In this document: one piece after another, positions 1 through 64,000 of the stretch
How the letters are laid out: the number at the start of each line of letters is the position of its first letter
How positions within the stretch are numbered: the first letter of the stretch is position 1
Source of the DNA: Fidelibacterota bacterium
GTDB taxonomy: Bacteria; Fidelibacterota; Marinisomatia; Marinisomatales; TCS55
Direction: 5' to 3'
Length of the DNA stretch: 64,000 bases
NCBI GenBank assembly: GCA_012964665.1
Contig: DTTO01000060.1
Location: 4,522 to 68,521, forward strand
Notes under the pieces: model-generated
Seen by the model: the letters and a program-made list of their open reading frames with translations, nothing else
The model's database searches: none
What the model was told of the DNA's origin: nothing
Translations under genes and position numbers: made by a program

Positions 1-1
1 C

Positions 2-337
2 AATCTGTTTAAAAGATCGATGAAAATTGATACCCATTTGTGGGGAAGTGGTACAATGGGGAGACTTTCGTCATTTGGATTTGACCCGATTCGCCATGTT
101 CCATTTAGCAATACAAATTCGGAATGGATCCTGCCGGATAAATGGCTGCTTCATTTTGAAGCGAAGGCTAATGTGTCCGGTGTTATAATATCTTATAAAA
201 TCAACAATATTTTGAACGCAGTTTCAGGTTTTAGCAATGGTTTGACGGATGATAATATTTGGGTACGCCCCAACCATCTATATCCGCTTTTGGGACGCAT
301 GATGCAGTTTGGTGTTACTTGGCATTTTAAAAACTAG
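2..337 (+). CDS. 3' end of a gene entering from upstream of the window; hypothetical protein (possibly an outer-membrane beta-barrel C-terminus)
   Basis: The frame is open from nt 2, with no stop before the first ATG at 20. The C-terminal segment alternates hydrophobic and polar residues and ends ...GVTWHFKN. No catalytic motif recognised. Confidence 0.3.
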   Translation, partial: NLFKRSMKIDTHLWGSGTMGRLSSFGFDPIRHVPFSNTNSEWILPDKWLLHFEAKANVSGVIISYKINNILNAVSGFSNGLTDDNIWVRPNHLYPLLGRMMQFGVTWHFKN

Positions 338-437
338 TTTGTTCTTTTCTAACCTATAAAAACGGATTTATCGGCCGAAAAAATGTTGCAAATACTGTCG
401 TGATTTTTTTTGCTTTTCATACACTTATCGATTCTGT

Positions 438-1004
438 GTGACGGAACAAAGATGTAAATTTCACGCTATGATTTCACCATCAAAAAATGGATCTATTCTG
501 AATCGTTCTGTCTTGGTTTTAAATACCAATTATGCACCGATGGATATTTGTACGGCTCGCAGGGCAATTTGCTTGTTTTATAATGAAAAAGTAGATATTC
601 TGGAATCATATAAAGAATCAATACACTCCCCATCGGTAACCTTGTCTTTGCCAAGTATTGTTAAACTAAAAGATTTTATACGGCACCATAAAATGGATGT
701 TGTCTTAAGTCGAAAAAATCTGATGATTAGAGATAAATATCAATGTCAATACTGTTCCTCGAAAAAGAATCCACTGACTTTGGATCATGTTTTACCAAAA
801 AATCGGGGCGGGATGGACACTTGGGAAAATCTTGTAACTGCTTGCCAGTCATGTAATCGAAAAAAGAGTAATCAAACACCTGAAGAAGCAAAAATGATAT
901 TAATACGATTACCAAAAAAGCCGAATAAGATTCATTATTTTCAGCAATTTATTCGTGAAAAACAAACAGCTTGGCGCCCATATTTATTTATGGAATCTTT
1001 TTAA
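438..1004 (+). CDS. HNH endonuclease family protein
   Basis: CQYC...LDHVLPKNRGG...WENLVTACQSCNRKK is a CxxC/H-N-H/CxxC zinc-finger nuclease motif. GTG start at 438, with an alternative in-frame ATG at 468. The TAA stop directly abuts the trpS ATG. Confidence 0.8.
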   Translation: MTEQRCKFHAMISPSKNGSILNRSVLVLNTNYAPMDICTARRAICLFYNEKVDILESYKESIHSPSVTLSLPSIVKLKDFIRHHKMDVVLSRKNLMIRDKYQCQYCSSKKNPLTLDHVLPKNRGGMDTWENLVTACQSCNRKKSNQTPEEAKMILIRLPKKPNKIHYFQQFIREKQTAWRPYLFMESF

Positions 1005-1985
1005 ATGAAACGTGTATTGAGTGGTATTCAGCCTTCGGGCGAACTGCACCTTGGGAATTATTTCGGTATGATGTCTCGGATGATTAAGTACCAGGAAGAG
1101 AATGAACTATTTTGTTTTATTGTCAACTATCACGCCATGACGAGTATTCAGGATAAAGAACGGCTAGCCAAGAATACCTTGAATGCCGCCATGGATTTTA
1201 TTGCCCTGGGGCTTGACCCTGATCGATCCACTTTCTGGATTCAAAGCGATGTGCCTCAAGTTTGTGAGTCTACTTGGCTTTTATCTAATATCGTTAACGT
1301 AGGAGTATTGGAACGGGCCACATCTTATAAAGATAAACTGGCAAAAGGATTGACCGCAAATGTGGGACTTTATTCCTATCCAATTCTCATGGCCTCTGAT
1401 ATCCTTTTATTTGGTGGAGAAATTGTACCAGTTGGTAATGATCAAAAACAACATTTGGAAATGACACGCGATATCGCCATTAGGTTCAATCAAACTTTTG
1501 GTGAAGTATTTATTGTGCCTGAACCGGATATTGAAAAAACCACGCAATTAGTCCCGGGAATCGATGGTCAGAAAATGAGTAAATCTTATGGAAATACAAT
1601 TCCGATTTTTGGATTGGAAAAAAACATTCGAAAACAATTTATGTCTATTGTAACAGATTCAAAGGGTATTAATGAACCAAAAGACACGAATACGCCCCTC
1701 TTTCAACTTTATAGTCTCTTTCTTGATGAATCTGGACAAAAAGAGTTGAAAGATCGATTCGCAAGTCCCGGTTTAAGTTATGGAAATTTAAAGATAGAAT
1801 TATTTGAGTGTTTTTGGAATCGATTTGAGCCTTTTCGGCAAAAGCGGGATTACCTCGCGAGCCATAAAGATTTTGTGCTCCAAAAATTAAAAGAAGGGGC
1901 TGAAAAATCCAGCACCGTTGCTGATAGATTTCTTAATAAGGCACGTGAAGCTATGGGGTTAAACTATGGTGAAGTAAATGTATAA
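1005..1985 (+). CDS. trpS: tryptophan--tRNA ligase
   Basis: Class I aaRS signatures PSGELHLGNYFG (HIGH-type) and KMSKS. 326 aa, a typical TrpRS length. Confidence 0.95.
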   Translation: MKRVLSGIQPSGELHLGNYFGMMSRMIKYQEENELFCFIVNYHAMTSIQDKERLAKNTLNAAMDFIALGLDPDRSTFWIQSDVPQVCESTWLLSNIVNVGVLERATSYKDKLAKGLTANVGLYSYPILMASDILLFGGEIVPVGNDQKQHLEMTRDIAIRFNQTFGEVFIVPEPDIEKTTQLVPGIDGQKMSKSYGNTIPIFGLEKNIRKQFMSIVTDSKGINEPKDTNTPLFQLYSLFLDESGQKELKDRFASPGLSYGNLKIELFECFWNRFEPFRQKRDYLASHKDFVLQKLKEGAEKSSTVADRFLNKAREAMGLNYGEVNV

Positions 1986-2694
1986 AGTTCAACTAAACAA
2001 GTTTGAAGGGCCTTTAGACCTTTTGTTATATTTTATTAGGCGGGATGAAATCGATATTTATGATATACCTATCGCACAAATTACCGCCGAATATTTGCAA
2101 ATTGTTGAAGACATGAAAGCGATAAACTTGTCTATGGCGGGCGAATTTATTCTTATGGCCGCTACATTAATGCGTATCAAATCCAAAATGCTAATTCCTC
2201 GTCCTGAGTTAAACGAAGAAGGCGAACCCATAGATCCACGGCGAGAATTAGTCCAACAACTATTGGAATACCAACGCTTTAAAGAAGTAACCACTGAATT
2301 ATCGATGAAATGGCATGAACAAAGCTATCGACATGAGCGATCGTTCGTGCAAGAGGCGGAAGGAGTTGATACTGCAGGTGTTTACCTAAGAAAAGTGGAC
2401 CTTTTTGATTTAGCCCAATATTTTAAGGAAGCTATGGATCGGATGCAGGTTATTAGTGCTTATGAACTTCACCAGGAACCTATCAGCTTGGATGATAAAA
2501 AGCATTTTATTATGATATCTTTCGATGGAGATGGTATACTTTCTTTCAAGCGTTTGCTATCAAATTGTCAAAATAAATTGGAAGTAATTGTCACCTTTTT
2601 AGCCATCCTCGATTTAATTCGATTATTTGAAATTTTAGTTTATCAGAATGAATTGTTTAATGATTTTGAAATTCATCGACTTGAAAAAAATTAA
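1978..2694 (+). CDS. scpA: segregation and condensation protein A
   Basis: N-terminus FEGPLDLLLYFIRRDEIDIYDIPIAQIT is typical of ScpA. Followed by scpB. Confidence 0.9.
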   Translation: MYKVQLNKFEGPLDLLLYFIRRDEIDIYDIPIAQITAEYLQIVEDMKAINLSMAGEFILMAATLMRIKSKMLIPRPELNEEGEPIDPRRELVQQLLEYQRFKEVTTELSMKWHEQSYRHERSFVQEAEGVDTAGVYLRKVDLFDLAQYFKEAMDRMQVISAYELHQEPISLDDKKHFIMISFDGDGILSFKRLLSNCQNKLEVIVTFLAILDLIRLFEILVYQNELFNDFEIHRLEKN

Positions 2695-2706
2695 TAATAA
2701 TTCAAA

Positions 2707-3264
2707 TTGAATGTAGATCGCATCATCGAGGCTTTGTTGTTTGCCAGTCCCGAACCGCTGACACAAAAAAAAGTCAATTTAATCTTTGAAGAAAATCCGC
2801 CAAATTTGGAAGCTGTTACTAAACGGTTATCTGAGTTGTATTTAGCGCAAGGAAATTCATTTAAAATCCAGAGTGTGGCTGGTGGATTTCAGCTCAGGAC
2901 ACTGCCTGAATATGATTTGTATATCCGTCGGTTATTAAATAAAACAGGAAAATTACATCTCTCTCAAGCGGCTCTGGAGTCTCTAGCTATCGTGGCCTAT
3001 AAGCAGCCCATCAGCAAACCTGAAGTAGAGATGATTCGAGGTGTAGATTGTGCTGGAGTTCTCAAAACGCTTTTAAAAAAATCTCTTATTAAAATTAAAG
3101 GAAGAAATGAGGGCCCTGGTCGACCATTAATGTATGGAACGACAGATCAGTTTCTCCAGGAATTTGGTTTAAGTCGCATTGCCGAATTACCCAAACTCAA
3201 AGAAGTAGCTGAATTATTGGAGGAACAGCCGGCACTTACCGAGCAAATTGATGCGTTTAAATAA
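2707..3264 (+). CDS. scpB: segregation and condensation protein B
   Basis: IEALLFASPEPLT ... GRPLMYGTT motifs. TTG start. Paired with scpA. Confidence 0.88.
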   Translation: MNVDRIIEALLFASPEPLTQKKVNLIFEENPPNLEAVTKRLSELYLAQGNSFKIQSVAGGFQLRTLPEYDLYIRRLLNKTGKLHLSQAALESLAIVAYKQPISKPEVEMIRGVDCAGVLKTLLKKSLIKIKGRNEGPGRPLMYGTTDQFLQEFGLSRIAELPKLKEVAELLEEQPALTEQIDAFK

Positions 3265-3958
3265 ATATCTGGCCCGATCGGGGGTTGCATCTAGACGGGA
3301 AGCAGATAAACTCATTCAGACTACCAGCGTTACTGTAAATGGCGTTGTAGAAGTGAATCCTGCATACTGTGTGAAAAGTACTGATGAAGTCCGTTATGAT
3401 AATAAACGAATTAGGCCGGAATCAAATACACGAATCATTTTGTTAAATAAACCTAGTGGTTACATTACTACGGTAAAAGATCCATTAAAACGAAAAACAG
3501 TAATGGATTTAATAGACAATAATAAAAGGCTGTTTCCCGTGGGCCGATTAGATAAGGATACAACTGGATTGCTTTTATTGACAAATGATGGTGAATTGGC
3601 TAATCGATTAATGCACCCTAAAAACCGAATACAACGTATTTATAAAGTTGAAATAGATAAAAAATTCCGAGCATGGGAAATCAAGCGAATGTCGATTAAA
3701 GTTTATATTGGCCAAAAGGAATGGGGTAAGGCAGAAGTGGTCAAGCAAAAGCAGGTGAAAGGACGAGTGACTGTATTACTTCGGCTATACCATGGACAAA
3801 AACGAGAAGTACGGCGGTTGATGTACCGCATGAAACGGAAATTATTCAGTTTAGAACGTATCCAATTTGGTCCAATTGCGCTAGGAAACATATCCCGCGG
3901 TAGATGGCGTGATTTAAATGCCGGTGAAATGAAGATTCTTAATTCTCTCGGTCTATGA
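3251..3958 (+). CDS. rluB: rRNA pseudouridine synthase, RsuA/RluB family
   Basis: S4 domain MRLNKYLARSGVASRREADKLI plus catalytic GRLDKDTTGLLLLTNDGELANRLMHP. ATG at 3251; the ORF-track start at 3248 is a TTG one codon upstream. Confidence 0.85.
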   Translation: MRLNKYLARSGVASRREADKLIQTTSVTVNGVVEVNPAYCVKSTDEVRYDNKRIRPESNTRIILLNKPSGYITTVKDPLKRKTVMDLIDNNKRLFPVGRLDKDTTGLLLLTNDGELANRLMHPKNRIQRIYKVEIDKKFRAWEIKRMSIKVYIGQKEWGKAEVVKQKQVKGRVTVLLRLYHGQKREVRRLMYRMKRKLFSLERIQFGPIALGNISRGRWRDLNAGEMKILNSLGL

Positions 3959-4046
3959 TTTTGGTCTCTTTTCCTATCTGTCATATTCATTTGTTATCTA
4001 TGGATAACACCGTAGATTTCTTGGCTTATTGAGAGTGTAATAAGAG

Positions 4047-4700
4047 ATGATTGTCGCCATAGATGGGCCGGCTGCAACAGGAAAAAGTACTTCGGCAAAA
4101 AAAGTTGCGCGAGAATTGGGTTTTATCCATTTAGATACTGGAGCAATGTATCGTTGTGTCACATTGGCCGTTTTGAGAAATCAGATTACTTTGGACAATG
4201 AAAGTGCATTAAGCCAATTGCTCGACGGGCTTGATATCCGACTCAAAAAATTAGATGACGAATTAGTTGTCTATTTAAATGGAGAGGATGTTTCTGATGA
4301 AATCCGAAAAGCTGAAGTGACTTCTTATGTCAGTACCGTTAGTGCGCTTTCCCAAGTCAGGAATGCTTTGGTGCGGATCCAAAGAAATATTGCAAAAAAT
4401 CAGGATTGTGTGGTAGAAGGCAGGGACATTGGAACGATTGTATTCCCTGATGCCAAATTCAAGTTTTTTCTGGTTGCAGACGATTTTGTCAGGGCTCAAA
4501 GGCGTCAACTGGATTTAATCGCAATTGGAGAGGAAAAATCCATCGCGGTATTGGTTGAAGAAATTCGCCAGCGAGATTTTTTGGATTCTAAACGAAGCAA
4601 TTCTCCTTTATGTAAAGCAGATGATGCGATCGAAATAGACACATCGAAAATGACTTTTGATGAGCAAGTTGCCTTTATGGTCAACAGGGTAAAAAAATGA
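4047..4700 (+). CDS. cmk: cytidylate kinase
   Basis: P-loop IAIDGPAATGKST. Conserved cmk-rpsA gene order. Confidence 0.9.
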   Translation: MIVAIDGPAATGKSTSAKKVARELGFIHLDTGAMYRCVTLAVLRNQITLDNESALSQLLDGLDIRLKKLDDELVVYLNGEDVSDEIRKAEVTSYVSTVSALSQVRNALVRIQRNIAKNQDCVVEGRDIGTIVFPDAKFKFFLVADDFVRAQRRQLDLIAIGEEKSIAVLVEEIRQRDFLDSKRSNSPLCKADDAIEIDTSKMTFDEQVAFMVNRVKK

Positions 4701-4721
4701 TAGATAGGAAACAAAATTGAA

Positions 4722-6632
4722 ATGAGCGAAGCCATACAAGAACCTGTCGTTGAACAGACCGATGAGTCTCTGGAATTAGAGGTCGGCTCTAAAGTGAGTG
4801 AAGACGTGCCTACGACTTCTAAAGTTGAAGATGCACCTGCTGAAATAGAAAAATTATTTGTTAATTACCTAGATGTTGATCTCTTTGATGATATTCGAAA
4901 AGTATCTATTGAAGAACTGCTTCACTCAGAGGTAACTGAAGAAGTTCCTCAGGAAGAGCAAGATCGTTATTTATCAACTTTTTCTGATATTAGTGAACGT
5001 GAAATCATAACAGGTCGTGTTATCGGGATGAATGAAAATGAAATCCTTATTGATATCGGATTTAAATCTGAAGGAATTATTAAGCGTGATGAATTTGCCG
5101 AAGATGCCCTTCCAAGTGTAGGCGAAAAACTGGATGTTTATCTCGAAAAAATGGAGGATGAAAGCGGCAAAACTGTTCTATCGAAAGAAAAAGCAGATTT
5201 TCTGCGCAGGTGGACCAAATTGCGTGAGGTTCATGAAACTGGGGAGATTATCAGTGGTCGCATCGTTCGTAGAATTAAAGGTGGGATGGTTGTGGACTTG
5301 GACGGTGTCCAAGCTTTTTTACCAGGATCCCAGATTGATGTTCGCCCTGTGAAGGATTTTGATAAATATATCGATACTGATATGGACCTTCGGGTAGTCA
5401 AGTTTAATGAATTCCGAAAAAATGTTGTCGTTTCTCATAAAGCGATTTTGGAAGAAAGTCTGGCTGTGCAAAGGGACGAATTATTTAATAAACTAGAAAT
5501 TGGAAGTATTATGGAAGGCCGCGTCAAGAATATTACAGATTTTGGTGTATTTGTTGATCTTGGTGGTATTGATGGTTTACTTCATATCACCGATTTGAGT
5601 TGGGGGCGTGTCAATCATCCCTCAGAGTTAATTGATTTAGATGATACACTCACGGTGAAAATAATTGATTTTGATAAAGATAAAAAAAGGGTCTCATTAG
5701 GACTGAAACAATTGACACCACATCCATGGGAAAATGTTGAAGAAAGTTACCCTGAAGGTACAAAAATAAGCGGTAAAATAGTTAGCATGACTAATTATGG
5801 ATCATTTATTGAAATCGAACCTGGCATTGAAGGATTGATTCATGTATCGGAAATGTCTTGGACACAACATGTTAAAAACCCATCGGAAATGTTTTCTCTC
5901 GGTGATGAAATTGAGGCGATTGTATTAGCCGTTGATACAGAAGAACGAAAAATCAGTTTGGGTGTCAAACAGCTCCAAGCTGATCCATGGGACCAGATTG
6001 AGGAAAAGTATATAGTGGGAACGGTTGTCAAAGGTAAAATCATTAATGTAACCCAGTTCGGTGCATTTGTTGAATTAGAAGATGGGATTGACGGTTTGAT
6101 TCATGTATCCGATTTATCTTGGACAAAAATTGTTCGTCATCCAAAGGAAATTATTGAAAAAGGTAAGGAAGTTGAAGTGCGGGTGTTGGAAGTGTCCCGT
6201 GATAACAGACGGATTGCCCTTGGCCTTAAACAAATAAAGGATGATCCTTGGCCTGAATTGGTAAAACAATTTGAAACAGGTAAAGAAGTCGAAGGTGATG
6301 TAGTACGGGTTTTAGATAAAGGCATTATTTTAATGCTAGATCATGATGTGGAAGGTATTATTCCCTTTGATCGCCAAACAAAACGTCAGCGCAAAGCACT
6401 CCCCTTAAAATATAAGCCCGGTCAGAAAATTAGTAGTGTTGTTATGGAAGTAAGGCCGGAGGATAAGAAAGTTATTTTATTTCTAGAAGAATTAAGCAAT
6501 AATAAACCGAGTAAAAAAGACGACATTCAGGATTATCTTAATAATCAAGAATCCCCGGCTGCAGAAAAGATTGAAATTCCGACTGAAGCAAATGAAGAAA
6601 CTGAAAGCGATATTGAGGCGGCGGAGGAATAA
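4722..6632 (+). CDS. rpsA: 30S ribosomal protein S1
   Basis: Six S1 repeats, for example GRVKNITDFGVFVDLGGIDGLLH and GKIINVTQFGAFVELEDGIDGLIH. Acidic N- and C-terminal tails. Confidence 0.95.
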   Translation: MSEAIQEPVVEQTDESLELEVGSKVSEDVPTTSKVEDAPAEIEKLFVNYLDVDLFDDIRKVSIEELLHSEVTEEVPQEEQDRYLSTFSDISEREIITGRVIGMNENEILIDIGFKSEGIIKRDEFAEDALPSVGEKLDVYLEKMEDESGKTVLSKEKADFLRRWTKLREVHETGEIISGRIVRRIKGGMVVDLDGVQAFLPGSQIDVRPVKDFDKYIDTDMDLRVVKFNEFRKNVVVSHKAILEESLAVQRDELFNKLEIGSIMEGRVKNITDFGVFVDLGGIDGLLHITDLSWGRVNHPSELIDLDDTLTVKIIDFDKDKKRVSLGLKQLTPHPWENVEESYPEGTKISGKIVSMTNYGSFIEIEPGIEGLIHVSEMSWTQHVKNPSEMFSLGDEIEAIVLAVDTEERKISLGVKQLQADPWDQIEEKYIVGTVVKGKIINVTQFGAFVELEDGIDGLIHVSDLSWTKIVRHPKEIIEKGKEVEVRVLEVSRDNRRIALGLKQIKDDPWPELVKQFETGKEVEGDVVRVLDKGIILMLDHDVEGIIPFDRQTKRQRKALPLKYKPGQKISSVVMEVRPEDKKVILFLEELSNNKPSKKDDIQDYLNNQESPAAEKIEIPTEANEETESDIEAAEE

Positions 6633-6660
6633 CCCGCGTCTTTAAATCTCTCGATCAATT

Positions 6661-7656
6661 ATGGGGAAGGGATTCAATCCTGACAGTCTAAAGTCCTTTC
6701 TATCCTGGGAAAAGATGGGAACTCGATTCGGCGCCATTGGCTTAGCCGTGCTGCTCTGGCTGTTTGTTGTCAGTAATAATGAATATTCTATGGCGATTGA
6801 CATGCCAATCGAAGCTCGGAATTTACCTGCTCGCCATGCCTTAAAAGAGGAGGTTCCTTCCACCGCGAAAGTGCGTCTACATGGTACGGGAAGGTCTTTA
6901 TTCAAAACAATTGTCCTCAAGAATTTTATTCCTAATTTTAAACTCGTTTTAGATTTGGAAAGGATTTCTGAAGAATATGAGTTTAGACTAAACGATTATT
7001 TCGAACGATATCCCCAAAAAGTTGTTATTCCGTCTACATTTGATGTGAATTATGTTGAAGTAATTTATCCCAGTTCTGTTCACATTAGTATCGATGAGTA
7101 TAAAGAAAAAGTCGTTTCTGTTTACCCCGATATTTTGATTAAACCGGCCCCGGGTTACGCTTTGGTAGGGCCTCCTGTTATTTCACCTGATTCGGTTAAA
7201 ATTGCTGGTTCGCGGGATATTGTCGAAAATATAACTGAAGTTTTTTCTGAAACAGACACTGTTATTGATGCGACCAATAATATTTCCATCTTATTATCTT
7301 TAAAAGTTGCCCGTGGTCAGTTAATTGAATACACGCCCAAATCAGTATCTTTTCAACAAAGCGTTCAGTCCATTAGTGAAAGAATAATCAGTGAAATCCC
7401 GGTTCGGATATTAAATCAACGGGAAAATTTACAAGCATTTGTTAGCCCTCAGACTGTGTCTCTTACTGTTGTTGGTGGGATCGATTTTATTGCCAAATTA
7501 AAACCCGAAGATATCTTTATCTCGATTGACTTTAACATGTGGAATTCACGAAAGCAATTTTATGATTTAAAAGTCCAGGCACCATCAGATGTAATTGAAT
7601 GGATGGATCTTTCTCCCCAAAGCATTGAACTGGTGGTCACAAAGAGGGCTGGTTGA
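6661..7656 (+). CDS. YbbR-like domain membrane protein
   Basis: N-terminal anchor FGAIGLAVLLWLFVVS followed by repeated beta-rich modules. Assignment is by overall architecture only. Confidence 0.4.
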   Translation: MGKGFNPDSLKSFLSWEKMGTRFGAIGLAVLLWLFVVSNNEYSMAIDMPIEARNLPARHALKEEVPSTAKVRLHGTGRSLFKTIVLKNFIPNFKLVLDLERISEEYEFRLNDYFERYPQKVVIPSTFDVNYVEVIYPSSVHISIDEYKEKVVSVYPDILIKPAPGYALVGPPVISPDSVKIAGSRDIVENITEVFSETDTVIDATNNISILLSLKVARGQLIEYTPKSVSFQQSVQSISERIISEIPVRILNQRENLQAFVSPQTVSLTVVGGIDFIAKLKPEDIFISIDFNMWNSRKQFYDLKVQAPSDVIEWMDLSPQSIELVVTKRAG

Positions 7657-8633
7657 TTGTCCTAGGCATTGAAACGTCCTGCGATGAAACTGCAGCAGCC
7701 GTTTGCCAGGATAAGAAAATAATTTCGAGTCAAATCAGTACACAAACTATCCACCGAAAATATGGTGGCGTTGTTCCTGAAATTGCATCTCGTGAACATG
7801 AAAAATTATTGAATGATATGGTTTCGGATACCCTTGAGGTTGGGGGTATCTCCAAAAATCAATTAAAAGGTATCGCCGTTACCCAAGGACCTGGATTAGC
7901 TGGAGCCTTGATTACAGGTGTTTGTTTTGCCAAAGGGCTTGCTTTGGGGCTAGGACTTCCAATAATTGGGATTAATCATCTGGAAGCTCATATCTTTGTG
8001 AACTTTCTGGCAGACCCTACGTTGAATTTCCCTTTTATTTGCCTGCTCGTTTCCGGCGGACACACCCAATTATGGTACGTGAAAGATTTAAATCATTATA
8101 CGCTGATGGGAGAAACTAGGGATGATGCAGTAGGGGAAGCATTTGATAAAGGTGCGCGAATTTTAGGATTAGGTTATCCCGGTGGACCGGAAATTGAAAA
8201 ATTGGCTGAAGATGGAAATACTAATGCGATCAAATTTCCCCGTGCGTTTATGGGAAAAAATAACATGGAATTTAGTTTCAGCGGATTAAAGACAGCTCTA
8301 TTGTATTATATGGATAATCAAAAAAATGTAAATTTAAATGATGTCGCTGCCAGTTATCAAAGTGCCATTATTGAAGTTTTAACTACTAAATTATTATGGG
8401 CTATGGATAAGACAAATTGTGACCAATGTGTCATTGCTGGTGGTGTGGCTGCCAATAAATCATTACGAAATAGTGTTGAAACAAACTTGTATTCTAAAAA
8501 AGTAATTTTCCCTGAGATGGCTCATTGTACTGATAATGCGGCCATGATCGCCTTTTTGGGTGAATTATATCTTTCAAAAAAAAGTTCAAGTCCTATCGAT
8601 TTCCCAATCCTTCCCAATTTGAAACTCACTTAA
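7653..8633 (+). CDS. tsaD: tRNA N6-adenosine threonylcarbamoyltransferase
   Basis: ILGIETSCDETAAAV N-terminus, HLEAH and GG...AN motifs of the Kae1/TsaD family. TTG start overlaps the upstream stop (TTGA). Confidence 0.93.
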   Translation: MIVLGIETSCDETAAAVCQDKKIISSQISTQTIHRKYGGVVPEIASREHEKLLNDMVSDTLEVGGISKNQLKGIAVTQGPGLAGALITGVCFAKGLALGLGLPIIGINHLEAHIFVNFLADPTLNFPFICLLVSGGHTQLWYVKDLNHYTLMGETRDDAVGEAFDKGARILGLGYPGGPEIEKLAEDGNTNAIKFPRAFMGKNNMEFSFSGLKTALLYYMDNQKNVNLNDVAASYQSAIIEVLTTKLLWAMDKTNCDQCVIAGGVAANKSLRNSVETNLYSKKVIFPEMAHCTDNAAMIAFLGELYLSKKSSSPIDFPILPNLKLT

Positions 8634-8636
8634 GCC

Positions 8637-10691
8637 ATGGATTTTGAATTTTTGTATGAAGCTGATTTAGTTCTGTGGGTAATTCTATTTATAGGCACGG
8701 GATTATTTGTTTATTTGTATAAGATTCTATTTAATGAAAAGTGGTATCAATTATTAATTAGCTATCGCATCATTATTTTTTTTATTCTAGGTATTATGTT
8801 GTTAAATCCAGTTATAAACTTTTCAGGTGAAAAAGAGAAAAAATTGGATTGGGCTATATTTATTGATAATTCTGCAAGTATAAAATATCACCAAATACCT
8901 TCCATTAATGCGGTTCAATTGGGGATACAGTCACTGGTTAATCAACTTTCGGAAAAAAATATTTCCTATCAATTATATCAATTTGCTGACAAAATCCAAA
9001 AAGTGAATACACCTAAACTTATTGGCAATGGTGTTACAACCAATATAGGGATCATTCCAGAAAAAATAAAGCAGATTGAAAATCAGATAGCTGGCGCAGT
9101 GATCATTTCTGATGGTTTAATTACTGAAGGCAAGAATCCGATAAAGGATTTCCAACAATTTGATTTTCCTATTCACACTATCGGTATTGGGGAAGGAAGT
9201 AAATTGGTAGATGTAATGATTGAATCTATAGATATTCCCACGGTGGTATTAAAAAGTGACTGGGTTGATGTCAATATTACAATCCAATCTGTGGGAAATA
9301 TTGGAGATCGATTAAGTGTTTCCTTATATAACAATAGTGAATTACAAGGATCCAAACATATCCGGCTTATGGGAATGGAATCAAAAAAAGATGTTAATTT
9401 TCGATTCCGTCCAAAAGAGATTGGTAAACAACAATATGAAGTTCGAATTTCATCCGTGGAAGATGAAATTGATATTCAGAATAATCGTCAAGAGTTCAGC
9501 CTGCTTGTATTAAAGGACCAGTATAAAGTTGCCCTCCTAACCGGAAGCCCCAATAAAAATACGTCTGTGTTGAAACGAAAATTAAAAAATAATCCGCGGG
9601 TTGCGTTAGATCATTTTATTCGAATAACAGAAACACGATTCCGGCCGGCAATCAAATCATTTTGGGAATCTCCATACGAATTAATTATTTTCGATAATTA
9701 CCCGATCAAGCCATTGTCATCTGATTTTGTCCGTATATTAGGAAAAAAATTATTGTCAAACCAATCGGCGTTATTTTTAATCCTGGGGCCCAATCAGTCT
9801 ATCGTTTCTTTAAATGGAATTACTTCTATTTTAGGTGTGGTAACCGAAGACAGTACTATTGAATCAAATCGGTTTTATTGGGAATTTCTTGATGAACAAA
9901 TAGATGCAGGTGGAAACTTTCCACCACTTAAACAAAGTATTCTAATTAGTGGGAAAGAGGCTTCATCAGACACGCTAGCGGTATCTGAAAAAGGTTGGCC
10001 TCTATGGCTTAGGAATCAAAATGGAAATATACGTACCATGATTTGGGCTTCCCCGGAATTAAATACACTCTATTTTCATGATCAAAAATTATCGCAAGAA
10101 GGATCATTCTCTGCGATTTGGAATCAGGCCATATCCTGGCTGTTGAAAAGTGGTGGAGAACATGAAAATTTTTTTAGGCTTAATAAAAATCGATATCAAC
10201 AAGGAGAAATGGTTCAGATTACCGGTACACAGCCGTTTGAAAAAACTCAAAATGAAACAGAAAATATAATCATTAACGTGATGCATGGGTCTACTGATAT
10301 CATTACACGGGATATATCATATAATATCGAAGAACAGCGCTGGATTGGAGAATTCCGTGCCCCTGGTCCGGGAGAATACAATTATTCAATTCAATTGGGA
10401 TCTAATCAGGATTCCATCCAAACTGGAACTTTCCAGATTTTAGAAAGCCAAATTGAGCTCAATCAGGTGTATTTAAATAAAAAACTACTAGCAACGATAT
10501 CAAATAGTACCAATGGTCAATTTTTTGTTTGGGGGTCTCGTGATAGCCTCTTTAATAAAATAAATCCAGAAGTGCGCCGCGAATTCAAAGCAGAAATCAT
10601 TAAATTCAATGAAAGTAGAGTTTTATTAATTATTATGATTCTCTTGTTATGTATTGAATGGTTTATTCGTCGCAATAGAGGGTTATCCTGA
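8637..10691 (+). CDS. large membrane-anchored vWA-domain protein (BatA/BatB-like architecture), function unknown
   Basis: Two N-terminal TM helices and one C-terminal TM helix. MIDAS-like motifs FIDNSAS (DxSxS), GVTTNIG and VIISDG. Confidence 0.5.
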   Translation: MDFEFLYEADLVLWVILFIGTGLFVYLYKILFNEKWYQLLISYRIIIFFILGIMLLNPVINFSGEKEKKLDWAIFIDNSASIKYHQIPSINAVQLGIQSLVNQLSEKNISYQLYQFADKIQKVNTPKLIGNGVTTNIGIIPEKIKQIENQIAGAVIISDGLITEGKNPIKDFQQFDFPIHTIGIGEGSKLVDVMIESIDIPTVVLKSDWVDVNITIQSVGNIGDRLSVSLYNNSELQGSKHIRLMGMESKKDVNFRFRPKEIGKQQYEVRISSVEDEIDIQNNRQEFSLLVLKDQYKVALLTGSPNKNTSVLKRKLKNNPRVALDHFIRITETRFRPAIKSFWESPYELIIFDNYPIKPLSSDFVRILGKKLLSNQSALFLILGPNQSIVSLNGITSILGVVTEDSTIESNRFYWEFLDEQIDAGGNFPPLKQSILISGKEASSDTLAVSEKGWPLWLRNQNGNIRTMIWASPELNTLYFHDQKLSQEGSFSAIWNQAISWLLKSGGEHENFFRLNKNRYQQGEMVQITGTQPFEKTQNETENIIINVMHGSTDIITRDISYNIEEQRWIGEFRAPGPGEYNYSIQLGSNQDSIQTGTFQILESQIELNQVYLNKKLLATISNSTNGQFFVWGSRDSLFNKINPEVRREFKAEIIKFNESRVLLIIMILLLCIEWFIRRNRGLS

Positions 10692-10725
10692 ATATGCTGA
10701 AATTAAAATTAAAAAAGGTCTATAG

Positions 10726-12036
10726 ATGAGGCGAATTACAATTATTGGAACCGGTTATGTTGGTTTGGTTAGTGGAGCTGGTCTTTCTGAATTTGGCCAT
10801 CATGTTATATGTTCCGATGTTGATAAGAATAAAATCAAAGAATTGAAGTCAGGTCAAATTCCGATTTATGAACGGGGTTTAGAATCGCTTGTTAAGCAAA
10901 ATGTTGCTAAGGGGCGTCTTCATTTTTCATGGGACGTTCACAAAGTGATCCAAGATTCTGAAATTATTTTTATTACTGTGGGTACGCCTCAAGGAAATAA
11001 TGGAGAATCGGATTTAGGCGCTGTTGAAAGCGTAGCAAAAGCCATCGGTGAAAATTTAAACGGCTATAAGGTTATATGTACAAAAAGTACGGTTCCCGTT
11101 GGCACGGGGAAATGGATCGAGGATATTATCCGTACCATTCAGCCAAATGCCGATTTTGATTATGTATCGAACCCGGAGTTTTTAAGGGAGGGTGCTGCAA
11201 TAAAAGACTTTATGCATCCTGACCGTGTAGTAATCGGTACGAGAACGTCAAAAGCGCTTGAGGTAATGCGTGAAGTATATCGTGCATTATATATTAACGA
11301 AACCCCAATTTTATCGACTTCTGTTGAAACAGCAGAAATGGTCAAATATGCTTCCAATGCATTCCTAGCATTAAAGATAAGTTATATTAATGAAATAGCA
11401 AATCTGTGTGAAATGGTTGGTGCAGATGTTCATGAAGTTGCGCGGGCAATGGGACTTGATGGACGCATTAGCCCGAAATTTTTGCATCCTGGCCCGGGAT
11501 TTGGCGGTTCCTGTTTTCCAAAAGATATGCATGCTTTGGTCGCCACAGGACTCAAAAACAATAGTCCATTGCCTACAATTGAAGCGGCGATAAAAACCAA
11601 TGTGTCCCAGAAGACTAGAATGGTGGGAAAATTAAAGCGGCTCATAAATGATCTGAATGGAAAAACTGTAGCGGTCCTCGGATTAGCCTTTAAGCCTCAA
11701 ACAGATGATGTACGAGAGGCTGCTTCAAAAGTGGTTGTTTCCGAACTGGTTAAATCTGGCGTGATAGTACATGCCTACGATCCTATTGCTATAGAAAATT
11801 TCAAAAACCATTTCCCTGACATTAATTATTTTGGCTCTTGGCAGGGGGCGGTGAAAGATGCAGATGCTTGCATCATTCTCACTGAATGGAATGAGTTTCG
11901 CGGAATGGATTTAGGTGAATTAAAAACCTTAATGAAAGTACCCATAATTCTTGATACAAAAAATATTTTGAACATCCAAGAATTGGAGTCGTTAGATTTT
12001 ACTTACGACAATGTTGGCCGGAGAAAATCTGAATGA
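10726..12036 (+). CDS. ugd: UDP-glucose 6-dehydrogenase
   Basis: Rossmann GTGYVGLVSGAG, catalytic GFGGSCFPKD, 436 aa. Confidence 0.9.
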   Translation: MRRITIIGTGYVGLVSGAGLSEFGHHVICSDVDKNKIKELKSGQIPIYERGLESLVKQNVAKGRLHFSWDVHKVIQDSEIIFITVGTPQGNNGESDLGAVESVAKAIGENLNGYKVICTKSTVPVGTGKWIEDIIRTIQPNADFDYVSNPEFLREGAAIKDFMHPDRVVIGTRTSKALEVMREVYRALYINETPILSTSVETAEMVKYASNAFLALKISYINEIANLCEMVGADVHEVARAMGLDGRISPKFLHPGPGFGGSCFPKDMHALVATGLKNNSPLPTIEAAIKTNVSQKTRMVGKLKRLINDLNGKTVAVLGLAFKPQTDDVREAASKVVVSELVKSGVIVHAYDPIAIENFKNHFPDINYFGSWQGAVKDADACIILTEWNEFRGMDLGELKTLMKVPIILDTKNILNIQELESLDFTYDNVGRRKSE

Positions 12037-12590
12037 AAGTAATTCAAACAACGATTCTTGGAGTGGTAATAATTGAGCCTACAGTTCATTCGGATAAACG
12101 GGGCTATTTTTTTGAGTCCTTTAAAACGTCTGACTTTCAAGCCCATGGACTCCCGACCCATTTTGTCCAGGACAATCAAGCAAAATCTACTAAGGGTGTA
12201 TTGCGGGGATTACATTACCAATTGGATTATCCTCAGGGGAAACTGGTTTGGGTAAGTGCTGGAAAAGTAATGGATGTCGCAGTAGATATCCGTAAAGAAT
12301 CACCTACTTTTGGCCAGCATGTATCCACCACCTTGGATAATAAAAACCACAACCGTGTCTACGTACCGCCTGGATTTGCACATGGATACTATGTCTTATC
12401 CGAAACAGCCGTTTTTCAATATAAGTGTACAGATTATTACCATCCGGAAGATGAATATGGTCTCAATTGGAATGATCCTGGGATTGGAATAAAATGGACG
12501 AACGGAGATAAATTAGTATCTGAAAAAGATAATGCATTCCCTAATTTGGAAGACATGGATCCAAACTTATTGCCACCATATTCAGGATAA
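12033..12590 (+). CDS. rfbC: dTDP-4-dehydrorhamnose 3,5-epimerase
   Basis: DKRGYFFESF ... RGLHYQ ... cupin motifs of RmlC. ATGA overlap with ugd. Confidence 0.9.
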   Translation: MKVIQTTILGVVIIEPTVHSDKRGYFFESFKTSDFQAHGLPTHFVQDNQAKSTKGVLRGLHYQLDYPQGKLVWVSAGKVMDVAVDIRKESPTFGQHVSTTLDNKNHNRVYVPPGFAHGYYVLSETAVFQYKCTDYYHPEDEYGLNWNDPGIGIKWTNGDKLVSEKDNAFPNLEDMDPNLLPPYSG

Positions 12591-12594
12591 TTAG

Positions 12595-13863
12595 ATGTTA
12601 TCAATTGATATTATTCGCAATAACCCAAAAGAAGTAGAGCAAGGGTTAGCTCGGAAGGGTGAAAAATTATTAATTAATGAAATTATTAAGCTTGATGAAT
12701 CGTACAGATCTGATTTAGCACAGGCGAATGAAATGCGTGCCAAGCGTAATGTTTCTTCTGATAAAATTGCTCAGGCAAAAAAATTAGGGGAAAATGTAGA
12801 TAAAGCAATCAATGCTATGCGTAAACTATCTCAAAAGATTAAAGTGCTAGAAGAAAAAACTCAATCATCCAAGAATGATCTGGAGCAATTGCTACTAGGT
12901 TTACCAAATATACCTCATGAATCCGTACCGGAAGGCAAGGATGAAAAAAATAATCAATTGGTTCGGGAATGGGGAGAAACACTGGATCGAGATTTTAATA
13001 TTATGGCACATCTTGAATTAGGCAAAGCTTTGAGCTTATTTGATTTTGAACGCGGCGCAAAAATTTCTGGTTCTGGTTTTCCGCTTTATACTGGTAAAGG
13101 TGCCAAATTAGAACGTGCACTCATTAACTTTATGCTTGATTTCCAAACGGAACAGCACGGTTACAAGGAAATCTTTCCACCTTTTCTTGTAAGGCCAGAA
13201 TCAGCGGTTACAACGGGACAATTACCAAAATTAGCTGATGATATGTATGCTTCTGAAAAAGATGATCTCTGGTTGATACCAACGGCGGAAGTTCCTTTAA
13301 CAAATATTCACCAAAATGAAATCCTTTCTGAAGATCAATTGCCAATCAATTATACGGCTTATTCTGCATGTTTTCGGCGAGAGGCTGGTTCTTATGGTAA
13401 AGATACTCATGGTTTTTTAAGGGTGCACCAATTTAATAAAGTCGAATTAGTCAAATTTGTCAAACCCAAAAATTCCTATAAAGAATTGGAAAAACTGGTA
13501 GAACAAGCTGAAGCTATTCTCCAGTCACTAGGGTTAAAATACCGTGTGATCGAATTGTGCGCTGGGGATTTAAGTTTTGCAGCTGCCAAATGTTATGACC
13601 TAGAACTGTGGGCGCCGGGTGAAGAAAAATGGCTTGAAGTATCCTCTTGCAGTAATTTTGAAGATTTTCAAGCTCGCCGTGGCAATATTCGGTATCGTAG
13701 AAATTCAGATAAAAAAGTCGAATTTGTCCATACCTTAAATGGTAGCGGAGTAGCTACGCCAAGGCTACTTGTCGCTTTATTAGAAACATATCAAAATAAA
13801 GATGGGACTATCTCCATCCCTGAACCACTTCAACCATATTTTGGTAGGGAGGTAATAGATTAG
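12595..13863 (+). CDS. serS: serine--tRNA ligase
   Basis: N-terminal coiled-coil arm and class II motifs (TAEVPL, FRREAGS, GSGVATPR). Confidence 0.95.
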   Translation: MLSIDIIRNNPKEVEQGLARKGEKLLINEIIKLDESYRSDLAQANEMRAKRNVSSDKIAQAKKLGENVDKAINAMRKLSQKIKVLEEKTQSSKNDLEQLLLGLPNIPHESVPEGKDEKNNQLVREWGETLDRDFNIMAHLELGKALSLFDFERGAKISGSGFPLYTGKGAKLERALINFMLDFQTEQHGYKEIFPPFLVRPESAVTTGQLPKLADDMYASEKDDLWLIPTAEVPLTNIHQNEILSEDQLPINYTAYSACFRREAGSYGKDTHGFLRVHQFNKVELVKFVKPKNSYKELEKLVEQAEAILQSLGLKYRVIELCAGDLSFAAAKCYDLELWAPGEEKWLEVSSCSNFEDFQARRGNIRYRRNSDKKVEFVHTLNGSGVATPRLLVALLETYQNKDGTISIPEPLQPYFGREVID

Positions 13864-13996
13864 TTTCCGTTCTTTTTGGTATTTAATTAATCTTGTTGTT
13901 TGGACGCTCCTTTTTGCAAGTCTCGGTATAATTGGTTCTCTATTTGATTGGCGGGGAAAATTTTTAGGTTGGGTTGCCCGAACGTGGTCTAAAATA

Positions 13997-14581
13997 TTGT
14001 TAGCTATTGCCGGTATTAAATACAGTATAATTGGTTTGGAGAGATTAGATTTAAATAGCCACTATGTCTTTGCAGCCAATCACGAATCAGCATTGGATAT
14101 ACCTTTGGTCTTTGCTGGATTACCATTCCATGTAGTGGCTATTTCTAAAATTGAGTTGAAATGGATTCCAATATTTGGATGGGCCATGATAGCTGGCGGA
14201 CATTTTTTCGTTGATCGAAAAAACCATACTCGAGCACTAAAGTCGCTCGAAAAAGCAAAATCATCTATGGCAAAAAATCCCCGTTCAATTATCATATACC
14301 CTGAGGGAACCCGTTCCCTAGATGGGAAAGTAAAACCATTTAAAAAAGGAGGCCTTGTTATGGCAATGCAAATGGGTGTTCCCGTAGTGCCCATTGCACT
14401 CTGCGGAACAAGAGATGTATTGAAAAAGAAAGGACTTACCTTAAACCGGCAAGCGATAGAACTACGAATCGGAAACCCAATTGAAACCCAAAACTTAGGC
14501 TCTGAGAATCGTAATCAATTTGTTGAGGATGTAAGGCAAGAAGTAATTGCACTAAAAGCTAAATGGAGAAATGCTGCTTAA
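13997..14581 (+). CDS. plsC: 1-acyl-sn-glycerol-3-phosphate acyltransferase (5' end probably lies upstream, see findings)
   Basis: Acyltransferase motif I NHESALD (HX4D) and motif III YPEGTRS. The only canonical start is TTG at 13997, but the frame is open from 13859 and encodes a TM helix. Confidence 0.8.
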   Translation: MLAIAGIKYSIIGLERLDLNSHYVFAANHESALDIPLVFAGLPFHVVAISKIELKWIPIFGWAMIAGGHFFVDRKNHTRALKSLEKAKSSMAKNPRSIIIYPEGTRSLDGKVKPFKKGGLVMAMQMGVPVVPIALCGTRDVLKKKGLTLNRQAIELRIGNPIETQNLGSENRNQFVEDVRQEVIALKAKWRNAA

Positions 14582-14637
14582 ATGGAATCTTTTTGTGATT
14601 AGTAACTAATTATGTGCCTTCCTTAAAGAAGATAAAT

Positions 14638-15132
14638 ATGCCTATTTGGACTAATACAGAAGCCAAACTTGAAATTAGTAAATTAAAATCATCAGGTCAA
14701 AAAGTGGTGTTTACTAATGGATGTTTCGATATTTTACATAAAGGTCATACGACCTATTTACAATCAGCCAGTAAACTGGGCAATACACTAATTATTGGTT
14801 TGAATTCGGATGAATCTGTAAATAGCCTGAAAGGTCCAGGGCGACCGATTAATAATGAAACAGATCGTGCTAAAGTATTATTATCCCTAGACTTTGTAGA
14901 TGCAGTGGTAATATTTAATGAAGAAACGCCTCAGGAATTAATCCGTGAACTTTTACCGAATGTATTGGTAAAGGGTGGTGATTATAATAAAAATGAAATT
15001 GCCGGATCTTCAGATGTTGAAGCCAATGGTGGTGAAGTGAAGATCCTTCCATTTTTAAAAGGATATAGTACTACAAATATACTCCAAAAACAGTCGGGAA
15101 AAGGCTTGACTGAGGAAGATTCAGTCGGCTAA
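14638..15132 (+). CDS. D-glycero-beta-D-manno-heptose 1-phosphate adenylyltransferase (RfaE domain II-like cytidylyltransferase)
   Basis: VVFTNGCFDILHKGHTTYL nucleotidyltransferase motif, about 165 aa. ATG at 14638 is preferred over the upstream GTG at 14614. Confidence 0.75.
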   Translation: MPIWTNTEAKLEISKLKSSGQKVVFTNGCFDILHKGHTTYLQSASKLGNTLIIGLNSDESVNSLKGPGRPINNETDRAKVLLSLDFVDAVVIFNEETPQELIRELLPNVLVKGGDYNKNEIAGSSDVEANGGEVKILPFLKGYSTTNILQKQSGKGLTEEDSVG

Positions 15133-15162
15133 CTTCGCCACCAACTTTCACCCTAAATATAA

Positions 15163-16773
15163 ATGAAACAGACATTTACAAGAATTTTAATGCTGACGGT
15201 TTTGAGCATTAGTGTTGCGAGTCCCCAGAATCAAAAAGAAACTCAAACACAATCGGAGAATTATGAAAATGGCAATGGATTCGAAAATAATCAAAACCGT
15301 TTGCCGCAACTTTTGCGTGATGTAAAAATATTACTTTCAGATGCACTCATTGCAGACGTAATGGATGATACACTGGAAGCTGTTTATACACTGAACCGTA
15401 TATTTGATTTATTGACAGAAGCAGATCAATACGGCGATAAAAATGATGAAGACCAGGAAGAATTTGATCGCTTTGAAGCATCTATGATTGAATTGTACAC
15501 CCATAGGTTTACGGTATTGGATAAAGCCGATGCCGCCATTACTGCTGAGCAGCTCAGAATGGATATGACATTCTATACTGAACCGCTTGAAGTAGAAATG
15601 GGTGCCTCCCAATTTACGGTTGTAGATGACCGAGATGGACATATTCCATTGGTTCGGAATAAAAAAGTAAACCAGTTTATCCAATATTTTCAAACTAAAG
15701 GACGTAAGCAATTTGAGATTTGGTTGGACCGATTGGATAAATATGGTCCGATGATTAACCAAATTCTTAGCGAATGCAATTTACCCCCAGAACTGCTTTA
15801 TTTAGCGATGATCGAATCGGGTTTAAATCCGAAAGCCTATTCCAAAGCAGCAGCTAATGGTATGTGGCAGTTTATTTACACTACAGGAAAGCTATATGGG
15901 CTAGAAAGAAACTGGTATGTGGATGAGCGCCGTGACGTGGAAAAATCAACACGTGCCGCTTGTGCATATCTCACAGATTTATATAATGAATTTGATAATT
16001 GGTATTTGGCTATGGCAGCTTATAATTCTGGGGAAGGTAGAATTCGTCGTGCTACGCGATTACATCAAACATCCGATTTTTGGCAGCTTCATTCTTTGCC
16101 TCGGGAAACACGAAACTATATTCCTTACTATTTAGCCGCAACTATAATTGCGGTAAAACCTGCAGATTATGGTTTTTTTATCAAGGAGAAAAAACAAAGT
16201 CAACTAGATTTCGATATTGTTACCATTGAAAAAAGTGCTGATTTAACTGTCCTGGCCCGATCAGCTGAAACCTCATTCAAAACACTACAATCTTTAAACC
16301 CTGAATTAAGGCAATCCGCAACACCCACCAAAACCTACGCCTTGAAAATTCCAAATGGTAAAAAAGATATATTCATGAAAAATTATAATGCACTTCCGGA
16401 AAATGAGAGATTTGCTCCTCAGTTTGTTACTCATAAAGTAAGGAATGGTGAAAGTTTGTGGACCATCGCAAAAAAATACCGTATTTCAGTACACGATCTG
16501 GCGGCGGTGAATAAAATTAGGAATCGTAGTATGATTCGGATTAATCAGAAGCTTACAATTCCTGTTCCAGGGATGAATTTAGCTTCTATCCCAACATCAG
16601 AAATGCCGGGTTTTTATAAATTATCTTATAAAGTCAAGAAAGGCGATACACTAGGACATATCGCAGAAGATCACGGTACCCGTGCGTCTAATATCCGTAA
16701 ATGGAATAGTCTTAAATACGGTCAGTATATTTTTCCTGGACAGAAATTGACATTATGGATCAAACAGGGATAA
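15163..16773 (+). CDS. lytic murein transglycosylase with two LysM domains (MltD-like)
   Basis: Signal peptide. SLT catalytic region LYLAMIESGLNP...NGMWQF. Two C-terminal LysM repeats (HKVRNGESLWTIAKKY..., YKVKKGDTLGHIAEDH...). Confidence 0.85.
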   Translation: MKQTFTRILMLTVLSISVASPQNQKETQTQSENYENGNGFENNQNRLPQLLRDVKILLSDALIADVMDDTLEAVYTLNRIFDLLTEADQYGDKNDEDQEEFDRFEASMIELYTHRFTVLDKADAAITAEQLRMDMTFYTEPLEVEMGASQFTVVDDRDGHIPLVRNKKVNQFIQYFQTKGRKQFEIWLDRLDKYGPMINQILSECNLPPELLYLAMIESGLNPKAYSKAAANGMWQFIYTTGKLYGLERNWYVDERRDVEKSTRAACAYLTDLYNEFDNWYLAMAAYNSGEGRIRRATRLHQTSDFWQLHSLPRETRNYIPYYLAATIIAVKPADYGFFIKEKKQSQLDFDIVTIEKSADLTVLARSAETSFKTLQSLNPELRQSATPTKTYALKIPNGKKDIFMKNYNALPENERFAPQFVTHKVRNGESLWTIAKKYRISVHDLAAVNKIRNRSMIRINQKLTIPVPGMNLASIPTSEMPGFYKLSYKVKKGDTLGHIAEDHGTRASNIRKWNSLKYGQYIFPGQKLTLWIKQG

Positions 16774-17645
16774 AAAGACCCAAAACTAATTCTAAGTGGC
16801 TGTGGTGGGGGTTGGGAAGTTTTTTTGCCTTAGTCTTGACTTTTCAATTAGGAGTATGGTCGACAGGCATCTCAGGAGAAGGACCGGGTAAAAAAGTTGG
16901 TATTGTTAATGTTATTGGCCCCATCCTTAGTTCCGAAACAACGGTAAAGCAATTAGAAAAATTTCGTGAACGAAGTGATGTTTCTGCCATAGTAGTTCGA
17001 ATTGACTCTCCTGGTGGGTTAGTAGCACCAACCCAGGAAATTTATGAAAAGATTAAAGCGGTGAGGATGGAAAAACCTGTGGTATCCAGTTTGGGAACGG
17101 TTGCCGCTTCGGGAGGATATTATATTGCCTTGGGTGGTGATACACTGATGGCCAATCCAGGTACCATTATTGGGAGTATCGGAGTGGTGATGCAATTTCC
17201 GGTGATGACTGAATTATTGGACAAAGTCGGCATCGATTTTGAAACAGTAAAAAGCGGTGAATTAAAAGATGTGGGATCCTATTCGCGGGAGGTAACAGAA
17301 GCTGACAGGTACCATTTGAATGAAATGGTAGCCGATATGTACGATCAATTTGTTTCAGCTGTTGCCGTTAGTCGTAATATGACAATAGATGATGTTCTAC
17401 CTTTGGCAGATGGACGCGTATTTACGGGATTAAAATCAAAAGAATTCGGCCTTATTGATACTATAGGTACTTACGAAGATGCCATCTTCCTGGCAGGTTC
17501 AATGGGCGATATTTCAGGAAAACCAAAGACTGTCCAAGCACAGAAGAAACGCCCCTCGTTGCTGGACTGGATTTCTGGAAATTTGGGGCAAACAGTCAGC
17601 AATTGGTTTAATGAATTACCAGCCTATCGCTGGCGAATGGAGTAA
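16755..17645 (+). CDS. sppA: signal peptide peptidase SppA, 36K type
   Basis: N-terminal TM helix. S49 family motifs AASGGYYIA and GSIGV. 296 aa. Confidence 0.88.
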   Translation: MDQTGIKRPKTNSKWLWWGLGSFFALVLTFQLGVWSTGISGEGPGKKVGIVNVIGPILSSETTVKQLEKFRERSDVSAIVVRIDSPGGLVAPTQEIYEKIKAVRMEKPVVSSLGTVAASGGYYIALGGDTLMANPGTIIGSIGVVMQFPVMTELLDKVGIDFETVKSGELKDVGSYSREVTEADRYHLNEMVADMYDQFVSAVAVSRNMTIDDVLPLADGRVFTGLKSKEFGLIDTIGTYEDAIFLAGSMGDISGKPKTVQAQKKRPSLLDWISGNLGQTVSNWFNELPAYRWRME

Positions 17646-17650
17646 TAACC

Positions 17651-17935
17651 ATGACTAAACAAGATATCGTTAATACAGTTGCGGAAGCAACAGGATTGAC
17701 CAAAGTAGAAACGGAAGCGGTGATGAATGGCGTCATGGCCACTATCATCGAATCTTTAGGACGCAATGAAAGAGTTGAACTAAGAGGTTTTGGTACTTTT
17801 GGTGTGAAGCATCGGATGCCAAAAAAAGCCCGAAATCCCGGAACAGGCGAAGCAATTTATCTGCCCGAGAGACATGTGCCGACTTTTAAACCGGCCAAAC
17901 ATATGCGTTTACATGTAAATGATAGTCTGACATAA
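17651..17935 (+). CDS. HU/IHF family DNA-binding protein (IHF-beta-like)
   Basis: RGFGTFGVKHRMPKKARNPGTGEAIYLPERHVPTFKPAK beta-arm motif, 94 aa. Confidence 0.9.
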   Translation: MTKQDIVNTVAEATGLTKVETEAVMNGVMATIIESLGRNERVELRGFGTFGVKHRMPKKARNPGTGEAIYLPERHVPTFKPAKHMRLHVNDSLT

Positions 17936-17949
17936 TAAAATGAGGTGAT

Positions 17950-18045
17950 ATGCCCTGTGGCAAAAAACGTAAACGGCGTAAAATGAATACCCATAAGCGT
18001 AAAAAACGCTTACGCGCCAATCGTCATAAAAAGAAAAAAGTTTAA
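17950..18045 (+). CDS. 31-aa highly basic peptide, bS22/THX-like (AURKAIP1/COX24-type) putative ribosomal micro-protein
   Basis: Not in the ORF track (<60 aa). ATG preceded by GAGGTGA. Translation MPCGKKRKRRKMNTHKRKKRLRANRHKKKKV has 18 of 31 residues K/R. It fills the gap between two genes exactly. Confidence 0.6.
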   Translation: MPCGKKRKRRKMNTHKRKKRLRANRHKKKKV

Positions 18046-18057
18046 GACCCGTTTAAA

Positions 18058-18918
18058 ATGAAACGGGCCAGGTTTATTTGGCTTTTAATTATACCCTTAA
18101 CTTTAGCAACGTTTGTTAGAGCTTGGGGCCTCGATGGTCATCGTCGGCTCAATTATATTGCTTCGCGTCAACTAAATGGTCAATTCGGCCGTTTTTTGAA
18201 ACAAAACTCAGAAGCATTGAAATGGTATGCTACAGCACCAGATTATAACAAAGCAGTGGACCCAAACGAGTTGCATCGGCATTTCATCGATGCAGATTAT
18301 TATGACCAATTTCCTTTTGAAAATATTCCGTTGGATTACGAAAAACTTGTAACCAAGTATGGCGAAAATAATTTAGCTCAATGGGGTATTGCACCTTGGG
18401 CCATCGATGCCACTTGTGATAGAATCATAGCCCTATTTGAAGATGAACGTTTTGAAGAGGCAGTTTATTACTTGGGTGTATTGGGCCACTATATTGCAGA
18501 TCTCCATATGCCATTGCATACTGTTAAAAATTATAATGGGCAATTCAGTGGAAATGACGGCATCCATTTCCGCTGGGAAGCGCGCTTAGTAGATGATTAT
18601 GTCCGGCACATTAAACCGATTGGAAAAGTTGAGCCAGTGGTAGACCCTGTTTCTTTTGCGATGGATATCGTTCGGGAATCATTTCAATTTCATAAAATGC
18701 TATTGACAGCTGACACCAAAGCGCGAAAAATATTGTCTGATGAACAAGCCAAAGCGCTTGATACTTATAGGATCCTTTCATTTGAAAAGCCGTATCTAGA
18801 TATTCTTTATAATGAGACCGAGCCAATTCTTAAAGAACGGTTGGGACGCGCAGTTTTCAGAATAACCTCTATTTGGCAATATTGCTGGGAGCAAGCAGGG
18901 AGACCAAAACTGCCATGA
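18058..18918 (+). CDS. S1/P1 nuclease / zinc-dependent phospholipase C fold protein
   Basis: Signal peptide, then WGLDGHRRLNYIA, HFID and LGHYIADLHMPLH metal-ligand motifs. Confidence 0.6.
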   Translation: MKRARFIWLLIIPLTLATFVRAWGLDGHRRLNYIASRQLNGQFGRFLKQNSEALKWYATAPDYNKAVDPNELHRHFIDADYYDQFPFENIPLDYEKLVTKYGENNLAQWGIAPWAIDATCDRIIALFEDERFEEAVYYLGVLGHYIADLHMPLHTVKNYNGQFSGNDGIHFRWEARLVDDYVRHIKPIGKVEPVVDPVSFAMDIVRESFQFHKMLLTADTKARKILSDEQAKALDTYRILSFEKPYLDILYNETEPILKERLGRAVFRITSIWQYCWEQAGRPKLP

Positions 18919-20126
18919 GTCAATCCCGAAACGTTCTTTCTGTTTCTGAAATCACGGCACAAATTAAATGGCAGATTGAGTCTCAATTTTCGAGTATATG
19001 GATCCAGGGTGAAATATCTAATTTTAAACACCATTCTTCCGGGCATATGTATTTCACTGTAAAGGATGATTCTGCCGAATTACGCTGTGTTATGTTTCGC
19101 GGGTACAACCAAATGATCCATTTCAAACCGGAAAATGGAATGGAAGTTTTAATGCACGGAAAGATTACAGTCTACGAACCTAGAGGTCAATACCAGCTAA
19201 TGGTACAAAACATGGAGCCTGCGGGGATTGGCACCCTTTATCTAGCCTTCGAAGCACTCAAAAAACAATTGGCAGTTGAAGGTTTATTTGATGAATCATT
19301 AAAGAAAATTTTACCATCTTATCCAAAAAGGATCGGCATTGTGACTTCCCGCACTGGTGCAGCTTTGCATGACATGCTCAATGTTTTTAATCGGCGGGCG
19401 CCTTATGTGGAAATCATATTATATCCTTCATTGGTTCAGGGAGATAATGCCGCTGCTGATTTGATCAGGGGCATCCAGGAATTGGAATCTCGGAAAGACG
19501 TTGATGTTATTATCATAGGCCGAGGTGGAGGGACGTTGGAAGATTTATGGCCGTTCAATGAGGAAGCACTGGCTCGTGCTATTGCAGCTTGTAAAACTCC
19601 TTTGATTTCAGCAGTTGGGCATGAAACAGATTTAACAATCAGTGATATGGTAGCAGACCTTCGCGCACCCACACCTACAGCGGCAGCAGAACTGGCGACA
19701 CCTAGCGTAGATGAGCTTAAGATGGGTTTATCCCAATGGATAGGGAAATTATCTATGACACTGCAGCACCAATTAGACCGTTTTTGGCAACAATTCGATC
19801 ATCTCTCTGAAAGGCATGCATTCCAACAGCCCCAAGTCATTATTGATTTACAGCGGAAAAAGTTAAAAATCCTGGTGCATCAAATGGATCTTTGCATGGA
19901 TCATCACTTTTCCGTTACGAAAGCAAAATTGAAAGGATTTGAAAAGGAATTATCCGTATTAAATCCATCAGACGTTCTCAATCGTGGATATAGTATCGCT
20001 TTCAAGAGGGATGGCTCTATCATACGCCAGGCCGATGCTCTGGACATAGGTGACAGGTTTGTATTAAAGACCGGGGACGGTTCTTTAGAAGCAGAAAAAA
20101 AGAAATCCCTTACAGGTGAAAATTGA
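18915..20126 (+). CDS. xseA: exodeoxyribonuclease VII large subunit
   Basis: OB-fold N-terminus SVSEITAQIK...WIQGEISNFKHHSSGHMYFTVKD. GRGGGTLEDLW motif. ATG at 18915 overlaps the upstream stop (ATGA) and is preferred over the 18873 extension. Confidence 0.9.
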   Translation: MSQSRNVLSVSEITAQIKWQIESQFSSIWIQGEISNFKHHSSGHMYFTVKDDSAELRCVMFRGYNQMIHFKPENGMEVLMHGKITVYEPRGQYQLMVQNMEPAGIGTLYLAFEALKKQLAVEGLFDESLKKILPSYPKRIGIVTSRTGAALHDMLNVFNRRAPYVEIILYPSLVQGDNAAADLIRGIQELESRKDVDVIIIGRGGGTLEDLWPFNEEALARAIAACKTPLISAVGHETDLTISDMVADLRAPTPTAAAELATPSVDELKMGLSQWIGKLSMTLQHQLDRFWQQFDHLSERHAFQQPQVIIDLQRKKLKILVHQMDLCMDHHFSVTKAKLKGFEKELSVLNPSDVLNRGYSIAFKRDGSIIRQADALDIGDRFVLKTGDGSLEAEKKKSLTGEN

Positions 20127-20156
20127 GTAAATTGAAAACGTATGATAAATTGAACT

Positions 20157-20387
20157 ATGGCCAAGCAAAAAACATTTGAATTTGAAATAGCCTTAAAACG
20201 GTTGGAGGAGATTGTCGCGTCTTTGGAAGGAGAAAATGAATCTCTGGAGAACAGCATGAAATTATTTGAAGAAGGTGTAAAGCTCACCGAATCCTTGAGA
20301 AATCATCTAGAGTCGGCGGAACAGCGTATAAAAGTGTTAATGAAAGACACGGAAGGGAATTTAAAAACGGAGGATTTTAAAGACTAA
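20157..20387 (+). CDS. xseB: exodeoxyribonuclease VII small subunit
   Basis: 76-aa helical protein with FEIALKRLEEIVASLE and a position directly after xseA. Confidence 0.88.
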   Translation: MAKQKTFEFEIALKRLEEIVASLEGENESLENSMKLFEEGVKLTESLRNHLESAEQRIKVLMKDTEGNLKTEDFKD

Positions 20388-21289
20388 TGTCTACCCAGAT
20401 AAAAAAGCCAAAATCATTAGGTATCTGGGGCAATACGGATAAACCGCGATTCTGGGAGTTACTTGCACCGATAATGGATTGGGCACTGGATAAAAAGCTA
20501 ACAACATTCATTACTACACGAATTCATGGCAAACTACCAAAAAATTTTAATTATGACTATCATGTCATTAAATCAGCGGATGATTTTTATAAGACTGATT
20601 TTTTACTGACTTTGGGAGGAGATGGAACTATACTGTCAGTGACCCGTGCTGTGGGACACCGCAAAACGCCCATTCTTGGTGTACATCTGGGTGAATTGGG
20701 TTTTTTGGCTGAAGTAACCGTAGATGATATGTTCAATCGTTTAGATATGGTTACGGCGGGAAATTATTCTCTGCATAAACGAATGATTTTGAAAGGTGAG
20801 ATCATTAATGGTAATGGTCCACAGATATTTTATGCTTTGAATGATTTTGTTATTGACCGAGGTAAATCTCATCGGATTATCACTATGCGACTTTCAGCCA
20901 ATGATCACTATGTTGCAGATTATAAAGCTGATGGTTTAATTATCGCTACACCTACCGGTTCTACAGCATATTCATTATCAGCTGGCGGTCCCATTATGAT
21001 ACCACAAATGAATGCCATGGTGGTATCTCCTGTTAGTCCGCACACACTCTCATTGAGACCAATTGTATTTCCCTCTGACCAAACTTTAGAAATTAAATTT
21101 CTGGATGATGCCACAGATGAAATCGCCTTTGCGGTGGATGGACAGGTCAACGAATACTTAAATCCAAAATCAAAAATATTTATTCAAAAGGCCCCTTTTG
21201 AAATTTGTATGATTACATTTAAAGATTCCAATTACTTCCAGACCCTAAGTCAAAAAATGGGTTGGGGGAACAGAGGAGGAGGAAATTAA
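20387..21289 (+). CDS. nadK: NAD kinase
   Basis: LGGDGTILS motif and TPTGSTAYSLSAGGPI motif. TAATG overlap with xseB. Confidence 0.9.
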   Translation: MSTQIKKPKSLGIWGNTDKPRFWELLAPIMDWALDKKLTTFITTRIHGKLPKNFNYDYHVIKSADDFYKTDFLLTLGGDGTILSVTRAVGHRKTPILGVHLGELGFLAEVTVDDMFNRLDMVTAGNYSLHKRMILKGEIINGNGPQIFYALNDFVIDRGKSHRIITMRLSANDHYVADYKADGLIIATPTGSTAYSLSAGGPIMIPQMNAMVVSPVSPHTLSLRPIVFPSDQTLEIKFLDDATDEIAFAVDGQVNEYLNPKSKIFIQKAPFEICMITFKDSNYFQTLSQKMGWGNRGGGN

Positions 21290-21446
21290 AAAGTATACTC
21301 ACTATTAGAGTTTATTCTTTAATACATTTTCACATTTCTTCAAAAATAGCCGAAGAATAATTGCTTTCCGGTGAAAATGGCACCTGATTGAGCGGGGAAT
21401 TAATGTTGCAATCGAAGCATTAAATAAAGACGTCTACTACAATTTT

Positions 21447-21517
21447 AGACTAATTGATGAACGGGATTCAAATAGAATTTATTTGTTGAATCAATTAGTC
21501 TGTTTTCCGTCGGAAAA
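21447..21517. repeat. inverted repeats in the nadK-nuoA intergenic region: 12-bp perfect arms AGACTAATTGAT/ATCAATTAGTCT, followed by palindrome TTTTCCG-T-CGGAAAA
   Basis: Read directly. Arms lie at 21447-21458 and 21490-21501, extendable by 3 bp across a small internal loop. The second palindrome is at 21503-21517. Function is unknown: a terminator of the upstream operon or a protein-binding site. Confidence 0.5.
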
Positions 21518-21543
21518 ATAGGATAAAATTGGTGAAGTTTACC

Positions 21544-21575
21544 TTGACCAATCTTCGTAGAGTATTCTATATTTG
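21544..21575 (+). promoter_or_regulatory. candidate promoter of complex I operon 1
   Basis: TTGACC (21544-21549), an 18-nt spacer, then TATATT (21568-21573). The same site reads TATATTTG, matching the TAnnTTTG -7 element of Bacteroidota-type promoters. It lies about 30 nt upstream of the ATG at 21603. Confidence 0.4.
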
Positions 21576-21602
21576 TCGTCTTCAAAAGAGCTTATAAAAT
21601 CA

Positions 21603-22034
21603 ATGTATCGCGACTTCGGAACCATATTTATTTTTATCTTAATGGGTATTGTGCTAGTCTACGTACCTTTGCTTATTCAGAAATTGGTTGCACCCAGCAA
21701 CCCTAATCCTGATAAACTGGCAACATATGAATGCGGAGAAGAGTCAGAGGGGTCTGCCTGGGTTCAGTTCAATATTCGTTTTTATGTAATTGCACTCATA
21801 TTTCTCATATTCGAGGTGGAAGTCGTTTTCCTTTTCCCTTGGTCCGTTGTTTTTACCGAACTGGGTATGCTCGCCTTCGTAGAAATGGGCATTTTTCTTT
21901 TCATCCTGATCATTGGTCTAGCTTACGTATGGAAAAAGGGAGATCTGGATTGGGTAAAATACAATGTAAAGTATGGCCGCGGGCGTTATGCCAAATTGGT
22001 CACTAAAGAAACTCAAACAGTAAAGGAAATTTAA
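21603..22034 (+). CDS. nuoA: NADH-quinone oxidoreductase subunit A (operon 1)
   Basis: Three TM helices and ECGE...F.IRFY..A..F..F(E/D)VE motif. ATG at 21603 is preferred because the TTG at 21573 sits inside the predicted -10 element. Confidence 0.85.
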
Positions 22035-22525
22035 TGGGTGTTTTAGAACATAAATTTCAAGATAATGTTGTTGTTGCATCTATGGATAAGTTGATCGGCT
22101 GGGCGCGGTCCACATCACCTTGGTTTTTTCAATTCGGTTTAGCTTGTTGCGCTATTGAAATGATGGCCACGGCTGCCAGCCGTCATGACTTAATGCGGAT
22201 TGGAATGATTCCCCGGTCATCTCCTCGCCAGGCAGATGTCATGATTGTGGCGGGTACAGTCACAATGAAAATGGGACTGTGCGTGAAAAAATTATATGAA
22301 CAAATGGCGGATCCCAAGTATGTTGTATCCATGGGTAGTTGTGCTACCAGCGGCGGGCCCTACTGGCAGCATGGATACCATGTATTGAAAGGTGTTGATA
22401 TCGTGGTACCTGTGGATGTCTATGTTCCAGGCTGTCCGCCACGACCTGAAGCATTGATTGAAGGGTTGCTTAAACTGCAAGAAAAGATACAGGCTGAACG
22501 TCCGTTGACACGGAAGTCTGTATGA
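22034..22525 (+). CDS. nuoB: NADH-quinone oxidoreductase subunit B (operon 1)
   Basis: N2-cluster cysteines in [15 protein letters not shown] and VPGCPPRPE. Confidence 0.93.
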
Positions 22526-23019
22526 CCTCGAAAGAGATAAAGAAAACCCTAGATCGCCAATTCCCCGGTTCCGTCATTGAGAATGTAGATTTTGCAGAAA
22601 GACAAGTGGAATTAAAACCGGATCAGTGGTTAGAGATTGCCACCTTTTTAAAAAACGACCCCGGCCTCAGTTTTGATCAACTGGAATGTGTAACCGGGAT
22701 CGATACAGGCGAAGATGGTCCTTTACAATCCCGTTATAACCTTCATTCCATGGAACATCGCCATAAAATTGAAGTGGTGATTAGTTTAGATCGCAGTAAT
22801 CCAAAGGTTGCTTCCATCGAACAGGTTTGGCGAGTCGGTGACTGGTTTGAACGGGAAACCTATGATATGTTTGGTATTATTTATGAAGGCCATCGGGATT
22901 TAAGAAGAATTTTGTGCCCAGAAGACTGGGAAGGATGGCCTCTAAGAAAAGATTACGAAACCCAGGAAACCTATCATGGTATAGTTGTGTCTAAGATAAA
23001 GGAAGAAGAATGGGAGTAG
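22522..23019 (+). CDS. nuoC: NADH-quinone oxidoreductase subunit C (operon 1)
   Basis: 30-kDa subunit motif [17 protein letters not shown]. Confidence 0.9.
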
Positions 23020-24128
23020 TTCAGGGCGATCAGATGGTTCTGAATATTGGACCCCAACACCCTAGTACCCATGGTGTACTTCGTCTACAGGTACGGACCG
23101 ATGGTGAGATCGTTTCCGAAATCAAGCCTTACATTGGTTATTTACACCGCTGTTTCGAAAAACATTGTGAAAATGTGACTTACGAACAGGTGATCCCTTT
23201 TACAGATCGCTGTGATTATATCGCCTCCATGAATAACAATTTTGGATATGTAGTGACCATGGAAGAATTGATGGAAATTAAAGTGCCCGAACGGGTGGAA
23301 TATATCCGCGTGATCATGGCAGAACTAAATCGGATTGCAAGCCACCTTTTGGCCCTGGGGACATATGGTCTGGATGTGGGTGCATTTACACCATTTTTAT
23401 ATATGTTTCGTGATCGGGAGCGCATTCTGGATATTTTTGAACTGACCTGTGGGGCAAGATTGCTCTATAACTATATGTGGGTTGGGGGAGTGTCCCATGA
23501 TTTGCCCAAAGATTTTGAACGAATTTGTATTGGCTTTCTGGACTATTTTGAGCCAAAAATAAAGGAATACAATGACCTTCTAACCCATAATAAGATTTTT
23601 CTGGAACGCACAGCAGATGTGGGAGTACTTCCACCGGATGTGGCCATCAGTTTTGGTGTAAGTGGTCCCAATCTCCGTGGTTCCGGTGTGAAATGGGATG
23701 TGCGGAAAGATGAACCTTATTCGATTTATGACCGATTTGAATTTGAAATACCGCTTGGTGAAGGGGAATTTGGTACTGTTGGCGACAGTTTTGATCGGTA
23801 TTGGGTACGCGTGTGTGAAATGAAGGAAAGTATAAAAATCATACGCCAAGCAATTAAAAACCTGCCAGATGGAGATGTATTTCAGACAATTCCGAAAAAG
23901 ATTCGGCCGCCAAAAGGGTCTATTTACCGGCGAACTGAAAGCCCCCGCGGTGATCTGGGTTATTACATCATCAGCGATGGATCGCCAAAACCCTTCAGGG
24001 TAAAAATGCGTTCGCCAGCTTTTACTGCACTCAGTTCATTAAGTGAAATTGCTCAAGGCTGGATGCTTTCTGATGTAATTGCCATTTTGGGGAGCCTTGA
24101 TATTGTTTTGGGAGAGATCGATCGATGA
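23010..24128 (+). CDS. nuoD: NADH-quinone oxidoreductase subunit D (operon 1)
   Basis: NIGPQHPSTHGVLR N-terminus and C-terminal SLDIVLGEIDR. Short form of 372 aa. Confidence 0.93.
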   Translation: MGVVQGDQMVLNIGPQHPSTHGVLRLQVRTDGEIVSEIKPYIGYLHRCFEKHCENVTYEQVIPFTDRCDYIASMNNNFGYVVTMEELMEIKVPERVEYIRVIMAELNRIASHLLALGTYGLDVGAFTPFLYMFRDRERILDIFELTCGARLLYNYMWVGGVSHDLPKDFERICIGFLDYFEPKIKEYNDLLTHNKIFLERTADVGVLPPDVAISFGVSGPNLRGSGVKWDVRKDEPYSIYDRFEFEIPLGEGEFGTVGDSFDRYWVRVCEMKESIKIIRQAIKNLPDGDVFQTIPKKIRPPKGSIYRRTESPRGDLGYYIISDGSPKPFRVKMRSPAFTALSSLSEIAQGWMLSDVIAILGSLDIVLGEIDR

Positions 24129-25201
24129 CAGTTGATGCTCTTATGAATTGGTTTGCCAAACTGGGAGACTTTCCTGAATTAGCTTTTATCCTCGCCGTTC
24201 TAATTTGTGCTGTTCCTGTATTTCTTTTTATTGCTCTCTATGCTCTTGTGGCTATTTATGGAGAATTAAAGATTTCCTCATTTATGCAAGATAAAGTAGG
24301 GCCGATGGGACAGGGCGTCGGTTTGCATGCTGGGAAATGGGGTCTACTGCAGCCCGTTGCTGATGCATTGAAATTAATACTCAAAGAGGATATTATTCCT
24401 ACATCGGCTGATAAAAAACTGTTTATCTTGGCACCGTTTATTGTATTTATCGGTGCTTTTATTGCTTTTGCTGCACTTCCTTTTAATCAAAATCTCATTA
24501 TTGCCGATATGAATATTGGTATATTTTATATTTTGGCAGTTAGCTCCTTGGGTGTGATCGGATTAATTATGGCGGGATGGAGTTCAAATAATAAATGGTC
24601 CCTGTATGGTGCCATGCGTTCTGCAGCTCAAATTGTGAGTTATGAAATCCCCGCAGCTCTTTCAATCATAGCAGTTATCATGCTTACAGGTACGTTGAGT
24701 ATGCAGGGAATTATTCAACACCAGAGTGGGTTTGTATGGGGTATTTTGCCCAATTGGATAATCTTTCAGAACCCTTTTACATTTGTGGCCTTTTTCATCT
24801 TTTTTATTAGTGGCCTGGCCGAATGCAATCGAACACCTTTCGATATTCCAGAGGCTGAATCAGAACTGGTGGCCGGCGCATTTACTGAATATTCAGGCAT
24901 GCGTTACGCTTTTTTCTTTCTGAGTGAATATGCAAATATGTTTATAGTAAGTGGGATAGCCGTAACAGCCTTCCTGGGCGGTTGGCAAAGCCCGATTCCA
25001 GGGATCTTTACTAGTCCTGCTTGGGGGCTTTGGTGGTTTATGAGTAAAGCTATGTTTCTGATTTTTGTGATGATTTGGTTTCGTTGGACTTTCCCACGGT
25101 TACGGGTGGATCAATTGATGAATGTTTGCTGGAAAGGATTTACTCCTATTGCCATGGTGAATATTTTTGGTGTTGGTATTTGGCATCTAATGTTAGGATA
25201 G
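24125..25201 (+). CDS. nuoH: NADH-quinone oxidoreductase subunit H (operon 1)
   Basis: FMQDKVGP and LAECNRTPFDIPEAESELVAG motifs. Polytopic membrane protein. Confidence 0.93.
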   Translation: MTVDALMNWFAKLGDFPELAFILAVLICAVPVFLFIALYALVAIYGELKISSFMQDKVGPMGQGVGLHAGKWGLLQPVADALKLILKEDIIPTSADKKLFILAPFIVFIGAFIAFAALPFNQNLIIADMNIGIFYILAVSSLGVIGLIMAGWSSNNKWSLYGAMRSAAQIVSYEIPAALSIIAVIMLTGTLSMQGIIQHQSGFVWGILPNWIIFQNPFTFVAFFIFFISGLAECNRTPFDIPEAESELVAGAFTEYSGMRYAFFFLSEYANMFIVSGIAVTAFLGGWQSPIPGIFTSPAWGLWWFMSKAMFLIFVMIWFRWTFPRLRVDQLMNVCWKGFTPIAMVNIFGVGIWHLMLG

Positions 25202-25206
25202 AACGA

Positions 25207-25791
25207 ATGAAAAAATACTTTGCGAATATTTGGGGAACGATTACCACCTTGAAAACTGGAATGGGTATCACCTGGCGTCATATGATTAATATCAAAAAGG
25301 ATAATGTTACGCTTCAATATCCTGAAGAAAGGTGGCCACGTCCCGAACGGGATATTGGTTTCGAGCATGAAGACTACAATGTCATACGTTCGCGGCTCCA
25401 CGTGGATATTGACGATTGTATCGGTTGTTTAAAGTGTGAACGTGCCTGTCCAGTGGATTGTATTAAAATTGATACCATCAAAGCACCAACTCGAGGCGAA
25501 GATATTCCGGATATCGGTCATACGGGCGTTACTGAAAATGGAACTAATAAAGCCTTGGTTGTCAGCCGGTTCACGATTGATATGTCTGAATGCTGTTACT
25601 GTAACCTGTGTGTTTATCCTTGCCCTGAGGAATGTATTTATATGGTGGGTGGTCCCAATAGCCCCAAGCACCCCATTGATTATGAATTTTCTGAATTTAA
25701 CCGCAAAGATCTGATTTATGAATTTTCTAAACCACTGACATCTGAACAAAAAAGTGAATTAATGAATCCAAAACCGGACGCAGAAGCTTAA
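25207..25791 (+). CDS. nuoI: NADH-quinone oxidoreductase subunit I (operon 1)
   Basis: Two 4Fe-4S motifs, CIGCLKCERACP and CCYCNLCVYPCP. They are separated by 46 aa versus 30 aa in the operon 2 paralog. ATG at 25207, 5 nt after the nuoH stop. Confidence 0.9.
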   Translation: MKKYFANIWGTITTLKTGMGITWRHMINIKKDNVTLQYPEERWPRPERDIGFEHEDYNVIRSRLHVDIDDCIGCLKCERACPVDCIKIDTIKAPTRGEDIPDIGHTGVTENGTNKALVVSRFTIDMSECCYCNLCVYPCPEECIYMVGGPNSPKHPIDYEFSEFNRKDLIYEFSKPLTSEQKSELMNPKPDAEA

Positions 25792-26279
25792 TGGCTGATC
25801 TAGTATTTTGGATCGTAGTTGGGGTGACCATTGTTTCGGCGGCAATGGTGGTCCAAAGTAAACAACTTTTGTATTCAGCCATTGCACTTCTTTTCACATT
25901 TGTAGGAGTTACCGGTCTTTATATTTTTCTTTGGGCTGATTTTATTGCTGGTGTTCAAGTTGTTGTTTATGTGGGTGGCATCTTGGTTTTAATCATTTTC
26001 GGGATTATGCTGACAAATAAAATCACTTCCGTTAATATAAGTCATACCTCAGTTCAAAGAGGTATTGGCGCCACAGTTGTTCTCGGGATTCTAGCGGGTA
26101 TAGGCTTCATGATAATTAATACACCATGGTATCAAGTGGCGGCAACTGAGCCGGAACAGACAACTGAAACAATTGGAAGGTTATTAATGATGGATTATTT
26201 ACTTCCATTTGAAGTGGCTTCATTATTGTTGTTGGGAGCATTGATCGGAGCTACAACACTTTCAAGAAAAGAAGACTAA
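25791..26279 (+). CDS. nuoJ: NADH-quinone oxidoreductase subunit J (operon 1)
   Basis: 162-aa 5-TM protein in the J position. VVVYVGGILVLIIF and LLPFEVASLLLL motifs. Confidence 0.85.
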   Translation: MADLVFWIVVGVTIVSAAMVVQSKQLLYSAIALLFTFVGVTGLYIFLWADFIAGVQVVVYVGGILVLIIFGIMLTNKITSVNISHTSVQRGIGATVVLGILAGIGFMIINTPWYQVAATEPEQTTETIGRLLMMDYLLPFEVASLLLLGALIGATTLSRKED

Positions 26280-26584
26280 TGGATAGTTTAACCAATTATT
26301 TATTTGTCAGCGCTTCACTTTTTTGTCTTGGATTGTATGGTGTAATCACTCGTCGCAATGCTGTAGCCGTTCTGATGGGTGTAGAATTGATCTTGAATTC
26401 CGCCAATATCAATTTTGTGGCTTTTGCAAGGTTCAGCGGTATGAATATGGCTGGACATGTGTATGCCTTATTTGTGATTGTATTGGCCGCAGCTGAAGCA
26501 GCGGTTGCATTGGCGATCATTATCAATATTTTTAACAATTTTAAAACCATTAACGTTGATGATGTGAGTCAGTTGAGACAATGA
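26279..26584 (+). CDS. nuoK: NADH-quinone oxidoreductase subunit K (operon 1)
   Basis: 101 aa with 3 TM helices and conserved glutamates in GVELILNSAN and AAAEAAVALAII. Confidence 0.9.
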   Translation: MDSLTNYLFVSASLFCLGLYGVITRRNAVAVLMGVELILNSANINFVAFARFSGMNMAGHVYALFVIVLAAAEAAVALAIIINIFNNFKTINVDDVSQLRQ

Positions 26585-28635
26585 TTACCGGAAACATCAT
26601 CACCGATTTTTGCCTACTGATTCTCTTTTTACCTGTAGTTGCATTTGCTATTAATATTTTCATTGGCAAGCGTTTACCACGCCAGGGAGATTGGGTATCC
26701 GTCGGCGCTATTTTGATTACGCTTGTTTTATCTTTATCCATGCTGATGAATATGTTCATGAACTGGGATCCTAATTTTTCTCACGAAGTTCAATTTTCTT
26801 GGATTGATTTAGGGGCTTTTAAAATTGAATTAGGATTCTGGGTTGATAATATCACTATTGTAATGTTGGTTGTAGTGGCGCTGATCTCTAGTATGACCCA
26901 TATTTTTTCATTGGAGTATATGAAAGGTGATATCCGCTATAGTCGCTATTACGCTTATCTTGGACTATTTACCTTTTCCATGAATGGGATTGTGTTAGCC
27001 AATAATCTAATCTCTATGTACATATTCTGGGAACTGGTGGGTGTTAGTTCTTATTTATTGATTGGCCACTGGTTTGAAAAGAATTCTGCTGCGAATGCCG
27101 CAACAAAAGCCTTTTTAACTAACAGGGTAGGGGATATCGGATTTTTTATCGGTATCATGCTCATGTTTACAGCAATCGGGTCGTTTAATTTTCAGGATTT
27201 GTTTTCAGGTATTTCTCAAGGTATGATTAGTGGGCAACTGCTTACATTAGCCGGAGTTGGCATATTTTTGGGTGCTGTTGGTAAATCTGCCCAGTTTCCT
27301 CTGCATATCTGGCTGCCCGACGCGATGGAAGGACCAACTCCTGTTTCAGCCTTGATGCACGCAGCCACCATGGTTGCCGCCGGTGTTTATCTAACTGTTA
27401 GATTATTTCCCTTATTCTCACCCGAAGCTTTGCTGATTATTGCATATGTGGGCGGTTTCACGGCTTTATTTGCTGCTACAATTGCCGTTACCCAAAATGA
27501 TATTAAAAAGGTACTGGCTTATTCAACTGTTAGCCAGTTAGGATACATGATCTTGGCAGTTGGGGTTGGCAATTATGTTGCTGCCTTTTTCCACTTGCTG
27601 ACCCATGCCATGTTTAAAGCTTGCCTGTTTTTTGGGTCAGGTTCTGTGATTCATGCCATGCATCATTCTTTGCATGAACTCAATGACCAGGATACCGATC
27701 CTCAGGATATGCGAAATATGGGTGGATTTAAATCCAAATTGCCAATCACTTATTGGACTATGACTATTGCTACTTTGACTATTGCCGGAGTACCCTTTTT
27801 CTCAGGATTTTTATCTAAGGATGCCATTTTAGCTGGAACGCTAGCATTTGCCAAACATTATCCACAACATTTCCTACTACCGCTATTTGGCTTTGGTGCG
27901 GCGGCCATTACGGCATTTTATATGTTTAGGCTCATTTTCATGACCTTCCATGGTGAGGTCAAAATGCCCAAAGTATTCAAAGGTATTCATGAATCACCAC
28001 GGGCAATGACTTTCCCATTGATTCTATTAAGCAGTCTTGGTTTTTTCATATTTTATACATTACCCTATTTTAACCCGTTTTCCGATCATGGCTGGTTTAC
28101 GGAATTGATCCAAGCAAGCGATTCCGTAGTTAAAGGGAATCCCACGGCAGAAGAAATCTATGAAGGTATACACCATGCACATTATCCGGCAATGGCCCTG
28201 TCATTACTGGTGGCCAGCTTTGGAATAGGGATGTCTATATTAATGTATATGAAGAAAAAACTTTCCGCGGATATCTGGGCGGCGAAAATGGGTTTCTTGT
28301 ACAAATTATCACTTAATAAATATTTCTTTGATGAGAATTATAACCGATTTTTGTATCAACCTGTTTTAAAACTATCCCAGGCCATTGCTTTTGTGGATTG
28401 GGATTTATACGATAAATATTTCATTAATGGTTTTGGACGGGTTACAAAATGGCTGTCTTTTTTAACCGGACGAATAGATTACGAAGGTTTAGATCAAAAG
28501 CTAGTTGATGGTGTGGGTAGAACCGCCCAGGGTTTTGGAAATCAGTTGAAAAATGTTCAAACCGGTCGGTTGCAGAATTATATGTTATTTGCGCTGGCAG
28601 GTGTAATTGTGATTATAGTCATGCAGACAATTTAA
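26581..28635 (+). CDS. nuoL: NADH-quinone oxidoreductase subunit L (operon 1), long form with duplicated lateral-helix segment
   Basis: FWELVGVSSYLLIGHWF and GKSAQFPLHIWLPDAMEGPTPVSALMHAATMV. C-terminal FFDENY...VQTGRLQNY plus a terminal TM helix. 684 aa. Confidence 0.92.
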   Translation: MITGNIITDFCLLILFLPVVAFAINIFIGKRLPRQGDWVSVGAILITLVLSLSMLMNMFMNWDPNFSHEVQFSWIDLGAFKIELGFWVDNITIVMLVVVALISSMTHIFSLEYMKGDIRYSRYYAYLGLFTFSMNGIVLANNLISMYIFWELVGVSSYLLIGHWFEKNSAANAATKAFLTNRVGDIGFFIGIMLMFTAIGSFNFQDLFSGISQGMISGQLLTLAGVGIFLGAVGKSAQFPLHIWLPDAMEGPTPVSALMHAATMVAAGVYLTVRLFPLFSPEALLIIAYVGGFTALFAATIAVTQNDIKKVLAYSTVSQLGYMILAVGVGNYVAAFFHLLTHAMFKACLFFGSGSVIHAMHHSLHELNDQDTDPQDMRNMGGFKSKLPITYWTMTIATLTIAGVPFFSGFLSKDAILAGTLAFAKHYPQHFLLPLFGFGAAAITAFYMFRLIFMTFHGEVKMPKVFKGIHESPRAMTFPLILLSSLGFFIFYTLPYFNPFSDHGWFTELIQASDSVVKGNPTAEEIYEGIHHAHYPAMALSLLVASFGIGMSILMYMKKKLSADIWAAKMGFLYKLSLNKYFFDENYNRFLYQPVLKLSQAIAFVDWDLYDKYFINGFGRVTKWLSFLTGRIDYEGLDQKLVDGVGRTAQGFGNQLKNVQTGRLQNYMLFALAGVIVIIVMQTI

Positions 28636-28656
28636 AGTTTTTATAAAGGGTTAGGT

Positions 28657-30204
28657 ATGAATCATTTACTGAGTTGGATCATTTGGCTACCGGTCATAGG
28701 TATCGTAGCAGTTGTCATAATACCTAGGGATAAAGGTACTCTGATCAAGCAGGTCTCCGCTGTAGTGACTGGGGTTCAATTGGCATTAACGATTTACTTG
28801 TGGCGTATATATGATGGATCTAACGGTACATTTCAATTTATGGAAAGTGCCGAGTGGATCCCGTCTTTTAATATTTCATATATGCTGGGTGTAGATGGGC
28901 TCAGTTTACCAATGGTTTTTCTAATGGCTTTGCTTGGATTTTTGGGTGTGTTTGTCAGTTGGAATATTAATAAAGCAGTGAAAGGATATTTTGCCCTTTT
29001 CCTTTTATTAAATACGGGTATTATGGGCGTATTCTTATCTTTGGATTTCTTTCTGTTTTATGTTTTTTGGGAAGTAATGTTATTGCCCATGTACTTTCTG
29101 ATCGGCATGTGGGGCGGCCCTCAACGTGAATATGCTGCCATTAAATTTTTTCTTTATACACTTGTTGGATCTGTTTTAATGCTTATAGCAATTCTTGCTC
29201 TTTATTTTACCTGCGGGAAAACATTTGACATGCTGGTATTGATGGAAACTGCGCCAATAGCTTTAAACGGCGTTTTGTGGTGGGGAATGAGTGCTATTAA
29301 GGTTATTTGGACCCTACTATTTATTGGGTTCGCAATCAAAGTTCCAGTATTTCCATTCCATACCTGGCTGCCTTTGGCACATGTTGAAGCGCCCACAGCC
29401 GTTTCAGTAATATTAGCGGGAATCCTTTTAAAATTAGGTATATATGGCATACTGAGAATTAATTATACTATGTTGCCTGATGGTGTATTTTGGTTCGCTG
29501 GTGCACTGGCAGTTTTGGGCTTGATTAATGTGATTTGGGGAGCCATGTGTGCATTGGCTCAGACAGATTTGAAAAAATTGGTGGCATACTCCTCTATTAA
29601 TCACATGGGATATGCTCTTTTGGGAATGGCAGCAGTGATTGCAGGCTCTTCTATGGGAGGAGATAATTTGCTGGCAGCTCAGGCTGGCCTCAATGGTGCA
29701 GTATTCCAGATGTTCAATCACGGCACTATTTCTGCGATGCTGTTTATCTTAGTGGGTGTGATTTATGATCGAGCCCATCACCGTGATATCGATGGTTTCG
29801 GAGGACTGGCTGTTAAGATGCCTATATATTCAGGGATTGTAGCACTTGCCTTTTTTGCTGGACTGGGGCTACCGGGATTTAGTGGATTTATCAGTGAGGC
29901 AATGTGTTTCATTGGCGCTTTCCCTGTTTTTAGAACAATTGTAATCATATCCACAATAGGGATCTTACTGAATGCGGCTTATTTCCTATGGGCTTTTCAA
30001 CGGATCTTCTTTGGAGAACTCAATGAAAAATATAAAGACCTCCCAGAAATAAACCGTATGGAGCTGTTTACAGTTATACCGCTGGCTGTTATTACTTTGT
30101 TTTTAGGTATATATCCTCGGCCATTTTTGGATTTGATCAGTGAAACGATGAATATATTGATTGATCAAGTGGTGTCACTTGGCGGTCTTGTAAACTTGAT
30201 GTAG
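28657..30204 (+). CDS. nuoM: NADH-quinone oxidoreductase subunit M (operon 1)
   Basis: FVFWEVMLLPMYFLIGMWGG and KVPVFPFHTWLPLAHVEAPTAVSVILAGILLK. Confidence 0.92.
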   Translation: MNHLLSWIIWLPVIGIVAVVIIPRDKGTLIKQVSAVVTGVQLALTIYLWRIYDGSNGTFQFMESAEWIPSFNISYMLGVDGLSLPMVFLMALLGFLGVFVSWNINKAVKGYFALFLLLNTGIMGVFLSLDFFLFYVFWEVMLLPMYFLIGMWGGPQREYAAIKFFLYTLVGSVLMLIAILALYFTCGKTFDMLVLMETAPIALNGVLWWGMSAIKVIWTLLFIGFAIKVPVFPFHTWLPLAHVEAPTAVSVILAGILLKLGIYGILRINYTMLPDGVFWFAGALAVLGLINVIWGAMCALAQTDLKKLVAYSSINHMGYALLGMAAVIAGSSMGGDNLLAAQAGLNGAVFQMFNHGTISAMLFILVGVIYDRAHHRDIDGFGGLAVKMPIYSGIVALAFFAGLGLPGFSGFISEAMCFIGAFPVFRTIVIISTIGILLNAAYFLWAFQRIFFGELNEKYKDLPEINRMELFTVIPLAVITLFLGIYPRPFLDLISETMNILIDQVVSLGGLVNLM

Positions 30205-30212
30205 GGAATTTA

Positions 30213-31706
30213 ATGAGCAACCTCAATAGCCTGTCCTATTTTTGGCCGGAACTCATTTTAACCGGTACAGTTTTAGTGGCCATAGTAGCGGACCTTTTTT
30301 ATCGTAAAGAGGATTCTTTTAAAGTTGCTTGGTGGGTATTGGGAGGATTGACCCTTACAATGGCTGCGATTAGAATGGGTGGAAGCGCAGTAACGGACCT
30401 GTTTATGGGTACCATCGCATTGGATCCTTTTGCAGAATTTTTTAAAGTGTTAATACTTCTTTCAACTGTATTGGTCATCCTGATTAGTTTTAAAACAGAT
30501 GAATTGAAAAACTATAGCGTTGGTGAATATTTTTCTATTCTGGCTATAATGGCGTTCGGCCTTTTCCTCATGGCGTCTGCTATTGATATTCTGATGGTTT
30601 ACTTATCCATAGAAATAGTATCTATTATGTCTTTCTTTTTGGCCGGATATTTAAAAAAGTCGCAGCTCAGTAATGAAGCCGCCCTGAAATATGTGCTTTA
30701 TGGCGCATTCTCATCGGGAATAATGTTATTTGGTTTTAGTATCTTATTTGGATTAACGGGCTCAACCAAATTTTTTGAAATCAGACAAGCTCTGGCTGGT
30801 TTGGAAAACGGTGCCAATCTAGCATTGATTATTTCGGCCGTATTCATCCTGGCTGGATTCGGATATAAAATTTCGGCAGTACCATTTCATTTTTGGACAC
30901 CGGATGTTTATGAAGGATCTCCAACGACAATAACAGCATATTTATCCATTGCTCCGAAAGCTGCTGGGTTCGCGATGTTGATTCGATTTTTCAATCAGGT
31001 TATGGGTGATGGTACAGCAATGATAAATGACTCATGGTCTGCATTGGGGGGCTTACCTTGGCCGCAACTGATGGGCGTTCTGGCTGTAGCTACGATGTCA
31101 CTTGGAAACTTGGTGGCTATTCAACAAAATAGTGTCAAACGAATGTTGGCTTATTCTAGCATCGCTCATGCCGGTTATATGATGATGGGATTACCTGTAA
31201 TGTCAAACCAGGGGATCTATGGGATTATGATGTATCTGGTAATGTATTTGTTCATGAATTTGGGTGCTTTTTTTGTAGTAATATATATTCAAGGTAAAAC
31301 AGGCGGCGAGAGTTATGAAGATTTTAACGGTTTAGGTTGGACAATGCCATTTATAGGCGTTGTGATGGCACTATTTATGTTTGCTTTAACCGGTTTGCCG
31401 CCCACGGCTGGTTTTATTGGAAAATTTTATCTTTTCGCAGCCGTTATTGAAGCCGGCCCTCAATTTTACTGGCTTGCTTTTTTTGGCGCGTTAAACAGTG
31501 TAATATCGCTTTATTACTATGTGAGAGTAGTAAAGCATATGTATTTGCGTGGTGAACGAAGTGACGATGTTTCAATGCCTTCATCAAACCTGGTTACTGT
31601 ACTTCTTGTCTTTTTAGCCGTCCCTTCTTTAGTTCTTGGAGTCTATTGGGAACCAGTGGCCAATTGGATTAATCAATCACTCGTATTATTGTCTTCTGGG
31701 ATGTAA
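30213..31706 (+). CDS. nuoN: NADH-quinone oxidoreductase subunit N (operon 1)
   Basis: YKISAVPFHFWTPDVYEGSPTTITAYLSIAPKAAGF. Terminal gene of operon 1. Confidence 0.9.
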   Translation: MSNLNSLSYFWPELILTGTVLVAIVADLFYRKEDSFKVAWWVLGGLTLTMAAIRMGGSAVTDLFMGTIALDPFAEFFKVLILLSTVLVILISFKTDELKNYSVGEYFSILAIMAFGLFLMASAIDILMVYLSIEIVSIMSFFLAGYLKKSQLSNEAALKYVLYGAFSSGIMLFGFSILFGLTGSTKFFEIRQALAGLENGANLALIISAVFILAGFGYKISAVPFHFWTPDVYEGSPTTITAYLSIAPKAAGFAMLIRFFNQVMGDGTAMINDSWSALGGLPWPQLMGVLAVATMSLGNLVAIQQNSVKRMLAYSSIAHAGYMMMGLPVMSNQGIYGIMMYLVMYLFMNLGAFFVVIYIQGKTGGESYEDFNGLGWTMPFIGVVMALFMFALTGLPPTAGFIGKFYLFAAVIEAGPQFYWLAFFGALNSVISLYYYVRVVKHMYLRGERSDDVSMPSSNLVTVLLVFLAVPSLVLGVYWEPVANWINQSLVLLSSGM

Positions 31707-31810
31707 CTATAGAATGAAGGAAAGGGGGGATTTAATCATTAATATTTATGATTTTGGATGATTACGAAGTTTCTAATGTCATACAAATACAAATAAATTC
31801 ATGGCTGATT

Positions 31811-32176
31811 ATGATTGAAAATTATTTACCTATCCTAATTGTTTTTATCCTTGCTGCGGGCTTCGTTTTTGTAAGTTTGATACTATCACATTTTGTGGGG
31901 CCACGTATTGACAACAAGGTTAAAATGATGCCTTATGAGTCAGGTGTAGATCCTGTAGGTGAGACCAGGATCAGATTTTCTATCCGATTTTTCCTTATTG
32001 CACTTCTTTTCATTATTTTCGATATCGAAATTGTTTTTCTTTATCCTTGGGCAGTAGTATTCAAAGATTTTCTTACAATGGGATCATTTATATTTTTTGA
32101 GATGGTTGTTTTCCTTTTTATTCTTGCATTTGGTTTTGTTTATGTGTGGAAAAATGGTGCCCTTGAATGGGAATAG
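31811..32176 (+). CDS. nuoA: NADH-quinone oxidoreductase subunit A (operon 2)
   Basis: YESGVDP...FSIRFFLIALLFIIFDIEIVFLYPW. ATG at 31811 gives the usual ~120 aa; the ORF-track start at 31748 adds 21 non-hydrophobic residues. Confidence 0.85.
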   Translation: MIENYLPILIVFILAAGFVFVSLILSHFVGPRIDNKVKMMPYESGVDPVGETRIRFSIRFFLIALLFIIFDIEIVFLYPWAVVFKDFLTMGSFIFFEMVVFLFILAFGFVYVWKNGALEWE

Positions 32177-32204
32177 ATTATTATAATGAAACTGGGAGTA
32201 ATGA

Positions 32205-32696
32205 ATGAACCCCACTGAAATTAAATCAAATATTTTAACCACTACATTAGAGAGTGCCATAAACTGGGGTAGAAAAAATTCGTTTTGGCCCATGCCTTTT
32301 GGTACAGCCTGTTGCGGGATTGAATTCATGGCTGTTTTAGCTGCTCGTACAGACCTGGCTAGATTTGGAGCTGAGGCAATTCGTTTTTCACCGCGGCAGT
32401 CCGATTTACTGATTGTTGCCGGTCGGATTTCCATCAAAATGATGCCGGTTTTGATCCGTATTTATGAGCAAATGCCGGAGCCAAAATGGGTTATTTCCAT
32501 GGGAGCCTGTGCCTCAAGTGGGGGTGTGTTTGATACGTATAGTGTAATTCAGGGGGTAGATCAATTTATTCCAGTGGATGTCTATGTTCCTGGATGTCCT
32601 CCAAGGCCGGAAGGTGTTGTTGAAGGCTTGATGAAACTCCAGGATTTGGTGGGTGAGGAAAAATTGTCTGATTATTCTCCTGCCTCAGACAAGTAA
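32205..32696 (+). CDS. nuoB: NADH-quinone oxidoreductase subunit B (operon 2)
   Basis: [15 protein letters not shown] and VPGCPPRPE. Confidence 0.93.
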
Positions 32697-33212
32697 ATGT
32701 CGCCAGCGACGATAACATCCCAATTAAAAGAAAAATTTCCTGAAGCTATTCTGGATATCACGGAATTTGCAGACGAAAAAATATTGCATATAAAAAGCCA
32801 GCATATATTATTGGTATTAACTGCATTAAAATCAGCTGGTTACAATTTCTTGGCAGACCTCACCGCAATTGATAATCTCACTTTAGGTGGGTTTGAGCGC
32901 TTTGCTGTTTCTTACCATTTATTGTGCCACGAGACGGCGGAGAGATTGACAGTAAAAGCTTATGTTTCTGAAGAAAAACCAACCTTACCTTCGGTAGAAT
33001 CACTTTGGAAAACGGCAGATTGGCAAGAGCGGGAAGTATTTGATTTATACGGAATAATATTTGAAGAACATCCCAATTTGACCCGTATCATGAATCCAGA
33101 TGACTATGAAGGTTACCCCTTGAGAAAGGACTATCCCAGGTTGGGTCGCAAAGAAAGAGATGATTTTCCTGTGGTTAATCGTGGCATACGAAAAAAGAAA
33201 CCATTAGAATGA
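32697..33212 (+). CDS. nuoC: NADH-quinone oxidoreductase subunit C (operon 2)
   Basis: WQEREVFDLYGIIFEEHP motif. Confidence 0.9.
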   Translation: MSPATITSQLKEKFPEAILDITEFADEKILHIKSQHILLVLTALKSAGYNFLADLTAIDNLTLGGFERFAVSYHLLCHETAERLTVKAYVSEEKPTLPSVESLWKTADWQEREVFDLYGIIFEEHPNLTRIMNPDDYEGYPLRKDYPRLGRKERDDFPVVNRGIRKKKPLE

Positions 33213-34414
33213 ACAGAGTAACTGAACAGCCGATTGAAACTGATAAAATGGTGCTCAATTTTGGACCGCAGCATCCATCGACGCATGGTACGCTTAGAAT
33301 CATTATGGAATTAGAAGGAGAGACAGTAAAAAAAGCCACACCGGAAATTGGATTTCTTCATTCTGGATTTGAAAAACTAGGTGAAGATTTGGATTTCAAC
33401 CAATATATCACCATTACAGATCGAATGAATTATCTGTCGCCTCTATGTAATAATGTGGCATATGCCTTGGCGGCAGAAAAATTAATGGATCTAAAAGTGT
33501 CCAAACGGACGGAGTATATACGTGTTTTAATGTGTGAATTAAGTCGAATTGCCGATCATCTATTAAATGTGGGTATGCTGGCCGTGGATTTGGGTGCACT
33601 GACTGCTTTTCTTTATGGATTCAGGTTAAGGGAAGACATTTATGATCTTTTTGAAATAGCTACTGGAACTCGATTAACGACCAGTTATACGTTAGTAGGT
33701 GGTTTAATGAGAGATATTCCAGATGGATATGATAAGGCTGTCATTAAAGTGCTCGACGAAACGGTTGAAGTAACGAATGAAATTGAAACATTATTGAATA
33801 AAAATAGAATTTGGCAAGATAGAACAAAAGATATTGGTAGTATTTCCAAAGAGGATGCTATTTCATATGGTATCTCGGGTCCCATGGCAAGAGCATCAGG
33901 TATTGATTGGGATATTAGAGTAAACGAACCACCGTATTCCAGTTATGAGGATTTTGATTTTGACGTAGCTATAGCTTTGAACGGCGATGTATTTGATCGG
34001 TACCTAGTGCGTATGGAGGAAATTCGCCAAAGTATAAAGATATGTAGGCAGTCACTAGATAAAATGCCAACTGGAGATGTAAGTATTGATCCAGATTTGG
34101 GGTTTAGCCTCCCTCCAAAAGATGAAGTTTATAACTCTATTGAGGGTTTGATTTATCATTTTGAAGTTACCATGCCAAACAGAGGCATGACACCACCAGT
34201 TGGTGAAGCCTACGTACCCACGGAATCACCTAATGGTGAGTTAGGATTTTATATTGTAAGTGATGGAACCCGTACACCCTATCGTGTTCGAACAAGGCCA
34301 CCATCACTGATGAACTATTCAATATTTTCAAAGCTAATTGAAGGCCATATGCTTTCAGATGTTCCAGCGATACTTGGAAGTTTTAATGTTATCGCAGGAG
34401 AATTGGATCGATGA
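33209..34414 (+). CDS. nuoD: NADH-quinone oxidoreductase subunit D (operon 2)
   Basis: NFGPQHPSTHGTLR ... SFNVIAGELDR. 401 aa. Confidence 0.93.
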   Translation: MNRVTEQPIETDKMVLNFGPQHPSTHGTLRIIMELEGETVKKATPEIGFLHSGFEKLGEDLDFNQYITITDRMNYLSPLCNNVAYALAAEKLMDLKVSKRTEYIRVLMCELSRIADHLLNVGMLAVDLGALTAFLYGFRLREDIYDLFEIATGTRLTTSYTLVGGLMRDIPDGYDKAVIKVLDETVEVTNEIETLLNKNRIWQDRTKDIGSISKEDAISYGISGPMARASGIDWDIRVNEPPYSSYEDFDFDVAIALNGDVFDRYLVRMEEIRQSIKICRQSLDKMPTGDVSIDPDLGFSLPPKDEVYNSIEGLIYHFEVTMPNRGMTPPVGEAYVPTESPNGELGFYIVSDGTRTPYRVRTRPPSLMNYSIFSKLIEGHMLSDVPAILGSFNVIAGELDR

Positions 34415-34902
34415 AATCCAACGGTAAACCCAAGCCAAGATTTACTTTCGAAGACCCGGAAAGAGTAGAACAAATTTTTTCCCAGTATCCAGATAAAAAA
34501 TCTGCCACTCTGCCGTTGCTTCATTTAGCGCAATCGCAGGAGGGCTATATTTCAAATAGTGTAATTGATAGTATTGCTGAATTGGTTGACTGTCACCCAG
34601 CTGTTGTGATGGACTGTGTATCTTTTTATACCATGTTTTATACAAAACCTCATGGTCGAAATATCATTCAAATTTGCCAGACTCTTTCCTGTAGCTTAAA
34701 TGGCGCCGATGAATTGGTAGATCATGTAACGGATAAATATAAAATTAAGCCTGGTGAAACAACGGCCGATGATCAGTTTACTCTTATGAAAGTTGAATGC
34801 TTAGGCTCTTGTGGAACTGCGCCGGTTGTACAAATGAATAAAGAATATCATGAAAGTTTAACTAAACAAAAATTTGATGAATTACTTGCGGAATTTGAAT
34901 GA
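34411..34902 (+). CDS. nuoE: NADH-quinone oxidoreductase subunit E
   Basis: Thioredoxin-like 2Fe-2S cysteines in QICQTLSCSL and VECLGSCGTAP. Confidence 0.9.
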   Translation: MKSNGKPKPRFTFEDPERVEQIFSQYPDKKSATLPLLHLAQSQEGYISNSVIDSIAELVDCHPAVVMDCVSFYTMFYTKPHGRNIIQICQTLSCSLNGADELVDHVTDKYKIKPGETTADDQFTLMKVECLGSCGTAPVVQMNKEYHESLTKQKFDELLAEFE

Positions 34903-36197
34903 ATACGTTTAAACCAGTTCTCACAGAGCATATCGATCAAAAAGATTGTCATACGCTTTCATTTTACAAGAGTATTGGGGGATATACTGCTTTAGAAAAA
35001 GTGCTGACAATGAACCCTGATCATGTTACGCAAGAAGTGAAAGATTCAAACCTTCGTGGTAGAGGCGGTGCAGGTTTTTCAACCGGTATGAAATGGGGGT
35101 TTATTCCTAAGGATTCCAATAAACCTAAATATCTGATCAATAACGCGGACGAAAGTGAACCAGGGACTTTTAAGGATCGATTGCTGATGAATAAAGCACC
35201 GCATCAAATGTTGGAAGGTATGATCATTGCTGCATATGCTATCGGCTGCCATACATCCTTCATTTACATTCGTGGAGAATTTTATCAAGAATACAAATTA
35301 TTGGAACAAACGATAGCGGAAGCATATGATAATAACATACTGGGCCAAAATATTCTTGGTTCAAATTATAGTTTAGATGTTGTGATCCATCGTGGAGCGG
35401 GAGCTTATATATGCGGTGAGGAAACCGGGTTGCTTGAATCTCTTGAGGGTAAACGGGGCTGGCCAAGAATTAAGCCACCTTTCCCAGCTATCGAAGGTTA
35501 TCTCCAAAGTCCTACAATAGTAAATAATGTTGAAACCCTGTCTTGCCTTCCTCATATTATAAATCGTGGTGCCAGTTGGTTTAAATCTATCGGCCCTGAA
35601 AAAGGTCCAGGCCCGAGACTGTTTTGCATTTCAGGATCCGTTAATAATCCCGGCGTTTTTGAAGAACCTATGGGTGTCTCTCTAAAAGATTTGATTTTTG
35701 ATAGGGCAGGCGGTATACCAGATGACAAACAATTAAAAGCAGTTTTCCCTGGCGGTTCATCATCAGCGATTCTCACGGCCAATGAAGCTATGGATGTGAT
35801 GATGGATTTTGAGGAACTCGTAGAAAAGGGAAGTATGCTGGGATCAGCGGGGATCATTGTTATGGATGAAACAGTAAATATGGTGCAGGCTTGTCTCAAT
35901 ATCGCGCGTTTTTATGCTCATGAGTCCTGTGGTCAATGCACGCCCTGCAGGGAAGGAACTTCCTGGCTGGTGATGATGCTCACACGTTTAATTAATGGTG
36001 GTGGCAAACCAGGTGATATCGACATGCTTTTTGAGATCGCCGATAATATTGGTGGTCTTATCGATTTTTCAAAAGGAAGCTTTGGTAAGACTATTTGTCC
36101 ATTCGGTGAAGCAGTTGCTTGGCCAGTAAGAAGTTTTGTGGAAAAGTTTAAAGGCGAATTCATGGAATATTTGCCTCAAGAAAAGGTAGTTGCCTGA
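34899..36197 (+). CDS. nuoF: NADH-quinone oxidoreductase subunit F
   Basis: FMN/NADH site GRGGAGFSTGMKW, NADESEPGTFKDR, and N3 cluster ESCGQCTPCREG. Confidence 0.95.
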   Translation: MNTFKPVLTEHIDQKDCHTLSFYKSIGGYTALEKVLTMNPDHVTQEVKDSNLRGRGGAGFSTGMKWGFIPKDSNKPKYLINNADESEPGTFKDRLLMNKAPHQMLEGMIIAAYAIGCHTSFIYIRGEFYQEYKLLEQTIAEAYDNNILGQNILGSNYSLDVVIHRGAGAYICGEETGLLESLEGKRGWPRIKPPFPAIEGYLQSPTIVNNVETLSCLPHIINRGASWFKSIGPEKGPGPRLFCISGSVNNPGVFEEPMGVSLKDLIFDRAGGIPDDKQLKAVFPGGSSSAILTANEAMDVMMDFEELVEKGSMLGSAGIIVMDETVNMVQACLNIARFYAHESCGQCTPCREGTSWLVMMLTRLINGGGKPGDIDMLFEIADNIGGLIDFSKGSFGKTICPFGEAVAWPVRSFVEKFKGEFMEYLPQEKVVA

Positions 36198-37783
36198 TGC
36201 CACTATTAAAAATAGATGGTAAGGAAATTGAGATAAAAAGTGGTACCACAGTGCTGCAAGCAGCTGAAGCCAATGGTATTGAGATACCCTACTACTGTTA
36301 CCATCCTGCTCTGGAGATTGTGGGCAGTTGCCGCATGTGTTTAGTGCAGGTGGAGGGGATGCCCAAGTTGCAAGTATCATGCAACACTTTTGTTAGCGAT
36401 GTTTCTTCAGATCGTAAAGTAGATGGTAAGTATGATATGGTGGTGCATACACAGAATGATCTCGTTGTTCAAGAGAGAAAAAATATACTGGAATTCCTAC
36501 TTTTAAATCATCCACTTGATTGTTCCGTATGTGACCAGGCTGGTGAATGTTATCTTCAAGACTACTCTTTTAAATTTGGAAATGCTCATAGTCGATTTGA
36601 CGAAAATAAAAGGGTACGTCCAAATGAATTTCTAGGTTCCCAGATCGTTATTAATCATAACCGCTGTATTATGTGCAGCCAATGTGTCCGGTTTACGCAA
36701 GAGATTTCAGGTACCAGTGAATTATTTGTTGAAGCACGAGGATACAACTCAAAAATAGCAGTTCTGGAAGACAACCCCCTTGATAATCTTTTGGCCGGTA
36801 ATGTTGCGGATATTTGTCCGGTAGGTGCATTATTAAGTACTGACTACATCCATAAGAATCGTATCTGGAACCTGAAAAAGCAACCATCTGTATGTCAGGA
36901 TTGCAGTGTTGGGTGTAATGTTGATGTGTTTTCTCAAACAGATCAAATTTTACGATTAACAGCAAGAGAGAATCTTGATGTTAATGGTTACTTCATGTGT
37001 GATATTGGGCGATATGGTTTTCATCGTTATGAAGAAATCGATCGGGTTCTCCAGCCCATGGTTCGAAAGGGTGATTCATTTGTATCTGCCGATTGGGAAA
37101 CAGCGATTCAAAAAACAATTGATTTAATAAAGAAAAACAAAAGCAATACCGCTGGTATTGTGTCCCCCTTCCATACCAATGAATCGAATTTTTTACTTGG
37201 GCAAATATTTAAAGATGTTTTGGGCTCGCTCCCACCAATAACAGGTGAAGAGATCACTTACCCATCAGGATTTCGGATCAGTGCCGATCGTTCACCAAAT
37301 ACCAGGGGAATGAATGATATTTGCGAAGGAATAGTAGAAGACCTGGCAAGTAAAATTAAAACGCAGGATATTCGTACTTTATTTATTTTGGATGATGGTG
37401 TAGATAGGAAATTAGATGATAAGTGGAAAAAGATTATTGGGAAGATGGATTCTGTTATTGTCTTGAGCTATGCCATGACAGATTTGGCCAAGTTAGCCCA
37501 TGTTGTTCTGCCAGGACATGCACCATTGGAGCGGGAGGGGACCATTACTAATGACAAAGGCAGAATTCAATGGTTACGTCCATCCTTACCCGTAAAAGTC
37601 GAATCGAAGCCAGATTGGGAAATATTAATGTTGGTTAGAAATGCCCTCGATAAAAAGACAGAGCACTTTGTTGAACTAGGTGAAGTAATGAAAAAAATGG
37701 GTGAAAAATTTGAAAATTACGCTGGCATTACATTTTTCAAAGTTGGAAATCAAGGTTATTCAATAAACGGTAAAAGCAGTTGA
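36197..37783 (+). CDS. nuoG: NADH-quinone oxidoreductase subunit G (short form, 528 aa)
   Basis: 2Fe-2S CYHPALEIVGSCRMC, HPLDCSVCDQAGEC and CIMCSQCVRF. The molybdopterin-like C-terminal part is shorter than in enterobacterial NuoG. Confidence 0.9.
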   Translation: MPLLKIDGKEIEIKSGTTVLQAAEANGIEIPYYCYHPALEIVGSCRMCLVQVEGMPKLQVSCNTFVSDVSSDRKVDGKYDMVVHTQNDLVVQERKNILEFLLLNHPLDCSVCDQAGECYLQDYSFKFGNAHSRFDENKRVRPNEFLGSQIVINHNRCIMCSQCVRFTQEISGTSELFVEARGYNSKIAVLEDNPLDNLLAGNVADICPVGALLSTDYIHKNRIWNLKKQPSVCQDCSVGCNVDVFSQTDQILRLTARENLDVNGYFMCDIGRYGFHRYEEIDRVLQPMVRKGDSFVSADWETAIQKTIDLIKKNKSNTAGIVSPFHTNESNFLLGQIFKDVLGSLPPITGEEITYPSGFRISADRSPNTRGMNDICEGIVEDLASKIKTQDIRTLFILDDGVDRKLDDKWKKIIGKMDSVIVLSYAMTDLAKLAHVVLPGHAPLEREGTITNDKGRIQWLRPSLPVKVESKPDWEILMLVRNALDKKTEHFVELGEVMKKMGEKFENYAGITFFKVGNQGYSINGKSS

Positions 37784-38817
37784 TGGATTTATTAGGTTTT
37801 ACAATTATTCTTGTTAAAGTGTTGGTCGTATTTGCAGCTACCATGCTCGGTGTGCTTGTGATGATTTATGCGGAAAGGCGTGTTTCTGCTTTTATGCAAG
37901 ATAGAGTTGGTCCCAACCGTGTCGGACCCAAAGGAGTACTGCAGCCCATTGCGGACGGCATCAAATTTTTAATGAAGGAGGATTTAGTTCCAGAAAAAGT
38001 CGATAAACCTATTTTTATTCTTGCTCCTGCAATCCTTCTGATTCCAGCGCTAATGACCTTTGCAGTGATTCCATTTGGTTCTTCCATTAACCTTTTTGGA
38101 CGGGAGATCGCTCTTCAAGTAGCTGATGTAAACGTGGGTGTTTTGTATATCCTTGCGCTTACTAGTATTAGTGTTTATGGTATTGTGTTGGCAGGATGGT
38201 CTTCCAATAATAAATATTCTTTACTCGGAGGTTTACGTTCTTCTGCCCAGCTAATCAGTTATGAATTAGCGATGGGATTAGCAGTGGTTAGTATTATTCT
38301 CTTGGCGGGATCGTTGAGATTAAATGATATTATTACTGATCAGCAGGGTTCGTTTTTTTCTTGGAATATTTTTAGACAGCCGCTGGCTTTCCTCATATTT
38401 CTTATTGCCGTTTATGCCGAAACCAACCGATTGCCCTTTGATCTTTCAGAAGCAGAACAAGAATTGGTTGGTGGATACCACACCGAATACAGCAGCATGA
38501 AATTTGCCATGTTCTTTATGGCTGAATATGCCAATATGATTACAGCTGCAGCCCTAACTGTGACGCTGTTCTTCGGAGGTTGGGATGTTCCCTTATTAGA
38601 TGAAGGCTCTTTGGGTTTGTTTGGTACGTTGCTATCGGTACTGTCGTTTTTATTGAAAATGGCATTTTTTTTATTTCTGTTTATTTGGGTTCGGTGGACA
38701 TTCCCACGTTTTCGTTATGATCAGCTGATGCGACTTGGCTGGAAAGTGATGCTACCGTTAGCTCTTTTTAATATTTTCCTCACAGCCGGATATCTCACTT
38801 TAAAGGCATTAGGCTGA
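37780..38817 (+). CDS. nuoH: NADH-quinone oxidoreductase subunit H (operon 2)
   Basis: FMQDRVGPNRVGP and YAETNRLPFDLSEAEQELVGG. Confidence 0.93.
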   Translation: MMDLLGFTIILVKVLVVFAATMLGVLVMIYAERRVSAFMQDRVGPNRVGPKGVLQPIADGIKFLMKEDLVPEKVDKPIFILAPAILLIPALMTFAVIPFGSSINLFGREIALQVADVNVGVLYILALTSISVYGIVLAGWSSNNKYSLLGGLRSSAQLISYELAMGLAVVSIILLAGSLRLNDIITDQQGSFFSWNIFRQPLAFLIFLIAVYAETNRLPFDLSEAEQELVGGYHTEYSSMKFAMFFMAEYANMITAAALTVTLFFGGWDVPLLDEGSLGLFGTLLSVLSFLLKMAFFLFLFIWVRWTFPRFRYDQLMRLGWKVMLPLALFNIFLTAGYLTLKALG

Positions 38818-39353
38818 TGGCAACAATAGTCAAGTCTTACGAGCCTACTTTTTGGGATAAGTTGTACCTGCCGGCTTTGATGCGTGGACTAATTGTGACC
38901 TTTCGTCATTTTTTCCGTAAGAACGTCACCATCCAATATCCTGACCAAAAGCACATACCTCCCGAGGGATACAGGGGCTTGCATCGCTTAAATAAGTATC
39001 CGGAGGGTCGAATTAAATGTGTGGCCTGTGAAATGTGTTCTGCCGCATGTCCCGCAGACTGTATTCATATTATTCCAGGTCCTTCACCTTGGGATGGAGG
39101 AAAAGAAAGATACCCAGTACGGTTTGACATTGATTTGTTACGATGCATTTTCTGTGGTTTTTGCGAAATGGCCTGTCCAGAAGAAGCAATTGAGTTGACA
39201 GAGATTTATGATTTTTCCGATTATACACGGGATGATTTAGTTATTGATAAAGAAGGCCTTCTGGAAGTTTATGATCTAACCAAAGATCAAAACTATTACA
39301 CCAAAAAAAATCTAAGTAAAGCCTCTTCTGTCAATACATCTATAGATACCTAA
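38817..39353 (+). CDS. nuoI: NADH-quinone oxidoreductase subunit I (operon 2)
   Basis: CVACEMCSAACP and CIFCGFCEMACP ferredoxin motifs. Confidence 0.92.
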   Translation: MATIVKSYEPTFWDKLYLPALMRGLIVTFRHFFRKNVTIQYPDQKHIPPEGYRGLHRLNKYPEGRIKCVACEMCSAACPADCIHIIPGPSPWDGGKERYPVRFDIDLLRCIFCGFCEMACPEEAIELTEIYDFSDYTRDDLVIDKEGLLEVYDLTKDQNYYTKKNLSKASSVNTSIDT

Positions 39354-39365
39354 AAACATAAACTC

Positions 39366-39866
39366 ATGTCATTATCGCTATTATTTTACTGCGTAGCTGC
39401 AATTACAATTGGATCAGCTGTTTTTGTTGTATTGAATCGAAATGCCGTATACAGTGCTATTGCATTAGTCCTTTGCTTTTTTTCTTTGGCAGTTATTTAC
39501 CTTCTTTTGGAGGCATATGTTATCGCTGTATTAGAAATTTTTATTTATGCCGGTGCTATCATGGTGTTATTCCTTTTTGTGATCATGTTACTCAACCTGG
39601 GCAAGGAGGATGCCTTGCCAAACCTTAATTATTTACAGCGAGCTACATCGCTACTTTTGGTGCTTCTTTTCTTTGTTGGAATTTTTATAGTAATGATAGG
39701 TGATCAAGGATTATTGCATCAGCCGACTGAGCAATTTTTAGCTGGGGGAATTTATCCATTAGGAGAAGCGCTCTTTTCAAAATATTTATTACCTTTTGAA
39801 ATTGCTTCACTATTATTACTTGTTGCGTTAATTGGAACAGTCTATTTAGCGAAAAGAAAAGTATAA
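39366..39866 (+). CDS. nuoJ: NADH-quinone oxidoreductase subunit J (operon 2)
   Basis: 166-aa 5-TM protein in the J position. [14 protein letters not shown] and [12 protein letters not shown]. Confidence 0.85.
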
Positions 39867-40171
39867 TGATTGTGCCCCTTGAACATGTTGTTGTGTTGAG
39901 TTTGATCATTTTTTCCATTGGTGTTCTAGGCGTTTTATTTCGGCGTAATGCTATTACTATTTTTATGTCTATTGAACTTATGCTAAATGCGGTCAACCTA
40001 GCTCTGGTCGGTTTTTCTCGTTATTATAATAGTGTAGACGGCCAAGTCTTTGTCTTCCTTGTTATGACATTGGCTGCAGCTGAGGTAGCAGTAGGGCTGG
40101 CAATTATTATCGCTCTTTATCGGAATCGCCAGACGGTAAATATTGATGAAATTAATTTGATGAAGAATTAG
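39866..40171 (+). CDS. nuoK: NADH-quinone oxidoreductase subunit K (operon 2)
   Basis: 101 aa with 3 TM helices. [10 protein letters not shown] and [12 protein letters not shown]. Confidence 0.9.
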
Positions 40172-40180
40172 AAAGTAATC

Positions 40181-41674
40181 GTGGACACTATTGTATCCAT
40201 AAAGCCTCTTCTGGCAGTTCTCGTCTCTTCTATAGGAGCCTTGTTTATAATTGGTACTGGGAAAAAACCAAACTTGAGGGAATCTTGGTCTATTATTGCA
40301 GGTGTTTTAAAACTTATAATTATTTTATCTATGATTCCGGCTGTTGTTTATGATAAAAAGATAATTTCCTATTCACTTTTTAATATTCTGCCTGGAATCG
40401 AGATTGGCTTTAGGGTTGATGCCTTTGGTCTATTATTCGCAATGGGTGCTTCCATACTTTGGATTGCAACTTCCTTTTATTCGATTGGATATATGCGATC
40501 GACCAATGAGCACTCGCAAACACGTTATTTTACCTGTTTTGCAGTAGCGCTTTCGGCCACAATAGGCGTTGCATTTTCAGCGAATCTCTTTACGATGTTT
40601 CTTTTCTATGAAGTTTTAACAATCATTACTTACCCATTAGTGGCGCACAAAGGTACTTCAGAAGCAAAAGCAGGTGGAAGGAAGTATGCCATTTATTTAC
40701 TTGGAGCAGCCAAAGCTTTCTTGGTCGCAGCTATCATCCTTACTTATAATCTGACAGGTACACTTGAGTTTTCCAAAGACGGAATTTTTCCTGCCATTAT
40801 TCAGTCAGCAAATCCTGAATTGCTTTATATTATTTTTATCCTTTTTCTTTTTGGATTTGCAAAGAGTGCTATCATGCCTTTGCACAGTTGGCTTCCAGCC
40901 GCGATGGTTGCTCCCACACCAGTCAGTGCACTGCTTCATGCTGTTGCCGTTGTCAAAACAGGAGTTTTTACTCTGCTTCGTGTTATATTTTTTGTTTTTG
41001 GCGCAGAATTGATGTTGGACATTGGTGTAGATGTGTTCATAATCACATTTGCATCGGTTACCATAATCGCTGCCTCTATTATTGCTCTGAGCATGGATAA
41101 CCTGAAGGCGCGGTTGGCTTTTTCGACAATCAGCCAACTTTCTTATATTATTTTGGGTGCTGCATTGCTTACACCAAGCGCAATGGTAGGAGGTATAATT
41201 CATATTACTAATCATGCCTTTTCAAAGATTACTCTCTTTTTCTGCGCTGGTTCAATTTATGTTTCATCCCATAAGACCGAAGTCAGCCAGCTAAGCGGGA
41301 TCGGGAAAAAAATGCCTTGGACAATGGCGGCCTTTGCTTTGGCCACTTTAAGCATGATTGGTGTTCCGCCTGCATCGGGATTTATTACAAAATGGTATCT
41401 TGTTATTGGTTCTCTGGAACGAAATAGTTTGGTTGTACTTACTGTATTGCTGGTAAGCTCGTTTTTGAATGCGGCATACTTTGTTCCAATTCTATATAAG
41501 GCGTTTTTCAAAAAAGAAAATTCAAATTCTGAAGAGGAAATTTCACTTCAAGATAAAAATTTAAAAGAGAATCCATTCCTGGTAGTTCCGCTAACGTTAA
41601 CTGCTATAGTAAGTGTTTTTCTGGGACTATACCCTGACTTTATTGTGCATATAGCTGAAATGGTGGTCAAGTGA
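40181..41674 (+). CDS. extra antiporter-like subunit: NuoL/MrpA-class core without lateral helix (annotatable as monovalent cation/H+ antiporter subunit D family)
   Basis: YSIGYM, FLFYEVLTIITYPLV, AKSAIMPLHSWLPAAMVAPTPVSALLHAVAVVKTGVF, NHAFSKITLFF and GFITKWY. 497 aa, ending soon after the core. GTG start 9 nt after the nuoK stop. Confidence 0.8.
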   Translation: MDTIVSIKPLLAVLVSSIGALFIIGTGKKPNLRESWSIIAGVLKLIIILSMIPAVVYDKKIISYSLFNILPGIEIGFRVDAFGLLFAMGASILWIATSFYSIGYMRSTNEHSQTRYFTCFAVALSATIGVAFSANLFTMFLFYEVLTIITYPLVAHKGTSEAKAGGRKYAIYLLGAAKAFLVAAIILTYNLTGTLEFSKDGIFPAIIQSANPELLYIIFILFLFGFAKSAIMPLHSWLPAAMVAPTPVSALLHAVAVVKTGVFTLLRVIFFVFGAELMLDIGVDVFIITFASVTIIAASIIALSMDNLKARLAFSTISQLSYIILGAALLTPSAMVGGIIHITNHAFSKITLFFCAGSIYVSSHKTEVSQLSGIGKKMPWTMAAFALATLSMIGVPPASGFITKWYLVIGSLERNSLVVLTVLLVSSFLNAAYFVPILYKAFFKKENSNSEEEISLQDKNLKENPFLVVPLTLTAIVSVFLGLYPDFIVHIAEMVVK

Positions 41675-41916
41675 AATTATTGGATCTAATACAATTTTTG
41701 AGCACAAAGACAGTTAAAAAAATTGCATACTCTGTGCTGGTGTTACTCATTGCAGTTGATTTTATTATCCCTCGCCATGAAATTCACTTTTTTGGAGATA
41801 AAATTCCCGGTTTCTGGTCTCTATTCGGTTTTATCGCCTGTGTATTAATTATTATCGTTTCCAAATGGATAGGCCATATGGGGCTTATGAAGGACGAGAA
41901 TTATTATGATAAGTGA
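41671..41916 (+). CDS. 81-aa two-TM membrane protein of unknown function embedded in complex I operon 2
   Basis: Hydrophobic helices IAYSVLVLLIAVDFII and FWSLFGFIACVLIIIV. GTGA overlap upstream and an 11-nt overlap downstream, indicating translational coupling. Confidence 0.6.
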   Translation: MKLLDLIQFLSTKTVKKIAYSVLVLLIAVDFIIPRHEIHFFGDKIPGFWSLFGFIACVLIIIVSKWIGHMGLMKDENYYDK

Positions 41917-43702
41917 AATTGCTAATATTCAATTTTTGCATCCTTCAGTATTTTATATCCTAGGAGGCCTATTAATTCCCTTTTTAAAGGGAAGAGTTAA
42001 GCAAGGCTATATGCTTTTTGTTTCTCTTTTGGCTTTTTTTGCGGTAGTCAATCTGCCGTACGGTACATTTGGTGCCTATGAATTCCTCAGCTGGAAATTG
42101 ACATTTTTAGAGGTGGATAAGCTGAGCAAAGTGTTTGCATATATATTCACAATAATGGGTGTTATCGGCGTAATATATTCTATCCATGTAAAGAATGACG
42201 GTGAGCATTTTTCTGCATTTTACTATGTTGGTGGATCTCTTGGAGTAATATTTGCAGGCGATTTCCTGACTTTATTCCTTTTCTGGGAAATGATGGCTTT
42301 TTCTTCTGTTTTTCTTATATGGTTTCGAAAATCAAAATCTTCTCTTGATTCTGGCTTTAGATATCTATTATGGCATGTTGCTGGTGGATTAATATTGTTG
42401 GCTGGAATCATGTTGCAGTACTCGGTAAGCGGTGATTTATCAGTCCAGTATTTACCCTTTCATGGTTGGTGGCCAACCGACTTACAAAGCCTGGCTTCAT
42501 TCCTTATTGTAATTGGGTTTATTGTAAATGCAGCCGTACCTCCATTTGGTGCGTGGCTTCCTGATGCCTATCCCGCTGCAACAGTTACAGGTGCAGTATT
42601 TATGAGTGCCTTCACGACGAAAACAGCCGTATATGCCCTGATCCGAGTATGTGCAGGTTCCGAAATGTTAATTGTTCTGGGTGTTGTTATGGCGATTTAC
42701 GGCGTTGTTTATGCGGTACTTGAAAACGATGCCCGCAGGCTTCTGGCATATCACATTATCAGCCAGGTGGGATATATGGTAGCTGGTGTTGGGCTGGGTA
42801 CCCCGATGGCAATAAACGGTGTTGTGGCTCATGCTTTTTGTCATATCTTATATAAGTCCCTTTTATTTATGGGTACCGGTTCTGTTTTATATGTCACAGG
42901 AACGGCAAAGTTGACGGAGCTTGGTGGTCTTTATAAGACCATGCCAAGAACAATGATTTATACTGTAATCGGTGGTCTTTCTATTTCTGCATTTCCTTTG
43001 TTTAGTGGTTTTGTGAGTAAATCCATGACAGTCACTGCTTTTGGTGAAGCGCATTTGACTTGGGCGTTTATGGCACTTATGCTCGCTTCTGCAGGGACAT
43101 TTTTACATACCGGTCTTAAGGTACCCTATTTTATCTGGTTTGGTAAAGATCAGGGTTTAAAAGCCAAAGAGCCACCGTGGAATATGGAATTAGCCATGGG
43201 AATAGGAGCGCTTTTTTGTATTGGACTCGGGATTTTTTATAAACCACTGTACGCCTTACTGCCGCATGCAGTCCATTTTGAGCCTTATACGGCATATCAT
43301 ACCTGGGAGACTTTGCAGGTATTGCTTTTTACACAGCTTGGCTTTTTCCTGCTACTTAAAAAGCTCTGGTGTGAAGACACCATCTCTCTGGATACAGACT
43401 GGTTTCCTCGCAAAGGAGCAAAAGCTTTCATGTGGATTACAAAACCGCTGGCAAAAATTGAGTACAAATTTGTTGGTGAGATTTATGAATTTATTATTCA
43501 AAAACCGATCATGGGCACAGCCAAGGTTTTTAAGATAATAGATACGGTTGTTGTGGATGGAGCGATGAATGGATTAGGAAAATTAACCCTAGCTTGGAGC
43601 CGAAAGATACAGAATGCTCAAAGTGGTCAAATTCAACATTATGCAATGTATATGGTCGCCGGTTTCATTGCCTTGATTATAGTTATTATGGTGTTACCGT
43701 AA
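41906..43702 (+). CDS. NuoL-position subunit: MrpD/NuoN-class antiporter core fused to a NuoL-type TM15/lateral helix/TM16 C-terminus
   Basis: AGDFLTLFLFWEMM, WLPDAYPAATVTGAVFMSAFTTKTAVYALIRV, AHAFCHILYKSLLF and GFVSKSM. C-terminus GEIYEFIIQKP...IDTVVVDGAMNGLG...AQSGQIQHY plus a terminal TM helix. 598 aa. Confidence 0.8.
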   Translation: MISEIANIQFLHPSVFYILGGLLIPFLKGRVKQGYMLFVSLLAFFAVVNLPYGTFGAYEFLSWKLTFLEVDKLSKVFAYIFTIMGVIGVIYSIHVKNDGEHFSAFYYVGGSLGVIFAGDFLTLFLFWEMMAFSSVFLIWFRKSKSSLDSGFRYLLWHVAGGLILLAGIMLQYSVSGDLSVQYLPFHGWWPTDLQSLASFLIVIGFIVNAAVPPFGAWLPDAYPAATVTGAVFMSAFTTKTAVYALIRVCAGSEMLIVLGVVMAIYGVVYAVLENDARRLLAYHIISQVGYMVAGVGLGTPMAINGVVAHAFCHILYKSLLFMGTGSVLYVTGTAKLTELGGLYKTMPRTMIYTVIGGLSISAFPLFSGFVSKSMTVTAFGEAHLTWAFMALMLASAGTFLHTGLKVPYFIWFGKDQGLKAKEPPWNMELAMGIGALFCIGLGIFYKPLYALLPHAVHFEPYTAYHTWETLQVLLFTQLGFFLLLKKLWCEDTISLDTDWFPRKGAKAFMWITKPLAKIEYKFVGEIYEFIIQKPIMGTAKVFKIIDTVVVDGAMNGLGKLTLAWSRKIQNAQSGQIQHYAMYMVAGFIALIIVIMVLP

Positions 43703-43712
43703 TTGGAGAAAT

Positions 43713-45278
43713 ATGGAAGATATTATTATTAATAATCTTGATTATCCAGTTCTGACGGTGAGCACTTTTCTGCCAATGGCGGGAGCCCTTATTATACTTT
43801 TCCTCAAAAGAGGGCCTTTCATCAAATGGTTTGCGCTGGCGACGACAGTTGCAACATTCATTGTTTCATTGCCTATTTATAAGCATTTCGATAAAACGAC
43901 TTATAAGATGCAGTTTGTCGAAATCTATTCTTGGATACCAACATGGAATATAAACTACAAGGTTGGTGTGGATGGTATTAGCGTATTATTTATAATTCTA
44001 GTCACAATTTTAAGCATTCTTTGTGTATCTGTTTCTTGGAAGGCGATCAAGGAAAAAACGAAAGAGTTTTACATTTCTCTATTAATAATGGAAACTGCGA
44101 TGATTGGGATTTTTGTATCATTGAATATGTTTCTTTTCTACCTTTTTTGGGAACTGACCCTCATTCCGATGTTTCTTTTGATAGGCGTGTGGGGAGGTCC
44201 ACAAAGGATATATGCCGCATTGAAGTTTGTCCTTTTTATGCTGGCTGGTAGTGTTCTGATGCTTGTGGGAATAATTGTGCTCTACTATGCAGGTGGGAAA
44301 ACCTTTGATATACTGGAACTTTCTAAAGTGAACTATCCCGCAGGAACACAACTATGGTTATTTCTGGCTTTTTTTGCCGCTTTTGCAGTTAAAATGCCCA
44401 TGTTTCCATTTCATACCTGGTTACCAGATGCTCATACAGAAGCGCCTACGGCCGGCAGTGTTATCCTGGCAGGTATTTTGCTTAAAATGGGTGCATACGG
44501 TTTTTTAAGGTTTTCTTTTCCCATGTTTCCCCATGCCGTAAATGTACTTTTTATACCATTACTTATTTTGTCTGTTACGGCGATTATATACGGTGCCTAT
44601 GTTACCTTGATGCAGAAAGATATGAAGAGATTGATCGCCTATTCTAGTGTCAGCCATATGGGCTTTGTAACACTTGGCCTTTTTACTTTAAATCAAAACG
44701 GAATTGAAGGTGGTATCCTTCAAATGATTAATCATGGTGTGATAACCGGTGCACTGTTTTTGTGTGTCGGAATGATTTATGAGAGAACGCATTCAAGGAT
44801 GATTGAAGACTATGGGGGGCTGTCAAAGACTGTTCCGGTCTTTATTGTATTTTTTTCGATTTTTACTTTGGCAGCGATCGGTCTCCCAGGTATGAATGCT
44901 TTTGTTGGGGAATTCCTTATTATTAGTGGTGCTTTTAAAGCCAATATGATTATTGCCGCCTTTTCCATTCTTGGTGTTGTTCTAGGTGCGTGTTATATGG
45001 TTTGGCTGTATTACCGAGTGGCTCTTAATGAAATAAATACAACTACACAATCCTCTCTTGTTGATTTGGATTTGCGGGAAATTGCCACCCTCGCACCTTT
45101 AGTTTTGCTTGTGTTAATAATTGGACTGCAACCGAACATTCTTTTGAGTTATATGCATGTATCAGTGGAACACCTGATTGAGCAACTGCATAACTCTATA
45201 ATACTTGAAAATATTAACGCTTATGACACTGTCAGCTCAATTGCTGAATATGTTAAGGCTTTATTCAAATGGGCCTGA
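43713..45278 (+). CDS. nuoM: NADH-quinone oxidoreductase subunit M (operon 2)
   Basis: YLFWELTLIPMFLLIGVWGGP and VKMPMFPFHTWLPDAHTEAPTAGSVILAGILLK. Confidence 0.92.
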   Translation: MEDIIINNLDYPVLTVSTFLPMAGALIILFLKRGPFIKWFALATTVATFIVSLPIYKHFDKTTYKMQFVEIYSWIPTWNINYKVGVDGISVLFIILVTILSILCVSVSWKAIKEKTKEFYISLLIMETAMIGIFVSLNMFLFYLFWELTLIPMFLLIGVWGGPQRIYAALKFVLFMLAGSVLMLVGIIVLYYAGGKTFDILELSKVNYPAGTQLWLFLAFFAAFAVKMPMFPFHTWLPDAHTEAPTAGSVILAGILLKMGAYGFLRFSFPMFPHAVNVLFIPLLILSVTAIIYGAYVTLMQKDMKRLIAYSSVSHMGFVTLGLFTLNQNGIEGGILQMINHGVITGALFLCVGMIYERTHSRMIEDYGGLSKTVPVFIVFFSIFTLAAIGLPGMNAFVGEFLIISGAFKANMIIAAFSILGVVLGACYMVWLYYRVALNEINTTTQSSLVDLDLREIATLAPLVLLVLIIGLQPNILLSYMHVSVEHLIEQLHNSIILENINAYDTVSSIAEYVKALFKWA

Positions 45279-45347
45279 CAAACTTATTCTATCATTTTTT
45301 AGGCATTATTTTAATGGTACTTAATTCGAAATGTGTCAGGTGATTTC

Positions 45348-46802
45348 ATGGACATAGCTCAATTTTTCACATCGGCTGATTTATACGGTATTGCTCCTGA
45401 AATTATTCTGACGATTACAGCCTTATCTGTCTTAACGCTTGAGATGTTTCATGTTTTCCGCTCCAAAATTATATTAATGGTGGCAGCACTTGGTTTACTT
45501 TTGGCCAGTTCTGTTGTTATTAATACCATCAGCGATGAACGGATTCTTTTCGGAGGGATGTTGGTCCTCAGCCGGTATTCAGCATTTTTTGATTCTCTTT
45601 ATATTTTCATTGGGCTTATAACCTTGATTTTTTCCCATGGATATATGGAAAAAAAAGGGGGTCGTACTCGAGGAGAATACCCAGCACTTATCATTTTTGC
45701 AGTTATCGGCATGATGTTAATGACGCGGGCAAATGATTTGGTAATTGTTTTTCTGGGATTAGAATTGCTTTCGCTATCCCTGTATGTATTAGTTGGATTT
45801 CTGCGTCATGATGATCTTAGTAATGAATCAGGTTTAAAATACTTGTTGCTCGGTGCTTTTGCTACTGGCTTTTTCCTATTTGGTGCGGCCATCACTTATG
45901 GTGCAACTGGCACAACCAACTATAGCGGGATCATTTTGGCGATCACTAATGATACCATCCTCTCCAGTACTTATTTATCACTGGGTATTGGGCTATTACT
46001 TATTGGCTTTGCATTCAAAGTTGCATTGGCACCTTTTCATATGTGGTCTCCAGATGTTTACCAGGGGGCTCCAACTACAGTGACTGGTTTTCTATGCACA
46101 GCGCCCAAGGCTGCAGGATTTGGGGCGCTGTTAATATTATTTAACCGTGCTTTTGTCGAAATCCATTATCAATGGCAGGATATATTTTGGATTTTGGCTG
46201 CTTTAACCATGACTGTTGGTAATATTTCTGCACTAGTACAGTCTAATGTCAAGCGAATGCTTGCGTTTTCCAGTGTTTCCCACGCTGGGTTTTTGGTAAT
46301 AGGAGTGTTAGTATTAGATGAAACGAGCATTTCAGCAGTCCTATTTTATCTAGTCGTTTACTCAGTTATCAATTTAGGTGCATTTGCCATTGTTTCAGCT
46401 GTGGAGACAGAAAAAGAAGGATTAGTATTTGAAGATTACCGCGGATTGGCAGCAAAGCATCCTTGGCTTTCAGCAGCGATGACTATTTTTATGCTATCCC
46501 TGGCCGGATTTCCACCAACAGCTGGATTTGTCGCCAAATATGGGCTTTTATCTGCTGCTGTGGCAAAAGGATATATTGGGCTTGTTGTGATAGGTGTGCT
46601 CAATACGCTGCTTTCAATCTATTATTATCTTCGCCTGGTAGTAAATATGTACATGCAGAAAGAAGAAAGAGCGATACTCCCATCTTATGGTATGGTATTA
46701 ACTGGTCTTATTGGTATTATGGCAATTTTGATGATTATCCTGGGAATTATACCTGGTTATCTTTTAGAAATCGCTGCGAAAGCTGCAATTTTTACATCCT
46801 GA
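45348..46802 (+). CDS. nuoN: NADH-quinone oxidoreductase subunit N (operon 2)
   Basis: FKVALAPFHMWSPDVYQGAPTTVTGFLCTAPKAAGF. ATG at 45348, with an alternative GTG at 45333. Confidence 0.9.
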   Translation: MDIAQFFTSADLYGIAPEIILTITALSVLTLEMFHVFRSKIILMVAALGLLLASSVVINTISDERILFGGMLVLSRYSAFFDSLYIFIGLITLIFSHGYMEKKGGRTRGEYPALIIFAVIGMMLMTRANDLVIVFLGLELLSLSLYVLVGFLRHDDLSNESGLKYLLLGAFATGFFLFGAAITYGATGTTNYSGIILAITNDTILSSTYLSLGIGLLLIGFAFKVALAPFHMWSPDVYQGAPTTVTGFLCTAPKAAGFGALLILFNRAFVEIHYQWQDIFWILAALTMTVGNISALVQSNVKRMLAFSSVSHAGFLVIGVLVLDETSISAVLFYLVVYSVINLGAFAIVSAVETEKEGLVFEDYRGLAAKHPWLSAAMTIFMLSLAGFPPTAGFVAKYGLLSAAVAKGYIGLVVIGVLNTLLSIYYYLRLVVNMYMQKEERAILPSYGMVLTGLIGIMAILMIILGIIPGYLLEIAAKAAIFTS

Positions 46803-46858
46803 TATTCTAAGGAGAATTTCCCCCTGTCCTTAAATTATATTCTCAATTTCGATAAGAC

Positions 46859-47908
46859 TTGAATCGTAAATACTTAATATTTGTTTTCCAAATAATGTTG
46901 GGCATTTTTGTCCTTTTCTTTGGTGTAGGCTGCAGCCAAAACAAAGAATATGTAGAATTCACCGGCAAAACAATGGGCACGACATACAATATTCGAATAG
47001 TACCAAATCGGAATATGAAGTGGAAACTAGAAGAAGCTCAAATAAAAATTGATTCAATCCTATTAGAAATTGATCAACAAATGTCAACTTATAAATGGAA
47101 CAGTGAAATTTCATTGTTTAATCAAGCAAATATTAATGAAGAAATTAAAATATCTGCAGGGTTTCAAAAAGTGCTGGAAAAAGCTTTGTATTGGGGTGAA
47201 AAAACAAACGGTGCCCTGGATGTCTCGGTCATGCCCTCTATTGTAACTTGGCGAAAAGGCTTTGTAGATAGTTTTGAATCCGAATGGAAACCGCCTTTGA
47301 TTGGTGAGATAATATCGGCAAAGGATAAAGTGGGTTATGCCAAAGTCCTCTTGAGAGGGAATATATTAATCAAGGTTTTTAATGGACAAATGATTGACTT
47401 GAGCGCCATTGCCAAAGGGTGGGGCGTGGATCAATTATTTGAATTATTTCGTAATTTAGGTGTTTCAAACTTCATGGTTGAGGTAGGGGGAGAAGTTCGC
47501 ACGATGGGAACAAATATCAAAAAAGAGAAGTGGAAAATTGGTATTGATACACCCATTCCAGACACTGTGCCTGGAGAAAATATTTTTAAAGTAGCGGTAC
47601 TTGAAAATCAGGCGATAGCAACATCAGGTAATTATCGGAATTTTTACACATTTAATGACAAACGTTTTTCCCATATTATCGATCCCAGAACAGGTTATCC
47701 AGTTGAAACTAATATTGCTTCGGTCACAGTTTTAGGCCTCAATTGTATGGACACAGACGCCTTGGCGACAGCACTTTCAGTATTAAATTTTAACGAGGGG
47801 AAAGCGTTAATCGAATCTCTAGATGGTTTTGAAGCGCTATGGATTATAAAAGAAGAAGATGGCGTTTTAAAATCCCAATCAACTTCTGGAATGGCCACGA
47901 TTAATTAA
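46859..47908 (+). CDS. apbE: FAD:protein FMN transferase (ApbE family lipoprotein)
   Basis: Lipoprotein signal ...FFGVGC, then MGTTYNIRI, ATSGNYRNFY and FSHIIDPRTGYP motifs. TTG start. Confidence 0.85.
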   Translation: MNRKYLIFVFQIMLGIFVLFFGVGCSQNKEYVEFTGKTMGTTYNIRIVPNRNMKWKLEEAQIKIDSILLEIDQQMSTYKWNSEISLFNQANINEEIKISAGFQKVLEKALYWGEKTNGALDVSVMPSIVTWRKGFVDSFESEWKPPLIGEIISAKDKVGYAKVLLRGNILIKVFNGQMIDLSAIAKGWGVDQLFELFRNLGVSNFMVEVGGEVRTMGTNIKKEKWKIGIDTPIPDTVPGENIFKVAVLENQAIATSGNYRNFYTFNDKRFSHIIDPRTGYPVETNIASVTVLGLNCMDTDALATALSVLNFNEGKALIESLDGFEALWIIKEEDGVLKSQSTSGMATIN

Positions 47909-48092
47909 CAAAGGTACATCTAACAATTTATGTTGAATCAAAAATGAATATCATTATTTGGAAGATGTTTTTATATCGATTAATTTCCCCTCCTTCGAGT
48001 TAAGCTTTAAGTAAAAAAAACTTTTCAAACATGCAACAAAATTACATTAATATACTATTTTTCAGTTCCCCTGGAAATGGAAGCAAGATAGG

Positions 48093-49409
48093 ATGGAATA
48101 TATGGATTTAACTGCTCATTGGGTAGGTATCGCCGCGATTGTGGTATTCGTGGTCTCTTACTCGTTTGTAATTACCGAGGAATTTTCGCACTTGAGAAAA
48201 TCTGTACCGGTTATCCTTGGTGCAGGAGTCATCTGGGCGTTTATTGGTTATCAGTACATGGGCGGTATGGATCACAGTGTCGAAGAAGCCGTTAGACATT
48301 TTTTGGTGGAATTTGGTGAACTATTTTTATTTCTTTTATCCGCGATGACTTACGTTAACTCGATGAGTGAACGGAATATATTTAGCGCACTTCGGTCTTG
48401 GCTTGTAAGCCGTGGTTTTAGCTACAGGCAGCTATTTTGGATTACGGGAATTATCAGCTTTTTCTTATCGCCTATCATCGATAACCTAACGACCGCGTTA
48501 GTGATGTGTGCGGTGGTGCTAGCCGTTGGTCAGAAAAACAAGCGCTTCATTAGTTTGGCTTGCGTCAATATCGTAGTGGCTGCAAATGCTGGCGGTGCTT
48601 TTAGTCCTTTTGGTGATATTACAACACTGATGGTGTGGCAAAGAGGTATTCTTAATTTCTGGACGTTTTTCAATCTTTTTATTCCATCAGTAGTGAACTA
48701 TATCATCCCTGCAGCCGTCATGTCTTTGGCGGTAGAAAAAGGGCAACCGGCTGTCGAGGGCGAAAAAGTCATGATGAAACGAGGTGCAAAACGCATCATG
48801 TTTCTGTTTGGGTGTACCATCGCTACTGCCGTTTCGTTCCATAATTTCTTGCACCTTCCGCCATTCTTGGGTATGATGACTGGTTTGGCCTACCTGAAGA
48901 TATTCGGACATTATCTGAGCCGGAGCCACGTGCCGCCGCAAAAAGATAACTCTGATCACAGTGAATCTGGCGACATTGTGCCGTTCGACAGCTTTCGGGA
49001 GGTAGCTCGTGCCGAGTGGGATACGTTACTATTTTTCTTTGGCGTAATCATGTGTGTCGGGGGGCTCGGATTTATCGGTTACCTTGATCTTGTTTCGGCA
49101 TATATGTATGGCGAGTTAGGCCCCACTTTTGCCAACACGATGGTAGGAATACTTTCTGCGATCGTCGATAATATTCCGGTAATGGTTGCCGTGCTGCAGA
49201 TGAATCCAACGATGGACATGACGCAATGGCTGCTTGTCACGTTGACGGCAGGCGTTGGAGGCAGCATGTTGTCCATTGGATCAGCTGCGGGCGTGGCATT
49301 AATGGGTCAAGCCCGTGGGATTTACACATTCTTTGGCCATATGAAATGGACGCCGGTCATTGCACTAGGTTATGCCGCGAGCATCTGGGTTCATTTGCTG
49401 ATCAACTGA
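48093..49409 (+). CDS. nhaD: NhaD family Na+/H+ antiporter (ArsB/NhaD permease superfamily)
   Basis: Polytopic membrane protein with IDNLTTALVM, GGAFSPFGDITTLMVW and AIVDNIPVM motifs. G+C is markedly higher than in flanking DNA. Confidence 0.8.
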   Translation: MEYMDLTAHWVGIAAIVVFVVSYSFVITEEFSHLRKSVPVILGAGVIWAFIGYQYMGGMDHSVEEAVRHFLVEFGELFLFLLSAMTYVNSMSERNIFSALRSWLVSRGFSYRQLFWITGIISFFLSPIIDNLTTALVMCAVVLAVGQKNKRFISLACVNIVVAANAGGAFSPFGDITTLMVWQRGILNFWTFFNLFIPSVVNYIIPAAVMSLAVEKGQPAVEGEKVMMKRGAKRIMFLFGCTIATAVSFHNFLHLPPFLGMMTGLAYLKIFGHYLSRSHVPPQKDNSDHSESGDIVPFDSFREVARAEWDTLLFFFGVIMCVGGLGFIGYLDLVSAYMYGELGPTFANTMVGILSAIVDNIPVMVAVLQMNPTMDMTQWLLVTLTAGVGGSMLSIGSAAGVALMGQARGIYTFFGHMKWTPVIALGYAASIWVHLLIN

Positions 49410-49516
49410 AACCAGCATGCTTGTGGTAGATGTCTTTTCTATTAGTACTGCTTTTTTTATAAAATAGATTATGTTGTTATATCACTCTAAAGTCAGCTGG
49501 GTGTAATTTCTTTTTC

Positions 49517-50062
49517 ATGCGAATTTCAAAAGTAACAACTAAAACTGGTGATAAGGGAGAAACTGGTCTTGGGGATGGGAAACGGATTTCTAAATCTCAT
49601 CCAAATATTGAACTGTTAGGTGATATTGATGAATTAAACTCTGTTCTTGGATTGGCAATCACTAATTGTGCAAATCAGGATATGATTAAGGAATTGAAGT
49701 CGATCCAACAAGATTTATTGAACATGGGCGGTGAAGTGTCAATGCCTGAATCAGAAATAGAATTATTAAGCGAAAACCGCATTATTTTTTTAGAAGATAT
49801 GATTGAAAAAATGAATTTGACTTTACCACCCCTAAAGGAATTTATTTTACCGGGTGGAGATGAATTTTCTGCGCGTATCCATCTTACCAGGGCAGTGTGC
49901 CGGCGCGTAGAGCGAAGCTGTGTTACTTTTATTGATACAGGTGTTGACAAGAAACATTGGTTAAGGTATTTGAATCGACTGAGCGACTACTTTTTTGTTT
50001 TAGCCAGATTCACAACTCAAAATATTGGAGGAAGTGAAACCTTTTGGGAGCGGAATAGTTAA
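49517..50062 (+). CDS. ATP:cob(I)alamin adenosyltransferase, PduO type
   Basis: N-terminal KTGDKGETGL ... LLGDIDELNS, and RAVCRRVER helix-bundle motifs. Confidence 0.88.
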   Translation: MRISKVTTKTGDKGETGLGDGKRISKSHPNIELLGDIDELNSVLGLAITNCANQDMIKELKSIQQDLLNMGGEVSMPESEIELLSENRIIFLEDMIEKMNLTLPPLKEFILPGGDEFSARIHLTRAVCRRVERSCVTFIDTGVDKKHWLRYLNRLSDYFFVLARFTTQNIGGSETFWERNS

Positions 50063-50131
50063 TTATTATTTCTGTTTCGATAGTTAGATAATATCTGAAA
50101 AATTGGCCTAAATTCTTGGTCGGAAAAAATC

Positions 50132-51136
50132 ATGCTAGATTGGAAATCATTACATCAAACTATTGATGGTGCAGAACGCATTTTATTATCTACCCATGAA
50201 AACCCTGATGGAGATGGGTTGGGAAGCGCCGCTGCTGTTTATCATTATCTGAATTCACAAGGTAAGAATTGTAAAATAATTAACATTTCTGAATTGCCAC
50301 TTGAGTATGAGTTTTTAAATCAAAATAAAATGATTGAAACTTATAACTCTTTAACCCACATGGATTGGATCGCTTCTGCAGACCTTGCCCTGATATTTGA
50401 TGTGGGGGATTATAGTCGTCTTGGTATCATTGGTGAATTACTAAATAAACACAAAATCCATGTTGTTAATATTGATCATCATCCCGATACGGGCGATGGT
50501 CAATTCAGTGAAAATTATATTAACGTTGATGCTGCAGCTACCGGAGAAATGGCATATGATTTTTTAAAGGCCATGAATATTTCTTTGTCCAAGGAAATGG
50601 CGGAGGGGATTTATACTGGGGTCATGACGGACACAGGATCCTTTTGCTATAACAATACTAATGAGAAGTGTCACCAGATTGCTATTGAATGTATGGCGGC
50701 TGGTGTTAATACATCCCTCATCTACCAGACAATATATGAAAATCGGTCGCCTGGTCAAATCGCTTTGCTAGCTCAGATATTAAATAACCTGGATTATAAT
50801 CAAAATGGTGAACTTGCTTGGTTTACAATCGATGAAAATATGATGGAGAAAGCCGGCGCAACAAAAAAAGATATAGATGGATTTACAGATTTCGTAAGGA
50901 CCATACGCGGTGTTGAAGTTGCCGTGATGATATATCAAAATAAGCCAAATTCTTGTCGAATTAATTTTCGTTCTAAAGGGAAATACATCATTAATGATAT
51001 TGCAAAATCCTTAGGCGGGGGTGGGCATAAATTTGCCGCAGGCGCTATTGCTCCAGGGACACTTAACGAAGTTCTTCAAAAAGTATTATCTGAAACAAAA
51101 GCTGCTTTAGCGCACCAAAATGGGCATGTAATATGA
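50132..51136 (+). CDS. nrnA: DHH/DHHA1 phosphoesterase, NrnA-like oligoribonuclease/pAp phosphatase
   Basis: HENPDGDGLGS, NIDHHP and GGGGHKFAAG motifs. Confidence 0.85.
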   Translation: MLDWKSLHQTIDGAERILLSTHENPDGDGLGSAAAVYHYLNSQGKNCKIINISELPLEYEFLNQNKMIETYNSLTHMDWIASADLALIFDVGDYSRLGIIGELLNKHKIHVVNIDHHPDTGDGQFSENYINVDAAATGEMAYDFLKAMNISLSKEMAEGIYTGVMTDTGSFCYNNTNEKCHQIAIECMAAGVNTSLIYQTIYENRSPGQIALLAQILNNLDYNQNGELAWFTIDENMMEKAGATKKDIDGFTDFVRTIRGVEVAVMIYQNKPNSCRINFRSKGKYIINDIAKSLGGGGHKFAAGAIAPGTLNEVLQKVLSETKAALAHQNGHVI

Positions 51137-51993
51137 AAATATTCCTTGCGAAAGATGCAGGCTATTGCTTTGGTGTGAGAGATGCTGTTAATCTGGCATA
51201 CGATACTGCTGAAGACCATGGTGATGTTTATATGCTTGGCCATATTGTTCATAACGAAAATGTGGTAAAAGATCTAAATGATGCCGGGACAAAAGTTGTT
51301 GAATCACTTGATGATGTTCCAGCAGGTAAACCCATTCTTTTCCGTGCACATGGAACACCTGAGGATACTTGGAAAGATGCTAAAACCAATAATATGAATA
51401 TTGTGGATGCTACCTGTCCTCTGGTGCTCGAAATACATGAAGAAGTCAAAAATTTGGAAGAAGAAGGGCGAAAGATTATCATCATTGGCGATCATGGGCA
51501 TGATGAAGTTGTAGGAATTGCTAGCCAGGTTAAAGATCCTATTATTATCGCAACCGCTGAGGAAGCTAAGGCACTGCGAAAAACAAAGCGGGCTGGTGTG
51601 GTAAGTCAATCTACACAGACAATTGAAAATGTCCAGGAGATCATTAATGTTATCATGACAAAAGTATTTGATTTGCGTTTTGTAAATACAATTTGCTTCC
51701 CAACAAAACGTAACCAAAGTCAGATCAAAGAATTAGCAAAACAATGTGATGTCATGATTGTAATCGGTTCATTCACAAGTGCTAATTCAAAACGACTTAC
51801 GGCTCTGGCAAAAGAAAGGAATGAAAATTCATATCAAGTTGCCACTGCTGATGAGATTGAACCTCGTTGGCTAAAACAAGCAGAAACAGTTGGTGTATCG
51901 GCAGGTGCCAGTACTCCAGATAATATCATCAATGATGTTTTAACAAAAATTAAAGAAATCGGGAAAGTACCCGAGGAGATGATTTATGGCTGA
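51133..51993 (+). CDS. ispH: 4-hydroxy-3-methylbut-2-enyl diphosphate reductase
   Basis: [17 protein letters not shown], and the third cluster cysteine in NTICFPT. 286 aa. Confidence 0.9.
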
Positions 51994-52870
51994 AAAAGGA
52001 TCATATGAAATTAAAGTCGGTTTAGCAGAAATGTTAAAAGGCGGTGTAATTATGGATGTGATGAACGCTGACCAGGCTAAAATTGCAGAGGATTCAGGAG
52101 CGGTAGCAGTAATGGCCCTAGAACGAATTCCAGCGTTAATTCGTGAAGAGGGTGGGATATCCCGAGCCAGCGATCCGCAAATGATTAAAGATATCCAATC
52201 GGCAGTTTCAATTCCAGTAATGGCCAAAGTTCGAATTGGGCATTTTGCAGAAGCGCAAATTATGCAGGCGTTAGAAGTTGATTTTATTGATGAAAGTGAA
52301 GTATTAACTCCTGCTGACGAACATAACCATATTTGGAAGCATGACTTTACTGTACCATTTGTTTGCGGATGTCGCAATTTGGGAGAAGCTATTCGTCGCA
52401 TAGGAGAAGGTGCTGCCATGATCCGAACCAAAGGCGAAGCAGGAAGCGGTAATATTGTTGAAGCCGTGCGGCATATGCGACAGGTGCAAAGTGATATCAA
52501 AAAACTCAGTGTTATGGATCAAGATGAACTTATGGCTGGATCAAAAAATATGGGAGCACCATTTACCCTTGTCCAGCAAGTGGCCAAATTAGGGAAGCTG
52601 CCAGTGCCGAATTTTGCTGCTGGAGGTATTGCAACACCTGCAGATGCATCATTAATGATGCAGTTGGGGGCAGAAACAGTTTTTGTTGGCTCTGGTATTT
52701 TTATGAGTGAAGACCCAGCTCCGAGAGCAAAAGCGATTGTTGAGGCTGTGACCTACTACAAAGATCCAAAAAAACTGGTTGAAATTTCCACAGGCCTCCA
52801 GTCTGCCATGAAAGGGTTGGATATGTCTGAGATTCCTGAAGGAGAACGACTCCAGGAGCGGGGTTGGTAA
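51986..52870 (+). CDS. pdxS: pyridoxal 5'-phosphate synthase lyase subunit
   Basis: [15 protein letters not shown] ... [11 protein letters not shown] ... [12 protein letters not shown]. Confidence 0.95.
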
Positions 52871-52894
52871 GGCGTGCGGGCCTCCAATTATAAG

Positions 52895-53488
52895 ATGATT
52901 GGTGTCCTTGCACTTCAGGGAAATTATCAAAAGCATATCCAGATTCTGGATACGCTTAATATCCGTTCGATGGAAATTCGATATCCAGAAGAATTGGATT
53001 CCATCAATGGTTTAGTTATTCCTGGTGGAGAATCAACCACAATCACAGATTTAATGAATCGAATTGATTTCTTTCAGACCTTACGGGAATTTTCGAAAGA
53101 AAAGCCGATTCTTGGTACCTGTGCAGGATTAATCATGATGGCAAAATCTGTTCCAGATTCTAGAGTAGAACCCCTAGGCATAATAGATATTGAAATTGAC
53201 CGTAATGCGTATGGTCGCCAAATCCATTCATTTACGGATAAGCTTTCCGTTAAACTGAATGGAAAAGAATCTCAGATCACTGCCACATTTATTCGGGCAC
53301 CAAAGATTACTAAAGTGAACGATGAAGTAGAAATTATCAGTGAATATGCGGGTGAACCAGTGGCGGTAAAACAAGGCCTTCATTTGGGACTTGCGTTTCA
53401 TCCGGAGTTGGACAAGGTTACCCTTTTCCATGAATTTGCATTCAAAAGTCAATTTATTAATGAAACAAAAAAGCACCATGCAGCTTAA
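52895..53488 (+). CDS. pdxT: pyridoxal 5'-phosphate synthase glutaminase subunit
   Basis: IGVLALQGN, catalytic GTCAGLIM, and FHPEL. ATG at 52895 is preferred over GTG at 52874. Confidence 0.92.
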   Translation: MIGVLALQGNYQKHIQILDTLNIRSMEIRYPEELDSINGLVIPGGESTTITDLMNRIDFFQTLREFSKEKPILGTCAGLIMMAKSVPDSRVEPLGIIDIEIDRNAYGRQIHSFTDKLSVKLNGKESQITATFIRAPKITKVNDEVEIISEYAGEPVAVKQGLHLGLAFHPELDKVTLFHEFAFKSQFINETKKHHAA

Positions 53489-55403
53489 ACTGCTTCCCAA
53501 TATTGATTCCCCAGCGGATATTCGTGGTTTTTCAATGGATGAGCTTGAGAGATTAGTTGATGAAATCCGGTTTCATACAATTGATATTGTTAGTCAAGTG
53601 GGGGGGCATTTGGCACCAACACTTGGAGTGATAGAATTGTCTGTTGCATTACATAAAGTATATGATACACCCAATGATAAGTTAATTTGGGATGTTGGAC
53701 ATCAAGCATACGCCCACAAATTACTTACTGGTCGGTATAATGACTTTTCAACCATACGTCAACATGGAGGTCTGAGTGGGTTTTTGAAAAGATCCGAAAG
53801 TCCATATGACGTTTTTGGTGCGGGACATGCATCCACTTCAATTTCAGCTGCGACCGGTATCGCAGAAGCAAGGAAACATTCAAAAAAGAAATTTCGAGTC
53901 GTTTCCGTTATTGGCGATGGTGCCATGACAGGTGGGTTGGCTTTTGAAGCACTGAATAATGCTGGTCATTTGAGAACCCCGATGTTGGTAATTCTCAATG
54001 ATAATGAAATGTCTATCAGTCCCAATGTAGGAGCAATTAATACATATTTAACCAAGATCGTAACGAATCCTTTGTATAATCGCATTCGGGATAAGATCTG
54101 GAATATTTCGGGGAAATTACAAATCGGTAAAAAGACAGCTCGTACCATGCTACATCGTATCGAAGAAAGTTTAAAATCATTGCTTGTTCCGGGAATGCTA
54201 TTTGAAGAGTTGGGCTTCAGGTATTTTGGCCCGATCGATGGTCACAACTTGCATGATTTAATAAAAACCTTAGAGCGTTTGAAGAATTTAAAAACACCGG
54301 CATTATTGCATATACGGACCAAAAAAGGGAAAGGAATGGTATCCACTAATTTTGAAACGAGGCAATACCATGATGATGCAGTAAAATATCATGCTGTAAA
54401 ACCTAATAGCGGATCTAATGGTAAAATTTCTGCTCCGGTTTCTGATGAAATTTCTGCACCTTTATTTCAGGATGTATTTGGAACCTTAGTCTGTGAAATT
54501 GCTCGCAATCGGAAAGATACAGTATGTATTACAGCTGCCATGAGGGAAGGTACGGGACTCGTACCATTTGCTAAAGAGTTTCCCCATCGTTATTATGATG
54601 TCGGAATTGCGGAAGGGCATGCAATCACTTTCTCCGCAGGATTAGCTACGGAGGGGGTCCGCCCTATTGTCGCCATTTATTCTACATTTTTACAGCGGGC
54701 ATTTGACCAAATCATCCACGATGTTTCAATACAAAAATTACCGGTGGTATTTTGTATGGACCGGGCCGGGATTGCCGGTGAGGATGGACCCACGCACCAT
54801 GGTGCTTTGGACATTGCCTACTTGAAATGTATCCAAAACATGGTGGTTTCATCACCCAAAGATGGAAATGAGCTACGCCATTTGCTATATACAGGATTGG
54901 ACTATCAGGATGGTCCATACGCAATTCGTTATCCGAAAGCATCTTCAGTTGAATTTAATCCACGTGGACAGGCAGAACTTTTACCCATAGGAAGTTGGGA
55001 AGTCCTTCGCCATGGTTCGGACACCGTAATTCTAGGAGTTGGACCATTAGTTTTTGATGGATTAAATGCTGCTGAAAAAATGGATCAGTCTGGAATTAGT
55101 TGTGAAGTGGTAAACTGTCGTTTTATCAAACCCATGGATGAAGCTTACCTTAAATCAATTATTGGCAAGTTTGATAATGTTGTTACCATTGAGGAAGGGG
55201 TAAGAGCAGGTGGTTTTGGGGAAGCTGTTATATCATGGCTATCATCGAACGGATATAAGGGTGAACTCCAGATAATTTCCCTGCCTAATGAATATGTGGA
55301 ACACGGTCCACGAGATGTTTTATTGGAACAATGGGGTGTAAGTCAGGCGGGCATTATTAAAGCTATAAAGACTAATAAAAAACCTGCAAAATTGGAAGTT
55401 TAA
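53478..55403 (+). CDS. dxs: 1-deoxy-D-xylulose-5-phosphate synthase
   Basis: GGHLAPTLGVIEL, TPP motif IGDGAMTGG...NDN, and DRAGIAGEDGPTHHG. The start is uncertain among 53391, 53460 and 53478; 53478 gives a canonical N-terminus. Confidence 0.92.
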   Translation: MQLKLLPNIDSPADIRGFSMDELERLVDEIRFHTIDIVSQVGGHLAPTLGVIELSVALHKVYDTPNDKLIWDVGHQAYAHKLLTGRYNDFSTIRQHGGLSGFLKRSESPYDVFGAGHASTSISAATGIAEARKHSKKKFRVVSVIGDGAMTGGLAFEALNNAGHLRTPMLVILNDNEMSISPNVGAINTYLTKIVTNPLYNRIRDKIWNISGKLQIGKKTARTMLHRIEESLKSLLVPGMLFEELGFRYFGPIDGHNLHDLIKTLERLKNLKTPALLHIRTKKGKGMVSTNFETRQYHDDAVKYHAVKPNSGSNGKISAPVSDEISAPLFQDVFGTLVCEIARNRKDTVCITAAMREGTGLVPFAKEFPHRYYDVGIAEGHAITFSAGLATEGVRPIVAIYSTFLQRAFDQIIHDVSIQKLPVVFCMDRAGIAGEDGPTHHGALDIAYLKCIQNMVVSSPKDGNELRHLLYTGLDYQDGPYAIRYPKASSVEFNPRGQAELLPIGSWEVLRHGSDTVILGVGPLVFDGLNAAEKMDQSGISCEVVNCRFIKPMDEAYLKSIIGKFDNVVTIEEGVRAGGFGEAVISWLSSNGYKGELQIISLPNEYVEHGPRDVLLEQWGVSQAGIIKAIKTNKKPAKLEV

Positions 55404-55406
55404 GTT

Positions 55407-57128
55407 ATGAGTTCAATCGTTTTAGTGCTGATTGGGCTCCTTGTTTTCTATTTAGGGTTTCGTTTTTATTCCAGATTTATTGAAAACCGTATTTTTAAGA
55501 TCCATGAAGAAGATCAAACCATGCCATCTAAAGCATTGGAAGATGGGATTGATTATGTTCCTACCAAAAAACATATTCTTTTTGGCCATCATTTCACTTC
55601 GATTGCTGGTGCAGCACCAATTGTAGGACCTTGTGTAGCAGCATACTGGGGATGGCTTCCAGCTCTATTATGGATTTTATTAGGCACTATTTTTATGGGT
55701 GCCGTGCATGATTTTGGAGCACTTGTAATCAGTGTGAAAGAAAAGGGGCGCAGTATTGCCGACATTGCTTCAAATACGATCAGCAAACGTACCCGTCTCA
55801 TGTTTTTATCCTTCGTGATTCTTTTGATTTGGCTTATCTTGGCTGTTTTTGCCATGGTGATCGCCGATTTATTTGTCGCTATCCCATCTTCTGTCATTCC
55901 AATCAATATTGAAATTATTATCGCTATCATCATGGGATTCCTTATTTATAAAAAGAAAATCGATATACTGATTCCATCGTTGTTTGCATTAGCTCTATTG
56001 TACTTTTTTGTTTGGGTAGGAACTAAGGTGCCGATTGATCTAACTACGACCATGGCGGTACAAGATGTCAAAAACTTATGGATAATAATGCTGTTTATTT
56101 ATTCGGCAATTGCAAGTTTGTTACCAGTTTGGACCCTGCTGCAGCCGAGGGACTTTATTAACAGTCATCAGTTATTTGTTGGATTGGGATTATTATTTCT
56201 CGGTATTTTTATTGCGCAACCGGTGGTGGATGCTCCTGCCATTCGGTCTTTATCTGAGCCTGACGTGCCGGGAATATTTCCACTGCTTTTTGTTACGATT
56301 GCATGCGGCGCAATTAGTGGGTTTCATGGTTTGGTTGCTTCCGGTACATCATCAAAGCAATTGGAAAAGTTGTCGGATGCAAGGATGGTGGGTTACGGTG
56401 GAATGATTGGAGAAGGAACACTTGCATTGGCTTCAACCATATCTGCTGTGGCTGGGATTGCACTCGTTTCCAACTGTAATTTGCCTACGGTGGGACCCGT
56501 CACAGATTTGAATTGGAATGTTTACTATGATACATGGGCCCATGCCAGTGGAAATAAGGCCGCTGCTTTTGTTTTGGGCGGTGGCGCATTAATTCAATCT
56601 TTAGGTATTCCAACCATTGTAGCAAATACATTAATGGCAGTCTTGGTAATTTCATTTGCGGCGACAACATTAGATACAGCTACTAGGATTCAGCGTTTTA
56701 TTTTGAATGAATTTGGCATCGCTACTGGAGTAAGAGCACTTTCTAATCGCTATGTAGCAACCATTGTGGCAATCATTCCAGCCATATTGTTGGCATTTTG
56801 GAATGTGGTTGAGCCAGGCACCGGAACGATGCGACAAGCCGGATGGGTCCTCTGGCCCATTTTTGGTGCGAGCAACCAAATGCTCGCAGCGCTAACATTA
56901 ATGGTGCTCACACTTTATTATTGGCAGAAGAAAAGACCTATTCTTCCATTACTTATACCTATGATTATTGTTATGGGTATAACCATTTCGGCACTGGTGG
57001 TGAATGCGATTCAATTTTACGGGCAAAATAGTATTCTATTTGGATTTACTATTATTTTGATGGGACTGATTATTTGGATGGTCTATGAAGGAGTAAATAA
57101 GGTATTAGAAATACGCAGAACATCATAA
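55407..57128 (+). CDS. cstA: carbon starvation protein A (CstA) family transporter
   Basis: FGHHFTSIAGAAPIVGP and GFHGLVASGTSSKQ motifs. Polytopic membrane protein. Confidence 0.88.
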   Translation: MSSIVLVLIGLLVFYLGFRFYSRFIENRIFKIHEEDQTMPSKALEDGIDYVPTKKHILFGHHFTSIAGAAPIVGPCVAAYWGWLPALLWILLGTIFMGAVHDFGALVISVKEKGRSIADIASNTISKRTRLMFLSFVILLIWLILAVFAMVIADLFVAIPSSVIPINIEIIIAIIMGFLIYKKKIDILIPSLFALALLYFFVWVGTKVPIDLTTTMAVQDVKNLWIIMLFIYSAIASLLPVWTLLQPRDFINSHQLFVGLGLLFLGIFIAQPVVDAPAIRSLSEPDVPGIFPLLFVTIACGAISGFHGLVASGTSSKQLEKLSDARMVGYGGMIGEGTLALASTISAVAGIALVSNCNLPTVGPVTDLNWNVYYDTWAHASGNKAAAFVLGGGALIQSLGIPTIVANTLMAVLVISFAATTLDTATRIQRFILNEFGIATGVRALSNRYVATIVAIIPAILLAFWNVVEPGTGTMRQAGWVLWPIFGASNQMLAALTLMVLTLYYWQKKRPILPLLIPMIIVMGITISALVVNAIQFYGQNSILFGFTIILMGLIIWMVYEGVNKVLEIRRTS

Positions 57129-57161
57129 ATTTCTTATCTTAATATCAAACGAACATCCAAT

Positions 57162-58820
57162 ATGTCTAGACAATTAGAATTATTCAACGAGGCGAAGCAA
57201 AGGTGGGAAAAAGAGGTACAAACTTCAGTTAAACGTGATTACAATTTTGATACCTTGAGCGGTGAATCTTTAGAACCGCTGTATTACCCTGTTAAACCAA
57301 GTGATGACTATTTAGAAAAACTGGGATTTCCCGGACAATTCCCCTATACCCGTGGTGTACATGCTAATATGTATCGGGGCAAGCTATGGACAAAACGTCA
57401 GTTCTCAGGTTTCGGAACACCGGAAGAAACAAATTCCCGTTACCATTCATTATTAAACAAAGGGCAAACGGGTCTTTCAGTTGCCTATGATATGCCAACA
57501 CTAATGGGCTACGATCCAGACCATCCCTGGTCAAATGGTGAAGTTGGTAAATGTGGTGTTAGTGTTGCCTCCATTAAGGATATGGAGAAGCTGTTTAAAG
57601 ACATCAACTTGGGTGAAATATCAGTTTCCCAAACCATTAATGGTCCGGCAATGATTTTATTGGCCTTTTATATTGCCGTGGCAGAAAACCAGGGCGTTCC
57701 TTTGGCGAATCTGCGAGGAACGTTACAAAATGATATCCTAAAAGAGTTTATTGCTCAAAAAGAATGGATTTTTCCGCCGCAACCGTCTATGCGTATTATC
57801 ACAGATATGATGGCGTTTTGCAGCGAACATATGCCCCAATTTAATACGATTTCCATTTCTGGATATCATATTAGGGAAGCAGGATCAACAGCAGCTCAAG
57901 AACTAGCTTTTACATTAGCAGATGGATTCGCGTATGTCGAACACGCAATGGCAGCAGGATTGGATATCGATAGCTTCGCACCACGATTATCATTCTTTTT
58001 TAATTCACATTTGGATTTCTTTGAAGAGATTGCTAAATATCGCGCTGCTCGCCGTATTTGGGCAAAACGTATGAAAAATAAATACGGTGCGAATAATCCA
58101 CGTTCCTGGAAATTGCGTTTTCACGCACAAACCGCAGGTTGTTCATTAACAGCTCAGCAACCAGAAAACAATATTGCACGGACGGGTTTTCAAGCCTTGG
58201 CAGCTGTTCTTGGAGGCACTCAGTCACTCCATACTAATTCCATGGATGAAACCCTGGCGCTTCCAACAGAAAAAGCGGCGGAAATTGCTCTCAGAACGCA
58301 GCAATTGATTGCATTCGAAACTGGTGTTGCAAATGTAGCAGACCCCTTAGGTGGTTCATGGTTTGTGGAATCTCTAACGGACCATATGGAAACGGAAGCA
58401 GAAAAATATTTTGAAGAAATTGAGAATCTTGGCGGAGTAATCCCAGCCATTGAAAAGGGTTATTTCCAAAGAGAAATTGCCTATGCAGCATCAGAATACC
58501 AGCAAAAGATTGATGATAAAGAATTGATTCATGTTGGGGTAAATGATTTTATTAAAGAAGATGAAGAAATTGAAATCCCGTTATTAGAAATTGGTGACGA
58601 AGCTGAAAATGTCCAGATGGAGTCTTTAACTAAACTAAGAAAAGAGCGGGATGAAAATATGGTTCAGAAAGCACTCAGCCGCATTCAGGAAGCCTGTGCA
58701 AATAGTGAAAATATTATGCCGCCAATTATTGAAGCATCAAAGGCTTTTGCCACCATGGGTGAAATTGTGGTCGCTATGAAAGCAGAATTTGGTGAATGGC
58801 AGGAAGCTGCTGTTTTTTAG
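57162..58820 (+). CDS. methylmalonyl-CoA mutase family, catalytic (TIM-barrel) subunit without B12-binding domain
   Basis: [11 protein letters not shown] ... [13 protein letters not shown] ... [10 protein letters not shown] ... [20 protein letters not shown]. 552 aa, ending before the cobalamin-binding domain. Confidence 0.88.
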
Positions 58821-58828
58821 GAGAAAAC

Positions 58829-59263
58829 ATGAATAGTAATAAGAAATTTTTGTTCATGATTATTGGTGTTATCGTGGTGGTCATTTTTTGGATTGGTTGG
58901 GTTTCAACCAATCCTGCAGATGAAAAAGCGATGGCAACTTTTGTATCCGTAGAAAAGCTTATGAAAGATAATATGAGCCAGCGGACGAAATTGGGTGGTT
59001 TGGTAAAAGACGGCTCGATCGTTGTTTCTAAAACCAGTTACTTGGACTGTACTTTCATTCTTAAAGAAGGGGATACTGAATTGGCCGTAAAGTATGATCG
59101 TACTCGTCCGGATTTATTTAAAGATGGGGCAGAAGTGATTGTTACTGGTCAATATTTAAACGGTATTTTTTATGCTGATGAATTACAGACAAAATGTGCC
59201 TCACGTTACGAAGGTGATTTAAGAGACGAAAATAGTTATAACTTAACTGAAATCGACTCATGA
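58829..59263 (+). CDS. ccmE: cytochrome c maturation heme chaperone CcmE, cysteine (CxxxY) variant
   Basis: N-terminal TM anchor and an OB-fold body. C-terminal ADELQTKCASRYEG occupies the position of the usual ...AKHDENY heme-binding motif. AGGAG lies 5 nt upstream of the ATG. Confidence 0.85.
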   Translation: MNSNKKFLFMIIGVIVVVIFWIGWVSTNPADEKAMATFVSVEKLMKDNMSQRTKLGGLVKDGSIVVSKTSYLDCTFILKEGDTELAVKYDRTRPDLFKDGAEVIVTGQYLNGIFYADELQTKCASRYEGDLRDENSYNLTEIDS

Positions 59264-61224
59264 CCCCGATTGCAGGTGCTACAGCCTTGAATCTGGCGTT
59301 CGGATTCGGCATTCTTACCATACTCACCATCTTTTTTTATACACGTAATGGAGACCAGCGCCTATATCTTACGGGACAGCGTTTGGCATTAGGAGTTTCC
59401 TTTTTTATTTTTTTAGCTACTTTTATCCTTGGTTACCAATTAATAATCAGCAATTTTGATATTGATTACGTAGCACGATATACTAGTTTGGAAACACCGG
59501 TGGTGTATAAAATATCGGCCCTCTGGGCCGGGCAATCCGGTTCGCTGTTATTTTGGCTGTTTATTTTATCTATTTATGCTACCGTGGTCATTCTCCAAAA
59601 TCAGCGAAAGCACCATGGACTTATGCCTTGGGTTATCATTACACTGGTCATTGTCCAAATGTTTTTCCTAGTGTTGACGAATTATGTTACCAATCCTTTT
59701 AAACCCACGGAGGCTGATTTTATCGTGGCCAATGGAAATGGCCTTAATCCTTTACTACAAAATGTGACCATGGCTATACACCCACCCACTCTTTATTTGG
59801 GGTTTGTTGGTTTTACGGTTCCATTCAGTTTTGGGATTTCAGCGCTTGTTAATCGGGATACGAGTCCATTATGGATTCAGAGCATTCGCCGGTGGACCCT
59901 GGTAGCATGGCTTTTTTTGAGCATGGGGATTATCTTAGGAGGGTGGTGGGCCTACCGGGAATTAGGCTGGGGAGGGTATTGGGCTTGGGACCCAGTAGAA
60001 AATGCTAGTTTTATGCCATGGCTCACGGCCACAGCATTTGTCCATTCGATAATCATACAAGAAAAAAAGGATATGCTGCGGGTATGGAATATGGTACTGA
60101 TCATTCTTACGTTTACCCTTTGTATTTTTGGGACATTCCTAACGAGATCCGGCGTCATGAGCTCCGTGCACTCATTTACTGCTTCTTCATTGGGCCCCAT
60201 ATTTTTAACATTTGTTTTTTTTATATTGGTGACTTCTTTTGGTCTCATGTACACCCGTATGAATGATCTTCGATCAACAAGAAGAATGGAGTCATTTACT
60301 TCTCGTGAAAGTGGATTTCTTTTTAATAATATGGTGTTTGTGGTGTTGTGCTTTTCCGTATTCTGGGGAACACTTTTTCCAGTTATTTCTGAAGCAGTCC
60401 GTGGGACAAAAATCACAGTCGGGCCACCATTTTTCAATCAAATCAATATTCCAATTGGTCTGATACTTTTAGGCTTAACCGGTGTTGGGCCACTTTTAGC
60501 TTGGCGAAGGACAGGAAAGAAAAACTTGATACGTAATTTCACATTTCCAATCCTTACAGGATTAAGTTCAGCAATTATACTACTAATAATTGGATACAGA
60601 GATTATGTTGTTATTTCATTCAGTTTAGGAGCTTTTGTTACAGCAACAATTACCACAGAATTTATCAGAGGTATTAGAGCCCGAAACAGAAAATTTAAAG
60701 AATCTCCCTTTACTGCATTGAAAATGATGGTGAGTAAAAACCGTTCTCGGTACGGTGGATATGTGGTTCATTTAGGGATTGTTTTTATGTTTATTGGTTT
60801 TACCGGCCATGCTTTTGATAAGGAAAAAGAATTCAGTTTGAAAGTGGGAGAAAAGGACCATGTTGCTGGATATGAATTTGAATTGATCCAATTGTCTGAA
60901 TCAGAACGCCCTAATCACTATGCTTGGATTTCAGATCTGCGAGTGACAAAACATAATGGTGAATTTGTAACCAACCTACGTCCTGAAAAACGGGTTTATT
61001 TCCACCGGAATCCAGATGTGAATCGTCGTCAGCCTCACAGTGAACTGGATATTTATTCTAAGCTGAATAAGGATATTTATTCTATTTTTTCAGCTGTTGA
61101 TACAGAAAATGGTGTGGCCTTTATCAAGATTATGGTGAATCCACTGGTTCGGTGGGTTTGGATTGGGGGATGTATTTTGGTTTTTGGTACATTAATTGCC
61201 CTTTGGCCGCGGAGAGATTCTTAA
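59260..61224 (+). CDS. ccmF: cytochrome c-type biogenesis protein CcmF (heme lyase component)
   Basis: WWD motif WGGYWAWDPVEN. 654-aa polytopic protein. Confidence 0.92.
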   Translation: MTPIAGATALNLAFGFGILTILTIFFYTRNGDQRLYLTGQRLALGVSFFIFLATFILGYQLIISNFDIDYVARYTSLETPVVYKISALWAGQSGSLLFWLFILSIYATVVILQNQRKHHGLMPWVIITLVIVQMFFLVLTNYVTNPFKPTEADFIVANGNGLNPLLQNVTMAIHPPTLYLGFVGFTVPFSFGISALVNRDTSPLWIQSIRRWTLVAWLFLSMGIILGGWWAYRELGWGGYWAWDPVENASFMPWLTATAFVHSIIIQEKKDMLRVWNMVLIILTFTLCIFGTFLTRSGVMSSVHSFTASSLGPIFLTFVFFILVTSFGLMYTRMNDLRSTRRMESFTSRESGFLFNNMVFVVLCFSVFWGTLFPVISEAVRGTKITVGPPFFNQINIPIGLILLGLTGVGPLLAWRRTGKKNLIRNFTFPILTGLSSAIILLIIGYRDYVVISFSLGAFVTATITTEFIRGIRARNRKFKESPFTALKMMVSKNRSRYGGYVVHLGIVFMFIGFTGHAFDKEKEFSLKVGEKDHVAGYEFELIQLSESERPNHYAWISDLRVTKHNGEFVTNLRPEKRVYFHRNPDVNRRQPHSELDIYSKLNKDIYSIFSAVDTENGVAFIKIMVNPLVRWVWIGGCILVFGTLIALWPRRDS

Positions 61225-61499
61225 TGGAAATCATCGGAGACTACGGCCTGATTCTAATATTTTTTGTTGTGGCGGTCATATTTGTTCTACAGCCATTATT
61301 TTTATCCGACCTTGGAAAACTTGTTGTAGAGTTAGACATAAATGTTTTGAAGCGGAAAAAACTTTTACTTTATCGGCAAATTAAAGAGTTAGAAATGGAA
61401 TATGAAATCGGCAATATTAATGATGAAGATTTTCATTCGAGTCGTGCTTTATTAAAACAAGAGGTTTCCGCGATAATCACTGCACTTGATTCAAAATAA
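61224..61499 (+). CDS. 91-aa membrane-anchored coiled-coil protein, CcmI (CycH) N-terminal-module-like
   Basis: One TM helix (LILIFFVVAVIFVLQPLFL), then LYRQIKELEMEYEIGNINDEDFHSSRALLKQEV. This resembles the CcmI pattern YR.QL.EL..D...G.I...E....R.E. TAATG overlap with ccmF. Confidence 0.45.
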   Translation: MEIIGDYGLILIFFVVAVIFVLQPLFLSDLGKLVVELDINVLKRKKLLLYRQIKELEMEYEIGNINDEDFHSSRALLKQEVSAIITALDSK

Positions 61500-61509
61500 T
61501 AAATACGAT

Positions 61510-62145
61510 ATGCTTTCGGTTTCCAATATATCAAAGTCCTTTAATTATCGTTCTGTTTTAAAAGATGTTTCCTTTACCCTAAATGCAGGAGAAACAGTTG
61601 TAATCATGGGTAAAAATGGTGCGGGGAAAACTACCTTATTGCGAATTATTGCGCGTATTATGGCTTGCGAAAAAGGAAAAATATTATTTCAAAATCAGAA
61701 TTTATTTGATGGCGAACCATCAATAAGAAAAAAATTATTGTATATTGGTCATGCGCCGGCTATGTATACTGCTCTTTCAGCTATTGAAAATTTAACATTG
61801 GCACTAAACTTGCGATACATTAAAGCTAATGCATCAAAAATATTGGATAGATTGAATCATTTTGGTCTGGGTATGCAGGCCAATGATCCGATCTCTATCT
61901 ATTCCCAAGGGATGTTGCAACGATTGAAGTTGGCCTATGCGGAGCTTACAGATTGGGATCTTCTTTTATTCGATGAACCTTTTACTGGATTAGACCAGGA
62001 TGGTGTGGCCCTTATGGATAAGGCACTTACTCAATGGATAAAAGAAGGAAAAACCATGTGTATGGTCCTTCATAACATGGAGCGGGCAAAGCAATATGGG
62101 GATCAAATTCTTTATTTAAACCATGGCGTCATGGAAAGCCTGTAA
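61510..62145 (+). CDS. ccmA: heme ABC exporter ATP-binding protein CcmA
   Basis: Walker A GKNGAGKTT, signature YSQGMLQR, Walker B LLLFDEP. ATG at 61510. Confidence 0.88.
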   Translation: MLSVSNISKSFNYRSVLKDVSFTLNAGETVVIMGKNGAGKTTLLRIIARIMACEKGKILFQNQNLFDGEPSIRKKLLYIGHAPAMYTALSAIENLTLALNLRYIKANASKILDRLNHFGLGMQANDPISIYSQGMLQRLKLAYAELTDWDLLLFDEPFTGLDQDGVALMDKALTQWIKEGKTMCMVLHNMERAKQYGDQILYLNHGVMESL

Positions 62146-62807
62146 TGTTTTTAACGCTCTTGAAAAAAGAATTATTTGTTGAATTCCGGACACGGGAAAT
62201 AACTATTTCCATGATCGTGTTTGGGTTGGCCATCATTCTTACTTTTGCTTTTTCATCTAATGTTTCTCCCGTAATTATAGTCAACTTTGCACCGGGAATG
62301 TTTTGGATTATGGTCCTCTTTGTCACTGTTATAGGAGTCCATCGTTCATTTGCCTATGAAAAGGAATTCGATGCTTTTTCAATGCTGATTAGTGCGCCGA
62401 TTGATCGTGGTTTGATCTTTCTTTCAAAGTGGATCAGTGGGTTTATATTTTTAACTATCATGGAAATTCTATTATTTATTCCGTTTTATAAATTTCTTAT
62501 GATTGATTTTCCAATACAACCTTGGCTGGCCTTGGGGACAACCATATTAATCAATTTAGCGATCATGGTTGTGGCAAGTCTTGTTTCTGGGATTGCCATG
62601 CGGGCCAGATTGAGTGAAGTTCTTCTCCCGATTCTACTCTTTCCATTAGTATCACCGGTCATCATTTCCGCTACTAAAATTTCAGGTAGTATTATGCGGG
62701 GAGAGCCCTATGCTTTATGGGACATTTGGTTATTAATCATCCTAACGGTGATCGTAGTTTTCGGGCTTGTTGGATACACTTTATTTGATTTTATCACTGA
62801 AGAGTAA
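62145..62807 (+). CDS. ccmB: heme exporter protein CcmB
   Basis: 220-aa 6-TM protein between ccmA and ccmC. FEKEFDAF...L motif region. Confidence 0.8.
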   Translation: MFLTLLKKELFVEFRTREITISMIVFGLAIILTFAFSSNVSPVIIVNFAPGMFWIMVLFVTVIGVHRSFAYEKEFDAFSMLISAPIDRGLIFLSKWISGFIFLTIMEILLFIPFYKFLMIDFPIQPWLALGTTILINLAIMVVASLVSGIAMRARLSEVLLPILLFPLVSPVIISATKISGSIMRGEPYALWDIWLLIILTVIVVFGLVGYTLFDFITEE

Positions 62808-63478
62808 TGCAGTTTTTTTTTCATAATAAATCTAACCGGGTCTGGCTTGTCCTCATAATTGGGTTAATGCTTTTCAATATATGGAATATAGTTGTGAATA
62901 CACCAATGGTGCCGGACCAACATTGGGCCCAAAAGATATTTTATGTTCATGTCCCATCTGCATGGGTAGGATTCCTATCCTATTTTATTGTTATGGTCGC
63001 GGGCATAATGTACTTTATCAAAGGTGATGAGCACTGGGATAAAGTTGGATTGGCCGCAGCAGAGATTGGTACCTTATTTATTTCTCTAGTTTTAATCACT
63101 GGGCCAATTTGGGCTACACCTATTTGGGGACAGCCTTGGATCTGGGAACCACGTTTAACTACAACCCTGATTTTATTTTTGATCTACATCGGTTATTTTA
63201 TGATGAGGGCTTTTGGTGGTCATGCAGAACGAGTTAAGCGTTACGCCGCATCGCTAGGTATTATCGCATTTGTGGATGTGCCCATTATTTTTGTATCAGT
63301 CAAATTTTGGGCACCAGAAATCCAATCACACCCTCAAGTGGAAATGACCAGCCAGCCTCCAGGTATTCTGATTCCATTCCTATTATCGTTAGGTATATTT
63401 ACGGTTCTTTATAGGCTTATGTTGAAATACAGAATTCATGTGATACAGGTCAATTATAAGAGAGTGGCTGATGTATAA
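62807..63478 (+). CDS. ccmC: heme exporter protein CcmC
   Basis: WWD-type motif WGQPWIWEPRLT. 223 aa. Confidence 0.88.
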   Translation: MQFFFHNKSNRVWLVLIIGLMLFNIWNIVVNTPMVPDQHWAQKIFYVHVPSAWVGFLSYFIVMVAGIMYFIKGDEHWDKVGLAAAEIGTLFISLVLITGPIWATPIWGQPWIWEPRLTTTLILFLIYIGYFMMRAFGGHAERVKRYAASLGIIAFVDVPIIFVSVKFWAPEIQSHPQVEMTSQPPGILIPFLLSLGIFTVLYRLMLKYRIHVIQVNYKRVADV

Positions 63479-63602
63479 CTTCTGGGGTTATTTTCTGGCC
63501 GTTTATTTGATCGTATTCGGAGCCATAGTAGGGTGGTTTATCATCCAATTTCGTATGGAAAATCGCTATCTGAACGATAATCGATATACGCAATCGGAAT
63601 AA
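63471..63602 (+). CDS. ccmD: 43-aa single-TM protein, CcmD-like heme exporter subunit
   Basis: Not in the ORF track. ATG overlaps the ccmC stop by 8 nt. Translation MYNFWGYFLAVYLIVFGAIVGWFIIQFRMENRYLNDNRYTQSE. Position and topology match CcmD. Confidence 0.55.
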   Translation: MYNFWGYFLAVYLIVFGAIVGWFIIQFRMENRYLNDNRYTQSE

Positions 63603-63615
63603 GGAGTCGCTAGTA

Positions 63616-64000
63616 ATGGAACGAAAAATTGTTCATGTCGTTGGTACAGGTACCATTGGGGAACCATTGATAGGTTTACTGTGTGATTATTGTGATCAAC
63701 TTGGAATCGACGAAATTACTTTTAATAAAAATACGCCCCTTCGAAGTGATCGTTCAAAAGTTCTTGATTTATTGAAACGGGGTGCCCGTTTAGCCGTGAG
63801 TGAAGAGAGTAAAGATTCCTTTAAGGATTTGGGGATGGATCCTGAATTAGAAACAGTAGAAGCTATATCTAGGGCCTCCGTTGTTGTTGATTGCACACCT
63901 AGTGGTGTTGGGCATAGAAATAAAGAACAGTATTACAGCAAGTTTGCCGATAAGGTCAAAGGATTCATGGCTCAAGGCAGTGAAGATGGTTTTGGTATTA
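63616..64000 (+). CDS. 5' part of a Rossmann-fold dehydrogenase resembling type II (archaeal-type) glyceraldehyde-3-phosphate dehydrogenase; runs off the window
   Basis: AAGGAG lies 9 nt upstream of the ATG. VHVVGTGTIGEPL ... VVVDCTPSGVGHRNKEQYYSKF...AQGSE resembles the archaeal GAPDH pattern INGYGTIGKR ... VDCTP.G.G..NK..Y. No stop before the window end. Confidence 0.4.
   Translation, partial: MERKIVHVVGTGTIGEPLIGLLCDYCDQLGIDEITFNKNTPLRSDRSKVLDLLKRGARLAVSEESKDSFKDLGMDPELETVEAISRASVVVDCTPSGVGHRNKEQYYSKFADKVKGFMAQGSEDGFGI

Follow-up and report, generated by a model that had tools for sequence, protein, structure and literature searches.

A three-gene cassette in place of nuoL in a complex I operon of Marinimicrobia: a further example of the green complex I

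The stretch of DNA analysed here (64,000 nucleotides, called the window below) carries a second nuo operon of the 14-subunit type, in which three genes stand in place of nuoL between nuoK and nuoM (Table 1). The list of open reading frames gave for them products of 497, 81 and 598 aa (ORF497, ORF81 and ORF598), as was originally noted, and all sequence motifs quoted at that time were present. Direct reading of the DNA revealed a 9-nt gap between the TAG stop of nuoK and the start of ORF497, a GTGA overlap of ORF497 with ORF81, an 11-nt overlap of ORF81 with ORF598 (ATGATAAGTGA) and a 10-nt gap with GGAG inside it before nuoM. This confirmed the expected tight packing, and, to judge from the junctions, ORF497, ORF81 and ORF598 are translationally coupled. 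Membrane-arm subunits of operon 2 turned out to be nearer to those of the green complex I of S. meliloti (identity 52% for NuoM, 42% for NuoN, 47% for NuoI and 48% for NuoH) than to those of operon 1 of the same window (40%, 36% and 29% for NuoM, NuoN and NuoI, respectively). A gene of the NhaD antiporter was registered shortly downstream of operon 2.

Table 1. Positions of operon 2, its module and selected features in the window
Feature	Position	Strand	Basis
nuo operon 2, 14-subunit type: nuoA B C D E F G H I J K, [497][81][598], nuoM, nuoN	31748..46802	+	ORF list, NuoM/NuoN models
nuoK of operon 2, upstream neighbour of the module	39866..40171	+	ORF list
ORF497, 497 aa, GTG start; helix-less antiporter-like subunit, "MrpD1" of green-type complex I	40181..41674	+	
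ORF81, 81 aa, GTG start; small two-TM protein, third subunit of the cassette	41671..41916	+	
ORF598, 598 aa, ATG start; antiporter-like subunit bearing the lateral helix ("MrpD2")	41906..43702	+	
Codon for Asn208 of ORF598, position of the TM7 lysine	42527..42529	+	Alignments to MrpA, MrpD, MbhH
NuoL-like lateral helix and TM16 of ORF598, residues 522-598	43469..43699	+	Tail alignments
nuoM of operon 2	43713..45278	+	NF004499, 620 bits vs cut-off 585
nuoN of operon 2	45333..46802	+	TIGR01770, 427.6 bits vs cut-off 332.6

Both large proteins contain the Pfam domain Proton_antipo_M, and both remained below the cut-off of the NuoL model NF005141 (201 bits for ORF497 and 175 bits for ORF598 vs 556). 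Each of them has, however, an NCBIfam equivalog model of its own. ORF497 exceeded the cut-off of NF006236 (PRK08375.1-1; 695.8 vs 663 bits) and fell short of the NuoM model (198 vs 263.8 bits). Its best match in PDB was MbhH (145 bits), followed by NuoL, ND5, NdhF and MrpA (122–130 bits), with the ranking NuoL (122 bits) > NuoM (90 bits) > NuoN (84 bits). Residues 27-485 align with residues 23-481 of MbhH (510 residues), so the protein consists of a 14-TM core only and is helix-less, as had been claimed. All proton-axis residues (E144, K228, H253, K259, K349 and K404) were found in it, K228, K259 and K404 being invariant across 79 family members. His253 belongs to helix VIII, and the NJ tree placed ORF497 as sister to NuoL and HyfD. 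Judged by helix VIII, the PDB ranking and the tree, ORF497 leans to the NuoL/MrpA/HyfD class and is not a duplicate of NuoM, in line with the first assessment.

ORF598 exceeded the cut-off of NF009310 (PRK12668.1) with a full-length match (714 vs 564 bits). Its best sequence match in PDB is MrpA (136 bits), the best Foldseek matches are full-length chains of NuoL, NdhF and MrpA, and it aligns with NuoL from end to end (residues 57-593 with 56-603 of Nqo12, and 69-597 with 80-612 of E. coli NuoL). By these alignments and the predicted structure ORF598 is the architectural equivalent of NuoL/MrpA(N). According to the NJ tree and PDB scores, its core forms a deep separate clade with MrpA, MrpD and MbhH as nearest relatives. 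Asn208 of ORF598 is aligned opposite the TM7 lysine of MrpA, MrpD and MbhH, with which an alignment of 18 sequences concurs; the equivalent residues of E. coli are K229 in NuoL, K234 in NuoM and K217 in NuoN. Asparagine occupies this position in all 85 complex-I-type members of the family, while lysine was found in all 74 scorable paralogues from Mrp operons and in every other antiporter-like protein aligned. Other axis residues of ORF598 (E128, K239, H309, H313, K317, K372 and K405) are invariant across three phyla.

The C-terminus of ORF598 was correctly recognized as NuoL-type. Its residues 522-598 align with residues 623-699 of P. denitrificans NuoL (E = 9e-7, two 1-aa gaps), and its lateral helix (HL) and TM16 align without gaps with residues 580-651 of T. 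elongatus NdhF1. The AF2 model (pLDDT 70, with values under 50 for residues 487-532 and 560-586) contains helices 463-487 (TM15), 501-516 and 522-571 (HL) and 577-596 (TM16). An HMM built on the tail scored 32 bits with the tail of the window's own NuoL1 and −0.8 bits with that of the Mrp-operon paralogue, which is 25 aa shorter. Thus, the last ~75 residues of complex-I-type ORF598 resemble genuine NuoL rather than the paralogue, which makes it possible that a NuoL helix was grafted onto this protein. The lateral helix is, by alignment, NuoL-like in sequence and of canonical NuoL length, although the verdict on length depends on the anchor chosen because the stretch from TM15 to TM16 measures 93 aa against 79 aa in E. 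coli NuoL, a difference of 14 aa. The swapped domain make-up suggested earlier holds, therefore, only in part: the tail is NuoL-like and its grafting possible, but the core is not of the NuoM/NuoN class, and the same make-up pre-exists in Mrp-operon paralogues.

Searches of Pfam and NCBIfam with ORF81 gave no match. At the equivalent position of pSymA, however, there is an 84-aa "hypothetical protein" with 43% identity to it (E = 8e-23), and a homologue separates the two large genes in all informative Mrp-type loci and in almost every locus of complex-I type. Among 1.84e9 representatives, ORF81 matched 498 clusters at 50% identity (E ≤ 1e-3). All of the top 150 are short (41–201 aa), and none is a fusion. 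D30, H36, an aromatic-rich YGF..C stretch, K65 and the C-terminal LMRxEDYYD are conserved in both subfamilies. On this pattern of conservation ORF81 is a member of a family of its own, which has no Pfam or NCBIfam model.

Orthologues of all three proteins are present on Sinorhizobium meliloti pSymA in the same order, K-[~490]-[~84]-[~590]-M-N, with 52% identity for ORF497 and 54% for ORF598, and proteins 100% identical to ORF598 occur in Candidatus Marinimicrobia MAGs. The synteny search registered the order K-497-81-598-M-N in every informative locus among the best 80 of 454 genome matches. About 19 independent contigs of Marinimicrobia MAGs and some 60 genomes from other phyla share this gene order. 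The triplet is conserved in three phyla as grouped here (Marinimicrobia, Rhizobiales and Thermodesulfobacteriota), and nuoK lies directly upstream of it whenever the contig includes this flank and the gene could be detected (no nuoK was detected in locus L044). From its recurrence, the nuoK-[497][81][598]-nuoM arrangement is real, widespread and not due to chance. So common a gene order, and one already published (see below), refutes the original suggestion that the arrangement may be undescribed.

Triplets of the same composition also terminate a widespread 10-gene operon of Mrp type, mrpE-F-G-[MbhD/E-like]-B-C-D-[497-like]-[81-like]-[598-like], found in locus L020 and in 80 metagenome loci; irregular "group 3" Mrp operons have been described (Ito et al. 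2017, PMC5703873). The two large proteins embedded in nuo operons share about 46–49% identity with their Mrp-operon paralogues. Cores of the ORF598 type and of its paralogue are reciprocally monophyletic in the NJ tree and score 551 bits with each other and at most 138 bits with anything else. Comparison of the two genomic settings thus showed the triplet to be a portable cassette and the nuo module to be Mrp-derived, as was suspected from the outset.

This arrangement has been published. In the "green complex I" of rhizobia, described in silico and by expression only and not biochemically, NuoL has given way to two MrpD-like subunits, of which MrpD2 bears the helix HL (Degli Esposti & Martinez-Romero 2016, FEMS Microbiol Ecol, as summarised in PMC9040806 and PMC7415380). 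By its gene content operon 2 is a fresh example of this system: the triplet is orthologous and, likewise flanked by nuoK and nuoM-nuoN, keeps its gene order; the lateral helix resides on the second large subunit, which lacks the 26-aa insertion; asparagine is present in TM7, and nuoE, F and G are retained. The differences are that the window has the canonical order from nuoA to nuoN, while in rhizobia it is rearranged to J K x x x M N A B C D E F G, nuoH and nuoI lying on the opposite strand, and that the host is a marine free-living member of Marinimicrobia and not a nodule symbiont. The rhizobial counterpart of ORF81 bears no annotation other than "hypothetical protein", and no mention of it was found in the available text on green complex I (PMC9040806, PMC7415380). 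The origin of the cassette, the ORF81 family, the TM7 asparagine and the type of helix go beyond the known arrangement, but some of these details may be contained in Degli Esposti 2016 or Chadwick 2018.

Complex_I_3 of "Ca. Manganitrophaceae" (Yu, Chadwick et al. 2022, PMC9040806) also has two MrpD-like subunits related to those of rhizobia instead of NuoL, with HL on MrpD2. However, with its second NuoM it counts five pumps, and its MrpD2 has an insertion of 26 aa, whereas the window encodes a single NuoM and a lateral helix of canonical length. The 2M complex I of Nitrospira (Chadwick et al. 2018, ISME J, as described in citing papers) likewise has four antiporter-like subunits, but there a second NuoM makes up the number and NuoL has the 26-aa helix insertion, while ORF497 is not NuoM-like in the NJ tree and ORF598 has no insertion. 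An insertion like that of the 2M NuoL is carried by NuoL of the window's operon 1. Resemblance to the Mrp antiporter (Steiner & Sazanov 2020, PMC7419157) consists in MrpA being the best solved sequence relative of ORF598 and in the principle of the lateral-helix clamp. Unlike ORF598, its paralogue in the Mrp-operon triplet keeps the TM7 lysine and has a tail unrelated in sequence. As for E. coli hydrogenase-4, HyfD is the nearest named NCBIfam for ORF497 and HyfB the second-nearest for ORF598 (after an MrpD-type model), their own models aside. There too, the helix-bearing HyfB is not of the L-class and the helix-less HyfD is, but the scores are far below cut-offs (224 vs 430 for HyfD and 197 vs 667 for HyfB) and the window has no hydrogenase context.

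The best overall explanation, to which we assign a probability of about 0.75, is that the single NuoL was replaced by the portable three-gene cassette, with ORF598 in the role of NuoL and with ORF497 and ORF81 added. Comparison of sequences established the orthology and synteny of the genes, the origin of the cassette, the residue patterns and the length of the helix. Since the cassette adds ORF497 in addition to ORF598, the enzyme would have, together with NuoM and NuoN, the predicted four antiporter-like subunits instead of three. ORF598, composed of an antiporter-like core, TM15, lateral helix and TM16, would clamp the arm from the NuoL position beside NuoM, its helix extending over NuoM and NuoN; being of canonical length, this helix would span only two neighbours. 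The Mrp-operon paralogue has one fewer conventional neighbour along with its 25 aa shorter tail. ORF497, in which no proton-axis residue is missing, may be an additional helix-less pump, located at the tip beyond ORF598, outside the clamp, and held by ORF81, a two-TM subunit always travelling with the pair. The available data suggest such a distal add-on. The context-specific exchange of lysine for asparagine on the proximal face of ORF598 also suggests that its proximal neighbour, NuoM or MrpD, differs between the two complexes.

To our knowledge, in solved relatives (complex I, NDH-1, Mrp and MBS) the helix-bearing subunit is always the most distal pump, and we know of no precedent for a pump beyond the clamp. 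An alternative order, N-M-497-598, would place ORF497 between NuoM and ORF598. ORF598 would then be the most distal pump, its helix would reach over ORF497 and NuoM, and TM16, possibly together with ORF81, would fall one subunit short of the canonical NuoN/NuoK docking site. This order is possible, though the odds are somewhat against it. It is favoured by the L-class features of ORF497 (His253, PDB ranking, NJ tree), which would fit a NuoM neighbour: its TM5 Glu and TM7 Lys would pair, NuoL-like, with the TM12 Glu of NuoM (E400, the same residue as in canonical NuoM). Placed beside this glutamate, ORF598 would leave two acidic residues without a lysine because its own TM7 lysine is absent, and such acidic pairing again favours the alternative, where Lys404 in TM12 of ORF497 could compensate the loss. 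The distal helix-bearing subunit in all solved structures (PMC7419157, besides the structures of complex I and MBS) and the longer TM15-TM16 linker point in the same direction. On the other hand, HL and TM16 align essentially gap-free with NuoL and NdhF1 of three-pump enzymes, whereas the four- and five-pump enzymes described needed an insertion of ~26 aa (PMC9040806). The NuoL-like sequence of this segment implies that canonical docking partners were kept, and a substitution confined to complex I is unexpected if ORF497 neighbours ORF598 in both contexts.

Since the TM7 lysine is replaced by asparagine, ORF598 may translocate ions differently or not at all. It is conceivable, but rather unlikely, that ORF598 became mainly a structural clamp and that ORF497 took over the pumping of NuoL, in which case the ion count would be about that of canonical complex I. 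The strict distribution of Asn and Lys between the two contexts agrees with this, as does the fact that K229 of NuoL was termed "universally conserved" and that its K229A substitution was reported to reduce proton pumping (PMC4938563, citing Nakamaru-Ogiso 2010). But the remaining axis residues are invariant across three phyla, which does not resemble a decaying channel, and asparagine is polar and could relay protons through water.

It is very improbable that the triplet is a separate Mrp-like Na+/H+ antiporter simply co-transcribed with a nuo operon devoid of NuoL, even though both large proteins are labelled antiporter subunit D by NCBI and JGI, their paralogues belong to true Mrp-type operons and an NhaD gene is close by. 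The window lacks mrpB, C, E, F and G, the triplet lies without exception between nuoK and nuoM in the informative loci of three phyla, the NuoL-like helix and TM16 are found only in nuo-embedded copies, and we know of no complex I without a helix-bearing subunit. Assembly of an Mrp locus into the nuo operon by mistake, to which the metagenomic source is the sole and weak pointer, can hardly be credited, given the same arrangement in many independent MAG contigs and finished rhizobial replicons, stop and start codons that overlap at the junctions and flat GC content across the region.

If a NuoL was indeed replaced by the cassette with ORF598 in its role, the extra pump would raise the ion/electron ratio of the enzyme, or else give reverse electron flow a stronger driving force.

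Operon 2, the second of the two nuo operons in the window, is a complex I operon in which NuoL has been replaced by a helix-bearing Mrp-type subunit, with a further complete pump and a conserved subunit of small size beside it. These are encoded by a triplet of genes (ORF497, ORF81 and ORF598, for proteins of 497, 81 and 598 amino acids) occupying the positions x-x-x in the otherwise canonical order A-B-C-D-E-F-G-H-I-J-K-x-x-x-M-N. The ORF list contains no canonical nuoL between nuoK and nuoM or elsewhere in the operon, and both large proteins scored below the NuoL cut-offs (201 and 175 bits vs 556 for NF005141; 191 and 162 bits vs 407.5 for TIGR01974), which bears out the original prediction that three genes had been substituted for nuoL. 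Its coordinates for the triplet coincided exactly with the ORF table, the same pattern of gaps and overlaps was read in the junction DNA (gaps of 9 nt at the first and of 10 nt, with GGAG, at the last junction, and between them overlaps of GTGA and of 11 nt), and all the motifs it cited were found in the proteins. GC content is flat across the triplet region, and scanning operon 2 for promoters and terminators gave counts not above those in shuffled sequence.

Coordinates of the nuo operons and of the triplet with its neighbours (window positions)
Feature	Position	Strand	Source
Operon 1, nuoABCDHIJKLMN, 11 subunits	21573-31706	+	
Operon 2, 14-subunit type, triplet in place of nuoL	31748-46802	+	
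nuoK, operon 2	39866-40171	+	ORF table
ORF497, GTG start	40181-41674	+	ORF table
ORF81, GTG start	41671-41916	+	ORF table
ORF598	41906-43702	+	ORF table
nuoM, operon 2	43713-45278	+	ORF table
nuoN, operon 2	45333-46802	+	ORF table

Both operons are complete and lie head to tail, separated by 41 nt, with nuoE, nuoF and nuoG missing from operon 1; identity between their paralogues is only 29-49%. In operon 1 the mechanically called nuoI ORF (25075-25791) has a TTG start and overlaps nuoH by 127 nt, and an internal ATG near 25204 (MKKYF...) is probably the true start. Directly after nuoN of operon 2, at 46859-49409, there are genes for ApbE (FAD:protein FMN transferase) and for the Na+/H+ antiporter NhaD, which may hint, though only hint, that sodium energetics is involved. 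Downstream, at 58796-63478, there is a cluster for cytochrome c maturation (ccmE, ccmF/nrfE-like, ccmA, ccmB, ccmC), and a 684-aa ORF at 8637-10691 matched none of the Pfam families at E <= 1e-5.

Both large proteins carry the Pfam domain Proton_antipo_M, neither reaches the cut-off of any NuoL, NuoM or NuoN model in NCBIfam, and each passes an existing NCBIfam equivalog of another kind: ORF497 that of NF006236 (PRK08375.1-1, 'putative monovalent cation/H+ antiporter subunit D'; 696 bits vs cut-off 663) and ORF598, in an end-to-end match, that of NF009310 (PRK12668.1, 'Na+/H+ antiporter subunit D'; 714 bits vs 564). By the sequence criteria of canonical NuoL/ND5, ORF598 stays below both cut-offs, has no Proton_antipo_N match and has none of the four residues of the helix VIII signature of MrpA/NuoL, H-x-x-T-M-V (PMC4938563). 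ORF497 gave 19.1 bits vs 24.5 with Proton_antipo_N and has two of the four signature residues (His253, Val258). It is a 14-TM core devoid of the C-terminal extension (TM15, lateral helix, TM16), and according to the alignment all its axis residues are in place: TM5 glutamate E144, TM7 lysine K228, H253 and K259 of TM8, K349, and K404 of TM12. Three of these, K228, K259 and K404, were checked in 79 relatives and proved invariant. The possibility that ORF497 is one more NuoM duplicate, named in the original prediction as fatal to its claim, is rejected on the score with the NuoM model TIGR01972 (198 bits vs cut-off 263.8), on the PDB search, where NuoL/ND5/NdhF/MrpA (122-130 bits, NuoL at 122) preceded NuoM (90) and NuoN (84), and on a neighbour-joining tree, crude and devoid of support values, that places the 497 family beside NuoL and HyfD.

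For ORF598 the original prediction of a core with motifs of the MrpD/NuoM/NuoN class had to be abandoned as regards NuoM and NuoN: in core-only scoring the best match was MrpA (136 bits), followed by MrpD, MbsH' and MbhH, all well above Nqo12 (101), E. coli NuoM (81) and E. coli NuoL (73); NuoL and NuoM are about equal and NuoN is at the bottom (57-67). The protein is nevertheless colinear with NuoL through to the C-terminus and has the complete NuoL-type architecture, i.e. the 14-TM core, TM15, the lateral helix (HL) and TM16. Its AF2 model, with a pLDDT of 70 and a weak tail, contains TM15, a lateral helix in two parts and TM16, and full-length NuoL, NdhF and MrpA chains took the top ranks in Foldseek. 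Residues 522-596, comprising the helix and TM16, aligned to residues 623-699 of P. denitrificans NuoL with E = 9e-7 and two gaps of 1 aa each, while the alignment to NdhF1 was gapless; the helix of ORF598 is therefore as long as that of three-pump enzymes. The axis residues E128, K239 and K372 are present, while the TM7 position, described as a universally conserved lysine (PMC4938563), is occupied by Asn208. Asparagine was found there in 85/85 complex-I-type relatives of ORF598 vs lysine in 74/74 scorable paralogues from Mrp operons, and lysine is also kept by all other antiporter-like proteins aligned with it (NuoL/M/N and HyfB/D/F of E. coli, the five Nuo pumps of the window, ORF497, MrpD and a Mrp-operon paralogue).

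Such paralogues reveal the second context of the triplet. In a related MAG (locus L020) a second cluster is ordered MnhE, MrpF, MrpG, MbhD/MbhE-like, MnhB, NuoK-like MrpC, 491-aa MrpD and a triplet made of a 49% ORF497 paralogue, a 103-aa protein of the ORF81 family and a 46% ORF598 paralogue. A metagenome scan with the latter returned 554 relatives, and where a locus was long enough the same 10-gene Mrp-type order was seen in essentially all cases. Since the same triplet closes this operon, it is a portable cassette common to green-type complex I and to irregular Mrp operons resembling 'group 3' (PMC5703873), and the earlier idea of a Mrp-derived module is thereby substantiated. A Mrp antiporter complex differs in having MrpB, C, E, F and G encoded alongside, as they are beside the paralogous triplet in L020 and in metagenome loci L084-L163; the triplet of operon 2 has no such partners, and neither these five genes nor the 10-gene operon were found in the 64-kb window. 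In a sister lineage, NP141 of Marinimicrobia (L084-L086 and L020), the whole 10-gene operon with its own triplet is situated between nuoM and nuoN of a green-type nuo operon, and in L004, from a relative 97% identical to the window, the part of it that the locus covers (a mrpD-like gene and a 497 paralogue truncated by the end of the locus) lies about 4 kb downstream of nuoN.

The two types of 598 proteins form reciprocally monophyletic sisters in the neighbour-joining tree, placed deeply and outside NuoL/M/N, and their cores score 551 bits against each other. Their tails were compared by motif-anchored counts and local phmmer, global MAFFT alignment being too noisy for distant helix-bearing proteins. 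After the shared DxDW motif the Mrp-operon paralogues have a median of 79 residues vs 104 in the complex-I type, i.e. they are 25 aa shorter, and a profile of complex-I-type tails gave 32 bits on the tail of the operon 1 NuoL vs -0.8 bits on that of the Mrp paralogue. The latter had no match in a PDB search, so that the helix length of MrpA cannot be used as calibration. The complex-I-type tail may be either a graft of a NuoL helix, which would be the 'domain swap' proposed originally, or the ancestral kind from which the Mrp version was shortened and diverged.

The small protein ORF81 matched nothing in Pfam and NCBIfam, and relaxing the Pfam threshold to E <= 10 gave only noise (AzlD, E = 0.05). 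For its family a search of 1.84e9 representatives yielded 498 clusters at 50% identity, and the best 150 of them were all short stand-alone proteins with no fusions. The two subfamilies share D30, H36, a stretch rich in aromatic residues, K65 and the acidic C-terminal LMRxEDYYD as conserved positions, and positive-inside reasoning makes an N-in/C-in hairpin probable.

The arrangement as such is not new, contrary to what was initially supposed. Searching plasmids with tblastn gave full-length matches of about 54% to ORF598 on symbiotic megaplasmids of Sinorhizobium, Ensifer and Rhizobium. In S. meliloti the order is nuoJ, nuoK, 487 aa ('antiporter subunit D family protein'), 84 aa (hypothetical protein), 586 aa ('Na+/H+ antiporter subunit D'), nuoM, nuoN, nuoA-G, with nuoH and nuoI on the opposite strand; identity to the pSymA orthologues is 52% for ORF497 and 54% for ORF598, both over the full length, and 43% for ORF81 (E = 8e-23), and the rhizobial pair passes the same two equivalogs as ours. 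This is 'green complex I' (Degli Esposti & Martinez-Romero 2016, as related by citing papers), in which NuoL is replaced by two MrpD-like subunits and which, according to PMC7415380, occurs in about 70 alphaproteobacteria with a peculiarly rearranged gene order. In bacteroids of S. meliloti or R. etli it is reportedly up-regulated. Relatives of ORF598 were found in 454 genomes (one per species), and among the best 80 of them K-497-81-598-M-N was recovered wherever the contig allowed, Marinimicrobia having the canonical A-to-N order and Rhizobiales the rearranged one; Desulfoferrobacter, with an 11-subunit form lacking nuoE/F, and one Thermodesulfobacteriota MAG also belong to this set. The gene order is therefore common, which the original prediction had named, together with its being characterised, as fatal to the claim. 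The rearrangement seems to be peculiar to rhizobia and not to come with the replacement of the subunit. With green complex I (2016) and the hybrid in Manganitrophaceae (2022) this kind of enzyme is already known, and it has so far been characterised only in silico and by expression; the window adds a green-type member from a different phylum with canonical gene order. MAGs of Candidatus Marinimicrobia contain proteins with 100% identity to ORF598, and the literature on this group regards the operon as a 'canonical' complex I obtained through lateral transfer (PMC6143742). In agreement with such transfer, the membrane subunits of operon 2 resemble the green enzyme of rhizobia more closely than they do those of operon 1.

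The 2M complex I (Chadwick 2018, likewise through citing papers) is different in that its extra subunit is a second NuoM, whereas ORF497 resembles NuoL/HyfD, and in that its helix-bearing subunit has a lateral-helix insertion of about 26 aa, which ORF598 lacks; helices longer by 26 aa are described for both 2M and Manganitrophus enzymes in PMC9040806. The NuoL of operon 1 (26581-28635), otherwise canonical, is long (684 aa) and has an internal duplication of about 27 aa in the lateral helix, especially at 28396-28557, its residues 606-632 and 633-659 both aligning to one segment of NdhF1. Such a duplication is the signature reported for four-pump 2M enzymes, yet operon 1 has only one nuoM, and no spare antiporter-like gene that could partner its elongated NuoL was found in the window. 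In this literature, with the 2016 and 2018 accounts represented by papers citing them, we found no mention of the conserved small subunit, the family-wide TM7 asparagine, the Mrp-operon origin with the 25-aa shorter helix or the canonical helix length, and claim no priority for them.

Genetic linkage and the NuoL-like helix support a putative assembly of the triplet proteins with Nuo subunits. In the arrangement that we favour at about 60:40, ORF598 would take the NuoL site adjoining NuoM, its helix, canonical in length and NuoL-like in sequence, would pass over NuoM and NuoN with TM16 docking as usual, and ORF497 would be added distally to ORF598, tethered by ORF81. We prefer it because in the length series the Mrp paralogue, having one conventional neighbour, carries the shorter helix, because the tail of ORF598 is NuoL-like, and because the lysine-to-asparagine replacement is on the proximal face of ORF598 and only where the neighbour would be NuoM and not MrpD. 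The order N-M-497-598, with ORF497 inserted between NuoM and ORF598, remains a serious rival on three counts: the L-class features of ORF497 suit a NuoM neighbour, a lysine-less ORF598 beside the TM12 glutamate of NuoM is awkward in the distal arrangement, and we know of no pump outside the clamp, i.e. beyond the helix lying over the arm, in any solved relative. That the distal arrangement amounts to an architecture unlike solved relatives, with a Mrp core devoid of TM7 lysine but equipped with a genuine NuoL helix and TM16 in the NuoL site, and with ORF497 and ORF81 outside the clamp, is a tentative proposal with the odds somewhat against it. If true, the coupling of such an external pump would have implications for whether energy transmission along the arm requires the lateral helix.

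The 14-subunit complex I that came to mesopelagic Marinimicrobia by gene transfer, hitherto taken for canonical (PMC6143742), is in fact of the four-pump green type. Estimates of energy yield or reverse electron flow could change for this globally abundant deep-ocean group. The family also offers natural experiments for the mechanism of complex I: a helix-bearing subunit in which the 'universal' lysine of TM7 is missing, a fourth pump maybe beyond the reach of a helix of canonical length, and a conserved small subunit, ORF81. As the same module is present in cultivable rhizobia, these can be tested there.
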